DNA from: Octopus sinensis
Lineage: Eukaryota
Assembly (NCBI RefSeq): GCF_006345805.1
Contig: NC_042998.1
Span: 159,774,001-159,838,000 of the forward strand
Direction: 5' to 3'
Length of the DNA stretch: 64,000 nt
A program made the position numbers and the translations under genes. Of the stretch, positions 1-64,000 are shown piece by piece (the first letter of the stretch is position 1; each line of letters begins with the position of its first letter). Below the pieces are notes generated by a model. That model was not told where the DNA came from. It saw only the letters and a list, made by a program, of their open reading frames with translations, and did not search any database.

Positions 1-389
1 TAGGACGTACCCCTTTGAGAATACCAAATGCACCAATGATAACTACACAGTATGTAGGATTAGTCCTGGCATTAACTATAGAACTAGAAATGTAGTTTAC
101 AGCATAAGATGCATAGAAGGTGCTTGTAAAGACATGAACATGACATACATAGGAGAGACATCTTGGAGCATGGCAGATAGACTAAATGGACATTTTAAGA
201 CAATATGACAACAAAAAACAGTCCTCCATACTCTATCAACATGCCAAGGACAAACATGGAGGCAACCTGGATCAACTTGACATCCACATCTTATCCAAGC
301 ACCCAAAGGACCCAACCCTCAGACAAATACAGGAGTACGTCCTCATAAATGAAACATCCCCTGTACTAAATAGGCAATATACAGAGTAG
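1..389 (+). pseudogene. GIY-YIG endonuclease C-terminus of a PLE ORF, frameshifted near 195
   Basis: Hand translation gives NVVYSIRCIEG...TYIGETS...RLNGH, then RQYDNKKQSSILYQHAKDKHGG...RQIQEYVLINETSPVLNR. Confidence 0.88.
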
Positions 390-585
390 GTAATCATACC
401 CTTATACCAACAGTTTATATGTATATACAGGTAGAATAGTTAGTGGGCTGTTATGTAGAAAGATAGATAAATAGATAGATAAATGTATGTGTGTGTGTAT
501 ATGTGTATATGTATATGCACGTGTATGAAGGCATATGGATATGAAAATAAACAGATAGACATACAGACAGATAGGTACATAGGTT

Positions 586-823
586 TAAGGTGGCGAGCTG
601 CCAGAAGCGTTAGCATGCCGGGCGAAATACTAAGCAGTATTTCATCTGCCATTACATTCTGAGTTCAAATTTCGCCGAGGTCAACTTTGCCTTCCATCCT
701 TTCGGGGTCGATAAATTAAGTACCAGTTACACACTGGAGTCGATGTAATCGACTTAATCCTTTTGTCTGTCTTTGTTTGTTTGTCCCCTCTATGTTTAGC
801 CCCTTGTGGGCAATAAAGAAATA
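586..823 (+). mobile_element. tRNA-headed SINE (family S1) with ~17-bp TSD
   Basis: A-box-like CTG(C/G)CAGAA and B-box GAGTTCAAAT, plus the central block TTTGCCTTCCATCCTTTCGGGGTCGATAAATTAAGTACCAG. Flanked by AGATA(G/A)GTACATAGGTT at 569-585 and 824-840. Confidence 0.85.
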
Positions 824-1067
824 AGATAAGTACATAGGTTATATGAACAGACAAGCACACATACGCACATACACAAATGAAGACTGAAACACATGACCAT
901 ATACACACACACTTCACACATATGGAGACACTTGTCCACACATATGGAGGTACAGATCCATACATACATACAGACACAGTACATAGTCACAACCCCCCTC
1001 CCCCCACACACACGCATACTCAGACATGTACACACAAGGAGACAGAGGCACACACACGTAAAAACAC

Positions 1068-1497
1068 TGCCAGTGCCAAACATGGCTGATGCCAGCGTCG
1101 CCTTCATTGGCTCCCATACCGGTGACACATAAAAGGCACTATCCAAACTTGATTGATGCCAGCCCCCTCTGGCTCCCATGCCAGTGGCACATAAAAGCAC
1201 CATCCAGACATGGTCGATGCCAGCCCCCTCTGGCTCCTGTGCCGGTGGCATATAAAACCACCATCCAAATGTAGTCAATGCCAACCACTTCTAGCCCCTG
1301 TGCCGGTGGCACATAAAAAGAAGCACACACTACACTCTTGGAGTGGTTGGCGTTAAGAAGGGCATCTAGTTGTAGAAACACTGCCAGATCAAACTGGAGC
1401 CTGGTGCAGCCTCCTGGCTTCCCTGACCCCAGTTGATCTGTCCAATCCGTGCCAGCATGGAAAACAGACGTTAAGCGATGATGATGATGATGATGAC
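1068..1497 (+). mobile_element. 5'-truncated RTE LINE 3' end with (GAT)n tail and 8-bp TSD
   Basis: Matches the 3' UTR of the RTE at 15631-16610. TSD AAAAACAC at 1060-1067 and 1498-1505. Confidence 0.85.
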
Positions 1498-1691
1498 AAA
1501 AACACATGAATATGCAGAATACATACATAATACAAACTTACATACATATATATATATACACATACACACATACATACATGCATACATACATACATGTGTA
1601 TGTGTGTGCACATTGACTCATACACATGCGCACACAAACAAACAAAAAGAATGCAGCTTGAATAACATATATATATATATATATATATATA

Positions 1692-2519
1692 CATCAAAAT
1701 AGATGAACATCAATGGAATTTGTATCTTTGTGGTACCAGTGCCGGTGGCACACAAGAAAACCATCCGAACGTGGCCGTAGCCAGTACCGCATCGACTGGC
1801 GTCCGTGCTGTGGGCACGTAACAAACACCATCCGATCGTGGCCGTTTGCCAGCCTCATCTGACACCTGTGTCTGTGGCACATAAAAACACCATCCGAAGA
1901 CCCGGCAAGACTAGTCAGGCCATAACCCGTGGCCCCTACCTGGGACGTAGTCAGTCCACCTGTGCATACCTTCCTTCTTGTGACACTTGTGAAGACCTGT
2001 TGAGGCAAGTGAAAATCAAAACAAATCAAAATAGATGAACATCAATGGAATTTGTATCTTTGTGGTACCAGTGCCGGTGGCACACAAGAAAACCATCCGA
2101 ACGTGGCCGTAGCCAGTACCGCATCGACTGGCCTCCGTGCTGTGGGCATGTAACAAACACTATCCGATCGTGGCCATTCGCCAGCCTCATCTAGCACCTG
2201 TGTCGGTGACACATAAAAACACCATCCAAGCATGGCCGTCTGCCAGCCTCATCTGGCACCTGTGTCGGTGGCACATAAAAAACACCATCCGAGCATAGCC
2301 GTTCGCCAGCCTTGTCTGGCACCTGTGTCGGTGGCACATAAAATCACCCACTACACTCTCGGAGTGGTTGGCGCTAGGAAAGGCATCCAGCTGTAGAAAC
2401 ACTGCCAGATCTGACTGACCTGGTGCAGCCTTCGGGCTCCCCAGACCCCAGTTGAACCGTCCAACCCATGCTAGCATGGAAAACGGACGTTAAATGATGA
2501 TGATGATGATGATGATGAT
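1692..2519 (+). mobile_element. 5'-truncated RTE 3' UTR with ~332-bp internal tandem duplication, inserted in (TA)n
   Basis: TCAAAATAGATGAACATCAATGG starts at 1694 and again at 2026. Ends in (GAT)n, with (TA)n on both sides. Confidence 0.85.
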
Positions 2520-2527
2520 ATATATAC

Positions 2528-2604
<77 letters not shown>

Positions 2605-2827
2605 ATATATACGTATAGTTCTCTCAGTGGGCAAAAATGAGTACTACCTGTATTTCAAAGGGCCAACTTTGTCGTATTATCTGTTATGTTAAATCTCCCT
2701 GAGAACTACATTAAGAGTATGCGTGTTTGTGGAGTGCTCAGCCTCTTGCACATTAATATCATGAGCTGACTATTTCCCTTGACTAGATCAATATGAACCC
2801 TTGTCAGTGTACCCACATAGTTTCAAT

Positions 2828-2891
<64 letters not shown>

Positions 2892-3769
2892 TATATATAC
2901 ATATATATACATATATATAAAACAAAGGATGTGTGTGTGTGTAGTACATATGCATTTCTACATGTTTTCAACCGATTTTCACATTACTTATGTACCAAGG
3001 ATAGTCATAAACTATAACATTTTGCTCAGAGCTCCCAAGCAAGAAACTAGTTTTTCTCTAAAAACTTCTGCAGTTTTCAACCAATTGTCCGTTTATTTCT
3101 CTCTTCTCTCTCTTTTTCTCATTCTCTGTTTCTCTTGCTTACACATATTCTCTCTCACCCTCTGTAATAGTTCCTCTCTTTTAGTCTATGTCTGTTCTCC
3201 CACTCTTTCTCTCTTTCTCTCTCTCTCTCTCCCTCTCTTTCTTTAACTCACTCACACACTTACTAACTTCTGTCTACAAATTGTTTTCCATGAATTTAAA
3301 TTTGTCGTGTGTAAAAATCTCTGTTGTTACAGTTTTTGTACATCTTCCCTGAAAAACAATTTAGTTATTTTTCCTTTTTGTTCACCTAGTGTGTTTAAAT
3401 TCAATTTTGCCCCATCTGTCTAAAAATTGCATAAATATCTTTGACTTTATGGTATTTGTACGTCCTCCCAACAAAGGATGTATGTGTGCCTGTGTGTAAG
3501 TATGTATACATTTCTACAGTCTTCAACCGATTTTCACCAAACTACACACACACATTACTTATGTGCCAAGGATGGTCATGCACTACAACATTTTGCCCAG
3601 AGGTCCCACTGGAACCTCTGGGTCTCCTTCCCCACAGATAGGAACTGAAAGTGGGCATTCCAATAATGCTGCTGAGGAGGATCCTCCAAAACTGTGCAAT
3701 AGATCACCACTGGTGGTGAAGAAGATGATGCTGCATGTTATTGAGGTGACTATTCTGTCCAGATGTGGA

Positions 3770-4035
3770 TAGGGAGAAGGACGTCTTCATACCAAGGATC
3801 CCCATTATTCCATCAGGATTGGAAATTCCCTTTACTTTCAGGCAGTTGCAAATTTCTGTCCATGTAAGTTTTGTGATGTCAATCAACAACTTGCAGGGGC
3901 AAACTTCTTTGTGGCAGGACTTCACCTGGAGGAGTCGTGTTTTTCACAAAGGCAATTGTATGTTGGCTACTCCAGAGTGGGGACTAAAAACAATCTATTC
4001 ACATTTTCCCCGCAAGGTAAAACAAAAATATTGTC
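3770..4035 (+). pseudogene. Helitron PIF1-type helicase C-terminal fragment
   Basis: DVFIPRIPIIPS...SFVMSINNLQGQT, then in a shifted frame AGLHLEESCFSQRQLYVGYSRVG. Confidence 0.85.
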
Positions 4036-4061
4036 TATAGAGAGGTTCTGTAGGCTTTATT

Positions 4062-4270
4062 ATTTCATTATTCCCCACAAGGGGCTAAACATAGAGGGGA
4101 CAAACAAGGACAGACAAACGGATTAAGTCGATTACATCAACCCCAGTGCATAACTGGTACTTAATTTATCGACCCCGAAAGGATAAAAGGCAAAGTCGGC
4201 CTTGGTGGAATTTGAACTCAGAACGTAAAAACAGACGAGACACCACTAAGCATTTCACCTGGCATTCTGT
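4062..4270 (-). mobile_element. SINE S1 inserted in the Helitron
   Basis: Reverse complement of the 586-823 family. Confidence 0.8.
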
Positions 4271-4379
4271 AGGCTTTCTATGTACCTACTTCCATACCTC
4301 TTTCAGAGTACTTGCTCAAATAAGCTCACAATTTGTGTAAATGCCAAAAAGAAGTGAGTATGAAGATAGGCTAGTCAAG

Positions 4380-4967
4380 ATGTTGATGGACATCCTGGAA
4401 ATTGCCTTGGCAGAGTTTACACAGTCCATCCCAGTCAACAGGAGTGTTTCCAGGATCTGAAAACCTTTGATGACAAGGTATGTGGAACATACCAGGGGGC
4501 TGCATCAAAGTCCCAGCCTTGAGAGAGTTTACATGGTCCATCACAATCAAGAGGTGTGTTTCTACCTCAGTCTTTTACTGCATGAAGTCAGAGGACCAAT
4601 GTGTTGCCATGATCTGAAAACCTTTCAAGGGAAGGTATGTGGAATATACCAGGAAACCTGCTTCAAGTACGGGTTGCTAGAAGATGGGGCACAGTGTCAT
4701 GCAATGCTGGTAGAGGTCACTGCATCAAAGTACCCCAAAAGTCTCAGGGCATTGTTTGCAGTGATATTGCAAACATGTATGTTATGTGATACCAGTTCTT
4801 TGTGGTTCAAGTGTAGGGGTGTGGAAAGAGAGAGGAAATCCCCTTTACTTTCAGGTGGTTGCAATTTCCTGTTCACATATGTTTTGCGACATCAAGCAAC
4901 ATATTGCAGGGACAAACACTCTCTGTGGCAGGACTTCACCATGAGGACTCATTGGCAGAGCTGCTGA
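4380..4967 (+). pseudogene. Helitron RepHel fragments: Rep-helicase linker fused by deletion to helicase motif V
   Basis: CFYLSLLLHEVRGP...GLLEDGAQ...LRALFAVILQTC, followed by QFPVHICFA...QGQTLSVAGLH. Confidence 0.8.
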
Positions 4968-5334
4968 ATTTGGTATGCTTGTACAATTTTGTGTGTTTTA
5001 CTGAAATATTGACTGTACTGTACGTTTTAGAGATTTTAAATTTCAATATTTTTTCTATTTTATATGTATTTTCATCAATTTCAAGTTATTATACACCCAT
5101 GTATTTCAGTTTCTAAGAAAAAAGCCGATAACCGGTATTTTTCTCTATTTTTGCGGTTGTGACATATTTCAAAAATATTTTGTACGTTTTTGTGAATTTT
5201 GGTACGTTTTGGCATGGAATTCTGTGCGTTTTACAAAAAAAGCTTCAGCATCGCTGGTCATTAGATTAGAAAATAAGTGTTCTTAGAATGACGAAACATT
5301 CACACATTGAGCAATGCTGAGTACCTCTGCTAGT

Positions 5335-5339
5335 GTATG

Positions 5340-5372
<33 letters not shown>

Positions 5373-5397
5373 ATAGTATGTATATATATATACATAC

Positions 5398-5449
<52 letters not shown>

Positions 5450-5489
5450 GGTATGTATGTATGTATTAGTATGTATATATATTACATAC

Positions 5490-5539
<50 letters not shown>

Positions 5540-5627
5540 TAATATATATATTATATATATATATTGTGAATAGAAAGATGAATAATCTTGTAGTAGATTA
5601 ATCAAAAGTTTAACCGATACCTGGTAG

Positions 5628-5665
<38 letters not shown>
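5335..5665. repeat. (TA)n/(TATG)n microsatellite
   Basis: Directly visible. Confidence 0.95.
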
Positions 5666-5840
5666 GTTTAAATATTTGTTGTGCAAGATTTTTTATGTGA
5701 AGTCGTGTGTTGAAACAGATATTGTTATATTTCGGAATGGTCATATTGCCAGTTTAGCCAATAAAAACACACGCACTATATATTTGGTGTTATTTTGCTT
5801 CAGTGATATTTATTTTTTACATTAATCTTAATCTTATTTC

Positions 5841-5884
5841 GGCCAAAGTTCTTTCGTCACACTCCTGTGACGCATCAGTGGTCC
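5841..5884 (-). ncRNA. Candidate non-canonical minimal type I hammerhead ribozyme (PLE tail, left arm)
   Basis: Sense strand reads GGACCA-CUGAUGC-GUCAC-AGGAGU-GUGAC-GAAA-G-AA-C-UU-UGGCC: perfect 5-bp stem II, 2-bp stem III, and core position 9 is C instead of A. Confidence 0.5.
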
Positions 5885-6391
5885 TTTGTTTTCTTCTCAC
5901 TTACTTGTGTCTCTCCTTACTAACCGTCAGCCATTTTGTATTTCTATTGTATGTCTTCATTTGCGCATGCTTATATCTCTATGTGCGTCTATGTTTATTT
6001 AGTGTGTGTGTGGGGGGGGATGCCTGTAATATTTGTATCTTCTGGTTATATACATTCTTGTAATTTGTATTTTGTTTTTGTTGTTGTTGCTTTTGTTCTA
6101 ATTTTGTTCATGTGTTTACATCCACCCATTATTATCATTACATATGCTTGTATGTATGTATAACAACAATATTAGTAATAATAATAATAAATCTAATCGA
6201 AAAAAAAAAAAAATACATATACATATATATATATACATACATATACATATACATATATATATATATACATATATACACACATATATACACATATACATAT
6301 ACATATATATACACATATACATATATATAGATATTCATTTCTATTTCTTTAATTACCTGTGTATTTATTATGTTTGCAGGATCCACTATTG

Positions 6392-7280
6392 TCATATGTT
6401 GTGGTGTGCGCTATTGCTCCATTCTAGTTTTCTATTCAAGCTAGGTTTATTTTCTATTATATGTGTAGCTTCTGTAATTTGTCTAATTGTTGCATCTGTT
6501 CTATGTGTGGACAATATCTTAATCTCTATGTTATTGATTGATCCCCCGTGTTCTTGTTCGGCGTGTTGGTACAGAATCGATGAGCTTTTACCTTCCTTGA
6601 GTTGTCTCCAATGTTCATTCACCCGCTCACCAATGCTTCTTGCAGTTTCCCCTACGTATGTTACTGTCTTGTTACTGCATCGTCCCTCTATACATCTTAT
6701 ACTATAGACCACATTTCTGGCTTTACAGTTCGTTTGTGGGCTAAATCTACATACAGTGCAATAGTTATCCGTACAGAGAGTTCTACTAAAAGGATAGCTT
6801 CTACCAATTATAGATCTGATAGGGTTCCTGGCTTTTCAACAACCTTAATTCTTAGTTTAAGTTTATCTAGGGTCCTTCTAAAGCGGTACGCTAGTTCACC
6901 TCCAGGGGTGGTGTCAACGAACATGACACTCTGGTATTTATGGCTATCATACCAAGAGTTGGCCTTCCCTATTTTCTTTTTTGTCCTTTCTATAGTGTTC
7001 CATGACTTGTTCCTATAGAGTGGGCAAATCCCATTCCTATCATTACATAAATATTATCAAATTTCTTCATGGCTCCTTTGTATACTCTGATCCTTTCTTT
7101 ATGGCTGTAACCTGAGAACTGCATGCGGTGAATGAAATACTGTATGTGTCTCTTTAATTCTGTAGGCTCGCACATGCGTGACACATTTCTCATTATTCTG
7201 ACGAGGTCTGCCATCAAAATATTGAATTTGGCATTGCCCGCAATGGCTGAGTTCCGGTGGATCAGGTATTTTGAGGCCAT
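6392..7280 (-). pseudogene. PLE RT thumb to GIY-YIG, 5'-truncated and frameshifted
   Basis: HRNSAIAGNAKFNILMADLVRIMRN...QFSGY; VYSIRC...YVGETARSIGERVNEH...LNRKLEW. Confidence 0.85.
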
Positions 7281-7322
7281 AGGTTTTGCATAGTATGAAT
7301 GAAGGATTTGGGTTTTATTTTT

Positions 7323-8023
7323 ATCAGAGTATACAAAGGAGCCATGAAGAAATTTGATAATATATTATGTAATGATAGGAATGGGATTTGCCCACTCTAT
7401 AGGAACAAGTCATGGAACACTATAGAAAGGACAAAAAAGAAAATAGGGAAGGCCAACTCTTGGTATGATAGCCATAAATACCAGAGTGTCATGTTCGTTG
7501 ACACCACCCCTGGAGGTGAACTAGCGTACCGCTTTAGAAGGACCCTAGATAAACTTAAACTAAGAATTAAGGTTGTTGAAAAGCCAGGCAACCCTATCAG
7601 ATCTATAATGGTAGAAGCTATCCTTTTAGTAGAACTCTCTGTACGGATAACTATTGCACTGTATGTAGATTTAGCCCACAAACGAACTGTAAAGCCAGAA
7701 ATGTGGTCTATAGTATAAGATGTATAGAGGGACGATGCAGTAACAAGACAGTAACATACGTAGGGGAAACTGCAAGAAGCATTGGTGAGCGGGTGAATGA
7801 ACATTGGAGACAACTCAAGGAAGGTAAAAGCTCATCGATTCTGTACCAACACGCCGAACAAGAACACGGGGGATCAATCAATAACATAGAGATTAAGATA
7901 TTGTCCACACATAGAACAGATGCAACAATTAGACAAATTACAGAAGCTACACATATAATAGAAAATAAACCTAGCCTGAATAGAAAACTAGAATGGAGCA
8001 ATAGCGCACACCACAACATATGA
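7323..8023 (+). pseudogene. Inverted duplicate of the PLE C-terminal coding region
   Basis: SVMFVDTTPGGELA...IKVVEKPG and the same GIY-YIG ORF as the left arm. Confidence 0.85.
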
Positions 8024-8533
8024 CAATAGTGGATCCTGCAAACATAATAAATACACAGGTAATTAAAGAAATAGAAATGAATATCTATATATATGTATAT
8101 GTGTATATATATGTATATGTATATGTGTATATATGTGTGTATATATGTATATATATGTATATGTATATGTATGTATATATATATATGTATACGTATTTTA
8201 TTTTTTATTTTTTATTTTTCGATTAGATTTATTATTATTATTACTAATATTGTTGTTATACATACATACAAGCATATGTAATGATAATAATGGGTGGATG
8301 TAAACACATGAACAAAATTAGAACAAAAGCAACAACAACAAAAACAAAATACAAATTACAAGAATGTATATAACCAGAAGATACAAATATTACAGGCATC
8401 CCCCCCACACACACACTAAATAAACATAGACGCACATAGAGATATAAGCATGCGCAAATGAAGACATACAATAGAAATACAAAATGGCTGACGGTTAGTA
8501 AGGAGAGACACAAGTAAGTGAGAAGAAAACAAA

Positions 8534-8578
8534 GGACCACTGATGCGGTCACAGGAGTGTGACGAAAGAACTTTGGCC
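8534..8578 (+). ncRNA. Same hammerhead-like motif in the right arm, with one extra G
   Basis: GGACCACTGATGCGGTCACAGGAGTGTGACGAAAGAACTTTGGCC. Confidence 0.45.
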
Positions 8579-8692
8579 GAAATAAGATTAAGATTAATGT
8601 AAAAAATAAATATCACTGAAGCAAAATAACACCAAATATATAGTGCGTGTGTTTTTATTGGCTAAACTGGCAATATGACCATTCCGAAATAT

Positions 8693-8734
<42 letters not shown>

Positions 8735-8744
8735 ATATATATAC

Positions 8745-8821
<77 letters not shown>

Positions 8822-9981
8822 CTATACATACAGTACCACCAGCCCTCTTCCTGTCACCAGCCCTCACCTGTTTCAAAGTAAAGTAATATTTTCTCATGTC
8901 CTTCAGAAATGAACAGCACAATAGCTGGACCATGATTTCATGGAAGACTGCAAATGAACAACACTGCTTTTTACATGACAGTCATGTTTCCTTACAAGCA
9001 GCCCATTGTGAAAGAAAAAAGAGACACAAACACAAACATATACACACATTTGGCTATTGTATTATATATAATAATAATAATAAACCATATACCCATTCTT
9101 TTACCTAATATATGAATGCAAGTTATTTTCTGACTCATAGAATTTTGGACAACAACATATATATATATATAAATATATATATATGTATATATATGTATAT
9201 ATATATATATCTTTGTAATTCATTCTAGAATAAACCAGGAACATAACAATTTCACCAGCTATATAAATCTACAACTCTTCAATCTGTAACTAGTTTGATA
9301 AAAGCCAATGCATGAAACTCTCACCCCTTGAGTCATTCTGTTGCTTCTGCTAAATATTAATAAAAATATACATATACTCATATTTTCAGTTCTATTTTTT
9401 CCTGTTTGCATCACCATGTCTATATATTATATACACACACACACACACACCACACATATAAATATATCATCACCATCATCATCATTGTTTACCATCTGCT
9501 TTCCATGCTAGCATAGGTTGGACGATTTGACTGGCTGCACCAGACTCCAATCTGATTTGGCAGAGTTTCTACAGCTGGATGCCCTTCCTAACACCAACCA
9601 CTCCGAGAGTGTAGTGGGTGCTTTTACGTTCCACCGGCATGAGGGCCAGTCAGGTGGTACTGGCAATGGCCATGCTCAAATGGTGCTTTTTATGTGCCAC
9701 CTGCACAGGAGCCAGTCCAGCGGCATTGGCAACGACCTCGCTCGAATGTTTTTTCACATGCCACCAGTACAAGTGCCAGCAAGGTAACGATCACTCTCAA
9801 ATGGTGCTTTTTACATGCCACCAGCATTGAGGCCAGTTTGTTGCTCTGGCAACAATCATGCTCCACTAGCACAGATGCCAGTTATCGAATTTGATTTCGA
9901 TTTTGAATTCACTTGCCTCAACAGGTCTTCGCAAGCAAAGTTTAGTGTCCAATGAAAGAAAGGTACTCATAAGTGGGCTGG

Positions 9982-12900
9982 TTACACCCCTGGCATAGGC
10001 CAAGAGAGTCTCACTTGGGCTTGCCAAGTCTTCTCAAGCACAGCATATTTCCAAAGGTCCCAGTTACTAGTCATTGCCTTGGTGAGGCCTAAAGTTCGAA
10101 AGTCATGCTTCACCACTTCATCCCAGGTCTTCCTGGGTCTACCCCTTCCAAAGGTTCCCTCAACTGCTAGGGTGTAGCACTTTTTCACACTGCTATCCTC
10201 ATCCATTCTCACCACATGACCATACCAGCGCAGTCGTCTCTCTTGCAAACCACATCTGATGCTTCTTAGGTTCAACTTTTCTCTCAAGCTACTAACACTG
10301 TCAAGTATGCACACTGACATTACACATCCATGAGATCATACTGGCTTCATTCCTTGTGAGCTTACACATGTCCTCAGCAGTTTCACTACCATGTAGCATG
10401 GCTGTTTGTACACATGCATCATACAGTCTACCTTTAACTCTGAGTGAGAGGCGCTTTGTCACCAGTAGAAGTAAGAGCTCTCTGAACTTTGCCCAGGCTA
10501 TTCTTATTCTAGCAGTTACACTTTCAGTGCACCCTCCCCTACTACTGACTTGGTCACCTAGGTAACGGAAGCTATTAACTACTTCTAGTTTTTCTCCCTG
10601 GAATGTGACAGAAGCTGTTCTCTTCACATTTTCAGTGTTTATAGCACCTGAGCATCTGCCACATACAAAAACTATCTTCCTAGTTAGCCTTCCTTTGACA
10701 TTGCTGCACCTCTTATGTGTCCATAGCTTACACTGGGTACATCTTATAGAGTTTCTACCTATGCCTTTTCTACAGATCGAGCAGGGCCATCTACCTGAAG
10801 GGATTTGTGGTTTGCCTGCCTTCCTACTTATTAGGACTTTGGTTTTAGCTAGGTTGACTCTAAGGCCCTCCAATTCTAATCCTTGTTTCCATACTTGAAA
10901 CTTCTTCTCTAGTTCTGATAGTGACTCAGTAATTAGAGCAAGGTCGTCAGCATAGAGGAGGTCCCAGGGACATCCTGTCTTGAATTCCTCTGTTATTGCC
11001 TGGAGGACTATGATAAATAGGAAGGGGCTGAGGACTGAACTTTGATGGACCCCTACCTCTACCCGGAATTCTTCACTGTACTCATTGCCAACCCTCATCT
11101 TACTGACAGCATCCCTGTACATGGCTTGCACAGCTCTCACTAACCATTCATCTCTCCCTATTTTCCTCATTGACCACCAGATAAGGGATCGGGGGACCCT
11201 GTCAAAGGCTTTCTCCATGTCAACAAAAGCCAGGTACAGAGGTTTATCTTTGGCTAGGTATTTCTCCTACAGCTGTCTTACCAGAAATATAGTATCAATG
11301 GTGCTTTTCTCTGGTATGAACCCAAACTGCATTTCATCTAAACTAACTCTCTCCCTAATTAGTTAGGCTATGACCCTCTCCGTGACCTTCATTACCTGAT
11401 CCAACAACTTGATACCTCTGTAATTATTTGTATCTAAAGCGTCACTTTTACCTTTGTAGCAGTTGACTATGGTGCTGCTACACCAGTAATTGGGTATGAC
11501 TCCTTTGTGTATCACCTGGTTAACTATATGGGTGACTAGGCTATAGCCGACACTGCCAGATATTTTGAGCATCTCTGCAGTAATTCCTGATGGGCTGTGG
11601 GCTTTCCCTGTCTTCATACTCTTAATTGCTTTATCTACCAAGGTACTGTCAACTCGGATAGCTGGTCCCTCTGTTGGGTCAACATTCGGCAGACTCTCTT
11701 TCTCCCATTCATTTACTTTATTGAGCAACCTTTCATAGTGGTATCTCCAAACTTCTCTCTTTGCAGGCTCATTTAGTGCAAGAGAACCATCATCCATGCG
11801 GACACATTTCTCTCCTACATCACAATTCTCTCTCACACACTGTCTTGCAACACGAAATATCTCAACTCTTTGTCCTCACAGGGCAGAACATTGGCAATTT
11901 TTTTCTTATCCGCTTCCCTTCTGGCAGTCTGATACAATTCCCTGCTACCACCGTTCTTCCAGTCCTTCCAAGCCTGTTTCTTTCCTCTAATAGCCCTGTC
12001 AACAACATTGCGTCAACACCACGTTATTTTGGGTCGAGAGGGGACTTTGCACCATCCACATATCTGGTCAGTGGCTCTCAGCAGGTTGTCCTGTAGACAC
12101 CTTCAGTTGTCTTCTACACCATATGAAGCTATATCCCCTTCTATTTCGTCAAAGGCTTCGAGTAGTATGTCTCTAAATCTCTGTCCATTTGCAGGATCTT
12201 TAAGCTTCCAGACCCTTTTCCTCCATGTTGGTCTTCTGGGCATCCACTTAGCCCTGATCCTAACGTCACTAACTACCAGTCTATGTTGTGGGGTACATTC
12301 TTCACTTGGGAAGGTTTTGGCATTTATAAGCAGCCATCTATCCCTTTTTCTGGCAAGGATGTAGTCAATTTGGCTAGCGTGTCTGCCAGAAGGTAGGTGA
12401 CTAGGTGACTGGCATGTTTCCTGAAGTTAGTATTGCAAACCATAAGATCATTTGCATCACAGAACTCCAGCAGCCTGGTTCTCTCCTTCTTTTGGGAACC
12501 ATAACTTTAGCCTCCATGTATGCCATGGAAGCCCCTTGTATGTTGTCCAACATGTCCATTGAAGTCACCAGCCACAAAGAGAAGGTCCCTGTCATTCGTC
12601 AACGAGCTTGTCTGCAAGAAGGTGTCATAGAATCGGTTTTTTTATCCATCAGGTAGCCCCGGCTGAGGGGCACAGGTCGAGATAATGGTTGCTAACCCAT
12701 GATGAAGCACTAATCTAATCTTAAGTATTCTGTTGCATACTCTGACTATCTCGATTACCTTATCCACCCATTTCTCAGCAGAAGTATACCCGCGCCCCCG
12801 ACCCTGTCAGTGTTCCCTGCCCAGAAAATCTTGTAACTGTGTTCTTTGCCGGTGAGGAACCTAGCGGAACCTTCTCTCCACCTTACTTCTTGGATGCAGC

Positions 12901-13079
12901 ACATATCGACACACCTCTGTTCAAGCATCTCAACAATCTCACCAGACCTACCTTTCAGTGTGCCAACGTTGAGAGTGCCAACCCAGAGGGTGTGGGAGGT
13001 ATGGGCCCCTTGAGACCCTGGGACGGGGGACAGTAACTTCATGTACCTGAAAAGAAAGCTCGCATTTGACAGAATTCAT
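9982..13079 (-). pseudogene. RTE APE endonuclease plus reverse transcriptase ORF with multiple stops and frameshifts
   Basis: VGTLNVGTLKGRSGE...CIQEVRW; GVHQSSVLSPFLF; LLYADDLALI; FRYLG; RGRPRKTW. Confidence 0.92.
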
Positions 13080-13166
13080 AAACAAACATTAGCATTCAGT
13101 TCAACCTACATACACTACACTATCATATTTTTGCACTATATGATCACTACCTAACATAGGAGATAA

Positions 13167-13337
13167 CCCTAAGTAGGGGTGGGGATGGCGTAAAGCCTTT
13201 AGAAGTGTTCATGGGAGACAACTAAGGGATGACAAAGGATAGGAACTTCCGGTGCAGTGAGAGGGGGTGGGAGTTCGGGCGCACCGCAAACTAGGAAGTT
13301 TAGACGAGAGCATCTTCTGCTTGCGCTGGTTTATATA
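13167..13337 (-). promoter_or_regulatory. Putative RTE copy 1 promoter motifs: CCCTA-NN-TAGGG, ACCGGAAGTT and TATATAAA
   Basis: Motifs at 13167-13178, 13244-13253 and 13330-13337. The first two are conserved in copy 2. Confidence 0.5.
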
Positions 13338-13990
13338 GGGTGGTGGTGGTGCTAGTGCTAGTGCTGGTACTGGTGCTGATGGTGCTGATGGTGCTGGTGG
13401 TGGTGATGCTGGTGCTGGTGGAGGAAGTCTTGGCGAAGCGAGTGGTAATCGAAAGAGCAAGAGACAGACAGAGTGAGGCTGAGAGAGAGACAGACAGACA
13501 GACAAGGTGAGGCTGAGAGAGACAGATAGACAGAGTGAGCTAGAGAGAGAGAGAGGGGAAGTGGGCAAGAACACAAGGGAGGAAAATATTATTTTGGGAT
13601 CTGCGTAGCATAATTTAACGAGACAGCGAATGTTGATAATAGTAAAATAGAATTAAGAAATCTGAGAGTTTTCGGTCAGACAATCTAAGACAAAATCAGA
13701 GTAATAAGTGACTGTGTGATAAAACTTTAATAGATGAATGGATCAATGAATATGTTGCAGTTAAGGAAATACGTGAACTAAGGTTATCTTAAGGGAATAA
13801 CAAGGAAGACAAAACTATTGAAAATTATATTTACATGATGACATGGTACTGAAATAGACAGGATAATGAAAAGAACTAATAGGGGTTTATGATCTGCGCA
13901 GGAATAGAAGAGTAGATGAAATAAGGTTAGTGGACCCTCTTGTCAGCTTAGCCAATAGCTGTTAGACTATCCGCACACCCAGTATAAGCA

Positions 13991-14028
<38 letters not shown>

Positions 14029-14771
14029 CATACACATACCAGGTTTCTGCACAGTTTCCATCTACCAAATTCTACTCAAGATCTCAGTCAATCTGAAGCT
14101 ACAGTAAAAGGTAAAAGACATTTCTCAAGATTCTGTGCAATGGAATCAAACAGAAATCATGTGGTTTCAAAAGAAACTCCGTAATCATACAGCTATGTAT
14201 GATTTACTTAATTACTTAATTACCTTTACTTAATTACTCAGGCAGAATCTTGTTATTGTCTAAACAATTGCAGATAGCAAGAAACTCTGAGTAGTGATAC
14301 CATAAGCTATCATCTTCTTAGAAATAAATTCTGCTGTACTCTTTCTCCAATTGTTCCTCCAAACATAACAAAATTATTTGATGCAGTTTAAATTTATAGA
14401 TCGAAAAGGAAGTTATTTATATCTTCTTCAGACAACAGCAATCAATTTGATGAAAGATTACCACTTTTGGGTCAAAGAATAAGAAAGCAAATCCAATCCA
14501 TCAAATCTTTGTGATTAATGAAAGTAAACAAAACTTTGAGAGGATGACACATGTGTGCAAGTATGAAAAATATGATCTTAATGACTGATGTACATTCAAG
14601 TAATATATGGAATCATCTCAGTAAACATACATGTAGCATAGTGGTCAATGCACCAAAATGTCAACCAAGAGGTGTGAGTTAGGGTCCAACCAGATTTCTA
14701 GCTTTTAAGGTTCCATGTTGTATAAGCCATTTCAGTTTACAACCAAACTTGATTTAAAGTAAAAACATGTA

Positions 14772-15200
14772 TAGGTGCAGGCATGGCTGTGTGGTAAGAA
14801 GCTTGCTTCACAACCACATGGTTTCAGGTTCAGTCCCACTGTGTGGTACCTTGGGCAAGAGTCTTCTACTGTAGTCTCAGGCTGACCAAAGCTTTGTAAG
14901 TGGATTTGGTAGACGAAACTGATAGATAGGTAGGTTTAAGAGACAGAATCACCCTCAAGCAACTCAATCATCATTGAATGACATTATCCACAATATGTAC
15001 ATATAGGACTAAATATTAAAATTATCAAAATTAATACCTACAATTCTTATTCCAAATTATCAAAATTAATACCCGAAACTACATGGTTTCAGGTTCAGTC
15101 CCACTGCATGGCACCTTGGGCAAGTGTCTTCTACTATAAGCATCAGGCCAACCGAAGCTTTGTGAGTGGATTTGGTAGACAGAAACTGAAAGAAGCCTTT
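14772..15200 (+). mobile_element. Two SINE S2 heads (about 14772-14935 and 15075-15200)
   Basis: GGCTGTGTGGTAAG...GGTTCAGTCCCACTG...CCTTGGGCAAG...GGATTTGGTAGAC. Confidence 0.75.
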
Positions 15201-15216
15201 CATATATATGTATATC

Positions 15217-15570
15217 TATCATCATCATCATCATCATCATCGTCGTTTAACATCCATTTTCCATGCTAGCACGGGTTGGACGGTTCTACCGGGGTCTGGT
15301 AAGCCAGGAGGCTGCACCAGGCTCCAGTCTGATCTGGCAGTGTTTCTACAGTTGGATGCCCTTCCTAACGCCAATCACTCCGTGAGTGTAGTGGGTGCTT
15401 TTTACGTGCCACCGACACAGGTGCCAGGGGTGGCTGGCAGTGGCCATGATCAGTTGGTGTTTTTTACGTGCCACCTGTACAGAAGCCAGTCAAGGCGGAG
15501 CTGTCATCGGTCATGTTTGGATGGTGCTTTTTACATGCCACCGTCACAGAAGCCAGTCAATGACTTGTAA
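15217..15570 (-). mobile_element. 5'-truncated RTE 3' end
   Basis: (CAT)n-CGTTTAAC start on the plus strand. Apparent TSD GAAGCC(TA)TTTCATATATATGTATAT near 15193 and 15591. Confidence 0.8.
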
Positions 15571-15917
15571 GTGATTATAATAACTGTGTGGAAGCCTATT
15601 TCATATATATGTATATAAATATATATATATATCATCATCATCATCATCGTCGTTTAACGTCCGTTCTCCATGCTAGCATGGGTTGGACGGTTCGACCGGG
15701 GTTCTGGGAAGCCAGAAGGCTGCACCAGGCTCCAGTCTAATTTGGCAATGTTTCTACAGCTGGATGCCCTCCTAACGCCAACCACTCCGTGAGTGTAGTG
15801 GGTGCTTTTTACGTGCCACCTGCACAGGTGCCAGGCGGGGCTGGCAACGGCCACGGTCAGATTGGTATATTTATGTGCCACCGGCACGGAAGCCAGTCGA
15901 GGCGGTGCTGGCATCGG

Positions 15918-16520
15918 CCACGAGTCGGATAGTGCTTTTTACGTACCACCAGACCAGGGATCCTGGCTGGTTCAATTCGATTTCGATTTCGCTTGCCCCA
16001 ACATGTCTTCACAAGCAAAGGGGTTGGCAAGGGTGCCTGTCGTACGGTCGCATTGGAGTATTTTACGTGCCACGGCCACGAGTCGGATAGTGCTTTACGT
16101 ACCACCAGACCAGGGATACTGGCTGGTTCAATTCGATTTCGATTTCGCTTGCCCCAACATGTCTTCACAAGCAAAGGGGGTTGGCAAGGGTGCCTGTCGT
16201 ACGGTCGCATTGGAGTATTTTACGTGCCACGGCCACGAGTCGGATAGTGCTTTACGTACCACCAGACCAGGGATCCTGGCTGGTTCAATTCGATTTCGAT
16301 TTCGCTTGCCCCAACATGTCTTCACAAGCAAGGGGGTTGGCATGGGTGCCTGTCGTACGGTCGCATTGGAGTATTTTACGTGCCACGGACCCGAGTCGGA
16401 TAGTGCTTTTTACGTACCACCAGGCCAGGGATCCTGGCTGGTTCAATTCGGTTTCGATTTCGATTTCGATTTCGCTTGCCCCAACATGTCTTCGCAAGCA
16501 TGGGGGGTTGGGATGGGTGT
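15918..16520. repeat. ~157-bp tandem repeat, about 4 copies, inside the RTE 3' UTR
   Basis: The unit starting CCACGAGTCGGATAGTGC recurs at 15918, 16076, 16233 and 16390. Confidence 0.9.
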
Positions 16521-16610
16521 CTGTCGTCGGATGAGGTTCTATATCGACTTCGCTTGCCTCAACCGGTCTTTGTGTCCAAGGGAGGAAAGGCATTCATAAG
16601 TGGGCTGGGC

Positions 16611-19600
16611 TCACTTGTCCTGCCTGGTCTTCTCACGTACAGAATATTTCCAAAGGTCTCGGTCTCTGGTCATTTCCTCAGTGAGGCCTAAAGTTCGAAG
16701 GTCGTGCTTCACCACCTCGTCCCAGGTTTTCCTGGGTCTACCTCTTCCACGGGTTCCCTCAACTGCTAGGGATTGGCACTTTCTCACACACCTATCTTCA
16801 TCCATTCTCGCCACATGACCATACCAGCGCAATCGTCTCTCTTGCACACCACAACTGATGCTTCTTAGGTACAACATTTCTCTCAAGGTGCTAACGCTCT
16901 GTCGAGTATGTACACTGACATTACACATCCATCGGAGCATACTGGCTTCATTCCTCACGAGCTTACGCATGTCCTCAGCAGTCACAGCCCATGTTTCGCT
17001 GCCATGTAGCATGGCTGTTCGTACACACGCATCATACAGTCTGCCTTTTACTCTGAGCGAGAGGCCTTTAGTCACCAGCAGAGGTAAGAGCTCCCTAAAC
17101 TTTGCCCAGGCTATTCTTATTCTAGCAGTTACACTTTCAGCGCACCCACCCCCACTACTGACTTGGTCACCTAGATAACGGAAGCTATCAACTACTTCTA
17201 GTTTTTCCCCCTGGAAAGTGACGGAAGTTGTTTTCTGCAGATTTTCGGAGGTTAATGCTCCCGAGCATCTGCCACATACAAAAACTATCTTCCCAGTTAG
17301 CCTACCTTTGACATTGCTGCACCTCTTATGTGTCCATAGCTTACACTGGGTACATCTTATAGAGTTTCTACCTACACCTTTTCTACAGATCGAGCAGGGC
17401 CATCTTCCTGAAGATATTTGTGGATTGTCTACCTTTCTACTTATTAGTACTTTGGTTTTAGCTAGGTTGACTCTAAGGCCCCTTGATTCTAAACCCTCCT
17501 TCCACACCTGGAACTTCTCCTCCAGTTCTGATAGTGACTCAGCAATAAGAGCAAGGTCGTCAGCGTAGAGGAGCTCCCAGGGACAGCCTGTCTTGAATTC
17601 CTCCGTAATTGCCTGGAGTACTATGATAAATAGGAGGGGGCTGAGTACTGAACCCTGGTGGACCCCAACCTCTACTTTGAATTCTTCTGTGTACATGTTG
17701 CCAACCCTAACCTTACTTACGGCATCTCTGTACATGGCTTGCACAGTCCTCACCAGCCATTCATCTATCCCTAGTTTCCTCATTGACCACCAGATAAGGG
17801 ATCGGGGGACCCTATCAAAAGCTTTCTCCATGTCAACGAAAGCTAGGTACAGGGGCTTATCTTTGGCTAGGTATTTCTCCTGCAGCTGCCTTACCAGGAA
17901 TATAGCATCAGTGGTACTTTTTCCTGGCACGAACCCAAACTGCATCTCATCTAAACTAACTCTCTCTCTCTATTAGTTGGGCTATGACCCTCTCCGTAAC
18001 CTTCATTACTTGATCCAACAGCTTGATACCTCTGTAATTATTTGTATCTAGGGCATCACCTTTACCTTTGTAGCAGTTGACTAGTATGCTGCTGCACCAG
18101 TCATTGGGTATGACTCCTTCGTGTATCACCTGGTTGACTATACGGGTGACTAGGTTATAGCCGACACTGCCAGATATTTTGAGCATTTCTGCAGTAATTC
18201 CTGATGGGCCTGGGGCTTTCCCTGTCTTCATGCTTCTAATTGCCTTAGCTACCACGGAACTATCAACTCGGATAGCTGGTCCCTCTGTAGGGTCAACATT
18301 CGGCAGACTCTCTTTATCCCATTCATTTTCCTCATTCAGTAACCTTTCATAGTGGCGTCTCCAAGCTTCTCTCTTTGCATCCTCATTTAGCGCAAGTGAA
18401 CCATCCTCCATGCGAACACATTTCTCTCCTACCACATCACGATTCTCTCTCACACTGTCTTGCAACACGAAATACCTCAAGTCTTTCATCCTCACGGCGC
18501 AGGACATTGGCAAATTTTCTCTTATCTGCTTCCCCTCTGGCTAGATAGACCTGTCTCCTAGCTTCCCTTCTGGCAGTCTGATACCCTTCCCTGCTACCAC
18601 CGTTCTTCCAGGCCTTCCAAGCCTGTTTCTTTTGTCTAATAGCCCTGTCAACAATATTGTTCCAGCCACAGATCTGGTCAGCGGCTTTCAGCAGGTTGTC
18701 CCTCAGAAACGTCCAGTTGTCTTCTACCCCATGTGTAGCTATACCCCCTTCCACTTCGTCAAAGGCTTCAAGTAACATATCTCTAAATCTCTGTCCATTC
18801 GCAGGGGCTTTAAGCTTCCAGACCCTTCTTCTCCATGTTGGTCGTCTTCTAGTCGCCCTCTTAGTCCTGATCCTAAAGTCACTAACTACCAGTCTATGTT
18901 GTGGGGTGCATTCTTCGCCTGGGAAGGTTTTGGCATTTTTAAGCAGCCATCTTTCCCTTTTTCTGGCAAGGATGTAGTCGATTTGGCTAGTATGCCGGCC
19001 CGATCGGTAGGTGACCAGGTGGCTTGTTGGTTTCCTGAAGTTAGTGTTGCAGACCATAAGACTATTCGCATCGCAGAACTCCAGCAGCCTGGTTCCCTCC
19101 TCGTTGCGGGAACCATAACCGTAGCCTCCATGTACGCCATGGAAGCCCCCAGCATGTCGTCCAACATGCCCATTGAAATCACCAGCCACAAAGAGAAGGT
19201 CCCTGTCGTTCGTCGATGAGGTGGTCTGCAGTAGGGTGTCATAGAAACTGTCTTTCTGTCCATCGGGTAGCCCTGGCTGAGGGGCATAGGCCGATATAAT
19301 GGTTGCTAATCTATTATGAAGCACTATTCTAATCTTAAGTATTCTGTCACTTACCTGATTACCTCAATTACTCTATCTATCCATTTCTCAGCGATAATTA
19401 TACCCACCACCAACAACCCGTCAGTGTTCTCTGCCCAGAAAATCTTGTACCTGTGTCCCTTGCCTGTGAGGACCCTAGCAGATCCTCCTCTCCACCTTAT
19501 TTCTTGCATACAACATACATCAACACGTCTCCGTTCAAGCATCTCGACTATCTCGCCAGACCTACCTTTCAATGTGCCAACGTTGAGGGTGCCTACCCTG

Positions 19601-19692
19601 AGGGTGTGGGAGGTGTGGGCCTCTGAGACCCTGGGATGAGGGGCCGCAGTGTTCTGTACCTGAAAAGAAAGCTTGCATTTGCCAGATATCAT
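16611..19692 (-). CDS. RTE APE-RT polyprotein; three apparent frameshifts, all in simple repeats
   Basis: ORF pieces 19351-19692, 18437-19324, 17956-18513 and 16611-17945. Motifs LNVGT, AYAPQ, GDFNGHVG, SQIDYIL, PQHRLV, GVHQGSVLSPLLF, YADDL, FRYLG, GRPRKTW. Confidence 0.85.
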
Positions 19693-19756
19693 ACTGAGAC
19701 TCTAGACTACAACCTGCATAAATTTCAAAGTTTTTGCGCTATATGATCACAATAAA

Positions 19757-19845
19757 CCCTACATAGGGGTGCGGGGGGGGGGTCAAGAAAGATAGAAAAC
19801 AGAAACTTCCGGTTCTGGTAGACGGGTGGGAGGGCGGGGTCACCT
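19757..19845 (-). promoter_or_regulatory. Conserved 5' motifs of RTE copy 2: CCCTA-NN-TAGGG, ETS-like ACCGGAAGTT, GC box
   Basis: CCCTACATAGGG at 19757-19768, AACTTCCGGT at 19804-19813, and GGGCGGGG near 19832. Confidence 0.5.
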
Positions 19846-20203
19846 CCAAGGAACAACAGGTTTTAGTTAATACGTAGGGAATTTTCTGCGACAGAAATTA
19901 CTGAACATCTAGAAACTTCGGGGTTCGAGAAGAATGTAATATAAATAAGAGAGAGAAAATATTTCGTAGGGAATTTAGGGTATCTTTGAACAACAGTTTT
20001 AAGTTAATACGTAGGGAATTTTCTGCGACAGAATTACTGAACATCTAGAAACTTCGGGGTTCGAGAAGAATGTAATATAAATAAGAGAGAAGAAAATATT
20101 TCGTAGGGAATTTAGGGTATCTTTGAACAACAGGTTTTAAGTTAATACGTAGGGAATTTTCTCCGACAGAAATTACTGAACATCTAGAAACTTCGGGGTT
20201 CGA

Positions 20204-20631
20204 TTAAAACATAATATAAATAGGAGAGAGGGAGAATATTGTAGTGAATTCTGGGGATGGAATAACAACGGGATGACACTGAAATTAAAGGAGGAATTTA
20301 AAATGCATGACAGACAGGAAGCCATGCATACAAGATGGCGAAACAACTAATAGAGAAACGGGATTTAGGGTTACGAATCAACGCTTAAAAAATGAATATG
20401 AATGACAGGTTGTAAGTTAAATTCGCTTAGCTGGTCATTTTTCGAGTCAGTGTTTTGTCAGCAAGATGTAGAATCGAGAAGAAGGACGAGATAAATCGAA
20501 CACTGCTTTATAAAGGGTTAGGGATTGGGGGGGGATTATCAGGTGGAAGCATGAGGAAGAGAGGGGGGAAGGAAGAGAGAGAGAGAGAGCTAAGGGACAA
20601 CATGTTTAATTCGTAAGGAATTTTCTGCAAC
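20204..20631 (-). promoter_or_regulatory. Array module 1, putative Pol II promoter unit nearest the ORF
   Basis: TTTATAAA at 20507-20514, CAAGATGGCG at 20331-20340, CAGGAAG just before it, and a GA-rich tract. Confidence 0.5.
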
Positions 20632-22471
20632 AGAAATTACTGAACATCTAGAAACTTCGGGGTTCGAGAAGAATGTAATATAATAAGAGAGAGAGAAAAT
20701 ATTTCGTAGGGAATTTAGGGTATCTTTGAACAACAGGTTTTAGTTAATACGTAGGGAATTTTCTGCGACAGAAATTACTGAACATCTAGAAACTTCGGGG
20801 TTCGAGAAGAATGTAATATAAATAAGAGAGAGAGAAAATATTTCGTAGGGAATTTAGGGTATCTTTGAACAACAGGTTTTAAGTTAATACGTAGGGAATT
20901 TTCTGCGACAGAAATTACTGAACATCTAGAAACTTCGGGGTTCGAGAAGAATGTAATATAAATAAGAGAGAGAGAAATATTTCGTAGGGAATTTAGGGTA
21001 TCTTTGAACAACAGGTTTTAAGTTAACGTAGGGAATTTTCTGCGACAGAAATTACTGAACATCTAGAAACTTCGGGGTTCGAAGAATGTAATATAAATAA
21101 GAGAGAGGAAAATATTTCGTAGGGATTTAGGGTATCTTTGAACAACAGGTTTTAAGTTAATACGTAGGGAATTTTCTGCGACAGAAATTACTGAACATCT
21201 AGAACCTTCGGGGTTCGAGAAGAATGTATATAAATAAGAGAGAGAAAATATTTCGTAGGGAATTTAGGGTATCTTTGAACAACAGGTTTTAAGTTAATAC
21301 GTAGGGAATTTTCTGCGACAGAAATTACTGAACATCTAGAAACTTCGGGGTTCGAGAAGAATGTAATATAAATAAGAGAGAGAGAAAATATTTCGTAGGG
21401 AATTTAGGGTATCTTTGAACAACAGGTTTTAAGTTAATACGTAGGGAATTTTCTGCGACAGAAATTACTGAACATCTAGAAACTTCGGGGTTCGAGAAGA
21501 ATGTAATATAAATAAGAGAGAGAGAAAATTTTCGTAGGGAATTTAGGGTATCTTTGAACAACAGGTTTTAAGTTAATACGTAGGGAATTTTCTGCGACAG
21601 AAATTACTGAACATCTAGAAACTTCGGGGTTCGAGAAGAATGTAATATAAATAAGAGAGAGAGAAAATATTTCGTAGGGAATTAGGGTATCTTTGAACAA
21701 CAGGTTTTAAGTTAATACGTAGGGAATTTTCTGCGACAGAAATTACTGAACATCTAGAAACTTCGGGGTTCGAGAAGAATGTAATATAAATAAGAGAGAG
21801 AAAATATTTCGTAGGGAATTTAGGGTATCTTTGAACAACAGGTTTTAAGTTAATACGTAGGGAATTTTCTGCGACAGAAATTACTGAACATCTAGAAACT
21901 TCGGGGTTCGAGAAGAATGTAATATAAATAAGAGAGAGAGAAAATATTTCGTAGGGAATTTAGGGTATCTTTGAACAACAGGTTTTAAGTTAATACGTAG
22001 GGAATTTTCTGCGACAGAAATTACTGAACATCTAGAAACTTCGGGGTTCGAGAAGAATGTAATATAAATAAGAGAGAGAGAAAATATTTCGTAGGGAATT
22101 TAGGGTATCTTTGAACAACAGGTTTTAAGTTAATACGTAGGGAATTTTCTGCGACAGAAATTACTGAACATCTAGAAACTTCGGGGTTCGAGAAGAATGT
22201 AATATAAATAAGAGAGAGAGAAAATATTTCGTAGGGAATTTAGGGTATCTTTGAACAACAGGTTTTAAGTTAATACGTAGGGAATTTTCTGCGACAGAAA
22301 TTACTGAACATCTAGAAACTTCGGGGTTCGAGAAGAATGTAATATAAATAAGAGAGAGAGAAAATATTTCGTAGGGAATTTAGGGTATCTTTGAACAACA
22401 GGTTTTAAGTTAATACGTAGGGAATTTTCTGCGACAGAAATTACTGAACATCTAGAAACTTCGGGGTTCGA

Positions 22472-22901
22472 TTAAAACATAATATAAATAGGAGAGAGGG
22501 AGAATATTGTAGTGAATTCTGGGGATGGAATAACAACGGGATGACACTGAAATTAAAGGAGGAATTTAAAATGCATGACAGACAGGAAGCCATGCATACA
22601 AGATGGCGAAACAAATAATAGAGAAACGGGATTTAGGGTTACGAATCAACGCTTAAAAAATGATATGAATGACAGGTTGTAAGTTAAATTCGCTTAGCTG
22701 GTCATTTTTCGAGTCAGTGTTTTGTCAGCAAGATGTAGAATCGAGAAGAAGGACGAGATAAATCGAACACTGCTTTATAAAGGGTTAGGGATTGGGGGGG
22801 GATTATCAGGTGGAAGCATGAGAAAGAGAGAGGGGGGAGGAAGAGAGAGAGAGAGAGCTAAGGGACAACATGTTTAATTCGTAAGGAATTTTCTCTGCAA
22901 C
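22472..22901 (-). promoter_or_regulatory. Array module 2
   Basis: Near-identical to module 1. TTTATAAA at 22774-22781, CAAGATGGCG at 22599-22608. Confidence 0.5.
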
Positions 22902-25286
22902 AGAAATTACTGAACATCTAGAAACTTCGGGGTTCGAGAAGAATGTAATATAAATAAGAGAGAGAGAAAATATTTCGTAGGGAATTTAGGGTATCTTTGA
23001 ACAACAGGTTTTAAGTTAATACGTAGGGAATTTTCTGCGACAGAAATTACTGAACATCTAGAACTTCGGGGTTCGAGAAGAATGTAATATAAATAAGAGA
23101 GAGAGAAAATATTTCGTAGGGAATTTAGGGTATCTTTGAACAACAGGTTTTAAGTTAATACGTAGGGAATTTTCTGCGACAGAATTACTGAACATCTAGA
23201 AACTTCGGGTTCGAGAAGAATGTAATATAAATAAGAGAGAGAGAAAATATTTCGTAGGGAATTTAGGGTATCTTTGAACAACAGGTTTTAAGTTAATACG
23301 TAGGGAATTTTCTGCGACAGAAATTACTGAACATCTAGAAACTTCGGGGTTCGAGAAGAATGTAATATAAATAAGAGAGAGAGAAAATATTTCGTAGGGA
23401 ATTTAGGGTATCTTTGAACAACAGTTTTAAGTTAATACGTAGGGAATTTTCTGCGACAGAAATTACTGAACATCTAAACCTTCGGGTTCGAGAAGAATGT
23501 AATATAAATAAGAGAGAGAAAATATTTCGTAGGGAATTTAGGGTATCTTTGAACAACAGGTTTTAAGTTAATACGTAGGGAATTTTCTGCGACAGAAATT
23601 ACTGAACATCTAGAAACTTCGGGGTTCGAGAAGAATGTAATATAAATAAGAGAGAGAGAAATATTTCGTAGGGAATTTAGGGTATCTTTGAACAACAGGT
23701 TTTAAGTTAATACGTAGGGAATTTTCTGCGACAGAAATTACTGAACATCTAGAAACTTCGGGGTTCGAGAAGAATGTAATATAAATAAGAGAGAGAGAAA
23801 ATATTTCGTAGGGAATTTAGGGTATCTTTGAACAACAGGTTTTAAGTTAATACGTAGGGAATTTTCTGCGACAGAAATTACTGAACATCTAGAAACTTCG
23901 GGGTTCGAGAAGAATGTAATATAAATAAGAGAGAGAGAAAATATTTCGTAGGGAATTTAGGGTATCTTTGAACAACAGGTTTTAAGTTAATACGTAGGGA
24001 ATTTTCTGCGACAGAAATTACTGAACATCTAGAAACTTCGGGGTTCGAGAAGAATGTAATATAAATAAGAGAGAGAATATTTCGTAGGGATTTAGGGTAT
24101 CTTTGAACAACAGTTTTAAGTTAATACGTAGGGAATTTTCTGCGACAGAAATTACTGAACATCTAGAAACTTCGGGGTTCGAGAAGAATGTATATAAATA
24201 AGAGAGAGAGAAAATATTTCGTAGGGAATTTAGGGTATCTTTGAACAACAGGTTTTAAGTTAATACGTAGGGATTTTCTGCGACAGAAATTACTGAACAT
24301 CTAGAAACTTCGGGGTTCGAGAAGAATGTAATATAAATAAGAGAGAGAGAAAATATTGTAGGGAATTTAGGGTATCTTTGAACAACAGTTTTAAGTAATA
24401 CGTAGGGAATTTTCTGCGACAGAAATTACTGAACATCTAAAACTTCGGGGTTCGAGAAGAATGTAATATAAATAAGAGAGAGAAAATATTTCGTAGGGAT
24501 TTAGGGTATCTTTGAACAACAGGTTTTAAGTTAATACGTAGGGAATTTTCTGCGACAGAAATTACTGAACATCTAGAAACTTCGGGGTTCGAGAAGAATG
24601 TAATATAAATAAGAGAGAGAGAAAATATTTCGTAGGGAATTTAGGGTATCTTTGAACAACAGGTTTTAAGTTAATACGTAGGGAATTTTCTGCGACAGAA
24701 ATTACTGAACATCTAGAAACTTCGGGGTTCGAGAAGAATGTATATAAATAGAGAGAGAGAAATATTTCGTAGGGAATTTAGGGTATCTTTGAACAACAGG
24801 TTTTAAGTTAATACGTAGGAATTTTCTGCGACAGAAATTACTGAACATCTAGAAACTTCGGGGTTCGAGAAGAATGTAATATAATAAGAGAGAGAGAAAA
24901 TATTTCGTAGGGAATTTAGGGTATCTTTGAACAACAGGTTTTAAGTTAATACGTAGGGAATTTTCTGCGACAGAAATTACTGAACATCTAGAAACTTCGG
25001 GGTTCGAGAAGAATGTAATATAAATAAGAGAGAGAGAAAATATTTCGTAGGGAATTTAGGGTATCTTTGAACAACAGGTTTTAAGTTAATACGTAGGGAA
25101 TTTTCTGCGACAGAATTACTGAACATCTAGAAACTTCGGGGTTCGAGAAGAATGTAATATAAATAAGAGAGAGAGAAAATATTTCGTAGGGAATTTAGGG
25201 TATCTTTGAACAACAGGTTTTAAGTTAATACGTAGGGAATTTTCTCCGACAGAAATTACTGAACATCTAGAAACTTCGGGGTTCGA

Positions 25287-25712
25287 TTAAAACATAATAT
25301 AAATAGGAGAGAGGGAGAATATTGTAGTGAATTCTGGGGATGGAATAACAACGGGATGCACTGAAATTAAAGAGGAATTTAAAATGCATGACAGACAGGA
25401 AGCCATGCATACAAGATGGCGAAACAACAATAGAGAAACGGGATTTAGGGTTACGAATCAACGCTTAAAAAATGAATATGAATGACAGGTTGTAAGTTAA
25501 ATTCGCTTAGCTGGTCATTTTTCGAGTCAGTGTTTTGTCAGCAAGATGTAGAATCGAGAAGAGGACGAGATAAATCGAACACTGCTTTATAAAGGGTTAG
25601 GGATTGGGGGGGGATTATCAGGTGGAAGCATGAGGAAAGAGAGAGAGGGGGGAGGAAGAGAGAGAGAGAGAGCTAAGGACAACATGTTAATTCGTAAGGA
25701 ATTTTCTGCAAC
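25287..25712 (-). promoter_or_regulatory. Array module 3
   Basis: TTTATAAA at 25586-25593, CAAGATGGCG at 25412-25421. Confidence 0.5.
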
Positions 25713-27969
25713 AGAAATTACTGAACATCTAGAAACTTCGGGGTTCGAGAAGAATGTAATATAAATAAGAGAGAGAGAAAATTTTCGTAGGGAATTTAGG
25801 GTATCTTTGAACAACAGGTTTTAAGTTAATACGTAGGGAATTTTCTGCGACAGAAATTACTGAACATCTAGAACTTCGGGTTCGAGAAGAATGTAATATA
25901 AATAAAGAGAGAGAAATATTTCGTAGGGAATTTAGGGTATCTTTGAACAACAGGTTTTAAATTAATACGTAGGGAATTTTCTGCGACAGAAATTACTGAA
26001 CATCTAGAAACTTCGGGGTTCGAGAAGAATGTAATATAAATAAGAGAGAGAGAAAATATTTCGTAGGGAATTTAGGGTATCTTTGAACAACAGGTTTTAA
26101 GTTAATACGTAGGGAATTTTCTGCGACAGAAATTACTGAACATCTAGAAACTTCGGGGTTCGAGAAGAATGTAATATAAATAAGAGAGAGAGAAAATATT
26201 TCGTAGGGAATTTAGGGTATCTTTGAACAACAGGTTTTAAGTTAATACGTAGGGAATTTTCTGCGACAGAAATTACTGAACATCTAGAACCTTCGGGGTT
26301 CGAGAAGAATGTAATATAAATAAGAGAGAGAGAAATATTTCGTAGGAATTTAGGGTATCTTTGAACAACAGTTTTAAGTTAATACGTAGGGAATTTTCTG
26401 CGACAGAAATTACTGAACATCTAGAAACTTCGGGGTTCGAGAAGAATGTAATATAAATAAGAAGAGAGAAAATATTTCGTAGGGAATTTAGGGTATCTTT
26501 GAACAACAGGTTTTAAGTTAATACGTAGGGAATTTTCTGCGACAGAAATTACTGAACATCTAGAAACTTCGGGGTTCGAGAAGAATGTAATATAAATAAG
26601 AGAGAGAGAAAATATTTCGTAGGGATTTAGGGTATCTTTGAACAACAGGTTTTAAGTTAATACGTAGGGAATTTTCTGCGACAGAAATTACTGAACATCT
26701 AGAAACTTCGGGGTTCGAGAAGAATGTAATATAAATAAGAGAGAGAGAAAATATTTCGTAGGGAATTTAGGGTATCTTTGAACAACAGGTTTTAAGTTAA
26801 TACGTAGGGAATTTTCTGCGACAGAAATTACTGAACATCTAGAAACTTCGGGGTTCGAGAAGAATGTAATATAAATAAGAGAGAGAGAAAATATTTCGTA
26901 GGGAATTTAGGGTATCTTTGAACAACAGGTTTTAAGTTAATACGTAGGGAATTTTCTGCGACAGAAATTACTGAACATCTAGAAACTTCGGGGTTCGAGA
27001 AGAATGTAATATAAATAAGAGAGAGAGAAAATATTTCGTAGGGAATTTAGGGTATCTTTGAACAACAGGTTTTAAGTTAATACGTAGGGAATTTTCTGCG
27101 ACAGAAATTACTGAACATCTAGAAACTTCGGGGTTCGAGAAGAATGTAATATAAATAAGAGAGAGAGAAATATTTCGTAGGGAATTTAGGGTATCTTTGA
27201 ACAACAGGTTTTAAGTTAATACGTAGGGAATTTTCTGCGACAGAAATTACTGAACATCTAGAAACTTCGGGGTTCGAGAAGAATGTAATATATAAGAGAG
27301 AGAGAAAATATTTCGTAGGGAATTTAGGGTATCTTTGAACAACAGTTTTAAGTTAATACGTAGGGAATTTTCTGCGACAGAAATTACTGAACATCTAGAA
27401 ACTTCGGGGTTCGAGAAGAATGTAATATAAATAAGAGAGAGAGAAAATATTTCGTAGGGAATTTAGGGTATCTTTGAACAACAGGTTTTAAGTTAATACG
27501 TAGGGAATTTTCTGCGACAGAAATTACTGAACATCTAGAAACTTCGGGGTTCGAGAAGAATGTAATATAAATAAGAGAGAGAAAATATTTCGTAGGGAAT
27601 TTAGGGTATCTTTGAACAACAGGTTTTAAGTTAATACGTAGGGAATTTTCTGCGACAAATTACTGAACATCTAGAAACTTCGGGGTTCGAGAAGAATGTA
27701 ATATAAATAAGAGAGAGAGAAAATATTTCGTAGGGAATTTAGGGTATCTTTGAACAACAGGTTTTAAGTTAATACGTAGGGAATTTTCTGCGACAGAATT
27801 ACTGAACATCTAGAAACTTCGGGGTTCGAGAAGAATGTAATATAAATAAGAGAGAGAGAAAATATTTCGTAGGGAATTTAGGGTATCTTTGAACAACAGG
27901 TTTTAAGTTAATACGTAGGGAATTTTCTCCGACAGAAATTACTGAACATCTAGAAACTTCGGGGTTCGA

Positions 27970-28398
27970 TTAAAACATAATATAAATAGGAGAGAGGGAG
28001 AATATTGTAGTGAATTCTGGGGATGGAATAACAACGGGATGACACTGAAATTAAAGGAGGAATTTAAAATGCATGACAGACAGGAAGCCATGCATACAAG
28101 ATGGCGAAACAACTAATAGAGAAACGGGATTTGGGTTACGAATCAACGCTTAAAAAATGAATATGAATGACAGGTTGTAAGTTAAATTCGCTTAGCTGGT
28201 CATTTTTCGAGTCAGTGTTTTGTCAGCAAGATGTAGAATCGAGAAGAAGGACGAGATAAATCGAACACTGCTTTATAAAGGGTTAGGGATTGGGGGGGGG
28301 ATTATCATGGAAGCATGAGGAAAGAGAGAGGGGGGAAGGAAGAGAGAGAGAGAGAGCTAAGGGACAACATGTTTAATTCGTAAGGAATTTTCTGCAAC
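27970..28398 (-). promoter_or_regulatory. Array module 4
   Basis: TTTATAAA at 28272-28279, CAAGATGGCG at 28097-28106. Confidence 0.5.
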
Positions 28399-30389
28399 AG
28401 AAATTACTGAACATCTAGAAACTTCGGGGTTCGAGAAGAATGTAATATAAATAAGAGAGAGAAAATATTTCGTAGGGAATTTAGGGTATCTTTGAACAAC
28501 AGGTTTTAAGTTAATACGTAGGGAATTTTCTGCGACAGAAATTACTGAACATCTAGAAACTTCGGGGTTCGAGAAGAATGTAATATAAATAAGAGAGAGA
28601 GAAAATATTTCGTAGGGAATTTAGGGTATCTTTGAACAACAGGTTTTAAGTTAATACGTAGGGAATTTTCTGCGACAGAAATTACTGAACATCTAGAAAC
28701 TTCGGGGTTCGAGAAGAATGTAATATAAATAAGAGAGAGAAAATATTTCGTAGGGAATTTAGGGTATCTTTGAACAACAGGTTTTAAGTTAATACGTAGG
28801 GAATTTTCTGCGACAGAAATTACTGAACATCTAGAAACTTCGGGTTCGAGAAGAATGTAATATAAATAAGAGAGAGAGAAAATATTTCGTAGGGAATTTA
28901 GGGTATCTTTGAACAACAGGTTTTAAGTTAATACGTAGGGAATTTTCTGCGACAGAAATTACTGAACATCTAGAACCTTCGGGGTTCGAGAAGAATGTAA
29001 TATAAATAAGAGAGAGAGAATATTTCGTAGGGAATTTAGGGTATCTTTGAACAACAGGTTTTAAGTTAATACGTAGGGAATTTTCTGCGACAGAAATTAC
29101 TGAACATCTAGAAACTTCGGGGTTCGAGAAGAATGTAATATAAATAAGAGAGAGAGAAAATATTTCGTAGGGAATTTAGGGTATCTTTGAACAACAGGTT
29201 TTAAGTTAATACGTAGGGAATTTTCTGCGACAGAAATTACTGAACATCTAGAAACTTCGGGGTTCGAGAAGAATGTAATATAAATAAGAGAGAGAGAAAA
29301 TATTCGTAGGGAATTTAGGGTATCTTTGAACAACAGGTTTTAAGTTAATACGTAGGGAATTTTCTGCGACAGAAATTACTGAACACTAGAAACTTCGGGT
29401 TCGAGAAGAATGTAATATAAATAAGAGAGAGAGAAAATATTTCGTAGGGAATTTAGGGTATCTTTGAACAACAGGTTTTAAGTTAATACGTAGGGAATTT
29501 TCTGCGACAGAAATTACTGAACATCTAGAAACTTCGGGGTTCGAGAAGAATGTAATATAAATAAGAGAGAGAGAAAATATTTCGTAGGGAATTTAGGTAT
29601 CTTTGAACAACAGGTTTTAAGTTAATACGTAGGGAATTTTCTCTGCGACAGAAATTACTGAACATCTAGAAACTTCGGGGTTCGAGAAGAATGTAATATA
29701 AATAAGAGAGAGAGAAAATATTTCGTAGGGAATTTAGGGTATCTTTGAACAACAGGTTTTAAGTTAATACGTAGGGAATTTTCTGCGACAGAAATTACTG
29801 AACATCTAGAAACTTCGGGGTTCGAGAAGAATGTAATATAAATAAGAGAGAGAGAAAATATTTCGTAGGGAATTTAGGGTATCTTTGAACAACAGGTTTT
29901 AAGTTAATACGTAGGGAATTTTCTGCGACAGAAATTACTGAACATCTAGAAACTTCGGGGTTCGAGAAGAATGTAATATAAATAAGAGAGAGAGAAAATA
30001 TTTCGTAGGGAATTTAGGGTATCTTTGAACAACAGGTTTTAAGTTAATACGTAGGGAATTTTCTGCGACAGAAATTACTGAACATCTAGAAACTTCGGGG
30101 TTCGAGAAGAATGTAATATAAATAAGAGAGAGAGAAAATATTTCGTAGGGAATTTAGGGTATCTTTGAACAACAGGTTTTAAGTTAATACGTAGGGAATT
30201 TTCTGCGACAGAAATTACTGAACATCTAGAACTTCGGGGTTCGAGAAGAATGTAATATAAATAAGAGAGAGAGAAATATTTCGTAGGGAATTTAGGGTAT
30301 CTTTGAACAACAGTTTTAAGTTAATACGTAGGGAATTTTCTGCGACAGAAATTACTGAACATCTAGAAACTTCGGGTTCGAGAAGAATG

Positions 30390-30391
<2 letters not shown>

Positions 30392-30481
<90 letters not shown>

Positions 30482-30505
30482 ATATATATTATTATATATA
30501 TATTA

Positions 30506-30562
<57 letters not shown>
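30392..30562. repeat. (TA)n microsatellite closing the array
   Basis: Directly visible; overlaps the last monomer at AATATA. Confidence 0.95.
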
Positions 30563-30564
<2 letters not shown>

Positions 30565-30865
30565 TAACAATTAAGGAACGGCCATAATAGGCCATTCACC
30601 CACTAGAAATAACAGCCAAAGCTTCTACCGCAAATAAAGATTAATTCCGTAAACAGGAGAAAATTAAAAAAACATTACCCTGTAATTTCTTGTACGGTAT
30701 ACCGTTTCATCCGCGGATGAAACGGTATACCGTACAAGAAATTACAGGGTAAATGTTTTTTTAATTTTCTCCTGTTTACGGAATTAATCTTTATTTGCGG
30801 TAGAAGCTTTGGCTGTTATTTCTAGTGGGTGAATGGCCTATTATGGCCGTTCCTTAATTGTTAAT
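30563..30865. repeat. ~303-bp spacerless palindrome centred on CCG|CGG (30713/30714)
   Basis: Arms of 151 and 152 bp that appear to differ by one A. Confidence 0.95.
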
Positions 30866-30970
30866 GTTGAACTTAAAAATGGTCTATGACTATTTAATTT
30901 TTTCCTACTGGGCCGCTGGTGGCAATAAAATTCTACAAAATTTTCCTTGCCACCCTATATTGATTAATTA

Positions 30971-31017
<47 letters not shown>

Positions 31018-31019
31018 CA

Positions 31020-32072
31020 ATGATAAATCTCTGGGATTGGCCACGTTCGGATGGTGCTTTTTACGTACCACTGGCAGAGGTATCACAACTATTATTTCCA
31101 TTTGTTATTTATTTTGATGTTGATGTACTTGACTCAATAGGTCTCTTCAAGCACAGCAGGTCATGTGCCACAGGCACAGAAGCCAGTCAAGGCAGCGCTG
31201 GCATCAGCCATGTTCAGATGGTGCTTTTTACGTGCCGCCGGCACAGGCATCGTAACTACAATTTCCATTTGGTATTTATTTTGATATTGATGTACTTGAC
31301 TCAATAGGTCTCCTCAAGCACAGCAGGTCACCCTACGATCCAAGGTAAGCACAGCAGGTCGTTCTGCAATCCAAGGTACTTTGGATGGGCTGGGGCTATG
31401 TAAAACTGGTGCAGGAAGCAGGCTGAGTCTTTGCAGTCACAGCATATCTCCAGAGATCTCGGTCTTTCATCATTGCCTCTGTGAGGCCTAACGTTCAAAG
31501 GTCATGCTTGACTACCTCGTCCCATGTCTTCCTGGGTCTACCTCTCCCCCTGATACCTTCAACTGTTTGGGAGTGGCACTTCTTCACACATCTCTCCTCA
31601 TCCATCCGCAGTACATGACCATACCAACGCAAACGTCTCTCTTGCACACCACATCTGATGCTTCTTATGTCCAGCATTTCTCTCAGGGTGCTTACACTCT
31701 GTCGTGTGTGCACACTGACATTACACATCCAACGGATCATGCTAGCTTCATTTCTTTAAAGTCTATGCATGTCCTCTGCAGTCACAGCCCATGTTTCACT
31801 ACCGTGAAGCATGGCAGTTTGCACACATGCATCATGCAATCTACCTTTCACTCTGAGTGAGAGACCCTGTGTCACCAGTAGGGGTAGGAGCTTTCTAAAC
31901 TTTGCCCAGGCTATTCGTATTCTAGTGGTGACACTCTCTGAGCATCCACCTCCACTACTAACTTGGTCACCTAGGTAGCGGAAACTATCAACTACTTCTA
32001 GTTTCTCCCGCTGGAGTGTGATGGAATCTGTTTTCTGAGTATCTGTAGTGTCTATTTCCCCTGTGCATCTGC
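31020..32072 (-). mobile_element. RTE fragment (RT C-terminus plus partial 3' UTR) between two (TA)n tracts
   Basis: EKLEVVDSFRYLGDQVSSGGGC...RGRGRPRKTWDEVVKHDL. Confidence 0.88.
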
Positions 32073-32075
32073 CGC

Positions 32076-32119
<44 letters not shown>

Positions 32120-32122
<3 letters not shown>

Positions 32123-32340
32123 ATATGTTTGTATGTCTGTATTTGTCCCCCCAACATTGCTTGACAACCGATGCTGGTGTGTTTACATCCCTGTAACTTA
32201 GCTGTTCGGCAAAAGAGACCAATAGAATAAGTACTAGGCTTACAAAGAATAAGTCCTAGGGTCAATTTGTTCAACTAAAGGCGGTGCTCCAGCATGGCCG
32301 CAGTCAAATGACTAAAAGAAGTAAAAGAGTAAAAGAGTAT
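32120..32340 (+). mobile_element. SINE 3' half (S2 tail) ending in (TAAAAGAG)n
   Basis: TTGACAACCGATGCTGGTGTGTTTAC...CAGCATGGCCGCAGTCAAATGACT. Confidence 0.8.
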
Positions 32341-32965
32341 TATATATCCATTACAGCCAATCTTACCAATAGGTTTTGCACTAGGGGTTCAACAGGGTGT
32401 TAGGTAAAAGCTCAATTATATAACCTTGCACTTCTCAGAATTGGCAGTTACAGAAGAAAACATGGTGACTGCTTTCTCTCTCTATGTGTGTGTAGGGGAG
32501 GGAGAAGATGTGAATGTGCATTTGTATTTGTGTTTGTTCTCCACTCCTGCTTAACAATCTGCAGTGGTTTGTTTACATCCCCATTACCAAGCAGTTCAGT
32601 AAAAGTGACAAATAGAATAAATACCAAACTTAAAACTAGATATTGGGGTCAATTTGTTTGACTAAACCCTTCAATGTGGTTCCCCAGTATCATCACTGAC
32701 CAATCATTGAAACCAATAAAAGATAAAAGATGTATAAAAACGTATAAAAGATATATATGTCTATAATTTATGCTCATACAGCATGAATGACAAGTACTGA
32801 AATAATTCTAATTATTTGAAAAGGAGGCAGTGTTTCCTGATCACAATTTGTTGATCACAATTTCCTGATCACAATTTGTTGATCACTTCACACAGAGAAA
32901 ATATACTTAATCACCTTCCACAACTAATAGCATAGAGTATTCAGCTACTATATACTGTGGTGGCT

Positions 32966-33048
<83 letters not shown>

Positions 33049-33066
33049 TGGCTAGAACTGATGTGT

Positions 33067-33097
<31 letters not shown>

Positions 33098-33820
33098 GAC
33101 CCTCTCAAAGTACAACAAAGATCAAAAACTACATTTCTATACATAACTGGTGTTTCTAGATTACATACATCCTCAGAATGACATTACTGTAAATAAATTA
33201 GTCTAATAACATAACAATAAATCCATTAGATGAGATATACACTAATTAGATATATCGTTATGGTAATTTCAAGAAGATAGATGCTAGATTGATATAATTG
33301 GTTGGAATATTAATAACGGCTTGTGTTTATTTCACAGCAATTATAAATATCAATTACTTTAAAACACTAAATGAAACGATTGTATATACCTTCATACATA
33401 GCTGCTGTAGATTAACTTAAGATGATCTTGGAATATAACAAGTGTCTTCACTCTCTCCAGTGTGTCTTCACCTGTCCATTATCTTTGTCGACTACAAGTT
33501 GTTATTTCTGCCACTGTTTACTACTAGATGTCACTGGTCATATGTAGGTGGTGGAATCTCCTGGAAATTTATCTTTGTTTCTACACAATTATAAATAAAC
33601 TTACCAGCAGGAGAATTTTTGTAAAAGTAATAATCCTATTTATACACCTTACAATATCCTTAAAAGTGACGCATACATGGTGGACTGTATGGTTTACTAA
33701 GAGACACACAATATCTGCACCATCAGTCATTTACACTAAAGGGCTCATTAAAAAAATTAAATGATTTGAAAGATAAGTCAAGCAAATTGCAAATTCATTT
33801 GTTTAAAATGTTATTGCATG

Positions 33821-33822
<2 letters not shown>

Positions 33823-33892
<70 letters not shown>

Positions 33893-33910
33893 GTTATTAT
33901 TATTATTATT

Positions 33911-33971
<61 letters not shown>
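33823..33971. repeat. (TTA)n abutting (TAA)n
   Basis: Directly visible; the strand switch is near 33913. Confidence 0.95.
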
Positions 33972-33972
<1 letters not shown>

Positions 33973-34610
33973 GGTGGTGAGCTGGTATAACATTAAGCAT
34001 GCTGGATGAAATGCTTAGCAGTATTTTGAGTTCAAACTCTGCCAAGGGCCACTTTGTCTTTCATCCTTTCAAGGTCAATAATTAAGTACCAGTGAAACAC
34101 TAGGGTTGATGTAATCAACTAGTCCCCTTCCCCAGAATTTCAGGCTTTGTGCTAATAGTAGAAAAAATTATTATTACTATTAAGATGATGAGCTGGCAGA
34201 ATTGTTAGCACTCCAAACAAAATGCTTAGCAGTATTTCATCTGCCTTTATGTTCTGAGTTCAAATGCCAACCAAGGTTGATTTTGCCTTTCATCCTTTCA
34301 GTCAAGCCCTGGGGATGATGTAATTGACTAGCCAACTTTCCCAAAATTTCAGGCCTTGTGCCTATAATAGAAAGTATTATCATTATTTTTATTAAGGCAG
34401 TGAGCTGGCAGAATCGTTAGCATGCTGGAAAAAATGCTTTGCAGTATTATGTCCATCTTTGCATTCTGTGTTCAAATTTTGCCAAGGTTGATTTTTGCCT
34501 TACATCCTTTCAGGGTCAATAAAATAAGCACAAGTCAAGTACTGGAGTCGATGTAATCAACTATCTCTCTCCCCCAAATTTAAGGCCTTGTGCTTATAGT
34601 AGAAAGGATT
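33972..34610 (+). mobile_element. Three tandem S1 SINEs separated by (TTA)n
   Basis: AAGG(T/C)...GAGCTGG heads near 33972, 34182 and 34392. Confidence 0.85.
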
Positions 34611-34621
34611 ATTATTATTAT

Positions 34622-36370
34622 TATTGCCTATGCACAGCTTCTAACACTGGAGATGTACTATGGTGTCAGCTGTTCACTACCAGTGAACTAAGGTAACACC
34701 TCTTATTTTTTGAGCACCTTCCGGAGTATTCGCGCAGCGCTTTTTACATACTATGCTATGTTGTTTTCTTCTGCTCTAATGCTGTGTTCACATCCAATAA
34801 GTCCTCTTACCCCTCTTTTTCTTGGTACATACAGTCTGTCTGTGTCACTTTTTGGGTGGAGTGACCTGTATCTAGATAGCAACTTCCTTGCCTTTCAGTC
34901 TAAGCTGTTTAGTTCGTCAACTGTCCATACGATTACCCATGCACCATATCCAAGGAGTGAAACCGCCCAGGTGTTGATAGCTTCAGTCTTATTCCGTCCG
35001 TTTAATTTCAGTTTAAGGATCAGTCTCAATCTGCGCAAGTACTCCACCTTAAATTTTTCTGTCATTTCTTTCTCCATCAATTTATCTATTTTCAAAATCC
35101 CCAAGTACTTATTGCCCATCTCTTTTATCTGCTTCATAACTTCCCCTGATGGTATCGATACCCTGTTCATACATTTGAATTTGCTTTGTTTCAAGACTAA
35201 CACACCACAGTTTCTCAATCCAAACTCCATTCTGATATCAGCACTGAAAGTATACACCATAGCAACGAGGGAACTGACTTGGGCTTCATCTTTACCATAA
35301 AGTTTGAGGTCATCCATGAATAACAAATGGTTGACTTTTTGTTGGCAGCCTTTGAAGACATACCCAGCTTTTGCTTTCTTCAGAATTAGTGTTAGTGGTA
35401 TCAAGCACAGTACAAGGATCAGTGAGGACAGGCAGTCCCCTTGGACACAGCGCCCTGTGTTTTTGTTCGCTTTTAAGCTCCCCTTTCTCTTTTCAGCACC
35501 CTGTGTTTTTGTTCACTTTTAAGCTCCCCTTTCTCTTTTCAGTCCAACACAGAAATTTCCTTCGAGAGCTTATCTAACCCTGCCTGTATTCTTCTCTTTC
35601 ACCATGGATCTTTTCTGTTGTCACTTCCATTATATTTCTTTTTCTTGACATCAACACCCACGTTTTCTGCTACAACAATACTTGCTGCCTTGATCAAATT
35701 ATTTGTTTCTGTGACGTTGTTTGTTCTGATGTATTTCAGAATTTCATTAACATTTTTCTTTTCTTAACTCAATTTCCACCGATCAACCTTTTTAAGGTTG
35801 CAAATGATGTCACTATCATTCTCTAGTAGTCTTGCCTTTATTCTGTCTTAGATTGCCTTTTGTTCATCTGTCATGTCGCCATTAGTTTTATTGTCTTCTT
35901 TTAGATCATCTATTTGTCTCTCATCAAGTAAACTACCACTGCTCCTTTCCTGTGCTATGAGATTACTTCTATTAGTAAGAACTGTATTTTTCATCGTTAT
36001 CTCTGCTGCTATTTTCCAAGACCTGTCTTTTGATAGCTTCGAGCTCTACTTCCATGAACCAACGATTTTTTCTTATTGCTCTTGCTTGATCACATAGTCT
36101 CTGTTCCATGAATTGAAACAATCTCATTTTCATCTACCGGTTGCTCAGGTAGTAACACTCCATGACAACAGCATTAATTTGCTTTCTCCATCTATGCCAT
36201 GAGTGGTGGTCCCTTTCTGGATATCAACAGGCTGGAGCTGGACCAGAATCTCTGAGCCTGCCAGGTGCAACACCCTCACCATCAGTTGCTTCAATTTCAT
36301 TACCACCATTATTCATGATATTTTGTTTTTTCATTGTCACTCATATGAAGTAGCGATTATCAGGTTGCAC
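34622..36370 (-). mobile_element. R4/Dong-like non-LTR retrotransposon, deleted and decayed, with (TAA)n tail
   Basis: VNHLLFMDDLKLYGK...KYLGI...KLNGRNKTEAINTWAV. The 3' end is shared with 48922-49020. Confidence 0.8.
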
Positions 36371-36494
36371 AATTACCAGTATTTTTATTGTGACACCATC
36401 ATTAGATGTATCATTAATCAGGACATGAAGAGGCTCCACCCACTTCCTTTCATTATTAATATTATTATTATTATTATTATTTTTATTTTTATTA

Positions 36495-36537
<43 letters not shown>

Positions 36538-36943
36538 CACTGATATTATTGTTTTTATTTTTTTACTATTTGTCATTTTTATATTAAACATCCTCTTTAT
36601 TCCAAGAACGCTACAATTTTCTCTGTTCGGACAGACAAAAGATTATCTCCAGTAAATTTTTAAACCTTAATATCTATAATTTTCTGTGAAAAATTTACCT
36701 TCCTTTTATTTCCTTTCCTTTCTCCCTGGGTATTCAAAAATGTAAACATCCTTTTCATTGCAAAAATACTACTGTATTCTCCAGCTGGACAGACAAATGA
36801 ATGTCTCAAGAAAACTTTAAAACTTTAATATATTAAATTGTGTATGAAACTTATCCCTGACAACCCAAATATGTAAACATACCTTTTATTGCAACAACAC
36901 AATTGAATTCAGAAATTCAAAAATTCAACAACATGAATATCAG

Positions 36944-36975
<32 letters not shown>

Positions 36976-37286
36976 CATTGTTTTTTCTACCAGTAATTAC
37001 AAATAGAACAGATTGAATTGCTTCTTTTCAAGGCCAAGGGCAAACACATTTGACCTCTGCTGACCCAAGGGGTGTGAAGATTCTTTTGTCTCTATTGCTG
37101 ACCTCCCCACCATCTGTGGAATCTATTCATAGACCTGTAGAATTTGATCTGTTCACCAAGCTGCTACTTGTCCTCCAACTGTTTCCTTCAACAACCACAT
37201 ATTTATGATTATCTCCAGTACAGGACAAAAGTTGAAAAAAAAATAAAGAATCTTTTAATAATAAATGGAAATAGTAATATTGATAA

Positions 37287-37923
37287 CTAGCAGTATCGCC
37301 CGGCGTTGCTCTGGTTTGTAAGGGAAATAACTATATAAGCATTTTTAGAGAGTTATAGCCAAAAAATAGCAAAAAATGCATTAAAAATGGAAAAAATATG
37401 ATGGTAAATTTTTTGAAAAATCGTTGACTCATCGTAGACATTTTTAGAGAGTTACTTCCCTTATATAATAGCGAAAAAATGCATTAAAATGGAAAAAAAA
37501 CGATGGTAAATTTTTTTTTAAATCGTATACTCATGTAGACGCTTTCTTAGCCATTTCTGTTTTGGTGTCTTCAAGCCATGAAGTCGTTGTTCTAAAAGAA
37601 CGCTGGTCTCCTTGACAACGCATTACGACGTTGATTTCCTTACACTCCCTTCCCCACAGGTGCAGGTGTGAGCGTGGACGCCAACTCCGCCGCCATCGAC
37701 ACACGAAAAATTATGCATTAAAATGGAATAAAAAATGATGTTAAATTATTTTTAAAATCGTAGACTCATCGTAGACGCGCGCTAATACTCAGACGCGCTC
37801 GATATGAATCACGACTATAAGATACCCGAATTTGGTTAAACTGCACCGCAAAATGTGGGAGTAGTTAGGAATCTAAATCGAAGGGGACAGACACTCACAC
37901 AACTACAGTTTTATATATATAGA
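37287..37923 (-). mobile_element. Complete non-autonomous Helitron, 637 bp
   Basis: Minus strand: A|TCTATATATATAAAACTG...GAGCAACGCCGGGCGATACTG-CTAG|T. That gives a TC start, a CTAG end, an AT target and no TSD. Confidence 0.85.
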
Positions 37924-37984
37924 TATACATAGCGCAGTAGTGGTGAGATGTGACAGCAAAGAAAAGCATACATTCACTCTCTGC

Positions 37985-38375
37985 ATGCAATTAGACTCGG
38001 AAAGTTCGTGAGGAACCCATTGACCCAATTTGCTGACTTTTCCGATAGCACACAGGTCTCAATGAATGGTTGAATGACCAAATCCAAGCTTCTCTGCTAG
38101 TTCCTCAACAGTTACGATGAGATTTTGTTCCACCAGGGTTTTCAGGATGTCCTTGTCGAGTTCTACAGATCTTTCAGGATGAGGCTCGTCTTCTAGGCTG
38201 TTCCAATATAGCTTTGAAAAAAATAGCTGTTAAAATCGAAATGCACTCTTCAAAACTTGCACTATGAATAAGGACAAGATAAAATTACTACCTGCTTTTA
38301 TAGCAAGTTAATATAAGTAGTTTATCCCATTCCCCTCTGACTTTTAGTTCAAGCTGTTGAAAAAAACGCATTATT
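37985..38375 (-). mobile_element. Mariner fragment (N-terminal transposase)
   Basis: Hand translation: SLEDEPHPERSVELDKDILKTLVEQN...GKVSKLGQWVPHELSES. Confidence 0.75.
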
Positions 38376-38408
38376 ATATATATATACATACATACATACA
38401 TACATACA

Positions 38409-38440
<32 letters not shown>

Positions 38441-38959
38441 CACACACACTCTCTCTCTCACACACATGCACACATTTATATTCTGTTATTCTTTTATATG
38501 TTTCAGCCTTGAGGTTGTGGCCATGCTGGATCATGTGTGTGTGTCTATCTGTCTGTCTGTCTGTATGTATATATGTATATATATATGTGTGTGAACAATA
38601 ATATTTTCAACAGATGTGTTGCAAATGTATCTGATTGTTCTCAAGCTTCAATACTGTGTGTGTGTGTGTATGTGTGTGTGTGTGTGTGTATGTATGTATA
38701 TGTATGTATGTATATGTATGTATGTATGTGTGTATGTATGTATGTGTGTGTGTATGTATGTATGTGTGTGTGTGTATGTATGTATGTATGTATGTATGTA
38801 TGAGTGTATGTTTACTTTATTACTAACACAAGCCACTACGGTTATTTAATGTAAAGTCTTCCTCAAATCACTATCTCTGGCTATTTACTCTCTTCCAAGA
38901 ACATTTTCACTCACACTTATGTGTTAGCTTCCCATACATTTTACTCATGTATCTATCAG

Positions 38960-39257
38960 CGTGATAGAGAGAAACATATATTACATCTAGTTTCACTTTA
39001 TTTGTTGCCCACTGTGTGTGTGCGTTTGCGTGTGGTGTAAACCAGACTAAGAAAAGCATTTGACACACACACCAGAATGTGAGTTTTCTGTAAATTTTGC
39101 TTAATTGGAGTTTAAATTTTAAAAACTGGACCTGGCATGACGCGATGCATTGTACTCTTAAAAATGCTAGGTAAATTGTAATTGAAGAAATCCTATATTG
39201 TAGATTTGTATAACTCCCAAAGGGAGGCAGATAAAATCTGCCTTTTATAATAAGAGA
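38960..39257 (-). mobile_element. Possible Helitron-type 5' end
   Basis: Minus strand begins A|TCTCTTATTATAAAAGGCAGATTTTATCTGCC, including a 7-bp stem hairpin. No CTAG 3' end was identified. Confidence 0.4.
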
Positions 39258-39675
39258 TAACAATAGTAGTGGTGGTGATGGGGATAACGATAATAATAAT
39301 AATAATAATAATAATAATATGCTGCAGCTGCTAATACTACAACTACTACTATTCTGATAGCACATGAATCTGAGGCCTAACTGCCACTACTACCACTACC
39401 CCCACCCCTACTACTGCTGCTACTACACATAGATACAACTATAAAGTCAGTAATTGACAACAGTTATAGAAGACTGAAGAAGTGCCTATTCACCGAAGAA
39501 GATTACAAGTGAGCAATGGACTCTCTGGAAAGTCATTCTGCATGACAGAACATCACTGAGGAAGGCCAGATCAAATAGTGTAATTTTCTATGTGGCTGTC
39601 CATATGAACAGTGCTGGAAATTGGTACTGCCCTGCATAGGCCTGAGTAACCTCTGGTCATTATTGTTATTATTAT

Positions 39676-39915
39676 AAGACAGCAAGCTGGCAGAATCGTT
39701 AACACACTGGTCAAAATGCTTAGCGCCATTTCGTGTCTTTATGTTCTGCATTCAAATTCTGCCAAGGTTGACTTTGCCTTTCATCCTTTCAGGGTCGATA
39801 AAATAAGTACCATTTGAACACTGGGGTCAATGTAACTGACTCATCCTCTCCCCCAAAATTGCTACCCTTGTGACAAAATTTGAAACCATTTTTATTATTA
39901 TCATTATTATTATTA

Positions 39916-39970
<55 letters not shown>

Positions 39971-40225
39971 GTTATCATTTTCATTATAAGACAGTGTGTT
40001 GGCAGAAGTGTTATCATATCAGGCAAAATACTTAGTGGCATTTCATCCATCTTTATGCTCTAAGTTCAAAATCCTCCAAGGTTGACTTTACCTTTCATCC
40101 TTTCGGGGTCAATTAAATAAGTACCAGTTATGCACTGGGATCGATGTAATTGACTGAATCCCTTTTGCCTGTCTTTGTTTGTCCCCTCTATGTTTAGCTC
40201 CCTGTGGGCAATAAAGAAACAAAAA
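39676..40225 (+). mobile_element. Two S1 SINEs separated by (TTA)n
   Basis: Heads near 39676 and 39985, with the same central block as 586-823. Confidence 0.8.
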
Positions 40226-40524
40226 CAATATTATTATTACTTTTATTATTGCTATTGATATCATTCATTTACAAAATGGAAAAGATAGCTAAACATAAAT
40301 CATTTGAAACTGAAGGAAAACCTAAACTTTGCAAAAAGGAAAATGAAGCCTATTATTGCAAGATCACCAGCTCAAATCTTAACAAATATAGTACCAGTCT
40401 GCTGGAATTCAAACTACATATGTATTATGTAATGAATTACTCAACTGAGTACTTGCCAACTCTTCTTCTCATACTGGGTACCATAAATCATTAATTATCA
40501 AAAAGTGGGTATCTAAATAGCAAG

Positions 40525-40860
40525 TTCATCATCAACAATTAACATCTGTTTTCCATGCTGGCATGCTTTGGCTGGCTCAACAGGAACTGGTAAGGCCTGG
40601 TTCCATATTCTGTTTTGGCTTTGTTTCTAATGCCAACCACTCCACAGAATGTACTGTGTGCTTTTTACATGGTACCATCACCAGTGTTTTTTATATGGCA
40701 CTAGCATGAGTGTGTTTTACAAAGCACCACCACCCACACCAAAGCTTTTTACATGGCACTTTGGTTTTAGAATCTCGATTTTGTTGTGGTAGGCAGGTCT
40801 TCTCAAGTAGAGCTATGCACCATATGTCTCAGTCCTCTGTCATCTCCCTCATAAAGTTCA
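40525..40860 (-). mobile_element. Old RTE 3' UTR fragment
   Basis: CATCATC...TTAACATCTGTTTTCCATGCTGGCATG...GTGCTTTTTACATGG. Confidence 0.65.
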
Positions 40861-41303
40861 GCATTATTGAAGATAAATACCAAAGGTGGGCACCAGTAAT
40901 TAAAAAGTTAACTTTGTTAACTGTTAATCCATTAACCAAAAAGTTACCTTCAATAACCGTTAATCTGTTAATTCTTTAAAAATATAACGGAAGTTATCAA
41001 TAAACCATTAACATTAATTTTTATTATAGAAAAAAACAAAAATCAGTTTTTACTCTAAAACCACCTAAAAAGGTGCCAAAACTATAAAATCAGCCTTTTT
41101 TTTTTTGCCTTTCTAAGGTCTTTAGAACCCAAAAACTATAGTTTTTTTTTTTTTTGCTTTAGAGTTAAAAATGCTGATTTTATAGTTTTAACTTTTAAAA
41201 GTTCAATTGAAACACAATACTAGTATTAAACTAAAAAAATTTATTGATAAAGTGACCATAGAAAAATTTTAAAAAAAATGAAAAACAATATATACATTAT
41301 TTA

Positions 41304-42582
41304 TTAGGTTGTCAAGAAAGTTTTTAATTTTGGTTTTAAATGATGTATTTTCAAATTAATTTTCATTAAATTACTTTGACTTTATATAGCATTTTAAAAC
41401 CCGTTTTTCGCTCTATCTAATCGTGTTATTCTTTTTCTTTTTGAATAATTAGACAATTTTTTTTTCTGGAACGTTGAATACAACATGGACTAAAAGCAAA
41501 TTTGCACAATTTTCTTATTCCTGTTCAAGCTAGGCCGAAAAGCTGCTGAAACAGCTCACGATATCAATGATGCATTTGGCCCAGGAACCACTAGTGAACG
41601 TACAGCACAATGGTGGTTCAAGAAATTTTGTAGTGGGTGATGAGAGTTTTGAAGATGATAAGCATAGAGGTTGGCCATCGGATGTTGACAATGATCAACT
41701 AAGAGCCTTAGTGGAAGCCAATCCACGCGCAACTGATTGAGAGCTTGCTTCTGAATTAGACGTAACATATATGACAATTTCCAACTACTTGAAAGAGATT
41801 GGAAAAACAAAAATACTTGAGAAATGGGTGTCTCATGAATTGAATGACAACCAAAAACAATGCCATTTTGAAGAGTTGTCTTCCCTTCTTTTACGCAACA
41901 AGAACAACCCTTTTCTCGTCCGGATTGTGAGTTGCAATGGAAAGCGGATTCTTTACGACAACCAGTGACACTCAGCTCAGTGGTTGGACGCTGATAAAGC
42001 TCCACAGCAATTCCCAAAGCCAAAGTTGCACCAAAAGAAGGTAATGGTGACTGCTTGGTGGTCTGTGGCCGGTCTCATCCATTACAGCTTTTTGGATCCA
42101 GGTGAAACTATTACTGTGGAGAAGTACTGTCAGCAAATGGATGAAATGCATAAGAAACTCCAACAACAACAGCCAGCATTGGTCAATAGAAAAGGACCAA
42201 TTCTTCTCCACAACAACACTCGGCCGCACGTCACACAACTGACCCTGCAGAAGTTGAACGAATTGGGCTATGAAACTCTGCTTCATCCACCATACTCACC
42301 AGACCTCTCGCCTACCGACTACTAATTTTTCAAGCATCTCAACAACTTCCTGCATGAGAAATGCTTCAAAAACCAAGACAATGCCAAACACGCCTTCAAC
42401 GACTTCATCGCTACCAGAATGCAGGATTTTTATGCTAATGACATAAATAAATTTGTTTTGCATTGGCAAAAGTGTGTTGATTCTGATGGTGTTTATTTCA
42501 ATTAATAAAGTTTTGTTTGAGCTGAGATATGTGCATCTGAATTTAAAGGTTAAAAACCACAAGAACTTTCTTGACAACCTAA
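41304..42582 (+). mobile_element. Full-length mariner (1279 bp) with TIRs and TA TSD
   Basis: TA|TTAGGTTGTCAAGAAAG ... CTTTCTTGACAACCTAA|TA. Confidence 0.93.
41485..42505 (+). pseudogene. Mariner transposase, Hsmar1-like, with stops and frameshift
   Basis: FKLGRKAAETA...QWWFKKF; WVSHEL; ILYDN; LLHNNTRPHV; HPPYSPDLSPTDY. Confidence 0.9.
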
Positions 42583-43886
42583 TAGTTCTTCCTTTTCTTG
42601 TTCTCCACTTTGTTCATGAGATGCATGTTGCCCATCATGAAAATTAGCATACCAAAGTTTCCATCAGACAGGGATGATATGATCTCTTGACCCTCAAGAT
42701 GTCCTTGCTCATAGAGAACAAATGTTCCAATGCAGCACTGGTGGGGATGGCTGTGTTGAACTTGATGAACAAGTCCACCAGCACTTCCTCACCCAAGAAA
42801 GTAGCATCTGTCAGAAAGTCCTTGAAGTTGGCCTCCAGCCAGGTCTTGACCAAATTCTGGGCCTTGTCCTTGAGTGACCTGTGGCTTCTGCTGCTCTGTT
42901 TTGGCTAAGTGACACCACTGAAGAAGTCATCCTCCTCTTTGTTTTTTCTTCCTTCACTGTTGCTGCTCAGTTCATCAGAATGCTGCTTCATGGCTTCCTT
43001 GACCTTACCTTCCTTGCTTTTCCTCACCATGGCAACCTTAGTGTTTTCATATTTATCCAACCAAATGAGGCAAAACCTGGGATAGAAGGCAGCAGCCAGC
43101 TGGTATTCCTCATCCTCCAGGAGGGACCTAAACCTTTTGGCAATGCCTGCCAAAAGTGTATCGACCAAGGGGCTGCAGTAGATGAGGCCCTTGGACTTCA
43201 AGACCTTGAGTCTAATGATCGTCGCAGGAACTTGAGTTAACAGAAATTAACTCAAGTGGACTTGAGTTAATGGGAGTTAAATGTAATGGAAGTTAATTAG
43301 TCCAATAATGATTTCCAAAGTTAACTAGGTTTGATAAATACAGCAACTAACTAACCAAACCTAGTAGGTAAATTAATAGATAGAGGCTACTGTGAAGGAC
43401 TTTAGGGCCACAAAACAGAAGTAGATAGTAAGCAAGGAAATTTCTTTTAACATATAGTAGGAATCTGAAATCACTTCAGAAGAAATTATGCAAACATTTA
43501 GGAAACTGTCATATATCACTTAGAACAGATAACATATGCAAAACTGTTACAGCAGAGAAGTAAATATGTTACTAATGGTATTTGTAATAGTGGACTCTGT
43601 CCTGAAAAATGGCTCTGTATATGGCCAGAATCAACTATTATGCTACTATTAATGCTTTAGCAGTTAAACCAGCATGGTTGTGTAGTAAGAAGCTTACTTC
43701 CCAACTACATGGATCCAGGTTCAGTCCTACTGCACGGCACCTTGGGCAAGTATCTTCTACTATAGCCTTGGGCTGACCAAATCCTTGTGAGTAGATTTGG
43801 TTAACGGAAACTGAAAGAAGCTTGTCATATGTGTTTGTGTATGTATGTATATACATTCATATATCATATATATATATGCTTATATA

Positions 43887-44232
43887 GTAATGCTTATATA
43901 GTCATACTGTTTTGAATTAGTCATGCATTACCTTGTAGCTTTAAGATTTTGAAGATTTTGATTATGTGAACGTTCATTTTTAAAATGACAAAGTAGGGTA
44001 GATGTGAAAGGCAGGATCTGGTCGGTTTGAGAAGAAAATGGGTGTAAGATTTTGGCTGGATATTCTCTTACATGTTTCAGTCATTTGACTGCAGCCATGC
44101 TAGAACACTGCCTTCAAGGGTCTAGTTGAAGAAATCGACCCCAGGACTGATTCTTCGTAAGCCTAGTACTTATTTTATTGGTCTCCTTTGTTGAACTGTC
44201 AAGCAATGGCGGGGGAGACAAATACAGACACA

Positions 44233-44267
<35 letters not shown>

Positions 44268-44644
44268 GTGTATGTATATACATTCATGTGTGTGTCTTTG
44301 TGTCTGTATTTGTCTCCCCCGCCATTGCTTGACAGTTCAACAAAGGAGACCAATAAAATAAGTACTAGGCTTACGAAGAATCAGTCCTGGGGTCGATTTC
44401 TTCAACTAGACCCTTGAAGGCAGTGTTCTAGCATGGCTGCAGTCAAATGACTGAAACATGTAAGAGAATATCCAGCCAAAATCTTACACCCATTTTCTTT
44501 TCAAACCGACCAGATCCTGCCTTTCACATCTACCCTACTTTGTCATTTTAAAAATGAACGTTCACATAATCAAAATCTTCAAAATCTTAAAGCTACAAGG
44601 TAATGCATGACTAATTCAAAACAGTATGACTATATAAGCATTAC
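43887..44644. repeat. Inverted duplication: ~346-bp arms (43887-44232 and 44299-44644) with a 66-bp microsatellite loop
   Basis: The arms appear identical except for one G/A difference near 44030. Confidence 0.95.
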
Positions 44645-45369
44645 ATTTAAAAGAGTAATCTGAATTCTAAAGGGTTCAAACAAATGAAAATGCTAAAAAG
44701 AACTCAAACAAACTCTGCTCTTAATTTATATAACCACCCAAGCAGATTTTTGCAATATCTTCCTTTATCTTCTTTTATTTGTTTCAGTCATTGGACTGTG
44801 GCCATACTGGAGCACCACCTTGAAGGGTTTTAGTCAAACAAATTGACCACAGTACTTCTTTTTCTTTTAAGTCTGGTGCTTATTCAATTGGTTGCTTTGC
44901 TGAACCACTAGGTTATGGGAACATAAACAAACCAGCATCGTTATTAAGTTGTGGAGGGGGACAAATAGACACAAAGGCACACACACACACACACACACAG
45001 ATATATATGCATATGTATATTCCCCTCACTTCCCTCCAGTCTCTCTCAGGTATCCATCTACCTACCTCCACAATATGCCCCTGTTAAATCCCTTCCTCCC
45101 CAACTCTAGCTCTCACTCTACTTTCAAAATCTTATGAACTCACCCACCTACCTACCCTCTTCAATCCCTGATCCACTCTACGATATACATGACCCTATAA
45201 CTTGGGTGTATGGCCCCTGGCCCCTCTCTGTCACATCTTCACCATTTTTCTCACCTCTCTCTCTTCTCTATCTGAGGAAGCCATGTCTCTTTTCTCAAGA
45301 CACCTTTTCTTCCCTTAAAAATACTTTCTTCCCCAGTTGAGGGGTCTCATCCTGCAAGTTATTTAGTGA

Positions 45370-45570
45370 TCTCACTGTTGCTGGTGCCATATAAAAAGCT
45401 CCCAGTACACTCTGTAAACTGGTTGGCATTAAGAAGGGCATCCAACAGTAGAAACCATGTCAAAAATAGACAGCAACGCTTAGTCTTCTGACTTGCCTAT
45501 TCCTGTCAAACCATCCAACCTATGCCAGCATGAGAAATGGACATTAAATAATGGTGAGCATTATGATGAT
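45370..45570 (+). mobile_element. Old RTE 3' end with degenerate (GAT)n tail
   Basis: GGTTGGCATTAAGAAGGGCATCC...CCAGCATGAGAAATGGACATTAA. Confidence 0.65.
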
Positions 45571-46094
45571 GATTATGATAATGATACTATGTGCTTCCAC
45601 TGTTTCCGTCGACCAAAATCACTCACAAGGCATTGGTCAAATTGGGGATACTGTAGAAGACACTTGCTCTATGTGCCACACAGTGGGACTGAACCAGAAA
45701 CTACATGGTTGCAAAGCAAGCTTTTTAATCACACAGCCATGCCTGCACCTATTATTTTTAACTTGCTTAAATGAAACTAACAATAACAACAATAGTTAGA
45801 AACCAACCTATGTTTGTTTGTGGCTGGTTTCCAGGGAGAGAGAAATACTTGTAAAGTTAATATTTTGGTAGAAAAATACTTGGAACTGCAGTTAGACTGT
45901 GGTTACCACAACTTCATTAACTTCAAAATGTTTTTAACTGTGTGTAGCATGGGGCCCTAGAATATAACATTAGCTGAACAATAGAAAATATTATGGAGTC
46001 ATTTTATGTATATCAAAAATTATGATTTTGGTTGGAAAGTAATCAAATTTTTTTTTAAATGTGGGGGGGATCTTTAACCAAGATACAATAATCA

Positions 46095-46900
46095 GATACA
46101 AGAAAATGTGGAAGTTGGAGGTAGAGAAATCAACATTCTCTATTTTACAGATGGTATTGATCTAATATGGCAAAATGAGAAAGAACTTAGAGATCTGACA
46201 ACATGTCATGACACAATTGCCAGAAGACATGGAATGGAAATAAGCACTGAAAATGCAAAATAATGATGACTAATAAGAACAAAAAGAAAATAGTCAATTC
46301 AATTGAAATAGTAGAGAAGACACTCAAACAAGTTGATGTATTTAAATATTTAGGGAGAATAACAACAGGAGATGAGAGATCAAAGAAAGAAATAAAATGC
46401 AGGATTTGCAGCAGCTACAGTAGCTTTAGCAAAGTAAGATCCCTGTTTAGAAAAATAAAATGATTAAAACAACAAATTTCATTTTGCAAAAGCAACAATC
46501 ATTTCAGCTGCACTTTTTGGGTACAAATCATGTCCATTGATGCTGAACACAAGTAAAAGATCTTGGTCTTTGAAATGAAATATGACAGAAAAGTGCTTCA
46601 CACCTCATAAAGACAACATCAAAGTAATGAGTGTGTTAAAAAAGAAATTATTGAGAAGACTGTGAACCATGAAAGTCTTCTGGCAAATAGTTAAAAGGTG
46701 GAAAATAAAGTGGTTTGGTTGTGTAGCATGACACCATTACACTCTAGCTCTAGCAAATATGATCATACACAGACAAAGCTCTCTGGTAAAAGAGACATAG
46801 GAAGATCACAAAAGGATGGATGAACATCATCAAAGAATGAACAGGGAGGAAGAAGGTGGAACACACAATGTTGGTTTATGACAGGAAAAGATGGATGGAG
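46095..46900 (+). pseudogene. Ancient RTE/BovB-like RT fragment
   Basis: VEVGGREINILYFTDGIDLI...GMEISTE; KQVDVFKYLGRIT...KKEIKCRI. Confidence 0.65.
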
Positions 46901-48334
46901 AAAGCTGTGTCTCTTGTTCACATCTTCAAATTCCCTTTGTTATAAATTTGGATTGATTTGTTCAGTGAAATTGTTTCTGCTGTTTTACATGAAAATCCTA
47001 ACTAATAATGAGTCTCCATTAACTAATAATGACTCTCCAACAATGACCTTCCAGTTGTCTGATCATTGAATTAGTGACTGAACATTCCACAGACACATGT
47101 ACCATTGATGTATTTCTCAGGCAGAATCAGTGAGCCAGTATTATAAGGGTAGGCCATTAAATTACAGGTTCAATTCAACTGACTCCCATAGAGTTTCTGC
47201 CAATCTGATTTCACCTACAAAGTTTAGGTCAACCTGAAGCTAAGATAAAAGACATTCTCTAAAGATATCAGACTTAGTAATTGCGAAGAATACTTCTTAA
47301 GCATTCAACCTTGCTATGTCCTATTGATAGTTTTGTTGTAAATCTGTATAATGTTCTCCCCTTTAAGAGACAGAAGCACAAAAAAACAATCTAGTGACAA
47401 AAGTAATAGAGAACCAGAACTAAATGCCTTGCAGTATCCAGCCTCTATGAGCTCGCTCATCATGCTAGAAATAGCAATTAAATATCCTTCAAATCAGACC
47501 CTACTGTTGAAAACAAATAATTACACAAGTGACCCTAGAACTTTGGGTCAGGGGCAATATGCTTGAATAAAAGATGGGAAAATGTAAGCATATATATAGT
47601 ATGATTGAAAATAATACATGGGATAATCTTGGCTGTAGTGCCTCTGACCATAGATGTTATTGATCAGTGTTGACCTGAAACTAAACAACAGTAGCAACCT
47701 CAAAATATTTATTTCCATCTATGTAGGTTCTGAGTTCAAACACTGCAGGGTAATCCAAAATAAGTATCCGACATGTATTTGAACTGATTCATTTGAATGT
47801 AAATTTCCCATTTAAATGGTAACCTTGTGCCAGAATAACTTCAAGTATACAGTCAATCCTGTACATTTGGAGTTCAAATCCAACCAGAAAGTCACTTCAC
47901 CATTCTTCCCTTTAGTATTGAGGAAAGAAACTTCAGGCAATTTTAGCAATAATATCCTTCCCTCAAAACTTGCAATTTTGTGTCAAGGAAATCAATGATT
48001 TTGAAAGATTTAACATAATGTTATTCAACAGACTTGGAGAGTCACCAGAACTTATTTCAAATGCAACTTGAATGTGCTCAGTAGTATCATTAGATGATAC
48101 AAAATTGTATAACCAAAATCAGACCCTCTATAAATAGCAACCAACTCTCTCATATATCAAACTCTACTGTCTTAAAACAAAAATTGTTGGGTGACACAGT
48201 ACACAATATAATCCTAAATAGACAATGCTTGAAAAATAATAAGAATACTCAAGCAGCTGCTAGCATGTTTGACCTGGGCTAAACAACAGCAAAAAGTTGT
48301 ATTGCTGGGAATTTCAAAATCACATTTATTTTGC

Positions 48335-48915
48335 TCAGGCACAAGAATGACTGCATTGTTAAGAAGCTTGCTTCTTAAACATGTGGTCTTGGGTTCAGTC
48401 CTACTCTGTGACAAGTTGGGCAAATATTTACTACTACAACCCCAGGCCACCCAAAGCTTTGTGAAAGGATTTGGTGGACGGAAGCTGAAAGAGGTCTGTC
48501 ATAGGGTGTGTGTGTATGTGTGTGTGTGTGTATGTGTGTGTGTGTGAGCATGTGTGTGCGTGTGCGTGCATGTGTGCGTATGCGTGCATGCGTGCGTATG
48601 CATGCATGCGTGTGTATGCGTGCATGCGTGCATATGTGTGCATGCATGCATATGTGTGCATGCATGCATATGCGTGCATGCGTGTGCATGCATGTGTGTG
48701 TGCATGTGTGTGTGTGTTTGTATTTGTTTGTCCCCTACCACTGCTTGACAAGTAGTAATAATTGCTTACATTCCTGAGACTTAGCAATTTGGCAAGAAGG
48801 CACCAACTGAATAAGTAGCAGAATTCGGAAATTAAGTACTGGAGTTAATTTCTTCAATAAACCCTTCAAGACAGTACCTCAGTATGGCTACAGTCCAATG
48901 ATTAAAACAGTAAAA
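48335..48915 (+). mobile_element. Full S2 SINE with expanded internal purine-pyrimidine microsatellite (about 48500-48720)
   Basis: S2 head, then a TG/TGCA/TGCG tract, then the S2 tail. Confidence 0.75.
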
Positions 48916-48921
48916 GGTAAA

Positions 48922-49764
48922 ATGCCTTTGCACAGCTTCTAACACTGGAGATGTACTATGGTGTCAGCTGTTCACTACCAGTGGACTAAGGTAACACTTC
49001 ATATTTTTCAAACACCTTCCAGAGTATTCAAATGGTTCCAAGTAGTGCTGTTTTCTGCAAGTCCTCCACTCTTATTGTAGCCCCTATTCGTTCCATGTAC
49101 TTCCCAAGATTTTTGCTCACTGTTCCCAGGGCTCCAACAATTATTGGTACTACTACTACCACCTTTTTCCTCAACCACAACTGCATTATATCCCAAGCTA
49201 ACCTGTCATATCTATCAACTTTTCTTTCTTCCTTACTGCATACTTTGTTGTCAGCTGGGCATGCTATATCTAGTTTGCTTTCTTTCTCAATTAAGACTAT
49301 GTCTGGCTTCCTATTCTCTATCTCATGGCCACACTGAATCATAAAATCCCACAGGATCTTTGCATTATCATTTTTGATGATGCCTTCAGGTTTGTGGTCA
49401 TAGCAATTTTTTGCTCTGTCAAGTCCATACTTGTTGCAAAGCATCCAATGGACAAGCCTTGCTATATTGTTGTGGAATTTCTTATATTCCTTCTGGGCTA
49501 ATGGCATACATTGGCTGATAATATACCATACAGTTTCACCATTTTGTCCACAGATTCTGCACTTATCACTTTCTGCTGTGTTGTCTATTCTGTATTTTAT
49601 GTAGTTTGTTCTTAGTGCTTGCTCTTGGGCAGCACAGATTAGAGCCTCTGTTTCCAGTTTTAAATCACTTTAAGTCATCCACAGCCATCTTTTTTCTCTG
49701 TCTGTCTTCAACATCCCTATGAAATTGTCCATGCATTCTTTTCTTTACCCATCTATTTTCAGTT

Positions 49765-49770
<6 letters not shown>
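48922..49770 (-). mobile_element. R4/Dong-like LINE 3' part: zinc-knuckle region plus restriction-like endonuclease
   Basis: LAQKEYKKFHNNIARLVHW...RKPDIVLIEKE..LDIACP...VPIIVGALG...LQKTALLGT. Confidence 0.85.
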
Positions 49771-49789
<19 letters not shown>

Positions 49790-49798
<9 letters not shown>

Positions 49799-50095
49799 CC
49801 AGTAGTCTTATTGTTATCACATGCTTTCACTGCACTACTGAGCACAGCTCTGTATGTCTTGGGTATGTGTTGTAGTTCGTTGTGGTGCTCTCATTTTAAC
49901 TGCATTGAAAGCGCTTTACATAGAATGTGCACAGTGCCTAATAGGGCTAATTTCTGTATGTCATATACTTTTGTAAGCCCTGGTATCTTGGTTATATATT
50001 TGTCTGAATGTTTTTTTATCATACCTAATGCACCTACTATTATAGGAATTGTTTCTGTCTTTAGGCTCCACATTCAAGTTGCCTCTAATTCCAGA
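49790..50095 (-). mobile_element. Second R4-like 3' fragment with (TAA)n tail
   Basis: ETIPIIVGALGMIKKH...IQKLALLGTVHIL. Confidence 0.7.
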
Positions 50096-50559
50096 TCTTA
50101 ATATTATGAGACTTTATTATTATTATTGAGTGAGAGAACAGTGCACGCCATCAAAGTGAAACTGGGGTAAAATATACGAAGCCCAGTATACCCATCATGA
50201 CTACCCCTCTGATAAGGATACACCAGGCACATGCATCATGCCTTTCATTCTTTCAGGGTTGATAAAATAAGTACCAGTTGAGCACTGGGGTAGAACTAAT
50301 CGACTCTCCCCTCCCCTAAAATTGCCAGCCTTGTGCCAACATTTGAAATCATTATAAACTATTATTGCTTGCCGTTTTTATTGTTTGTATCTCACATTGA
50401 CTTATTGTTGTTTCTACAGCCGATGATGTTACTGTTTCTGCCACTGCTACTGTTGTTGCTGTCGTTGTTGTTGTTGTTGTTGTTACAATAATTATTCACT
50501 GCATTGAAACACAATATTTCTTTAAATTATTGTGAAAAGTGAAAAAGAGATTATTGTAA

Positions 50560-51060
50560 AAGTTGTTGCTACTGTTACACCTAATGATGGTGCAACAGAG
50601 GTTAAGATGCAGTGACGCTGATGAGGACAATGATGAAATCCAGCATCATCATGGTCATTGTATTCATCATCAATACTTTCGTCATCATCATCACTATCAC
50701 TACTGCTACCACCACCAATACCATCAGCTTCACAGTCACCACCACGACCGCCATCATCACCTCCATCACCACCACCTCGGTAGTCATAATTATCATCAGT
50801 ATTAAAGTTGTGATACCAGTCAGAGTGATTGTGATGAATGAGGTGTTATTGGTGCAGAATAATGGCTGTTAAATATTCATATTTGCTTTTACCTGTTATT
50901 ATGGTCAAATGTCAAGATTCTTTAAACAGATGAGTTCTCTACCACCACCACCACCACCACCACTACCATCAGTCACCTCCTTCACTTCTTTCTCCATCAC
51001 ACAACAAAATTCTCTGCCACTTTCAACTCCATCTTCCTCTCCTCATTCTTACTTCAGCAC
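50560..51060. repeat. (CAT)n/(CAC)n low-complexity tract
   Basis: Directly visible. Confidence 0.85.
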
Positions 51061-51587
51061 CATCTTCACCAACATTACTTTCCTATCGCTTTGTACTTAG
51101 GAGAGGTAATGGGTATAACCTATGTAAGAAATCAATATACTAATAGTAATGAGATTGGTGTAATAGACAGTCAAGAGTTAAACTGGATGTTTCATTCTAT
51201 CTAACTTGATGGTTTGCTGGTCTAAGCTCAAATCCAAATGAGGTTAATTTTTTCTTTTCATAACCATCTAGCTTTACATGTATCCTTATTAATAAGATAT
51301 GTATTAGGCCCTTTACTGTTGATTACGATCTCTTATTGTTTTGTTTAACCACAGGCTAGACCCGATAAAGTAAGCCATCATCATCATCATCATCATCATC
51401 ATTGTCATTATCATCTCATCATTTAACATTCATTTTTCCATGCTGGCATGGGTTGGATGGTCTGACAAGAGCTGGCTTGGCAGAGGACAGAACCAGGCTT
51501 GATTGTCTGTTTTAGCATGGTTTTAGAGCTGGTTAAAGGTATTCTAGCTAAGACTATACTGCCTTTTTTTTCTTCAGATATAAGCAC

Positions 51588-51960
51588 AGGCATGCTTATG
51601 TGGTTAAGAAGTTTGCTTTGCAATCACATTGTTTCAAGTTCAGTACCACAGGTTGGTACCTTGGGCAAGTGTTTTCTACTATAACCTTCAATTAACCCAT
51701 GCCTTGTGAGTGAATTTAGTAAACAGAAACTGTGTGGAGGCCCTACATATATATACATTTGTGTGCCCGTCTTTGTGTTTGTCCTCTCCCACCACTAAAC
51801 AACTGATGTTGGTTTGTTTATGTTCCTATAACTTTGCAGTTCAGCAAAAGAGACTGATAGAACAGGTATTAGGGTCAATTTGTTCAACTAAGCTCTTCAA
51901 AGTGGTACCCATTATAGCTGCAGTCCAATGACTGAAATAAGTAAAAGATACAAAGATAAA
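51588..51960 (+). mobile_element. Full S2 SINE, diverged
   Basis: Head, short microsatellite and tail in the expected order. Confidence 0.75.
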
Positions 51961-53740
51961 AAATATAGTGTATTTGTAGCAATGCTATCCAAAATGTCCT
52001 TCTGTTATTAAGGTGGTAGGGTATGATATGTGAGAGATTTGGCTGATATCTCTAGCAAGTTAAATGGTGGTGGGTTGGTAGAATCATTAGTGTGAGACAC
52101 AATGGCTGCAGTAAATAGTTACTCTCTTTACATTTTGAGTTGTAAACTCAGTGAGGGCAATTTTCTCTTTATCCTTTTATAGCATCATCATTACCTTTTA
52201 ATGTTCACATTTCCATGCTTGCATGGATGGGATAGATTTTGTTGAGGCAGATTTTCTATGGCCCTTTGTGTCACCAACCCTCACCTGTTTCCCAGTTAGG
52301 TAATATTCCCCCCTGGCCAGACACGGAAGATTGGAAATGACGGACGCCATCTGCATAGTGGTATGACACAACTATCATGCAATGTCACGGCAAGAGACAG
52401 TAACACACATTGACGCATATATACATGTGTGTGTGTGAGTAAATAATAATAAGGAATATGATGAAGTAGCATTTCATGAATTTTAATTTACGATGATGAT
52501 GATGATGATTTTGATTTAAATACAGCTTAATATTGACCTGCATATGCTTCCACTACATCAGTTAGTAACTGATGCAATTGCAACTTTGCTATAATACCAG
52601 TGTAATTTCTTCGGGGTTTTCACTGTAATATCCTTTCAGATTGAACTGGTTAAAGTTTTATGTCAATTTTAGTGTTGCATTGAATGAAGTGTGTGTGTGT
52701 GTGTGTGCGAAGGCATATGACTTAGTGGTTAGTGTATTCAGGTCACAATCATAAGGTCATAAGTTTGATTCTTGGTAGTGTGTTGTGTCCTTGAACATGA
52801 CACTTTATTTAACATTGCTCCAGTCCAATCAACTAGCAAAAATGAGTTGTACCTGTATTTCATAGGGCCAGCCTTGTTATATTCTGTATCATTCTGAATC
52901 TCCCTAAAAATTATGTTAAGGGTACGTGTGTCTGTGGACTGCTCAGCCACTTGCACATTAATTTCATGAGCAGGCTATTCTGTTGATCAGATCAACTGGA
53001 ACCTTTATTGTACACAAACATACACACACACACAGAATGGGTTTCTTTCAGTTTCTTTTTACCAAATCCACTCACAGGCTTTGGTTGAGCCACACTTACC
53101 CAAGGTACCATAGTTCAGGGACTGAACCCTGAATAAAGCAAACTTCTTACCCCACAGCCTGAGCCTTACAGAGTTGATAAAATAAAATAGCAACCTAGAT
53201 CTAAATAGATTTATAATAGAACAGATCTCATTGGTTTTTAAATTTACGACATTAGTTTCACTTTTGCCAATAAGTAATTATGAGAAAAATGAAAGTGATG
53301 TCCTAAACTTATTGATTTGGCTCTGGGTAGTGTTATTATAAAGTCTGGTGCTTGTTGATCCGGGCACTCTCTAACAGTTAGCTAATGGTCACTGCTTCAA
53401 TTTATATTTCCAACTGATTTTTACTTGTATTTTTCAGAAATATACCCTCATCTATCAGCTAATTTTGCCAGCTCATTATACACATTTTCTTTATTTGTCT
53501 CTGTCCATAACATCAGAACTCACCCAGCTTTCCACACAGTACACAAACTTATCTTATTACAAATATTATTAACAAGGTGCAAAGCATCACTATGTGATTG
53601 AGAAGCATACTTTGAAAGCACAGGCTTTGGGATTCTACCTCACTGTACTGTACCTTGAGCAAGTATCTTCTGCTATAGCCTCAGGCCAATCAATGACTTG
53701 TAAATGAAATTTGATAGATGCAAAATGTATAGAAGCATGC

Positions 53741-53828
<88 letters not shown>

Positions 53829-53834
<6 letters not shown>

Positions 53835-54750
53835 TCAAGATAGAAAATGGTAAAATAATTTTATAAAAAACATTTCAGTACCGGTTTCAGTCATTGATAC
53901 TTTTTCAACTGAAGTATGGAAAACAATTAAATTTTGGAAAAATGAAAAGAAAAGTTTTCTAAAAGAATATTTGCTTGGTATTCAAATACAAGGGGGATTT
54001 TCCTTGTTTCTGCCTGTCTCTGTCTCTCTTGTCTAGATTTAGCCCAATAAGAAACTGTAAAGCTAAAAATGTAGTCTACAGTATAAGATGTACAGAGGGA
54101 CAGTGCAGAAACAAAACAACAATGTACGTAGGAGAGACAGCATGGAGCATAGGAGAGCCCCTTGTATTTGAATACTATGCAAATATTCTTTTAAAATACT
54201 TTTCTTTTAATTTTTCCAAAATTTAATTGTTTTCCATACTTACAGTTGAAAAAATCTCAATGACTGAAACTGGTACTCTTTTACTCTTTACTCTTTTACT
54301 TGTTTCAGTCATTTGACTGCGGCCATGCTGGAGCACCGCCTTTAGTCGAGCAACTCGACCCCGGGACTTATTCTTTTTTTGTAAGCCCAGTACTTATTCT
54401 ATTGGTCTCTTTTTGCTGAACTGCTAAATGACGGGGACATAAACACACCAGCATCGGTTGTCAAGCAATGCTAAGGGGACAAACACAGACACACAAACAA
54501 ACACACATACATATATATATATAAATATATACGACAGGCTTCTTTCAGTTTCCGTCTACCAAATCCACTCACAAGGCTTTGGTCGGCCCGGGGCTATAGC
54601 AGAAGACACTTGCCCAAGATGCCACGCAGTGGGACTGAACCCGGAACCATGTGGTTGGTTAGCAAGCTACTTACCACACAGCCACTCCTGCGCCTATACT
54701 GAAATGTTTTTTATAAAATTATTTTACTATTTTCTACCTTGACTTTTTTT
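53829..54750. repeat. ~170-bp imperfect inverted repeats enclosing a PLE fragment; the right arm is interrupted by a SINE
   Basis: Left arm 53829-53995. Right arm 54158-54277 plus 54697-54750. Confidence 0.8.
54278..54696 (-). mobile_element. Full-length S2 SINE, the least diverged copy in the window
   Basis: tRNA-like head GGCGCAGGAGTGGCTGTGTGGTAAG...GGGTTCAGTCCC, internal CA/TA repeat and (TAAAAGAG)n tail. Confidence 0.88.
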
Positions 54751-54789
54751 CCATATATATCAATTCGTGTGTTCCTTTTCAATCTTCTA

Positions 54790-55085
54790 CTCACATATAT
54801 GTAGGACTAAGAAGAAAACAGGGAAGGCCAAGTCATGGTATGATAGCCACAAATACCAGAGTGTCATGTTCGTCAACATCACCCCTAGAGGTGAACTAGT
54901 ATACTACTTTAGAAGGGCCCTAGACAAGCTTAAGCTAAGAATTAAGGTTGTAGATAGGCCAGGTAACTCTATTAAATCCCTAGTCGGTAGAACCTACCCT
55001 CTTAATAGAACCCCATGTACTGATAGAAACTGTATTATATTTAGCCCAATAGCAAACTGTAAAGCTAGAAATGTAGTCTACAGAC
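54790..55085 (+). pseudogene. PLE family B fragment
   Basis: KKTGKAKSWYDSHKYQSVMFVNITPRGEL...NCKARNVVY. Confidence 0.8.
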
Positions 55086-55638
55086 TTCATTGGCTAAACT
55101 GACATACAACAATATATATATATATATATTGTGGATTAACAAGGCTACCAACAGTTTCATGTAAGTGAGACCTTTACAATTTTAACTGTACCACATGGGA
55201 ACATTGTGTGAAAACATGCCTGTTTTACATTTATGTTGAGTAACTTGGCAGTTCAACAAATTGAGTTCAATAAAATAAGTACCAGAATCAATGTGAGTGA
55301 ACAAACACTTTGAAGTGGTGTCCCAGCATAGCTGCAGTGCAATGACTGAAATCAGCAAAAAAAAACTGCTTTTATCAATTCTGACATTCACTTATCAGCT
55401 TGGATTTGATCCAAGCTGATATACATGATCACTTATCCTGCTAGAAATAACAACCAATTTTCCTCAAATCATAACCTAATGTCTGAGAAAAGGGTTAGCT
55501 GTACAATATAATTCTGGGTTTCCTGCACAACTGAAAATGTTGGGATGGGATCACAGCTAGAATGCACTGATCCTGCCCATATCAATCCAATCAGAACTGA
55601 CCTGGGACTAATCAACAACAACAATCAATGCTATGTAC

Positions 55639-55827
55639 TTTGGAATCCCACATATTACTAAGAGGTGCCACCAGGGAAGGGGTATAAGTGATAGAGGGGC
55701 AGTGTATGAGTCATCCTCCTCAGCCAATGCTTCTTCTTCTCTACCTGCTTCTGTTGGAATGATAGCAGGTCCTAAGGACTTCATAGGAAATATTTCTTGT
55801 TTGACATGATTATCTCCTTCCTCTTTG
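55639..55827 (-). CDS. Candidate host coding exon, 189 bp, unidentified protein
   Basis: Strong acceptor TTTCCTTTCAG and only one open frame (KEEGDNHVKQEIFPMKSLGPAIIPTEAGREEEALAEEDDSYTAPLSLIPLPWWHLLVICGIP). The donor AA|GTACAT is weak. Confidence 0.35.
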
Positions 55828-57483
55828 CTGAAAGGAAACATCACTTTGTCAGTGAGGATTGATTATGCTACTATACCCTTACTAATTATGATAATGATAT
55901 TATCAATAAAGATACCAATAATAATAATAATAATAATGATAATAATAATAATAATTGGGGATTAATGAGGATCACAATGATGATGATTGCTATCTAATCA
56001 TCATCATTATCTTCAGGATTTTTGATGATGGTTGTCATATCATACTCATCATCTTTATCGCTATAACGGTCCCTATCCTCAATCTACAGCAGCATCATTA
56101 TGACTAGGACAATCAGGATGATTACAGTAATAATATTAAAATAATGAACTGGAGAGGAGGGAGGGGAAGACAGTAGTAATGTTGTTGGTGGCAGGGTACT
56201 GGTGATTACAGTTGCTATTGGTATGATGGGGATCATGGTGGTTGTGGTGGTGGTGGTGGTGGTGGTCGCGGTGGCAGAGGAGGAGGAGAAGAAGGAGGAG
56301 GGGAGGAGGAGGGGGTGGGTGGGGATGATTGGGTAAAAATCTTTGACTACAATGAAATGAAAGTCATTGAAAAAGTATTTGAAACAAAATACATGCACTT
56401 GCTTACTGCAGTTGAGACTGCAGTGACATTGAACATACACTTCTATTACTACTGTTTCACACATGTAAAAGAAAGAAGAATAACACAATGCCATTTGTTT
56501 TTCACATTAGTCACAAGTAAAATGAAGCTGAAATAGGCTCTATGAAATAAACTGACATGAAACAAATATTTCTATTACTATGTTTTAAATTTTTAATAAT
56601 GATGTTTGTTTGTTTCTCTCATTGGCTCAAGGCCATTTAGATAGTGAAAGAGAAAGAGGGAGCGTGTGTGAGAGGGAGATTGTCAATTGATACATCAAGT
56701 AATAACAAAAGTTTTGTCCCATTTTCAAAGGAATTTAGGAAAACAAAATAGTGATGACTATAGATGTATTTCATCATCAATATATTCTCAATGACTTTGG
56801 ATAACATTATTCTATCTGTCAACAAGTTTTCAGATTCAGCAAGAGTTAGTGGTGGTGGTGGTGGTGGTGGTGGTGGTAGGGTGCAATGTATAAACTTCTT
56901 TAAGTTTTGACCTAAAGTGAAAGATTAATTCATTTTCACCAATTTCACTTGAAGTTCATCTATTGTTTTAACATACACTTTTCTATGCTTACTTGGGTTG
57001 AACATGGAGCAAGGCACAAAGAACCCAGTGCCATTTTGAAACAGTGAGATCTCACCTGTAACCATTGCCATACATGAGACCAAAACAAGATCTTGCCTGC
57101 AACCATTATTTAAGGAAAAGACAACATTTTCCCTCTAAATCTTCTCACACTGACACCACAAAAGATTTTGAAGCCAGGAGCTCACAGTAGACTTTTATCT
57201 CACTGTAATACCACATGCATTGTCTCCAGAGGTTATTAAATGTCACGTGTATGGGAGAGAAGGCTAACTACACAATGCTGTGAAGATGGTTACTGAAGGC
57301 AAACCCCTTGTACAAAGCACCGGTGAATAAATGGCTATTGAATTTACTCTGCCTGAGAACTGCTTTCTTCATATTTCCAGCTCCTTGAATCAACAGAATG
57401 ATTACAATGGAAGAAGATACCCCAAAAGTATCATAAAAACCTTTCTTCCATTATAAAATGGTGACCTTGATGTGATTCAAACA

Positions 57484-57730
57484 CTCAGCCTTCGTACGAC
57501 CAGCTACCATCCAGCTTCCATCGGGATGGTCGAACGTTTTCACATGCAACTGAAGGCCACTCTACACACTACTCCTGATCCGCAGTCTTGGACAGAATTC
57601 CTGCCTATTGGTCTTCTTGGTTGTTGCACTGGTTTAGACAGACTTAGGTTTCTCCTCTGCCGAACCCCTTTATCGTCCCCCTTGGCACTTCCTGGTACAA
57701 TGTTAGCACCAGCCAATTTATCGCATCCTT
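57484..57730 (+). pseudogene. Ty3/Gypsy integrase C-terminal fragment
   Basis: RTTSYHPASIGMVERFHMQLKATL...WTEFLPIGLLG. Confidence 0.8.
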
Positions 57731-57849
57731 ATCCAACATCATATGTCACCAGACTTATAATTTAACATACTCACCAGTAAGGTTTCCATTAATTTACTTG
57801 TTTATTTTTCCTAAAATTTTTGTTTTATCTTGCAACTTTTTCAATAGTG

Positions 57850-60400
57850 GTTGACTCTGTCCATTATCTGAGCTGTGTTCTTTTTGTTTGTTTGTGCCCA
57901 TGAGTGTGGGTCAGTGTGTGTGTGCAGTGTGTATGTATAATATAAATAATATATATACATATACGCATATATACATACGTGAGCAAGGGCAAGGGAGGAG
58001 GAGTGAGGAAGAGAGAGTAACAGAATAATAGGATAGAATAGTGGGAGAAGAGAAAATAAAAGAATAAGAGAAAGAGAGAAAAACAAAAGACCAAAAAGAT
58101 CGTGTAGAGTGCGCATCAGAATTATTATGATAAAACTTACTTAGAAGAGGATGTGTGGCATTTATTATCATTATATTAAGTGTGGCACACACACACACAC
58201 ATATATACATATATATATACACACACACATATATATGCATATGTGGGCACAGGATGTCATGAAACAAGTACAACAAAAAAATACGAAGTACAAGTACATG
58301 GAATATGAATTATTTTTCGAACAACAAAAGACACATATGGAAAACAAGACAAACAACATAAAGAACGACCTTTATGCATGCATGTAAGTGTGTGTATGCA
58401 TGTATGTATGTGAGTGTGTGCATATGTATATATGTATGTATGTGTGTAAGTTTGTATGCATGTATTCTGCGCATTTATGTGTTCGTGTTTGTGTGTTCAT
58501 ATACGTGTGTTTTTTTGTGTATGTTTGTTTGCGCATGTGTGTACTTCTGTTTCTTTGTGTGTGCATGTCTGAGTGTGTCTCTGTGTGTATGTATGGATTT
58601 TTGTGACTATGTAGTCTGTCTGTATGTATAGATGTGTACCTCCATATGTCTGGATGTGTATCTCCATATATGTCCTTCTGTGAAGTGTGTGTATGTATGT
58701 GGTCATGTGTTTCAGTCTTCATTTATGTATGTGTGTGTATGTGTGCTTGTCTGTTCATATAACCTATGTACCTATCCATCTGTATGTCTATCTGTTTACA
58801 TTCTTATCCATTGGCCTACATACGTGTGCATATACATACATACATAACAGCCCACTAACTAATCTTCCTGCATATAAATATAAACTGTGGGTGTGGGGGT
58901 ATGATTACCTACTATGTTTATTTCCTATTTAGTACTGGGGATGTTTCATTTATGAGGACGTACTCCTGTATTTGTCTGAATGTTGAGTCCCTTGAGTGCT
59001 TGGATAAAATGCAGGTGTCAAGTTGACCCAGGTTGCCTCCATGTTGGTCCTTGGCATGTTGATAGAGTATGGAGGACTGTTTTTTGTCGTCATATTGTCT
59101 CAAATGTCCATTTAGTCTATTTGCAATGCTCTTAGATGTCTCCCCTATGTATGTCTTGTTCATGCCTTTACAAGCACCTTCTATGCATCTTATGCTGCAG
59201 ACTACATTTTTAGTTCTATAGTTATTGCCAGGGTTAATCCTACATACCATGCAGTTATCATTGGTGCGTATAATATTCTCAAAAGGGTATGTCCTACATA
59301 GTTGTGATCTGATGGAGTTCCCTAGCTATTCAATAATCTTTATGTTGAGTTTGGTCTCTTTCAGAGCTTTCCTGAATCTACGGGCTAGTTCTCCATGGGC
59401 TGTGGCCTCTACAAACATCACTCCTTGATATTTGTCAGTTTTATACCATGTGTTCATTCCGTTTGCTTTGTAACAAGCTCTTTGCTTCTATATCCAGTCT
59501 TTGCTTCTATATCTAGAGCAGGTACCATTGGTTTCATGACATATAATGTTATCGAACTTCTTTCTAGCTCCCCTGTATACCTGAATCCTATCTTTCTGGT
59601 TGTATCCAGAGAATTGCATGCAGTGCATGAAGTTCTGTACATGTTTCTTCGTTTCATAGGGTTTGCATAGTGGGGACACATTGTTCATTATCCTAACTAA
59701 GTCTGCTATCTAAGTATGTTAATTTTCATGTTGTGTGACAAAGCTGAGTTCTTGTGAACAACACATTTCGAAGTTATGGGTTTCATGTAATAGGAGTGGA
59801 GGAGCTGCACTCTATTGTTCACACTCTCTAGCCAAAGTTCAGTATCAAGGACAGGAATTCTATTGTTGGGGTGCCTATCAAGTTACCTTGATACTTAGAT
59901 GAATGGGGTTAACTACTTGCTGGATGCACTCCATTATGTTCCTCTCAGTTTCTACATTACCATTACTAGAGTTGGTCTTAACTATGATATTAATGTCATC
60001 TACATACCTACTGTATAGTAAAAGAGTTGTGGACTGTTCTGCTACAGGTTGCTTAAGTTTTCTGTCCCACCAGGTCATGAAGAGGCCAGCCACATCTCCA
60101 GCTACACTGACACCAATGGCTACACCTTGAACCTGCATATATAGCATGTATAGTTTCTTGTTAAACTTTACTATGTAGTTCTTCAAGGTGGTTCTTACAC
60201 TAACCCCTATTGCATGTGCAATCCTTCCTTTCACCTGATTGTTGTTCTCAGGGTCTTGGGTGGGTACAGTCCAGCCACTCCAGTGCTCTGTGGTGCTTTA
60301 CTTCACTGCTGTGGTGGTCTTCCCCTCTGAATCACAAACTCAATTCTCATGTCCTTAAACTGCCTCTTAATGTGAAGTGGCTGTATATTTGACAATCCAA
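57850..60400 (-). mobile_element. PLE family A, longer copy: RT motifs, thumb, GIY-YIG and long tail
   Basis: QVQGVAIGVSVAGDVAGLFMTWWD...YSRYVDD (59878-60234); NVVCSIRC...YIGETS...RLNGH (58918-59250). Confidence 0.88.
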
Positions 60401-61149
60401 CAATTAGAGTGGGAACAAAATCTGGTTATTATTAGAACAGGCATCAGGTATCAATAGCTGACATTGTCAAGTGTGTCTGATTCATCAAAATTGCTTGAAA
60501 CTCAAAACCACAGGGACTCCATTTTTCATTGTGTATCATTTCAGCTACATAAAATTATATAAGTCAAATTACTTTTCCAGAAAAGACAGTCACTTTACTT
60601 ATAAGTTTGTCAGAATCTTTAACTTTATATTTAGCAGTTATAGATTTGAAATTTTTCTATTCTACCTCATTTGCTTGCATACAAATTTCTGCCAGTAATA
60701 CATAACAATTAAGACAAAAATGAAAATGACAGTCATATAAAAATAGAAGTTTAAAGGCAGACCACCAAAGCCTGGTTTGGATAGCTTATCTTTGGATACT
60801 CCTTGTTCAGCCTACCAAAGCCTGCTATGGTAAAAGCTAAGAAGATTTCTAAGTTAAATGTCATTCAACCTACTACAAAAGCAACCAAAATCTCTCAAAT
60901 CACACTCGGCCATCTTAAATAAAGAATGTGTCAGAAAATGTATCCTTACACACCTATGAAAATAGTGGAACAATCACAGCTAGAATACATTTGATCAAAT
61001 GTCAAAACAATCAAAGTTGTTGCTGTATTTAATACTTTTCAATACTTCAGTTGAAATTCAGGTACTTACTATACATTGTCATGGCAACTTGATATCAGCC
61101 CCATCAATTTACTGTTCATTCAATGAGTTTGATAAGGAAACCTCTATAA

Positions 61150-61288
61150 ATAGGTGCAGGTGTGGCTGTGTGGTAAGAAACTTGCTTCCCAACCACATGG
61201 TTCTGCGTTCAGTCCCACAGCATGGCACCTAGGGCAAGTGCCAACTAAAGCCTTGAAAAGTGGACTTGGTAGGCAGAAATAAGCCCCA

Positions 61289-61342
<54 letters not shown>

Positions 61343-61550
61343 ATATCTATTTGTACTTATGCCTTTGTGTCTGTGTTTGTCCACACATCACCATTTGACA
61401 CTATAATCTAGTAGTTCAGCTAAAGAGACTGATAAAATAAGTATTAGGCTTAAGAATTAAGTCCTAGAGTCAATTTGTTCAATTAAAACCCTTCAAGACA
61501 GTGCTCTAGCATGGCCACAGTCAAATGACAGAAGCAAGTAAAAGAGTAAA
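61150..61550 (+). mobile_element. Full S2 SINE with (TG)n core
   Basis: Head, (TG)n at about 61290-61338, and tail. Confidence 0.8.
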
Positions 61551-62039
61551 TGCATTTGACCTGTTAGAAATAGAAGCCAATGTCTTTAGAATCACATGCT
61601 ACTATCTTAAACAAAGAAGGATACATTGGATATTGTTGTCTCTGATATGCAATAAGGCAAGATGGTTATGGTTGGATTGCTTTATCAGATTACTCAGCCA
61701 AAGCCGACCATTGATTAGGTATGGCTGTGTAGTTAAGAAGCTTACTTCCCAATCAAGAGGACTTGGGCTCAGTCCCACTACATAGCACCTTGAGCAAATG
61801 TCTTCTACTACATGTATATGTATGTATATGCATGTGTGTGTGTATGTATGTATGTATGTATTTATGTATGTATGTATGTATGTATGTATGTATGTATGTA
61901 TGTATGTATGTATGTATGTATGTATGTATGTATGTATGTATGCATGCATGTCTGTATATATGTATGTGCAAATTTGTATGTTTTATGTATATATTTTCAT
62001 GCATATAGTTACATACCTAGACATGCTCATATATATTTA

Positions 62040-63830
62040 AATGATAAACTTCTGGAAAGTCTTACAGATTTTTACAGTTCCAGTGATGGATTGGATCTGT
62101 AGTCTTCAAATTAGCTTTCTCCTTTCTGGTTGTGAGAAGCCTAATTTCTCAAGATTGGTATTTAGGCAGTGTGTTATATATCCCAGGGCCCCAATAATTA
62201 CTGGTAAAAACCTGAACTTGTAATCTGGATAGAGTAACTGCAGATTTCTCAATAGTTCAGCATAGTTGTTCTCTTTTTCATTGAGATTCAGCTTTATGTT
62301 AACATCCACTGGGCAGTTAATTTCCACAACTGTGCCCAGTTTCTCTTCTCTATCCCAAATCATTATATCAGGTCTGTTGTGCTTACATTTTATTGAGGTT
62401 TTCACTGGGACATTCCACAGTATTCCTTTTTATTATGCATGGCTATAGCTTCTACCATATTGTGGGTTCTTATTTCTTTCTCTTCGGGATTATCCTTCTG
62501 ACAGATTTCACTATAGAGTGTCCTAGCTACCACATCATGTCTCATCGGTAGCTAATACCATGATGACATTTTCAAACAACTGCTTATGATGTGGGTGAAA
62601 TCTCACATGTAAACTCCACAAAGTCTGCATCGGTTGTCATACTTTATGGTTTTACCTGCATCTCTATCCCTTTTGTGCAACAGGTACTTGGTTGATATTT
62701 CCTGTTCCTGGATTGCAAACACATATCCTTCAAAGTGGGAGGTAGTAATCCAGCTATTGGTCCATGATAAACTGCTTTGATGATTGATGTTACTATCATC
62801 GCGGAGCTTTCTTGTAACATATCCATGCATAGTCTTCTGCTCATATAGGCTCATCCTTTCATCTGATGATATGCCGCAATAGAGTCATGCAACTTCTTTG
62901 GACATGTATTCTAGGTTATCAGACAAAGAAAGTTGCTCAAGAACCTACCTTACAAGTTTTACAATGTTTTCAGCTTCATTTATGCAAACTTGGTCAAGGG
63001 ATGCACTTAGACACTTGGTGGTTAAAAGATGTTGCCGAAGGGATATGATGCAACAGTCAAAAGCATTTTGGATTGATGTTAAGCCTCTTCTGCCTTGTTT
63101 TCGTTTTAGGTACAAGTGGTCTACATCACTTATGTGGAAATTATGTGTACTTGTTAGTATTTTTCAGGTTTTCACAACAATGATTCAGATCTCATCAAGC
63201 ATCCAATCAAGCAGCCCAAATGTTGGTATAAGTACTGGCACTGCAAACACATTGTGGGCCACTGTTTTATTGAATGCAGAGAGTTCTGACATCCAAATTT
63301 TCTTTATTCAGCTGTAATATTCTTTAGTGACATGTTTTGTTACAGGTGTCACTGTAAGATATATTTTCATCCACTCCTAGATACCTGTAACATTCATTGT
63401 CAGATACAAGTCAAATCATTAATGGAGATGTTACTAGTCTGGTTTATAATTTTCTCCTTTTCACAACCATTTAACAAAATTTATCCTGACCAAACTCCAG
63501 CTCTACATCCTTTGAGAATGTTGTAACTAGGTCAAGGTTCTTTTTCATATCATGCATATTCTTTGCATAAAGTTTTAAGTCATCCGCAAAGAAACAGTGT
63601 GTAATTTTGGTATTTCCTTTTCCTTGTTAACCAATGAGATATCCTTCAAACTTCCTTATTTGAATGTATAAACAACATCACAGAGAGGCTGTCTCCTTGG
63701 AATATATCTTTGGGATACTGTATAATGTCAGTGATAATGCATTCACACTTTGTGCTTAATTTGTGCAAGATGGTGGCCCACAATGAAGTCAGGTCAGCTA
63801 TGGCTTTGACTATTCTCACTGGAACTTTAG
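62040..63830 (-). mobile_element. Second R4/Dong-like LINE family, decayed
   Basis: DIFQGDSLS; FADDLKLYAK (near 63560-63595); FAIQEQEISTKY...CRLCG; RPDIMIWD...LPVIIGALG. Confidence 0.85.
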
Positions 63831-63839
63831 CATACATAC

Positions 63840-63870
<31 letters not shown>

Positions 63871-64000
63871 TGTATGTATGTATGTATGTATGTATGTATG
63901 TGTGCATGTGTGTGTGTGTGCATGCATGCATGCATGTGTGTGCATATATGTATGAATATATGAATGTGTTTGTAAGTATTTATGTGTACCCTAATCTGGA

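What the first reader, a model, noticed from the sequence alone, without database searches (positions are those of the whole stretch)
15631..30396. A near-intact RTE retrotransposon fused to a 10.5-kb higher-order array, bracketed by (TA)n as one unit
Seen: the 5' region passes directly into a partial monomer at 19850/19851. The far end merges into (TA)n through the monomer's own AATATA, and the 3' (GAT)n tail also sits in (TA)n, the same context as the RTE copies at 1692-2519 and 31020-32072. Established: LINEs lose sequence upstream of the transcription start. Rodent L1 solves this with tandem ~200-bp monomers and Drosophila HeT-A by using the neighbouring copy's promoter. I know of no RTE with a two-level monomer-plus-module array. 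Inference: a self-renewing tandem-promoter cassette in which upstream modules transcribe and so copy the downstream ones. Alternatively it is a satellite born from a LINE 5' UTR and expanded in place. This is the best candidate for an undescribed system in the window.
Basis: partly seen in the sequence, partly recalled or inferred. Interest (0 to 1): 0.92.

Follow-up and report, generated by a model that had tools for sequence, protein, structure and literature searches.

The report
Octopus RTE fused to satellite array
A slightly 5'-truncated, defective RTE retrotransposon of an octopus genome is joined head-on to a 10.5-kb two-level satellite array, and both sit inside the (TA)n of one split SINE, so they probably arrived as one chimeric retro-insertion; nothing shows that the array is a promoter.

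Summary
On the minus strand, an RTE-clade LINE (15631-19850) has a (GAT)n tail set in (TA)n. Its 5' UTR runs without any spacer into a 10,546-bp array (19851-30396). The array has 67 monomers of about 140 bp in five modules, separated by four 98-99% identical 'spacers' of about 375 bp, and it ends in (TA)n.

New here: everything from 15219 to 32078 is nested in the internal (TA)n of one composite SINE. The SINE's two halves (15081-15219 and 32081-32347) rejoin colinearly. The array therefore entered a microsatellite that RTEs target repeatedly, and is unlikely to be an old resident satellite block.

RTE-A lacks at least 27 nt of the 5' terminus shared by two relatives, and it has three frameshifts plus a 39-bp deletion. 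The monomer and spacer show no significant similarity to four RTE 5' UTRs, and three related near-full-length copies carry no monomers.

Best reading (about 0.45): one target-primed reverse transcription event carried satellite sequence at the RTE's 5' end, by template switch or 5' transduction, possibly followed by expansion in place. The tandem-promoter cassette is unsupported but not excluded. The source genome could not be searched.

The parts
15081..15219 (+). Head of a composite tRNA-like SINE, 5'-truncated, ending where its internal (TA)n begins. This is the left half of the split target.
   Evidence: 86% identical to positions 47-185 of the O. vulgaris copy L002:23345-23790. Joined to 32079-32360 it aligns colinearly with complete copies.
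15219..15590 (-). RTE 3'-UTR-only copy (extreme 5' truncation, or an RTE-derived SINE) with an (ATC)n tail at its left end. It is flanked by a TSD of about 25 bp, GAAGCC(TA)TTTCATATATATGTATAT.
   Evidence: 87% identical to RTE-A 15631-15950. The TSD matches at 24/26.
15631..19850 (-). RTE-A, an RTE-clade LINE. It comprises the (GAT)n tail (about 15631-15652), a 3' UTR with a 157-bp x3.5 tandem (15915-16462), a broken EN-RT-PHD ORF (16611-19692) and a 158-nt 5' UTR (19693-19850).
   Evidence: ORFs. Pfam Exo_endo_phos, RVT_1 and PHD. Octopus 'craniofacial development protein 2-like' and RT homologues at 83-86%. Lesions. TRF.
19800..19848 (-). Conserved 5' UTR block (GGTG.C.CCCG...ACCGGAAGT, an ETS-like CCGGAAGT) shared by four RTE copies from three genomes. 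It is a candidate internal promoter element (inferred).
   Evidence: Alignment A1. Sequences.
19846..19855 (.). RTE/array junction. In the RTE sense it reads ...CCTGTTGTTC|CTTGGAGGTG.... There is up to 5 nt of ambiguity (TTCCT) relative to RTE-B, and RTE-A lacks the family's 5'-terminal 27 nt or more.
19851..30396 (.). Two-level satellite array: 67 monomers of about 140 bp in 5 modules. Monomer runs are 19851-20229, 20606-22508, 22874-25323, 25686-28006 and 28373-30396. The + strand is purine-rich (G 24%, C 10%).
   Evidence: TRF. Monomer anchors. Consensus. Variants. Composition.
20230..20605 (.). 'Spacer' of module 1. The same unit recurs at 22509-22873, 25324-25685 and 28007-28372. It consists of about 2.5 strongly diverged monomers kept in the 140-bp register.
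   Evidence: The four copies are 98-99% identical. Colinear alignment to a monomer concatemer.
30392..30564 (.). (TA)n into which the last monomer merges at its own TAATATA motif. This is part of the split SINE's internal microsatellite.
30563..30865 (.). Near-perfect palindrome (114-nt arms 100% complementary, plus inner arms). It is another insert in the same (TA)n tract.
31016..32078 (-). 5'-truncated RTE copy flanked by (TA)n on both sides.
   Evidence: 81.6% identical to RTE-A 16639-17278. Sequence.
32081..32347 (+). Microsatellite remainder ((TA)n(TG)n) and second half of the same composite SINE. This is the right half of the split target.
   Evidence: 86% identical to positions 169-436 of the O. 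vulgaris copy. Colinear joined-flank alignment.
9466..13330 (-). RTE-B, a second older near-full-length RTE used as the comparison copy. Its 5' end carries no monomers.
   Evidence: 84% identical to RTE-A over 16610-19750. 5' UTR alignment.

Best explanation
The RTE and the satellite sequence entered this site together, as one chimeric retro-insertion. The RTE endonuclease nicked the internal (TA)n of a SINE, a tract this family hit at least three times at this locus. Reverse transcription started at the (GAT)n tail and copied the RTE RNA to within about 30 nt of its 5' end. It then continued on satellite RNA. That could happen by a template switch, or because the template was a read-through transcript from a donor locus where this truncated RTE already lay next to the satellite (5' transduction). 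The cDNA end was then joined to the (TA)n target at the monomer's own TA-rich motif.

The imported piece held at least one complete module. Unequal exchange in place may then have multiplied and homogenised the modules to the present 10.5 kb. The array is a passenger with no shown function. The RTE copy itself is defective.

Shown: the anatomy, the split SINE, the truncated 5' end, and the lack of monomer/UTR homology. Inferred: RNA-mediated co-arrival, the existence of a donor satellite elsewhere, and later expansion.
For: - Rejoining the flanks 15040-15218 and 32079-32360 rebuilds one colinear composite SINE. All 16.9 kb in between, array included, was therefore inserted into its (TA)n.
- That tract also holds an RTE-tail copy with a 24/26 TSD, a 5'-truncated RTE flanked by (TA)n and a palindrome. 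It is a repeated TPRT target.
- RTE-A's tail sits in (TA)n, but its 5' end abuts a monomer with no (TA)n and no TSD. The outer end of the array does sit in (TA)n.
- RTE-A is 5'-truncated by at least 27 nt relative to RTE-B and an O. bimaculoides copy, with up to 5 nt of junction microhomology. This is the geometry of template-switch chimeras: a foreign copy, then a 5'-truncated LINE, inside one TSD. Such chimeras are reported for RTE-clade LINEs (PMC4476161).
- The array ends inside the monomer's single TA-rich motif, about 11 of 140 nt, as expected for microhomology joining to a (TA)n target.
- The spacers are monomers diverged well beyond what a young insertion site allows, while the regular monomers differ by about 0.3% in substitutions. 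The module architecture therefore predates this site and was imported.
Against: - The TSD of the proposed unit is only (TA)n, so it cannot be verified.
- A 14.7-kb cDNA is very long for a LINE RT, so later in-place expansion has to be assumed.
- No second copy of the satellite, donor locus or sense-strand satellite transcript could be looked for, because the source genome is not in any searchable collection.
- Full-length relatives (RTE-B, L001, L002) do not have long (TA)n at their 5' flanks. A missing (TA)n at an RTE 5' end is therefore not in itself unusual.
- The junction rests on a single assembly that shows indel noise.
Confidence: 0.45

Rival explanations
1. Two independent events. A satellite block got into the (TA)n by a DNA-level route (for example reintegration of extrachromosomal satellite circles at a fragile microsatellite) or grew there. 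RTE-A later inserted into the (TA)n at its left edge. The 5' joining step removed the remaining (TA)n and part of the first module (target-site deletion).
For: - RTE and RTE-tail insertions are very dense here: at least 6 in 64 kb.
- The RTE-proximal module is cut to 2.8 monomers and the RTE is 5'-truncated with no TSD, as in deletion-associated LINE insertions.
- Full-length relatives also lack (TA)n at their 5' flank.
- The monomer is unrelated to RTE sequence.
Against: - It needs a separate, rarer mechanism to place a satellite inside a SINE's microsatellite.
- It also needs the RTE to land exactly at the array's edge, or to delete all intervening (TA)n.
- No array remnant lies on the other side of RTE-A.
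Confidence: 0.28
2. The monomer-plus-module array is the regular 5' promoter region of this RTE subfamily, functionally like the tandem monomers of rodent L1. Upstream modules would start transcripts that include, and so renew, downstream modules.
For: - The geometry fits: tandem units directly upstream of the ORF, and the whole unit bracketed by the family's (TA)n target.
- RTE-A's 5' UTR differs from its relatives between the conserved block and the ATG, so it may belong to a distinct subfamily whose other members were not seen.
- RTE-A also carries a 157-bp x3.5 tandem in its 3' UTR.
Against: - Three relatives (84-93% identical in the ORF, from three genomes) have no monomers.
- The RTE is truncated at the junction and keeps the conserved CCGGAAGT block that probably belongs to its own promoter.
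- No monomer/UTR homology.
- 67 monomers with diverged-monomer spacers look like satellite evolution rather than a LINE 5' end.
- In the RTE sense, the only TATA-like motif lies 45 nt from the only TCAGT, which is not a canonical spacing.
- No ribozyme or other known RNA family was found.
- Translated monomers match nothing in a database of 5.8 billion proteins that includes transcriptome-derived ORFs.
Confidence: 0.1
3. The satellite was born in place from the RTE's own 5' UTR and expanded at this locus.
For: The array abuts the 5' UTR directly. The regular monomers are nearly identical, which fits recent local expansion.
Against: - Local alignments of monomer and spacer against four RTE 5' UTRs, on both strands, score no better than shuffles.
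- The spacers are old, diverged monomers. That is hard to fit inside a site younger than the SINE and next to a still nearly open RTE ORF.
Confidence: 0.03
4. Assembly artefact. The junction at 19850/19851, or the length and module count of the array, comes from misjoined or over-expanded noisy long reads.
For: - Differences among monomers and spacers are dominated by 1-2-bp indels in base runs.
- A 100% perfect palindrome lies 170 bp beyond the array.
- RTE-A's frameshifts are small indels.
Against: - The modules share true substitutions at fixed positions.
- Both outer junctions fit a coherent split-SINE picture.
- The junction shows no duplicated or inverted sequence.
Confidence: 0.08

Closest known systems
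Template-switch chimeric retro-insertions of LINEs (U6/L1 chimeras; U6 chimeras of L2- and RTE-clade LINEs; Magnaporthe MGL/MINE chimeras)
   Same: A foreign sequence is fused to the 5' side of a 5'-truncated LINE copy, and the whole sits at the LINE endonuclease's target as one insertion. RTE-clade reverse transcriptases are reported to make such chimeras (PMC4476161; PMC2104539).
   Different: Here the foreign part is a tandem satellite of 10.5 kb rather than a small RNA of about 100 nt. The TSD is uninformative (TA)n. Part of the length may be due to later expansion. The RNA origin of the satellite part is inferred, not shown.
LINE 5' transduction (read-through from an upstream promoter carries flanking DNA with the element); own knowledge of L1 biology
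   Same: Upstream flanking DNA is co-mobilised at the 5' end and enclosed in the same target site.
   Different: Known cases carry unique flanks, usually under 1-2 kb. No donor locus is known here.
Tandem 5' monomers of mouse and rat L1 (A, F and Tf types, about 200 bp); own knowledge
   Same: Head-to-tail units lie directly upstream of a LINE ORF.
   Different: L1 monomers occur in all full-length members of a subfamily, number a few to about a dozen, have shown promoter activity and join a defined non-monomeric linker. Here there is one copy with 67 monomers plus diverged-monomer spacers. The relatives lack them, and the LINE is truncated at the junction.
Satellite arrays spread by or derived from mobile elements in molluscs and insects (Helentron-borne satDNA-like repeats in Crassostrea gigas, PMC7492417; Tetris in Drosophila virilis, PMC4079207)
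   Same: A satellite-like array lies outside heterochromatin, next to a mobile element, in a mollusc genome.
   Different: In those cases the repeats lie between the defined ends of a DNA transposon or Helitron-type element. Here both array ends are cut monomers with no unique arms, and the partner is a non-LTR retrotransposon.
Octopus RTE LINEs (RTE-2_OV of O. vulgaris, an O. bimaculoides RTE; PMC9115989). 13 recently active RTE families are reported in O. vulgaris (PMC13282606).
   Same: Same clade and host genus: a single EN-RT ORF with a microsatellite-bearing 3' end. The nearest proteins are from O. bimaculoides and O. vulgaris (83-86% identity).
   Different: The passages I read of those papers (keyword look-ups) mention no tandem 5' array. 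RTE-2_OV is described with UTRs of about 600 nt, whereas RTE-A has a 158-nt 5' UTR before the array.

Membership tests
RTE-clade non-LTR retrotransposon | Single ORF encoding an apurinic-type endonuclease followed by a reverse transcriptase, with no ORF1 | tested here: met
   Exo_endo_phos/Exo_endo_phos_2 and RVT_1 in consecutive ORF pieces over 19692-16611. Only 158 nt lie upstream of the ATG.
RTE-clade non-LTR retrotransposon | 3' end is a short simple-repeat tail rather than poly(A) | tested here: met
   (GAT)n tail at 15631-15652. The same tail is seen on RTE-B and on the tail-only copies. Microsatellite 3' ends are noted as common in RTE elements (PMC9115989).
RTE-clade non-LTR retrotransposon | Phylogenetic placement of the RT within the RTE clade | not tested
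   No tree was built. The nearest named hits are octopus 'craniofacial development protein 2-like' and RT-domain proteins.
LINE with tandem 5' promoter monomers (rodent L1 type) | Tandem units directly upstream of the ORF | tested here: met
   Monomers start 158 nt upstream of the ATG.
LINE with tandem 5' promoter monomers (rodent L1 type) | Monomers present at the 5' end of other full-length members | tested here: not met
   RTE-B (same window), L001 (O. bimaculoides) and L002 (O. vulgaris) reach the conserved 5' block and carry no monomers. No member of RTE-A's own subfamily was available.
LINE with tandem 5' promoter monomers (rodent L1 type) | Monomers have sense-strand promoter activity | not testable with these tools
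   No expression data. Motif spacing is non-canonical.
Chimeric retro-insertion (template switch or 5' transduction) | Foreign sequence fused directly to the 5' side of a 5'-truncated LINE | tested here: met
   Junction at 19850/19851. At least 27 nt of the family's 5' end are missing.
Chimeric retro-insertion (template switch or 5' transduction) | The whole unit is bounded by one target-site duplication at the endonuclease's target | tested here: inconclusive
   Both outer ends lie in the (TA)n of one split SINE. A TSD made of (TA)n cannot be verified.
Chimeric retro-insertion (template switch or 5' transduction) | The foreign part has a transcribed source elsewhere in the genome | not testable with these tools
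   The source genome is not searchable. Monomer scans of the metagenome and prokaryote collections, and a protein search with the translated monomer, found nothing.
Satellite DNA with higher-order structure | Head-to-tail monomers plus a longer period marked by diagnostic variants | tested here: met
   67 monomers. Four spacers at 98-99% identity. Fixed first and last monomer variants, and a shared A>C in monomer 5.
Satellite DNA with higher-order structure | Family present as arrays at other loci | not testable with these tools
   None in the remaining 53 kb of the window or in 90 kb of other octopus loci.
Helitron/Helentron-borne satellite (mollusc type) | Repeats enclosed by unique left and right element arms with defined termini | tested here: not met
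   Both array ends are cut monomers, one at the RTE junction and one at (TA)n. The only non-monomer stretch, the spacer, aligns in register as diverged monomers.

The most novel reading that the evidence does not exclude
RTE-A represents an octopus RTE subfamily whose regular 5' region is a heritable, two-level tandem array that serves as a renewable promoter. Upstream modules would start transcripts that carry downstream modules along. This would be the first monomer-type 5' promoter in the RTE clade, and far larger than those of rodent L1.
Probability: 0.1. Interest if true: 0.8.

Novelty: new variant of a known kind. Interest (0 to 1): 0.45.

Why it matters
If RTE and array did arrive together, this locus shows that a non-LTR retrotransposon can carry kilobases of satellite DNA into a new euchromatic site. 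That would be a concrete route for seeding satellite arrays around a genome, in a lineage (octopus) whose RTE elements are under active study. It also yields a clean, testable empty site: one SINE with an uninterrupted (TA)n. If the rarer promoter-cassette reading were true, it would add a new solution to the problem of how LINEs keep a promoter. As it stands, this is a single locus whose function is unshown.

Tried and rejected
- Monomer or spacer derived from an RTE 5' UTR. Local alignments against four UTRs, on both strands, scored no better than shuffles. The resemblance GAACCCCGAAGTTTCT / GAACCGGAAGTTTCT that I saw by eye is within chance.
- Finding the satellite elsewhere. Exact-pattern scans of metagenome contigs (two patterns) and genome contigs gave 0 hits. 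A protein search with a 124-aa monomer ORF gave nothing. There is no monomer in the rest of the window or in L001-L004.
- Finding the source assembly. Two window ORFs are not on record. The best octopus proteins are only 83-86% identical, so the species stays undetermined within Octopus or close relatives.
- The 55-bp x3 tandem just upstream of the O. vulgaris RTE copy (L002:23785-23964) as evidence that relatives carry 5' monomers. It matches nothing else. Homology between L002 and RTE-B already ends about 125 bp downstream of it. It may therefore be flanking DNA, and I do not use it as evidence.
- Ribozyme-processed 5' end (HDV-like, twister or hammerhead, as in some non-LTR elements). Rfam at E<=1 over 15000-23000 found only a chance lncRNA hit.
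- Helitron-type carrier. There are no unique arms.
- Promoter motifs in the monomer. Nothing canonical on the RTE-sense strand. The only perfect TATAAATA lies on the opposite strand.

Full report
**What is there**

The window is octopus DNA. The nearest proteins to the element's reading frames are from Octopus bimaculoides, O. vulgaris and O. sinensis, at 66-86% identity. The species itself could not be fixed, because two window ORFs are not on record in the assembly index.

An RTE-type LINE, here called RTE-A, lies on the minus strand.
- Its (GAT)n tail begins at 15631-15633, directly after (TA)n.
- Its 3' UTR contains a 157-bp unit repeated 3.5 times at 15915-16462.
- Its reading frame, with endonuclease, reverse transcriptase and a PHD-like finger, runs from 19692 to 16611 in four pieces.
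- Compared with two relatives it has a 1-bp deletion near 19354, a 39-bp in-frame deletion near 18661, a 2-bp deletion near 18455 and a 1-bp insertion near 17971. 'Near-intact' is fair, but the copy as assembled is defective.

**The array**

From 19851 to 30396 there are 67 monomer starts with a 140-bp consensus. Four gaps of about 465 bp divide them into modules of 2.8, 13.7, 17.7, 16.7 and 14.6 monomers.

Each gap holds a 'spacer' of about 375 bp, and the four spacers are 98-99% identical. Every full module opens with the same variant monomer (TTAATTCGTAAGG...GCAACAG), closes with the same variant (TTCTCCGACAG), and carries the same A>C change in its fifth monomer. The two-level structure is therefore real and reflects duplication of whole modules.

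The spacer aligns colinearly, in the 140-bp register, to a monomer concatemer, but only weakly. It is about 2.5 old, strongly diverged monomers. The regular monomers differ by 27 substitutions and 90 indel columns in 8126 positions. The excess of indels, which fall in base runs, looks like long-read consensus noise, so true divergence is about 0.3% or less.

The 5' UTR passes into a monomer at 19850/19851 with nothing in between. The last monomer ends GAATGTAATATA and continues as 170 bp of (TA)n.

**The new and most informative result: a split SINE**

A composite SINE of about 440 bp has a tRNA-like head, an internal (TA)n(TG)n and a second half. It occurs complete in O. vulgaris (L002:23345-23790) and in this window (54287-54698 and 61150-61555). 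Near the finding it is split. Its head is at 15081-15219 and its second half at 32081-32347, on the same strand and in the right order. Joining 15040-15218 to 32079-32360 gives a colinear copy.

Everything from 15219 to 32078 was therefore inserted into that one microsatellite:
- an RTE-tail copy with a 24/26 TSD;
- RTE-A;
- the array;
- a perfect palindrome;
- a 5'-truncated RTE flanked by (TA)n.

The array is thus unlikely to be an old resident satellite block at whose edge an RTE happened to land. It entered a tract that this RTE family targets again and again.

**Is the array part of the RTE family?**

The window holds a second near-full-length copy, RTE-B (9466 to about 13330), 84% identical to RTE-A. 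I also fetched an O. bimaculoides copy (L001) and an O. vulgaris copy (L002, 90-93% identical in the ORF).

All four copies share a conserved 5' UTR block containing CCGGAAGT. Upstream of it, RTE-B and L001 share a further 27 nt (CAGAAGATGCTCTCGTCTAAA...) that RTE-A lacks. None of the three relatives has monomers.

RTE-A is therefore slightly 5'-truncated at the junction, with at most 5 nt (TTCCT) of ambiguity. Monomer and spacer have no similarity to any of the four 5' UTRs beyond shuffled controls, and nothing like them occurs in the other 53 kb of the window or in 90 kb of other octopus loci. No ribozyme or other known RNA family was found.

**How it most likely came about**

The geometry is a foreign sequence, then a 5'-truncated LINE, with the outer ends in the endonuclease's target. 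That is the geometry of template-switch chimeras, which have been described for RTE-clade LINEs among others (PMC4476161; also PMC2104539). A read-through transcript from a donor locus (5' transduction) would give the same picture.

The outer end falls in the monomer's only TA-rich motif, about 11 of 140 nt. This fits microhomology joining to a (TA)n target, although growth of (TA)n from that motif would look the same.

The spacers are far more diverged from the monomer than a site younger than this SINE allows. At least one full module must therefore have been imported ready-made from a satellite elsewhere. The near-identity of modules leaves room for later multiplication in place, which would also ease the problem of a 14.7-kb cDNA. 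I put this at about 0.45.

**Rivals**

- The main rival (about 0.28) is two events: a DNA-level arrival of the satellite in the (TA)n, followed by an RTE insertion at its edge with loss of the remaining (TA)n. In its favour, full-length relatives also lack long (TA)n at their 5' flanks, so that feature alone is weak.
Relatives lack monomers, the RTE is cut at the junction and keeps its own conserved block, motif spacing is non-canonical, and translated monomers match nothing in a very large protein database.
- Birth in place from the 5' UTR (about 0.03) is contradicted.
- An assembly artefact (about 0.08) cannot be excluded without reads.

**What could not be done**

The decisive test is a genome-wide search for monomer, spacer and junction in the source species. 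It was impossible because no searchable collection holds that genome. The octopus TE papers I consulted by keyword look-up describe RTE elements, but the passages I read mention no 5' array (PMC9115989, PMC13282606).

**Verdict**

'One unit' is supported, 'promoter cassette' is unsupported, and '5' UTR origin' is not supported. This is a new variant of known kinds (chimeric LINE insertion; TE-associated satellite). It is of moderate interest, and that could rise sharply if the same junction recurs across the genome.

Noticed in passing
window 30563-30865: A near-perfect palindrome: 114-nt arms 100% complementary, with inner arms at 91% meeting at 30713/30714. It sits between two (TA)n tracts 170 bp beyond the array. 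It could be a foldback-type insert or a long-read artefact.
   Followed up: partly
window 15915-16462 (compare 9890-9981 in RTE-B): RTE-A's 3' UTR carries a 157-bp unit repeated 3.5 times at 91-96% identity. Only short (45-86 bp) matches to this unit were found in RTE-B. The RTE-A copy or its lineage therefore also expanded a UTR segment in tandem.
   Followed up: partly
L002:23785-23964 (O. vulgaris, OX597818.1): A 55-bp unit repeated about 3 times lies directly after (TA)n, about 320 bp upstream of the conserved 5' block of an RTE copy that is 90-93% identical to RTE-A. It matches nothing else that I held. It is unclear whether it belongs to that RTE's 5' end or to the flank.
   Followed up: partly
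window 19800-19848 (-), 13240-13300 (-); L001:9790-9840; L002:24095-24145: A conserved GGTGCGCCCG...ACCGGAAGT block (an ETS-like site) is the best-kept part of the 5' UTR in four RTE copies from three genomes, while the sequence upstream of it differs in each. It is a candidate internal promoter element.
   Followed up: partly
window 15081-15219 / 32081-32347; complete copies 54287-54698, 61150-61555, 48337-48924: A composite SINE family with an internal (TA)n(TG)n microsatellite. This internal tract, rather than generic (TA)n, appears to be the nest for RTE insertions at this locus and in L002.
   Followed up: yes
window 16611-17945 (-), residues 184-227: The RTE ORF carries a PHD-like or C1-like cysteine-rich finger after the RT domain (Pfam PF00628, below the curated cut-off). 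Many marine-invertebrate homologues share it.
   Followed up: no
window 1108-1318, 2155-2348; L002:23031-23161; L003:9051-9333: The RTE 3'-UTR/SINE-like region is itself built of 61-63-bp tandem sub-repeats (…GGTGGCACATAAAA…), with copy number varying between insertions.
   Followed up: no
window 13330-13560: Directly beyond RTE-B's 5' end lie a (GGTGCT)n-like tract and an (AGAC)n/(GAGA)n-rich 28-32-bp repeat. These are unrelated to the 140-bp monomer.
   Followed up: no

What the first reader, a model, noticed from the sequence alone, without database searches (positions are those of the whole stretch)
20204..28398. Four periodic promoter-like modules, spaced 2268, 2815 and 2683 bp apart
Seen: each ~430-bp module starts and ends as a diverged monomer. 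Each contains the palindromic TTTATAAA followed on the RTE-sense strand by a pyrimidine-rich stretch 25-30 nt later, then CGCCATCTTG and CTTCCTG between two ATGCAT. It also holds TTAGGGTTA and AGGGTTAGGG. Border variants (CTCCGAC before three of four modules, CTGCAAC after all four) show the higher-order unit was duplicated as a block. Established: AAGATGGCG is the YY1 consensus, and YY1 positions L1 start sites. The layout recalls rDNA spacer promoters with enhancer repeats. The promoter function itself is inference.
Basis: partly seen in the sequence, partly recalled or inferred. Interest (0 to 1): 0.8.

Follow-up and report, generated by a model that had tools for sequence, protein, structure and literature searches.

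The report
Young higher-order satellite repeat, octopus-like genome
The four "promoter-like modules" are four near-identical copies of one diverged segment that recurs inside a very young 140-bp tandem repeat array, which is an ordinary higher-order satellite; nothing tested here shows that it works as a promoter.

Summary
A 10.55-kb head-to-tail array of a 140-bp monomer (19851-30400) is interrupted four times by a near-identical segment at 20204, 22472, 25287 and 27970. The segment is 417 bp, or 464 bp in monomer register, and the spacings are 2268/2815/2683 as reported.

- **Homogeneity:** monomers differ from their consensus by 0.09% substitutions, and the modules differ from each other by at most 0.8%.
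- **Block duplication:** 127A>C marks the 4th monomer after every module, and 100G>C marks the last monomer before three of four modules. The monomer count then drifted (13/17/16/at least 14).
- **Module make-up:** the edges are diverged monomers. The core keeps only faint in-register traces.
- **Motifs:** every "promoter" motif is one ancestral instance copied four times. The pyrimidine stretch follows from the array's strand bias. The YY1-like site is about 145 nt downstream of the proposed start and inverted relative to the L1 paradigm.
- **RNA and protein:** no Rfam family, tRNA, RNA structure or ORF homologue was found.
- **Adjacent RTE:** it is 5'-truncated at the junction. Three related RTE copies (window, O. 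vulgaris, O. bimaculoides) have no monomers or modules upstream.

Best reading: a young higher-order satellite built by unequal exchange. Promoter activity is untested and unsupported.

The parts
19851..30400 (+). Whole tandem array of a 140-bp monomer. It holds 62 full monomers plus partial ones and four modules. GC 35%, plus strand 62% purine, CpG observed/expected 1.38.
   Evidence: TRF period 140; anchor map; consensus and divergence; composition. No monomer or module copy elsewhere in the window.
19851..20203 (+). Truncated unit 0: 2.5 monomers. It starts at monomer position about 61, directly at the RTE junction. Its last monomer carries 100G>C (CTCCGAC).
20204..20667 (+). Module M1 in monomer register (464 bp); the non-monomer part is 20204-20620. 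The left ~100 bp is a diverged monomer (78% over the first 50 nt). The core is about 280 bp with faint in-register traces. The right ~80 bp is monomer-like at 95% (CTGCAAC variant).
20668..22471 (+). Monomer block 1: 13 monomers. The 4th (21083-21218) carries marker 127A>C. The last one lacks 100G>C.
22472..22937 (+). Module M2. It has three private substitutions.
22938..25286 (+). Monomer block 2: 17 monomers. The 4th (23355-23491) carries 127A>C. The last (25147-25286) carries 100G>C.
25287..25748 (+). Module M3.
25749..27969 (+). Monomer block 3: 16 monomers. The 4th (26164-26303) carries 127A>C. The last (27830-27969) carries 100G>C.
27970..28434 (+). Module M4. It has no substitutions relative to M1. 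A 1-bp deletion removes TTAGGGTTA.
28435..30400 (+). Monomer block 4: 14 monomers plus a partial one. The 4th (28850-28989) carries 127A>C. The array stops at monomer position ~15, where an (AT)n run begins.
20507..20514 (-). TTTATAAA (TATAAAG on the minus strand). Copies at 22774, 25586 and 28272. It is followed on the minus strand by CCTTCTTCTC (10/10 pyrimidines). GGGTTAGGGATTGGGGGGGG and a (GA)n tract lie just upstream in the minus sense.
20332..20340 (+). AAGATGGCG (YY1-like consensus) on the plus strand. Copies at 22600, 25413 and 28098. It lies about 145 nt from the proposed minus-strand start and is inverted relative to it.
16606..19850 (-). RTE-type LINE copy 2 (endonuclease + reverse transcriptase + PHD, with about 3 frame breaks). 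It keeps only about 155 nt of its 5' UTR, so it is 5'-truncated where it meets the array. It is neighbouring sequence, not part of the repeat.
30392..30564 (.). (AT)n microsatellite that ends the array on the right.

Best explanation
This is a young, locally amplified satellite DNA with a higher-order repeat (HOR) structure, in a transposon-rich stretch of an octopod-like genome.

The basic unit is a 140-bp monomer. The higher-order unit is one 464-bp divergent segment (the "module") followed by a run of monomers. The module is most likely either about three old, strongly diverged monomers plus ~45 bp of G-run and GA-run expansion, or the longer progenitor from which the 140-bp monomer arose by internal deletion.

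The array grew by unequal exchange or replication slippage at two levels:
1. Whole higher-order units were duplicated as blocks, which gave four modules with identical position-specific markers.
2. Identical monomers within each unit were gained and lost, which gave 13, 17, 16 and at least 14 monomers per unit.

The modules are carried along by this process. Their TATA-like, pyrimidine-rich, YY1-like, ETS-like and telomere-like strings are one ancestral sequence copied four times. The neighbouring RTE is an unrelated, 5'-truncated LINE copy.

- **Shown:** the anatomy, the block duplication, the homogeneity, the absence of known RNA or protein genes, and the non-association with other RTE copies.
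- **Inferred:** the amplification mechanism, and the claim that the motifs have no dedicated promoter role.
For: - Regular 140-bp head-to-tail array with four 97-99% identical modules.
- 62 monomers differ from their consensus by 8 substitutions (0.09%). There are 88 indel columns, almost all 1-2-bp deletions, which look like long-read consensus errors.
- Modules differ by 0-4 substitutions per 500 columns.
- Fixed-register markers: 127A>C in the 4th monomer after all four modules; 100G>C in the last monomer before M1, M3 and M4; CTGCAAC after all four.
- The module's left and right edges are significantly monomer-like (z = 11.5 and 35.8). The core has only a weak in-register trace (22-nt match, z about 5; nhmmer rank 1 of 501 but 1.4 bits).
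- CpG observed/expected is 1.5 in the monomer and 0.89 in the module, against 0.35 in the rest of the window. This fits a very young sequence.
- No Rfam hit at the gathering threshold in the whole window, and only a chance hit (E = 1.1) at E <= 10 across one full unit. No tRNA.
- RNA folds no better than shuffles. No inverted repeats in the module.
- No protein homologue for any module or monomer reading frame.
- RTE 5' UTR homology runs to ~19845 and stops at the array. Window copy 1, O. vulgaris L004 and O. bimaculoides L003 have no monomer or module upstream.
Against: - The motif layout on the minus strand does look like a Pol II core promoter: (GA)n tract, a C-rich strand opposite a G-quadruplex-prone stretch, TATAAAG, and a 10/10 pyrimidine run ~27 nt later. 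None of 50 other TATAAA sites in the window has such a run.
- The module's CpG retention (95th percentile of the window) could also mean protection from germline methylation, as at promoters.
- Both array ends are abrupt, with fully homogeneous monomers up to the edge. That is less typical of slow in-place growth and could point to insertion of a pre-formed array.
- Genome-wide copy number and distribution could not be examined. All exact-DNA scans of the available collections were empty, and those collections do not hold octopod genomes.
- Unit lengths may be affected by assembly error. The window contains two near-perfect palindromes that could be long-read artefacts.
Confidence: 0.62

Rival explanations
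1. Each module is an RNA polymerase II promoter firing on the minus (RTE-sense) strand about 27 nt past TTTATAAA. The 140-bp monomers act as spacer or enhancer repeats, as in rDNA spacers or mouse L1 monomers. Transcripts run through the monomers and, from M1, into the promoter-less RTE copy.
For: - TATAAAG followed by a 10/10 pyrimidine run at +27 to +37, a combination not seen at 50 other TATAAA sites in the window.
- A (GA)n tract and GGGTTAGGGATTGGGGGGGG just upstream in the minus sense.
- Exact YY1-like and ETS-like cores.
- High CpG observed/expected.
- The array directly abuts, in the same sense, a 5'-truncated RTE that lacks most of its own 5' UTR.
- Mouse L1 shows that tandem monomers can be LINE promoters (PMC9022269, PMC6454616).
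Against: - The four modules are one sequence copied, so n = 1.
- The pyrimidine run is expected about 1 time in 4 given the strand bias.
- No A-containing Inr lies at the right distance.
- The YY1-like site is inverted and about 145 nt downstream of the proposed start. An equally plausible plus-strand layout exists: TTTAAAA at 20296, then AAGATGGCG at 20332.
- The monomers lack the YY1-like site but each carries TATAAATA on the other strand.
- There is no homology between the module and any RTE 5' region.
- The three other RTE copies examined, from the window and two other genomes, lack the array.
- No rRNA gene is present.
- The array holds about 75 monomers over 10.5 kb, far more than known LINE monomer arrays.
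Confidence: 0.15
2. The module plus its monomer run is a mobile or extrachromosomally amplified unit. It would be a non-autonomous element with an internal tandem repeat (like the tandem-repeat-bearing MITE or Helitron-like elements of bivalves), or a rolling-circle or eccDNA product. It inserted as a pre-formed array next to the RTE.
For: - Both ends of the array are abrupt and cut within monomers (position ~61 at the left, ~15 at the right). The edge monomers are fully homogeneous.
- Extreme homogeneity.
- High CpG content in a CpG-depleted neighbourhood suggests recent arrival.
- The RTE 5' UTR is cut exactly at the junction.
Against: - The module has no terminal inverted repeats or hairpins.
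- No second copy in the other 53 kb of the window or in ~93 kb from three Octopus genomes.
- No remainder of the RTE 5' UTR on the far side of the array.
- No transposase-like or Rep-like ORF.
- Tandem units with register-specific markers are explained equally well by unequal exchange.
Confidence: 0.1
3. The module holds a small RNA gene with an external promoter (U6-type, polymerase III). TATAAAG at 20512 would drive a transcript of about 100 nt that ends at the T6 run (20392-20387, minus strand).
For: The TATA-like box and a T6 run are about 100 nt apart on the same strand in all four modules. Small-RNA genes are often tandemly arrayed.
Against: - No Rfam family matches at E <= 10 or at the gathering threshold.
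- The ~100-nt candidate folds at -7.7 kcal/mol with z = +0.2 against shuffles.
- No recognisable proximal sequence element could be tested.
Confidence: 0.03
4. The higher-order pattern, or at least the number of units and monomers, is an assembly artefact of a noisy long-read assembly of a simpler repeat.
For: - The array has 1% indel columns, almost all deletions, against about 0.1% frame-breaking indels in the adjacent RTE.
- The window holds two near-perfect palindromes, 5719-8700 and 30563-30865, of a kind that long-read assemblers can create.
Against: - The markers 127A>C and 100G>C recur in fixed register with the modules. A collapse or expansion would not create that pattern.
- M2 has three private substitutions, so the units are distinct copies.
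Confidence: 0.07

Closest known systems
Satellite DNA with higher-order repeat organisation (for example primate alpha-satellite HORs; complex satellites of insects and molluscs)
   Same: - Head-to-tail monomers of near-nucleosomal length (140 bp).
- Distinguishable monomer variants recur in a fixed order.
- Units are homogenised to more than 99%.
- Growth and length change are explained by unequal exchange.
   Different: - The unit is not a fixed number of moderately diverged monomers. It is one strongly diverged 464-bp segment plus a variable run (13-17) of practically identical monomers.
- Only one 10.5-kb array was seen.
- Genomic abundance, chromosomal location and any centromere link are unknown.
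Mouse L1 5'-UTR monomer arrays (A, Tf and Gf monomers with a tether; YY1 activates Tf) (PMC9022269, PMC6454616, PMC11602158)
   Same: - Tandem repeats lie directly upstream of a LINE, in sense orientation, and are joined through a short non-repeated stretch.
- A YY1 core (GCCAT) is present in the repeated region.
   Different: - The YY1-like site is in the modules only, not in the 140-bp monomers, and is inverted and far from the proposed start.
- The array is ~75 monomers and 10.5 kb, against a handful of ~200-bp monomers in L1.
- Three related RTE copies lack it.
- The RTE copy here is 5'-truncated rather than built with the array.
Xenopus-type rDNA intergenic spacer (spacer promoters alternating with 60/81-bp enhancer repeats) - own knowledge
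   Same: The formal layout matches: longer promoter-like modules alternate with blocks of short repeats that share sequence with the module edges. The block lengths vary.
   Different: - No rRNA gene in the 64-kb window.
- No downstream gene promoter of which the modules would be duplicates.
- A polymerase I context is not indicated.
Macrosatellites with kb-sized units (for example D4Z4) - own knowledge
   Same: Kb-sized units (2.3-2.8 kb) in tandem, each carrying a potentially promoter-like segment.
   Different: The units carry no ORF or gene. Unit length varies through an internal minisatellite-like run.

Membership tests
Higher-order-repeat satellite DNA | Head-to-tail tandem monomers of constant length | tested here: met
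   Period 140; 62 full monomers of 134-141 bp. The length spread is due to 1-2-bp deletions.
Higher-order-repeat satellite DNA | Distinguishable variants recur in fixed order, so the larger unit was copied as a block | tested here: met
   The order is module, then 127A>C in the 4th monomer (4 of 4 units), then 100G>C in the last monomer (3 of 4), with CTGCAAC after each module.
Higher-order-repeat satellite DNA | Higher-order units of constant length | tested here: not met
   Units of 2268, 2815 and 2683 bp, with 13, 17 and 16 monomers. This is a variable-length HOR.
Higher-order-repeat satellite DNA | Many copies or long arrays genome-wide (abundance expected of a satellite) | not testable with these tools
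   No octopod genome can be searched by DNA. Exact scans of the metagenome, prokaryote-genome and viral collections found nothing.
LINE 5'-UTR monomer promoter array (mouse L1 type) | The repeats are part of the element, so other copies of the same LINE family carry them at the 5' end | tested here: not met
   Window copy 1, O. vulgaris L004 (90.5% identical to copy 2) and O. bimaculoides L003 have unrelated sequence upstream. Copy 1 and L003 instead share a long non-repetitive 5' UTR.
LINE 5'-UTR monomer promoter array (mouse L1 type) | Each monomer carries the promoter elements (for example a YY1 site) | tested here: not met
   AAGATGGCG occurs only in the 4 modules and never in the 62 monomers.
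LINE 5'-UTR monomer promoter array (mouse L1 type) | Monomers have measurable promoter activity | not testable with these tools
   This needs reporter assays or CAGE.
rDNA spacer promoter / enhancer repeat system | Lies between rRNA genes | tested here: not met
   No Rfam hit of any kind in the 64 kb at the gathering threshold.
rDNA spacer promoter / enhancer repeat system | Spacer promoters are duplicates of the downstream gene promoter | tested here: not met
   The module has no significant similarity to the RTE 5' region or any other part of the window.
Tandemly arrayed small-RNA genes (snRNA, 5S, SL RNA, tRNA-derived) | Match to a known RNA family, or a stable conserved fold | tested here: not met
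   Rfam at gathering and at E <= 10 gave nothing. ARAGORN found 0 genes. Fold z-scores were -1.0, -0.5 and +0.2.
Transposable element with internal tandem repeats (MITE or Helitron-like) | Defined termini (TIRs or a hairpin) and dispersed copies with target-site duplications | tested here: inconclusive
   No inverted repeats in or around the module. No other copy in the window or in the five fetched loci (L001-L005, ~93 kb).

The most novel reading that the evidence does not exclude
The array is an incipient tandem-repeat promoter captured by a LINE. The modules are real Pol II promoters kept unmethylated (CpG-rich in a CpG-depleted genome). The monomers boost or space them. Read-through from M1 supplies transcription to an RTE copy that lost its own 5' UTR promoter. 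This would be an invertebrate, non-L1 parallel to the origin of mouse L1 monomer promoters.
Probability: 0.06. Interest if true: 0.65.

Novelty: new member of a known kind. Interest (0 to 1): 0.25.

Why it matters
As it stands, this is a description of one satellite family with a clear higher-order structure in an octopod-type genome. My single full-text search turned up no paper on octopus satellite DNA.

It is a clean example of two-level unequal exchange. Register markers prove block duplication, while the monomer number drifts between units.

It would matter more under two conditions:
- Transcription starts were found in the modules.
- The same repeat turned out to sit at the 5' ends of RTE copies genome-wide.

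Octopus RTE elements are reported as transcribed in the brain (PMC9115989), and nothing I found describes their promoters.

The report also warns against reading promoter function from motif strings inside repeats. Here four occurrences are one event, and the strand composition alone creates the "initiator-like" stretch.

Tried and rejected
1. **Other copies by DNA.** Exact-pattern scans found nothing in metagenome contigs (module and monomer patterns), prokaryote genome contigs or viral contigs. These collections do not hold octopod genomes, so this says nothing about abundance.
2. **Other copies by protein.** Exact look-ups of the window's RTE ORF, a 57-aa module ORF and a 78-aa monomer ORF found nothing on record. 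A concatenate of all stop-free module and monomer translations found no protein at E <= 1.
3. **Module derived from the RTE promoter.** I saw by eye a resemblance between the module's TATA region and a TATATAAA upstream of RTE copy 1. Local alignment against shuffles found only the CT-repeat match (z = 2.1), and BLAST of the copy-1 5' UTR found nothing in the array. Rejected.
4. **Monomer derived from the RTE 5' UTR.** GAACC(C)CGAAGTTTCT resembles GAACCGGAAGTTTCT, but z = 2.2 and p = 0.05. Not significant.
5. **L003 as the orthologous "empty site".** There is no collinearity beyond the RTE. The shared block is RTE 5' UTR, not flank.
6. **Module as exactly three monomers.** The global alignment z-score is driven by the edges. 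The core signal is weak. I kept this as the likelier of two origins, not as a fact.
7. **Small RNA gene or Pol III unit.** Rejected on Rfam and folding.
8. **tRNA-derived or SINE origin of the GGTTCGAG box.** ARAGORN found nothing.
9. **Literature.** No paper on octopus satellite DNA turned up. A 2026 O. vulgaris repeat annotation does not mention satellites. The held supplementary files of the octopus RTE paper (at least one cut when stored) contain no module or monomer string.
10. **Not run.** The bacterial promoter/terminator scan was not used because it is irrelevant to a eukaryote. The representative-protein search was not run because one search already made a hit very unlikely.

Full report
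**Context**

The window is eukaryotic and full of microsatellites, SINE-like repeats and LINE fragments. The reverse-transcriptase ORF next to the finding (16611-17945, minus strand) has its best named relatives in Octopus bimaculoides (86%) and O. vulgaris (83%). At the DNA level it is 90.5% identical to an RTE copy on O. vulgaris chromosome OX597818.1 (locus L004). The source is therefore an octopod or a close relative. The exact species was not determined.

**Check of the observation**

A 140-bp monomer is repeated head to tail from 19851 to 30400. Four segments interrupt it, at 20204-20620, 22472-22888, 25287-25701 and 27970-28387. They are 97.4-98.8% identical by BLAST. Counting substitutions only, they differ at 0-4 of 500 aligned columns (M1 = M4; M2 has three private changes). 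The other differences are short indels.

Every motif listed is present once per module, with two exceptions:
- M4 lacks TTAGGGTTA because of a 1-bp deletion.
- Only CTTCCTG, not CGCCATCTTG, lies between the two ATGCAT.

CTCCGAC precedes M1, M3 and M4, and CTGCAAC follows all four.

**Anatomy of the array**

I cut the array at the recurring TTCGA and obtained 62 full monomers and a 140-bp consensus. The monomers differ from it by only 8 substitutions (0.09%) but by 88 indel columns (1.0%). Almost all of the indels are 1-2-bp deletions in short runs, and none is shared in register. The adjacent RTE has only about three frame breaks in 3.1 kb. I therefore read the deletions as unpolished long-read consensus errors inside the repeat, not as biology.

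The substitutions are informative:
- 127A>C occurs in exactly the 4th monomer after each of the four modules.
- One further change (78G>A) is private.

This proves that a larger unit, the module followed by an ordered run of monomers, was copied as a block. The number of monomers between the fixed markers then changed: 13, 17 and 16, with at least 14 after M4. Only 2.5 monomers precede M1, so the leftmost unit is cut off.

**What the module is**

In monomer register the module occupies 464 bp, which is three monomers plus about 44 bp.
- Left edge: its first ~50 nt align to monomer positions 8-57 at 78% (z = 11.5 against dinucleotide shuffles).
- Right edge: its last ~80 nt are monomer-like at 95% (z = 35.8).
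- Core: the ~280-bp core keeps only faint traces that lie on the same register. These are TGAATGACAGGTTGTAAGTTAA (shift -5, z about 5) and TCGAGAAGAA (shift -6). In an nhmmer test the real core ranks first among 501 sequences, but with only 1.4 bits.

The likeliest origin is three old, strongly diverged monomers plus G-run and GA-run expansion. An alternative I cannot exclude is that a 464-bp unit is ancestral and the 140-bp monomer is its internal-deletion derivative. The module has no inverted repeats. It has no copy elsewhere in the window or in ~93 kb fetched from three Octopus genomes and one metagenome contig.

**Tests of the promoter reading**

1. *Independence.* The four modules are copies of one sequence, so the motif combination was observed once. 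AAGATGGCG at 4 against 0.17 expected measures duplication, not selection.
2. *Pyrimidine stretch.* The plus strand of the array is 62% purine, and 68% in the module. In the module, 24% of 12-nt windows have at least 10/12 pyrimidines on the minus strand. Against the window at large the TATAAA + pyrimidine-run pair is unusual (0 of 50 other TATAAA sites). Given the local composition it is expected about 1 time in 4.
3. *Initiator.* No A lies 25-35 nt after the TATA-like site, so there is no canonical Inr. The run is at best a one-mismatch TCT-like initiator, a type that normally goes with TATA-less promoters (own knowledge).
4. *YY1.* The L1 YY1 site sits at the very 5' end of the 5'UTR, where it sets the start (PMC11602158), and it reads AAGATGGC on the sense strand (own knowledge). 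Here AAGATGGCG is on the plus strand. It is therefore inverted with respect to the proposed minus-strand transcript and about 145 nt downstream of it. A plus-strand layout (TTTAAAA at 20296, AAGATGGCG at 20332) would fit the L1 geometry at least as well but points away from the RTE. When either strand can be read as a promoter, the reading has little force.
5. *TATA strings.* Each 140-bp monomer carries a perfect TATAAATA on the plus strand (67 TATAAA sites in the array).
6. *CpG.* Observed/expected is 1.5 in the monomer and 0.89 in the module, against 0.35 in the rest of the window. The module lies at about the 95th percentile of 417-bp windows. This fits either extreme youth, which is also indicated by 0.09% divergence, or protection from methylation. 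Other young repeats in the window share the property: the RTE 3' tandem repeat and the palindrome at 30.6 kb.

The promoter idea is thus not refuted. It rests on one sequence instance and on features that the composition largely explains.

The window has no Rfam family at the gathering threshold. A permissive scan (E <= 10) of 19700-23000 on both strands gives only a chance hit at E = 1.1. ARAGORN finds no tRNA. The module folds no better than shuffles on either strand (z = -1.0 and -0.5).

I noticed that TATAAAG and a T6 run lie ~100 nt apart on the minus strand, the layout of a U6-type polymerase III gene. The candidate RNA folds at only -7.7 kcal/mol (z = +0.2). No reading frame of the module or monomer has a protein relative.

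**Relation to the RTE**

On the minus strand the array lies directly upstream of an RTE-type LINE (endonuclease, reverse transcriptase, PHD finger). I aligned four 5' regions:
- window copy 2;
- window copy 1 (10010 to about 13319);
- O. vulgaris L004;
- O. bimaculoides L003.

Homology in copy 2 runs to about 19845, five bases from the first monomer base. Copy 1 and L003 continue about 35 nt further. After a variable microsatellite stretch they share another block: 13630-13897 matches L003 9438-9692 at 82%. There is no further collinearity between L003 and the window. That block is therefore RTE 5' UTR, not orthologous flank. It implies a 5' UTR of roughly 550-800 nt, in line with the ~600-nt UTRs reported for octopus RTE-2_OV (PMC9115989).

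Copy 2 keeps only ~155 nt of it. It is a 5'-truncated copy fused to the array within a monomer (…CTGTTGTTC|CTTGGAGG…). None of the other three RTE copies has monomers or modules upstream, and the module and monomer share no significant similarity with any RTE 5' sequence. No monomers lie beyond the RTE's 3' side, so the RTE did not simply insert into the middle of the array. How the junction arose (insertion at an edge, a deletion, or arrival of a pre-formed array) is open.

**Right end**

The array stops at monomer position ~15, inside its own ATATA, where an (AT)n run starts (30392-30564). A 303-bp near-perfect palindrome follows. Both ends are abrupt and homogeneous up to the last base. This is the main observation that fits simple in-place growth less well.

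**Conclusion**

The best-supported explanation is a very young higher-order satellite. A diverged 464-bp segment plus a run of identical 140-bp monomers was amplified as a block by unequal exchange or slippage, and monomer number drifted afterwards (confidence about 0.6).

| Rival | Confidence |
|---|---|
| Mobile or extrachromosomally amplified composite unit | about 0.1 |
| Assembly artefact affecting the copy numbers | about 0.07 |
| Polymerase III small-RNA gene | about 0.03 |

Membership:
- It meets the defining features of HOR satellites except constant unit length. Abundance cannot be tested here.
- It fails the tested features of LINE monomer promoters: it is absent from related copies, and the monomers lack the site.
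- It fails the tested features of rDNA spacers: there is no rRNA gene and no cognate gene promoter.
- It fails the tested features of arrayed small-RNA genes.

It is a new member of a known kind, of modest interest.

**Limits**

No octopod genome could be searched at the DNA level with the available tools. All collection scans were empty for that reason. The genome-wide distribution, conservation of the module across species, transcription and methylation all remain untested. They are listed as the decisive next steps.

Noticed in passing
window 13255-13263 (copy 1) and 19803-19811 (copy 2), minus strand; L004 about 24130; L003 about 9800: All four aligned RTE 5' UTRs (two in the window, one each from O. 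vulgaris and O. bimaculoides) keep the string AC(C/T)GGAAGT, a near-perfect ETS-type site, inside an otherwise variable region. It is a candidate element of the RTE's own internal promoter.
   Followed up: partly
window 13090-13897 (minus strand) and L003 9438-9985: RTE copy 1 has a long 5' UTR shared with an O. bimaculoides copy. In the window it is interrupted by expanded microsatellites (13341-13555) and a TATATAAA at ~13336. This shows that copy 2 is 5'-truncated at the array junction.
   Followed up: yes
window 15621-15952 and 9456-9767; L001 11519-11826; L004 16188-16522: A ~330-bp SINE-like block follows the RTE stop codon at a similar distance in at least four loci from two genomes. 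This suggests that the abundant octopus SINE and this RTE share a 3' region, as SINE/LINE partners do. In copy 2 a 157-bp piece of this region is tandemly repeated 3.5 times (15915-16462).
   Followed up: partly
window 30563-30865: A 303-bp near-perfect palindrome lies right after the array. Its outer arms are 114 nt at 100% and its inner arms 54 nt at 91%, with no spacer. It is flanked on both sides by (AT)n. It is either a foldback or MITE-like insertion into the microsatellite or a long-read assembly artefact.
   Followed up: partly
window about 5719-8700: A ~3-kb near-perfect inverted duplication centred near 7208, with arms 98-100% complementary. It includes two ORFs that encode almost the same 138 aa on opposite strands. 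It is a real foldback structure or an assembly artefact, and it is a reason for caution about assembly quality in this window.
   Followed up: partly
window 19851-30400 compared with the rest: CpG observed/expected is 1.38 in the array (1.5 in the monomer) against 0.35 in the remaining 53 kb. GpC shows the opposite pattern (0.41 against 1.01). The background is strongly CpG-depleted, which implies historical germline methylation. The array has escaped this or is too young to show it.
   Followed up: partly
window 20515-20534 and 20560-20590 (and the same places in M2-M4): GGGTTAGGGATTGGGGGGGG is a telomere-like, G-quadruplex-prone stretch. It and a (GA)n tract of about 30 nt lie next to the TATA-like site. 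They account for most of the ~44 bp by which the module exceeds three monomers.
   Followed up: no
each 140-bp monomer, positions about 120-140 and 1-10: The monomer contains GAAacTTC and TTCgaGAA four bases apart. These are two inverted-dimer heat-shock-element-like units, but not a contiguous three-unit element. CGTAGGGAATTT is repeated twice per monomer, 48 nt apart (read by eye).
   Followed up: no
L002 (ENA metagenome scaffold) and protein P0035 (MAG labelled Herbaspirillum sp.): The closest full-length relatives of the RTE reverse transcriptase include a metagenome scaffold and a protein filed under a bacterial MAG, both at 74% identity. This is probably animal DNA binned or deposited as microbial.
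   Followed up: no
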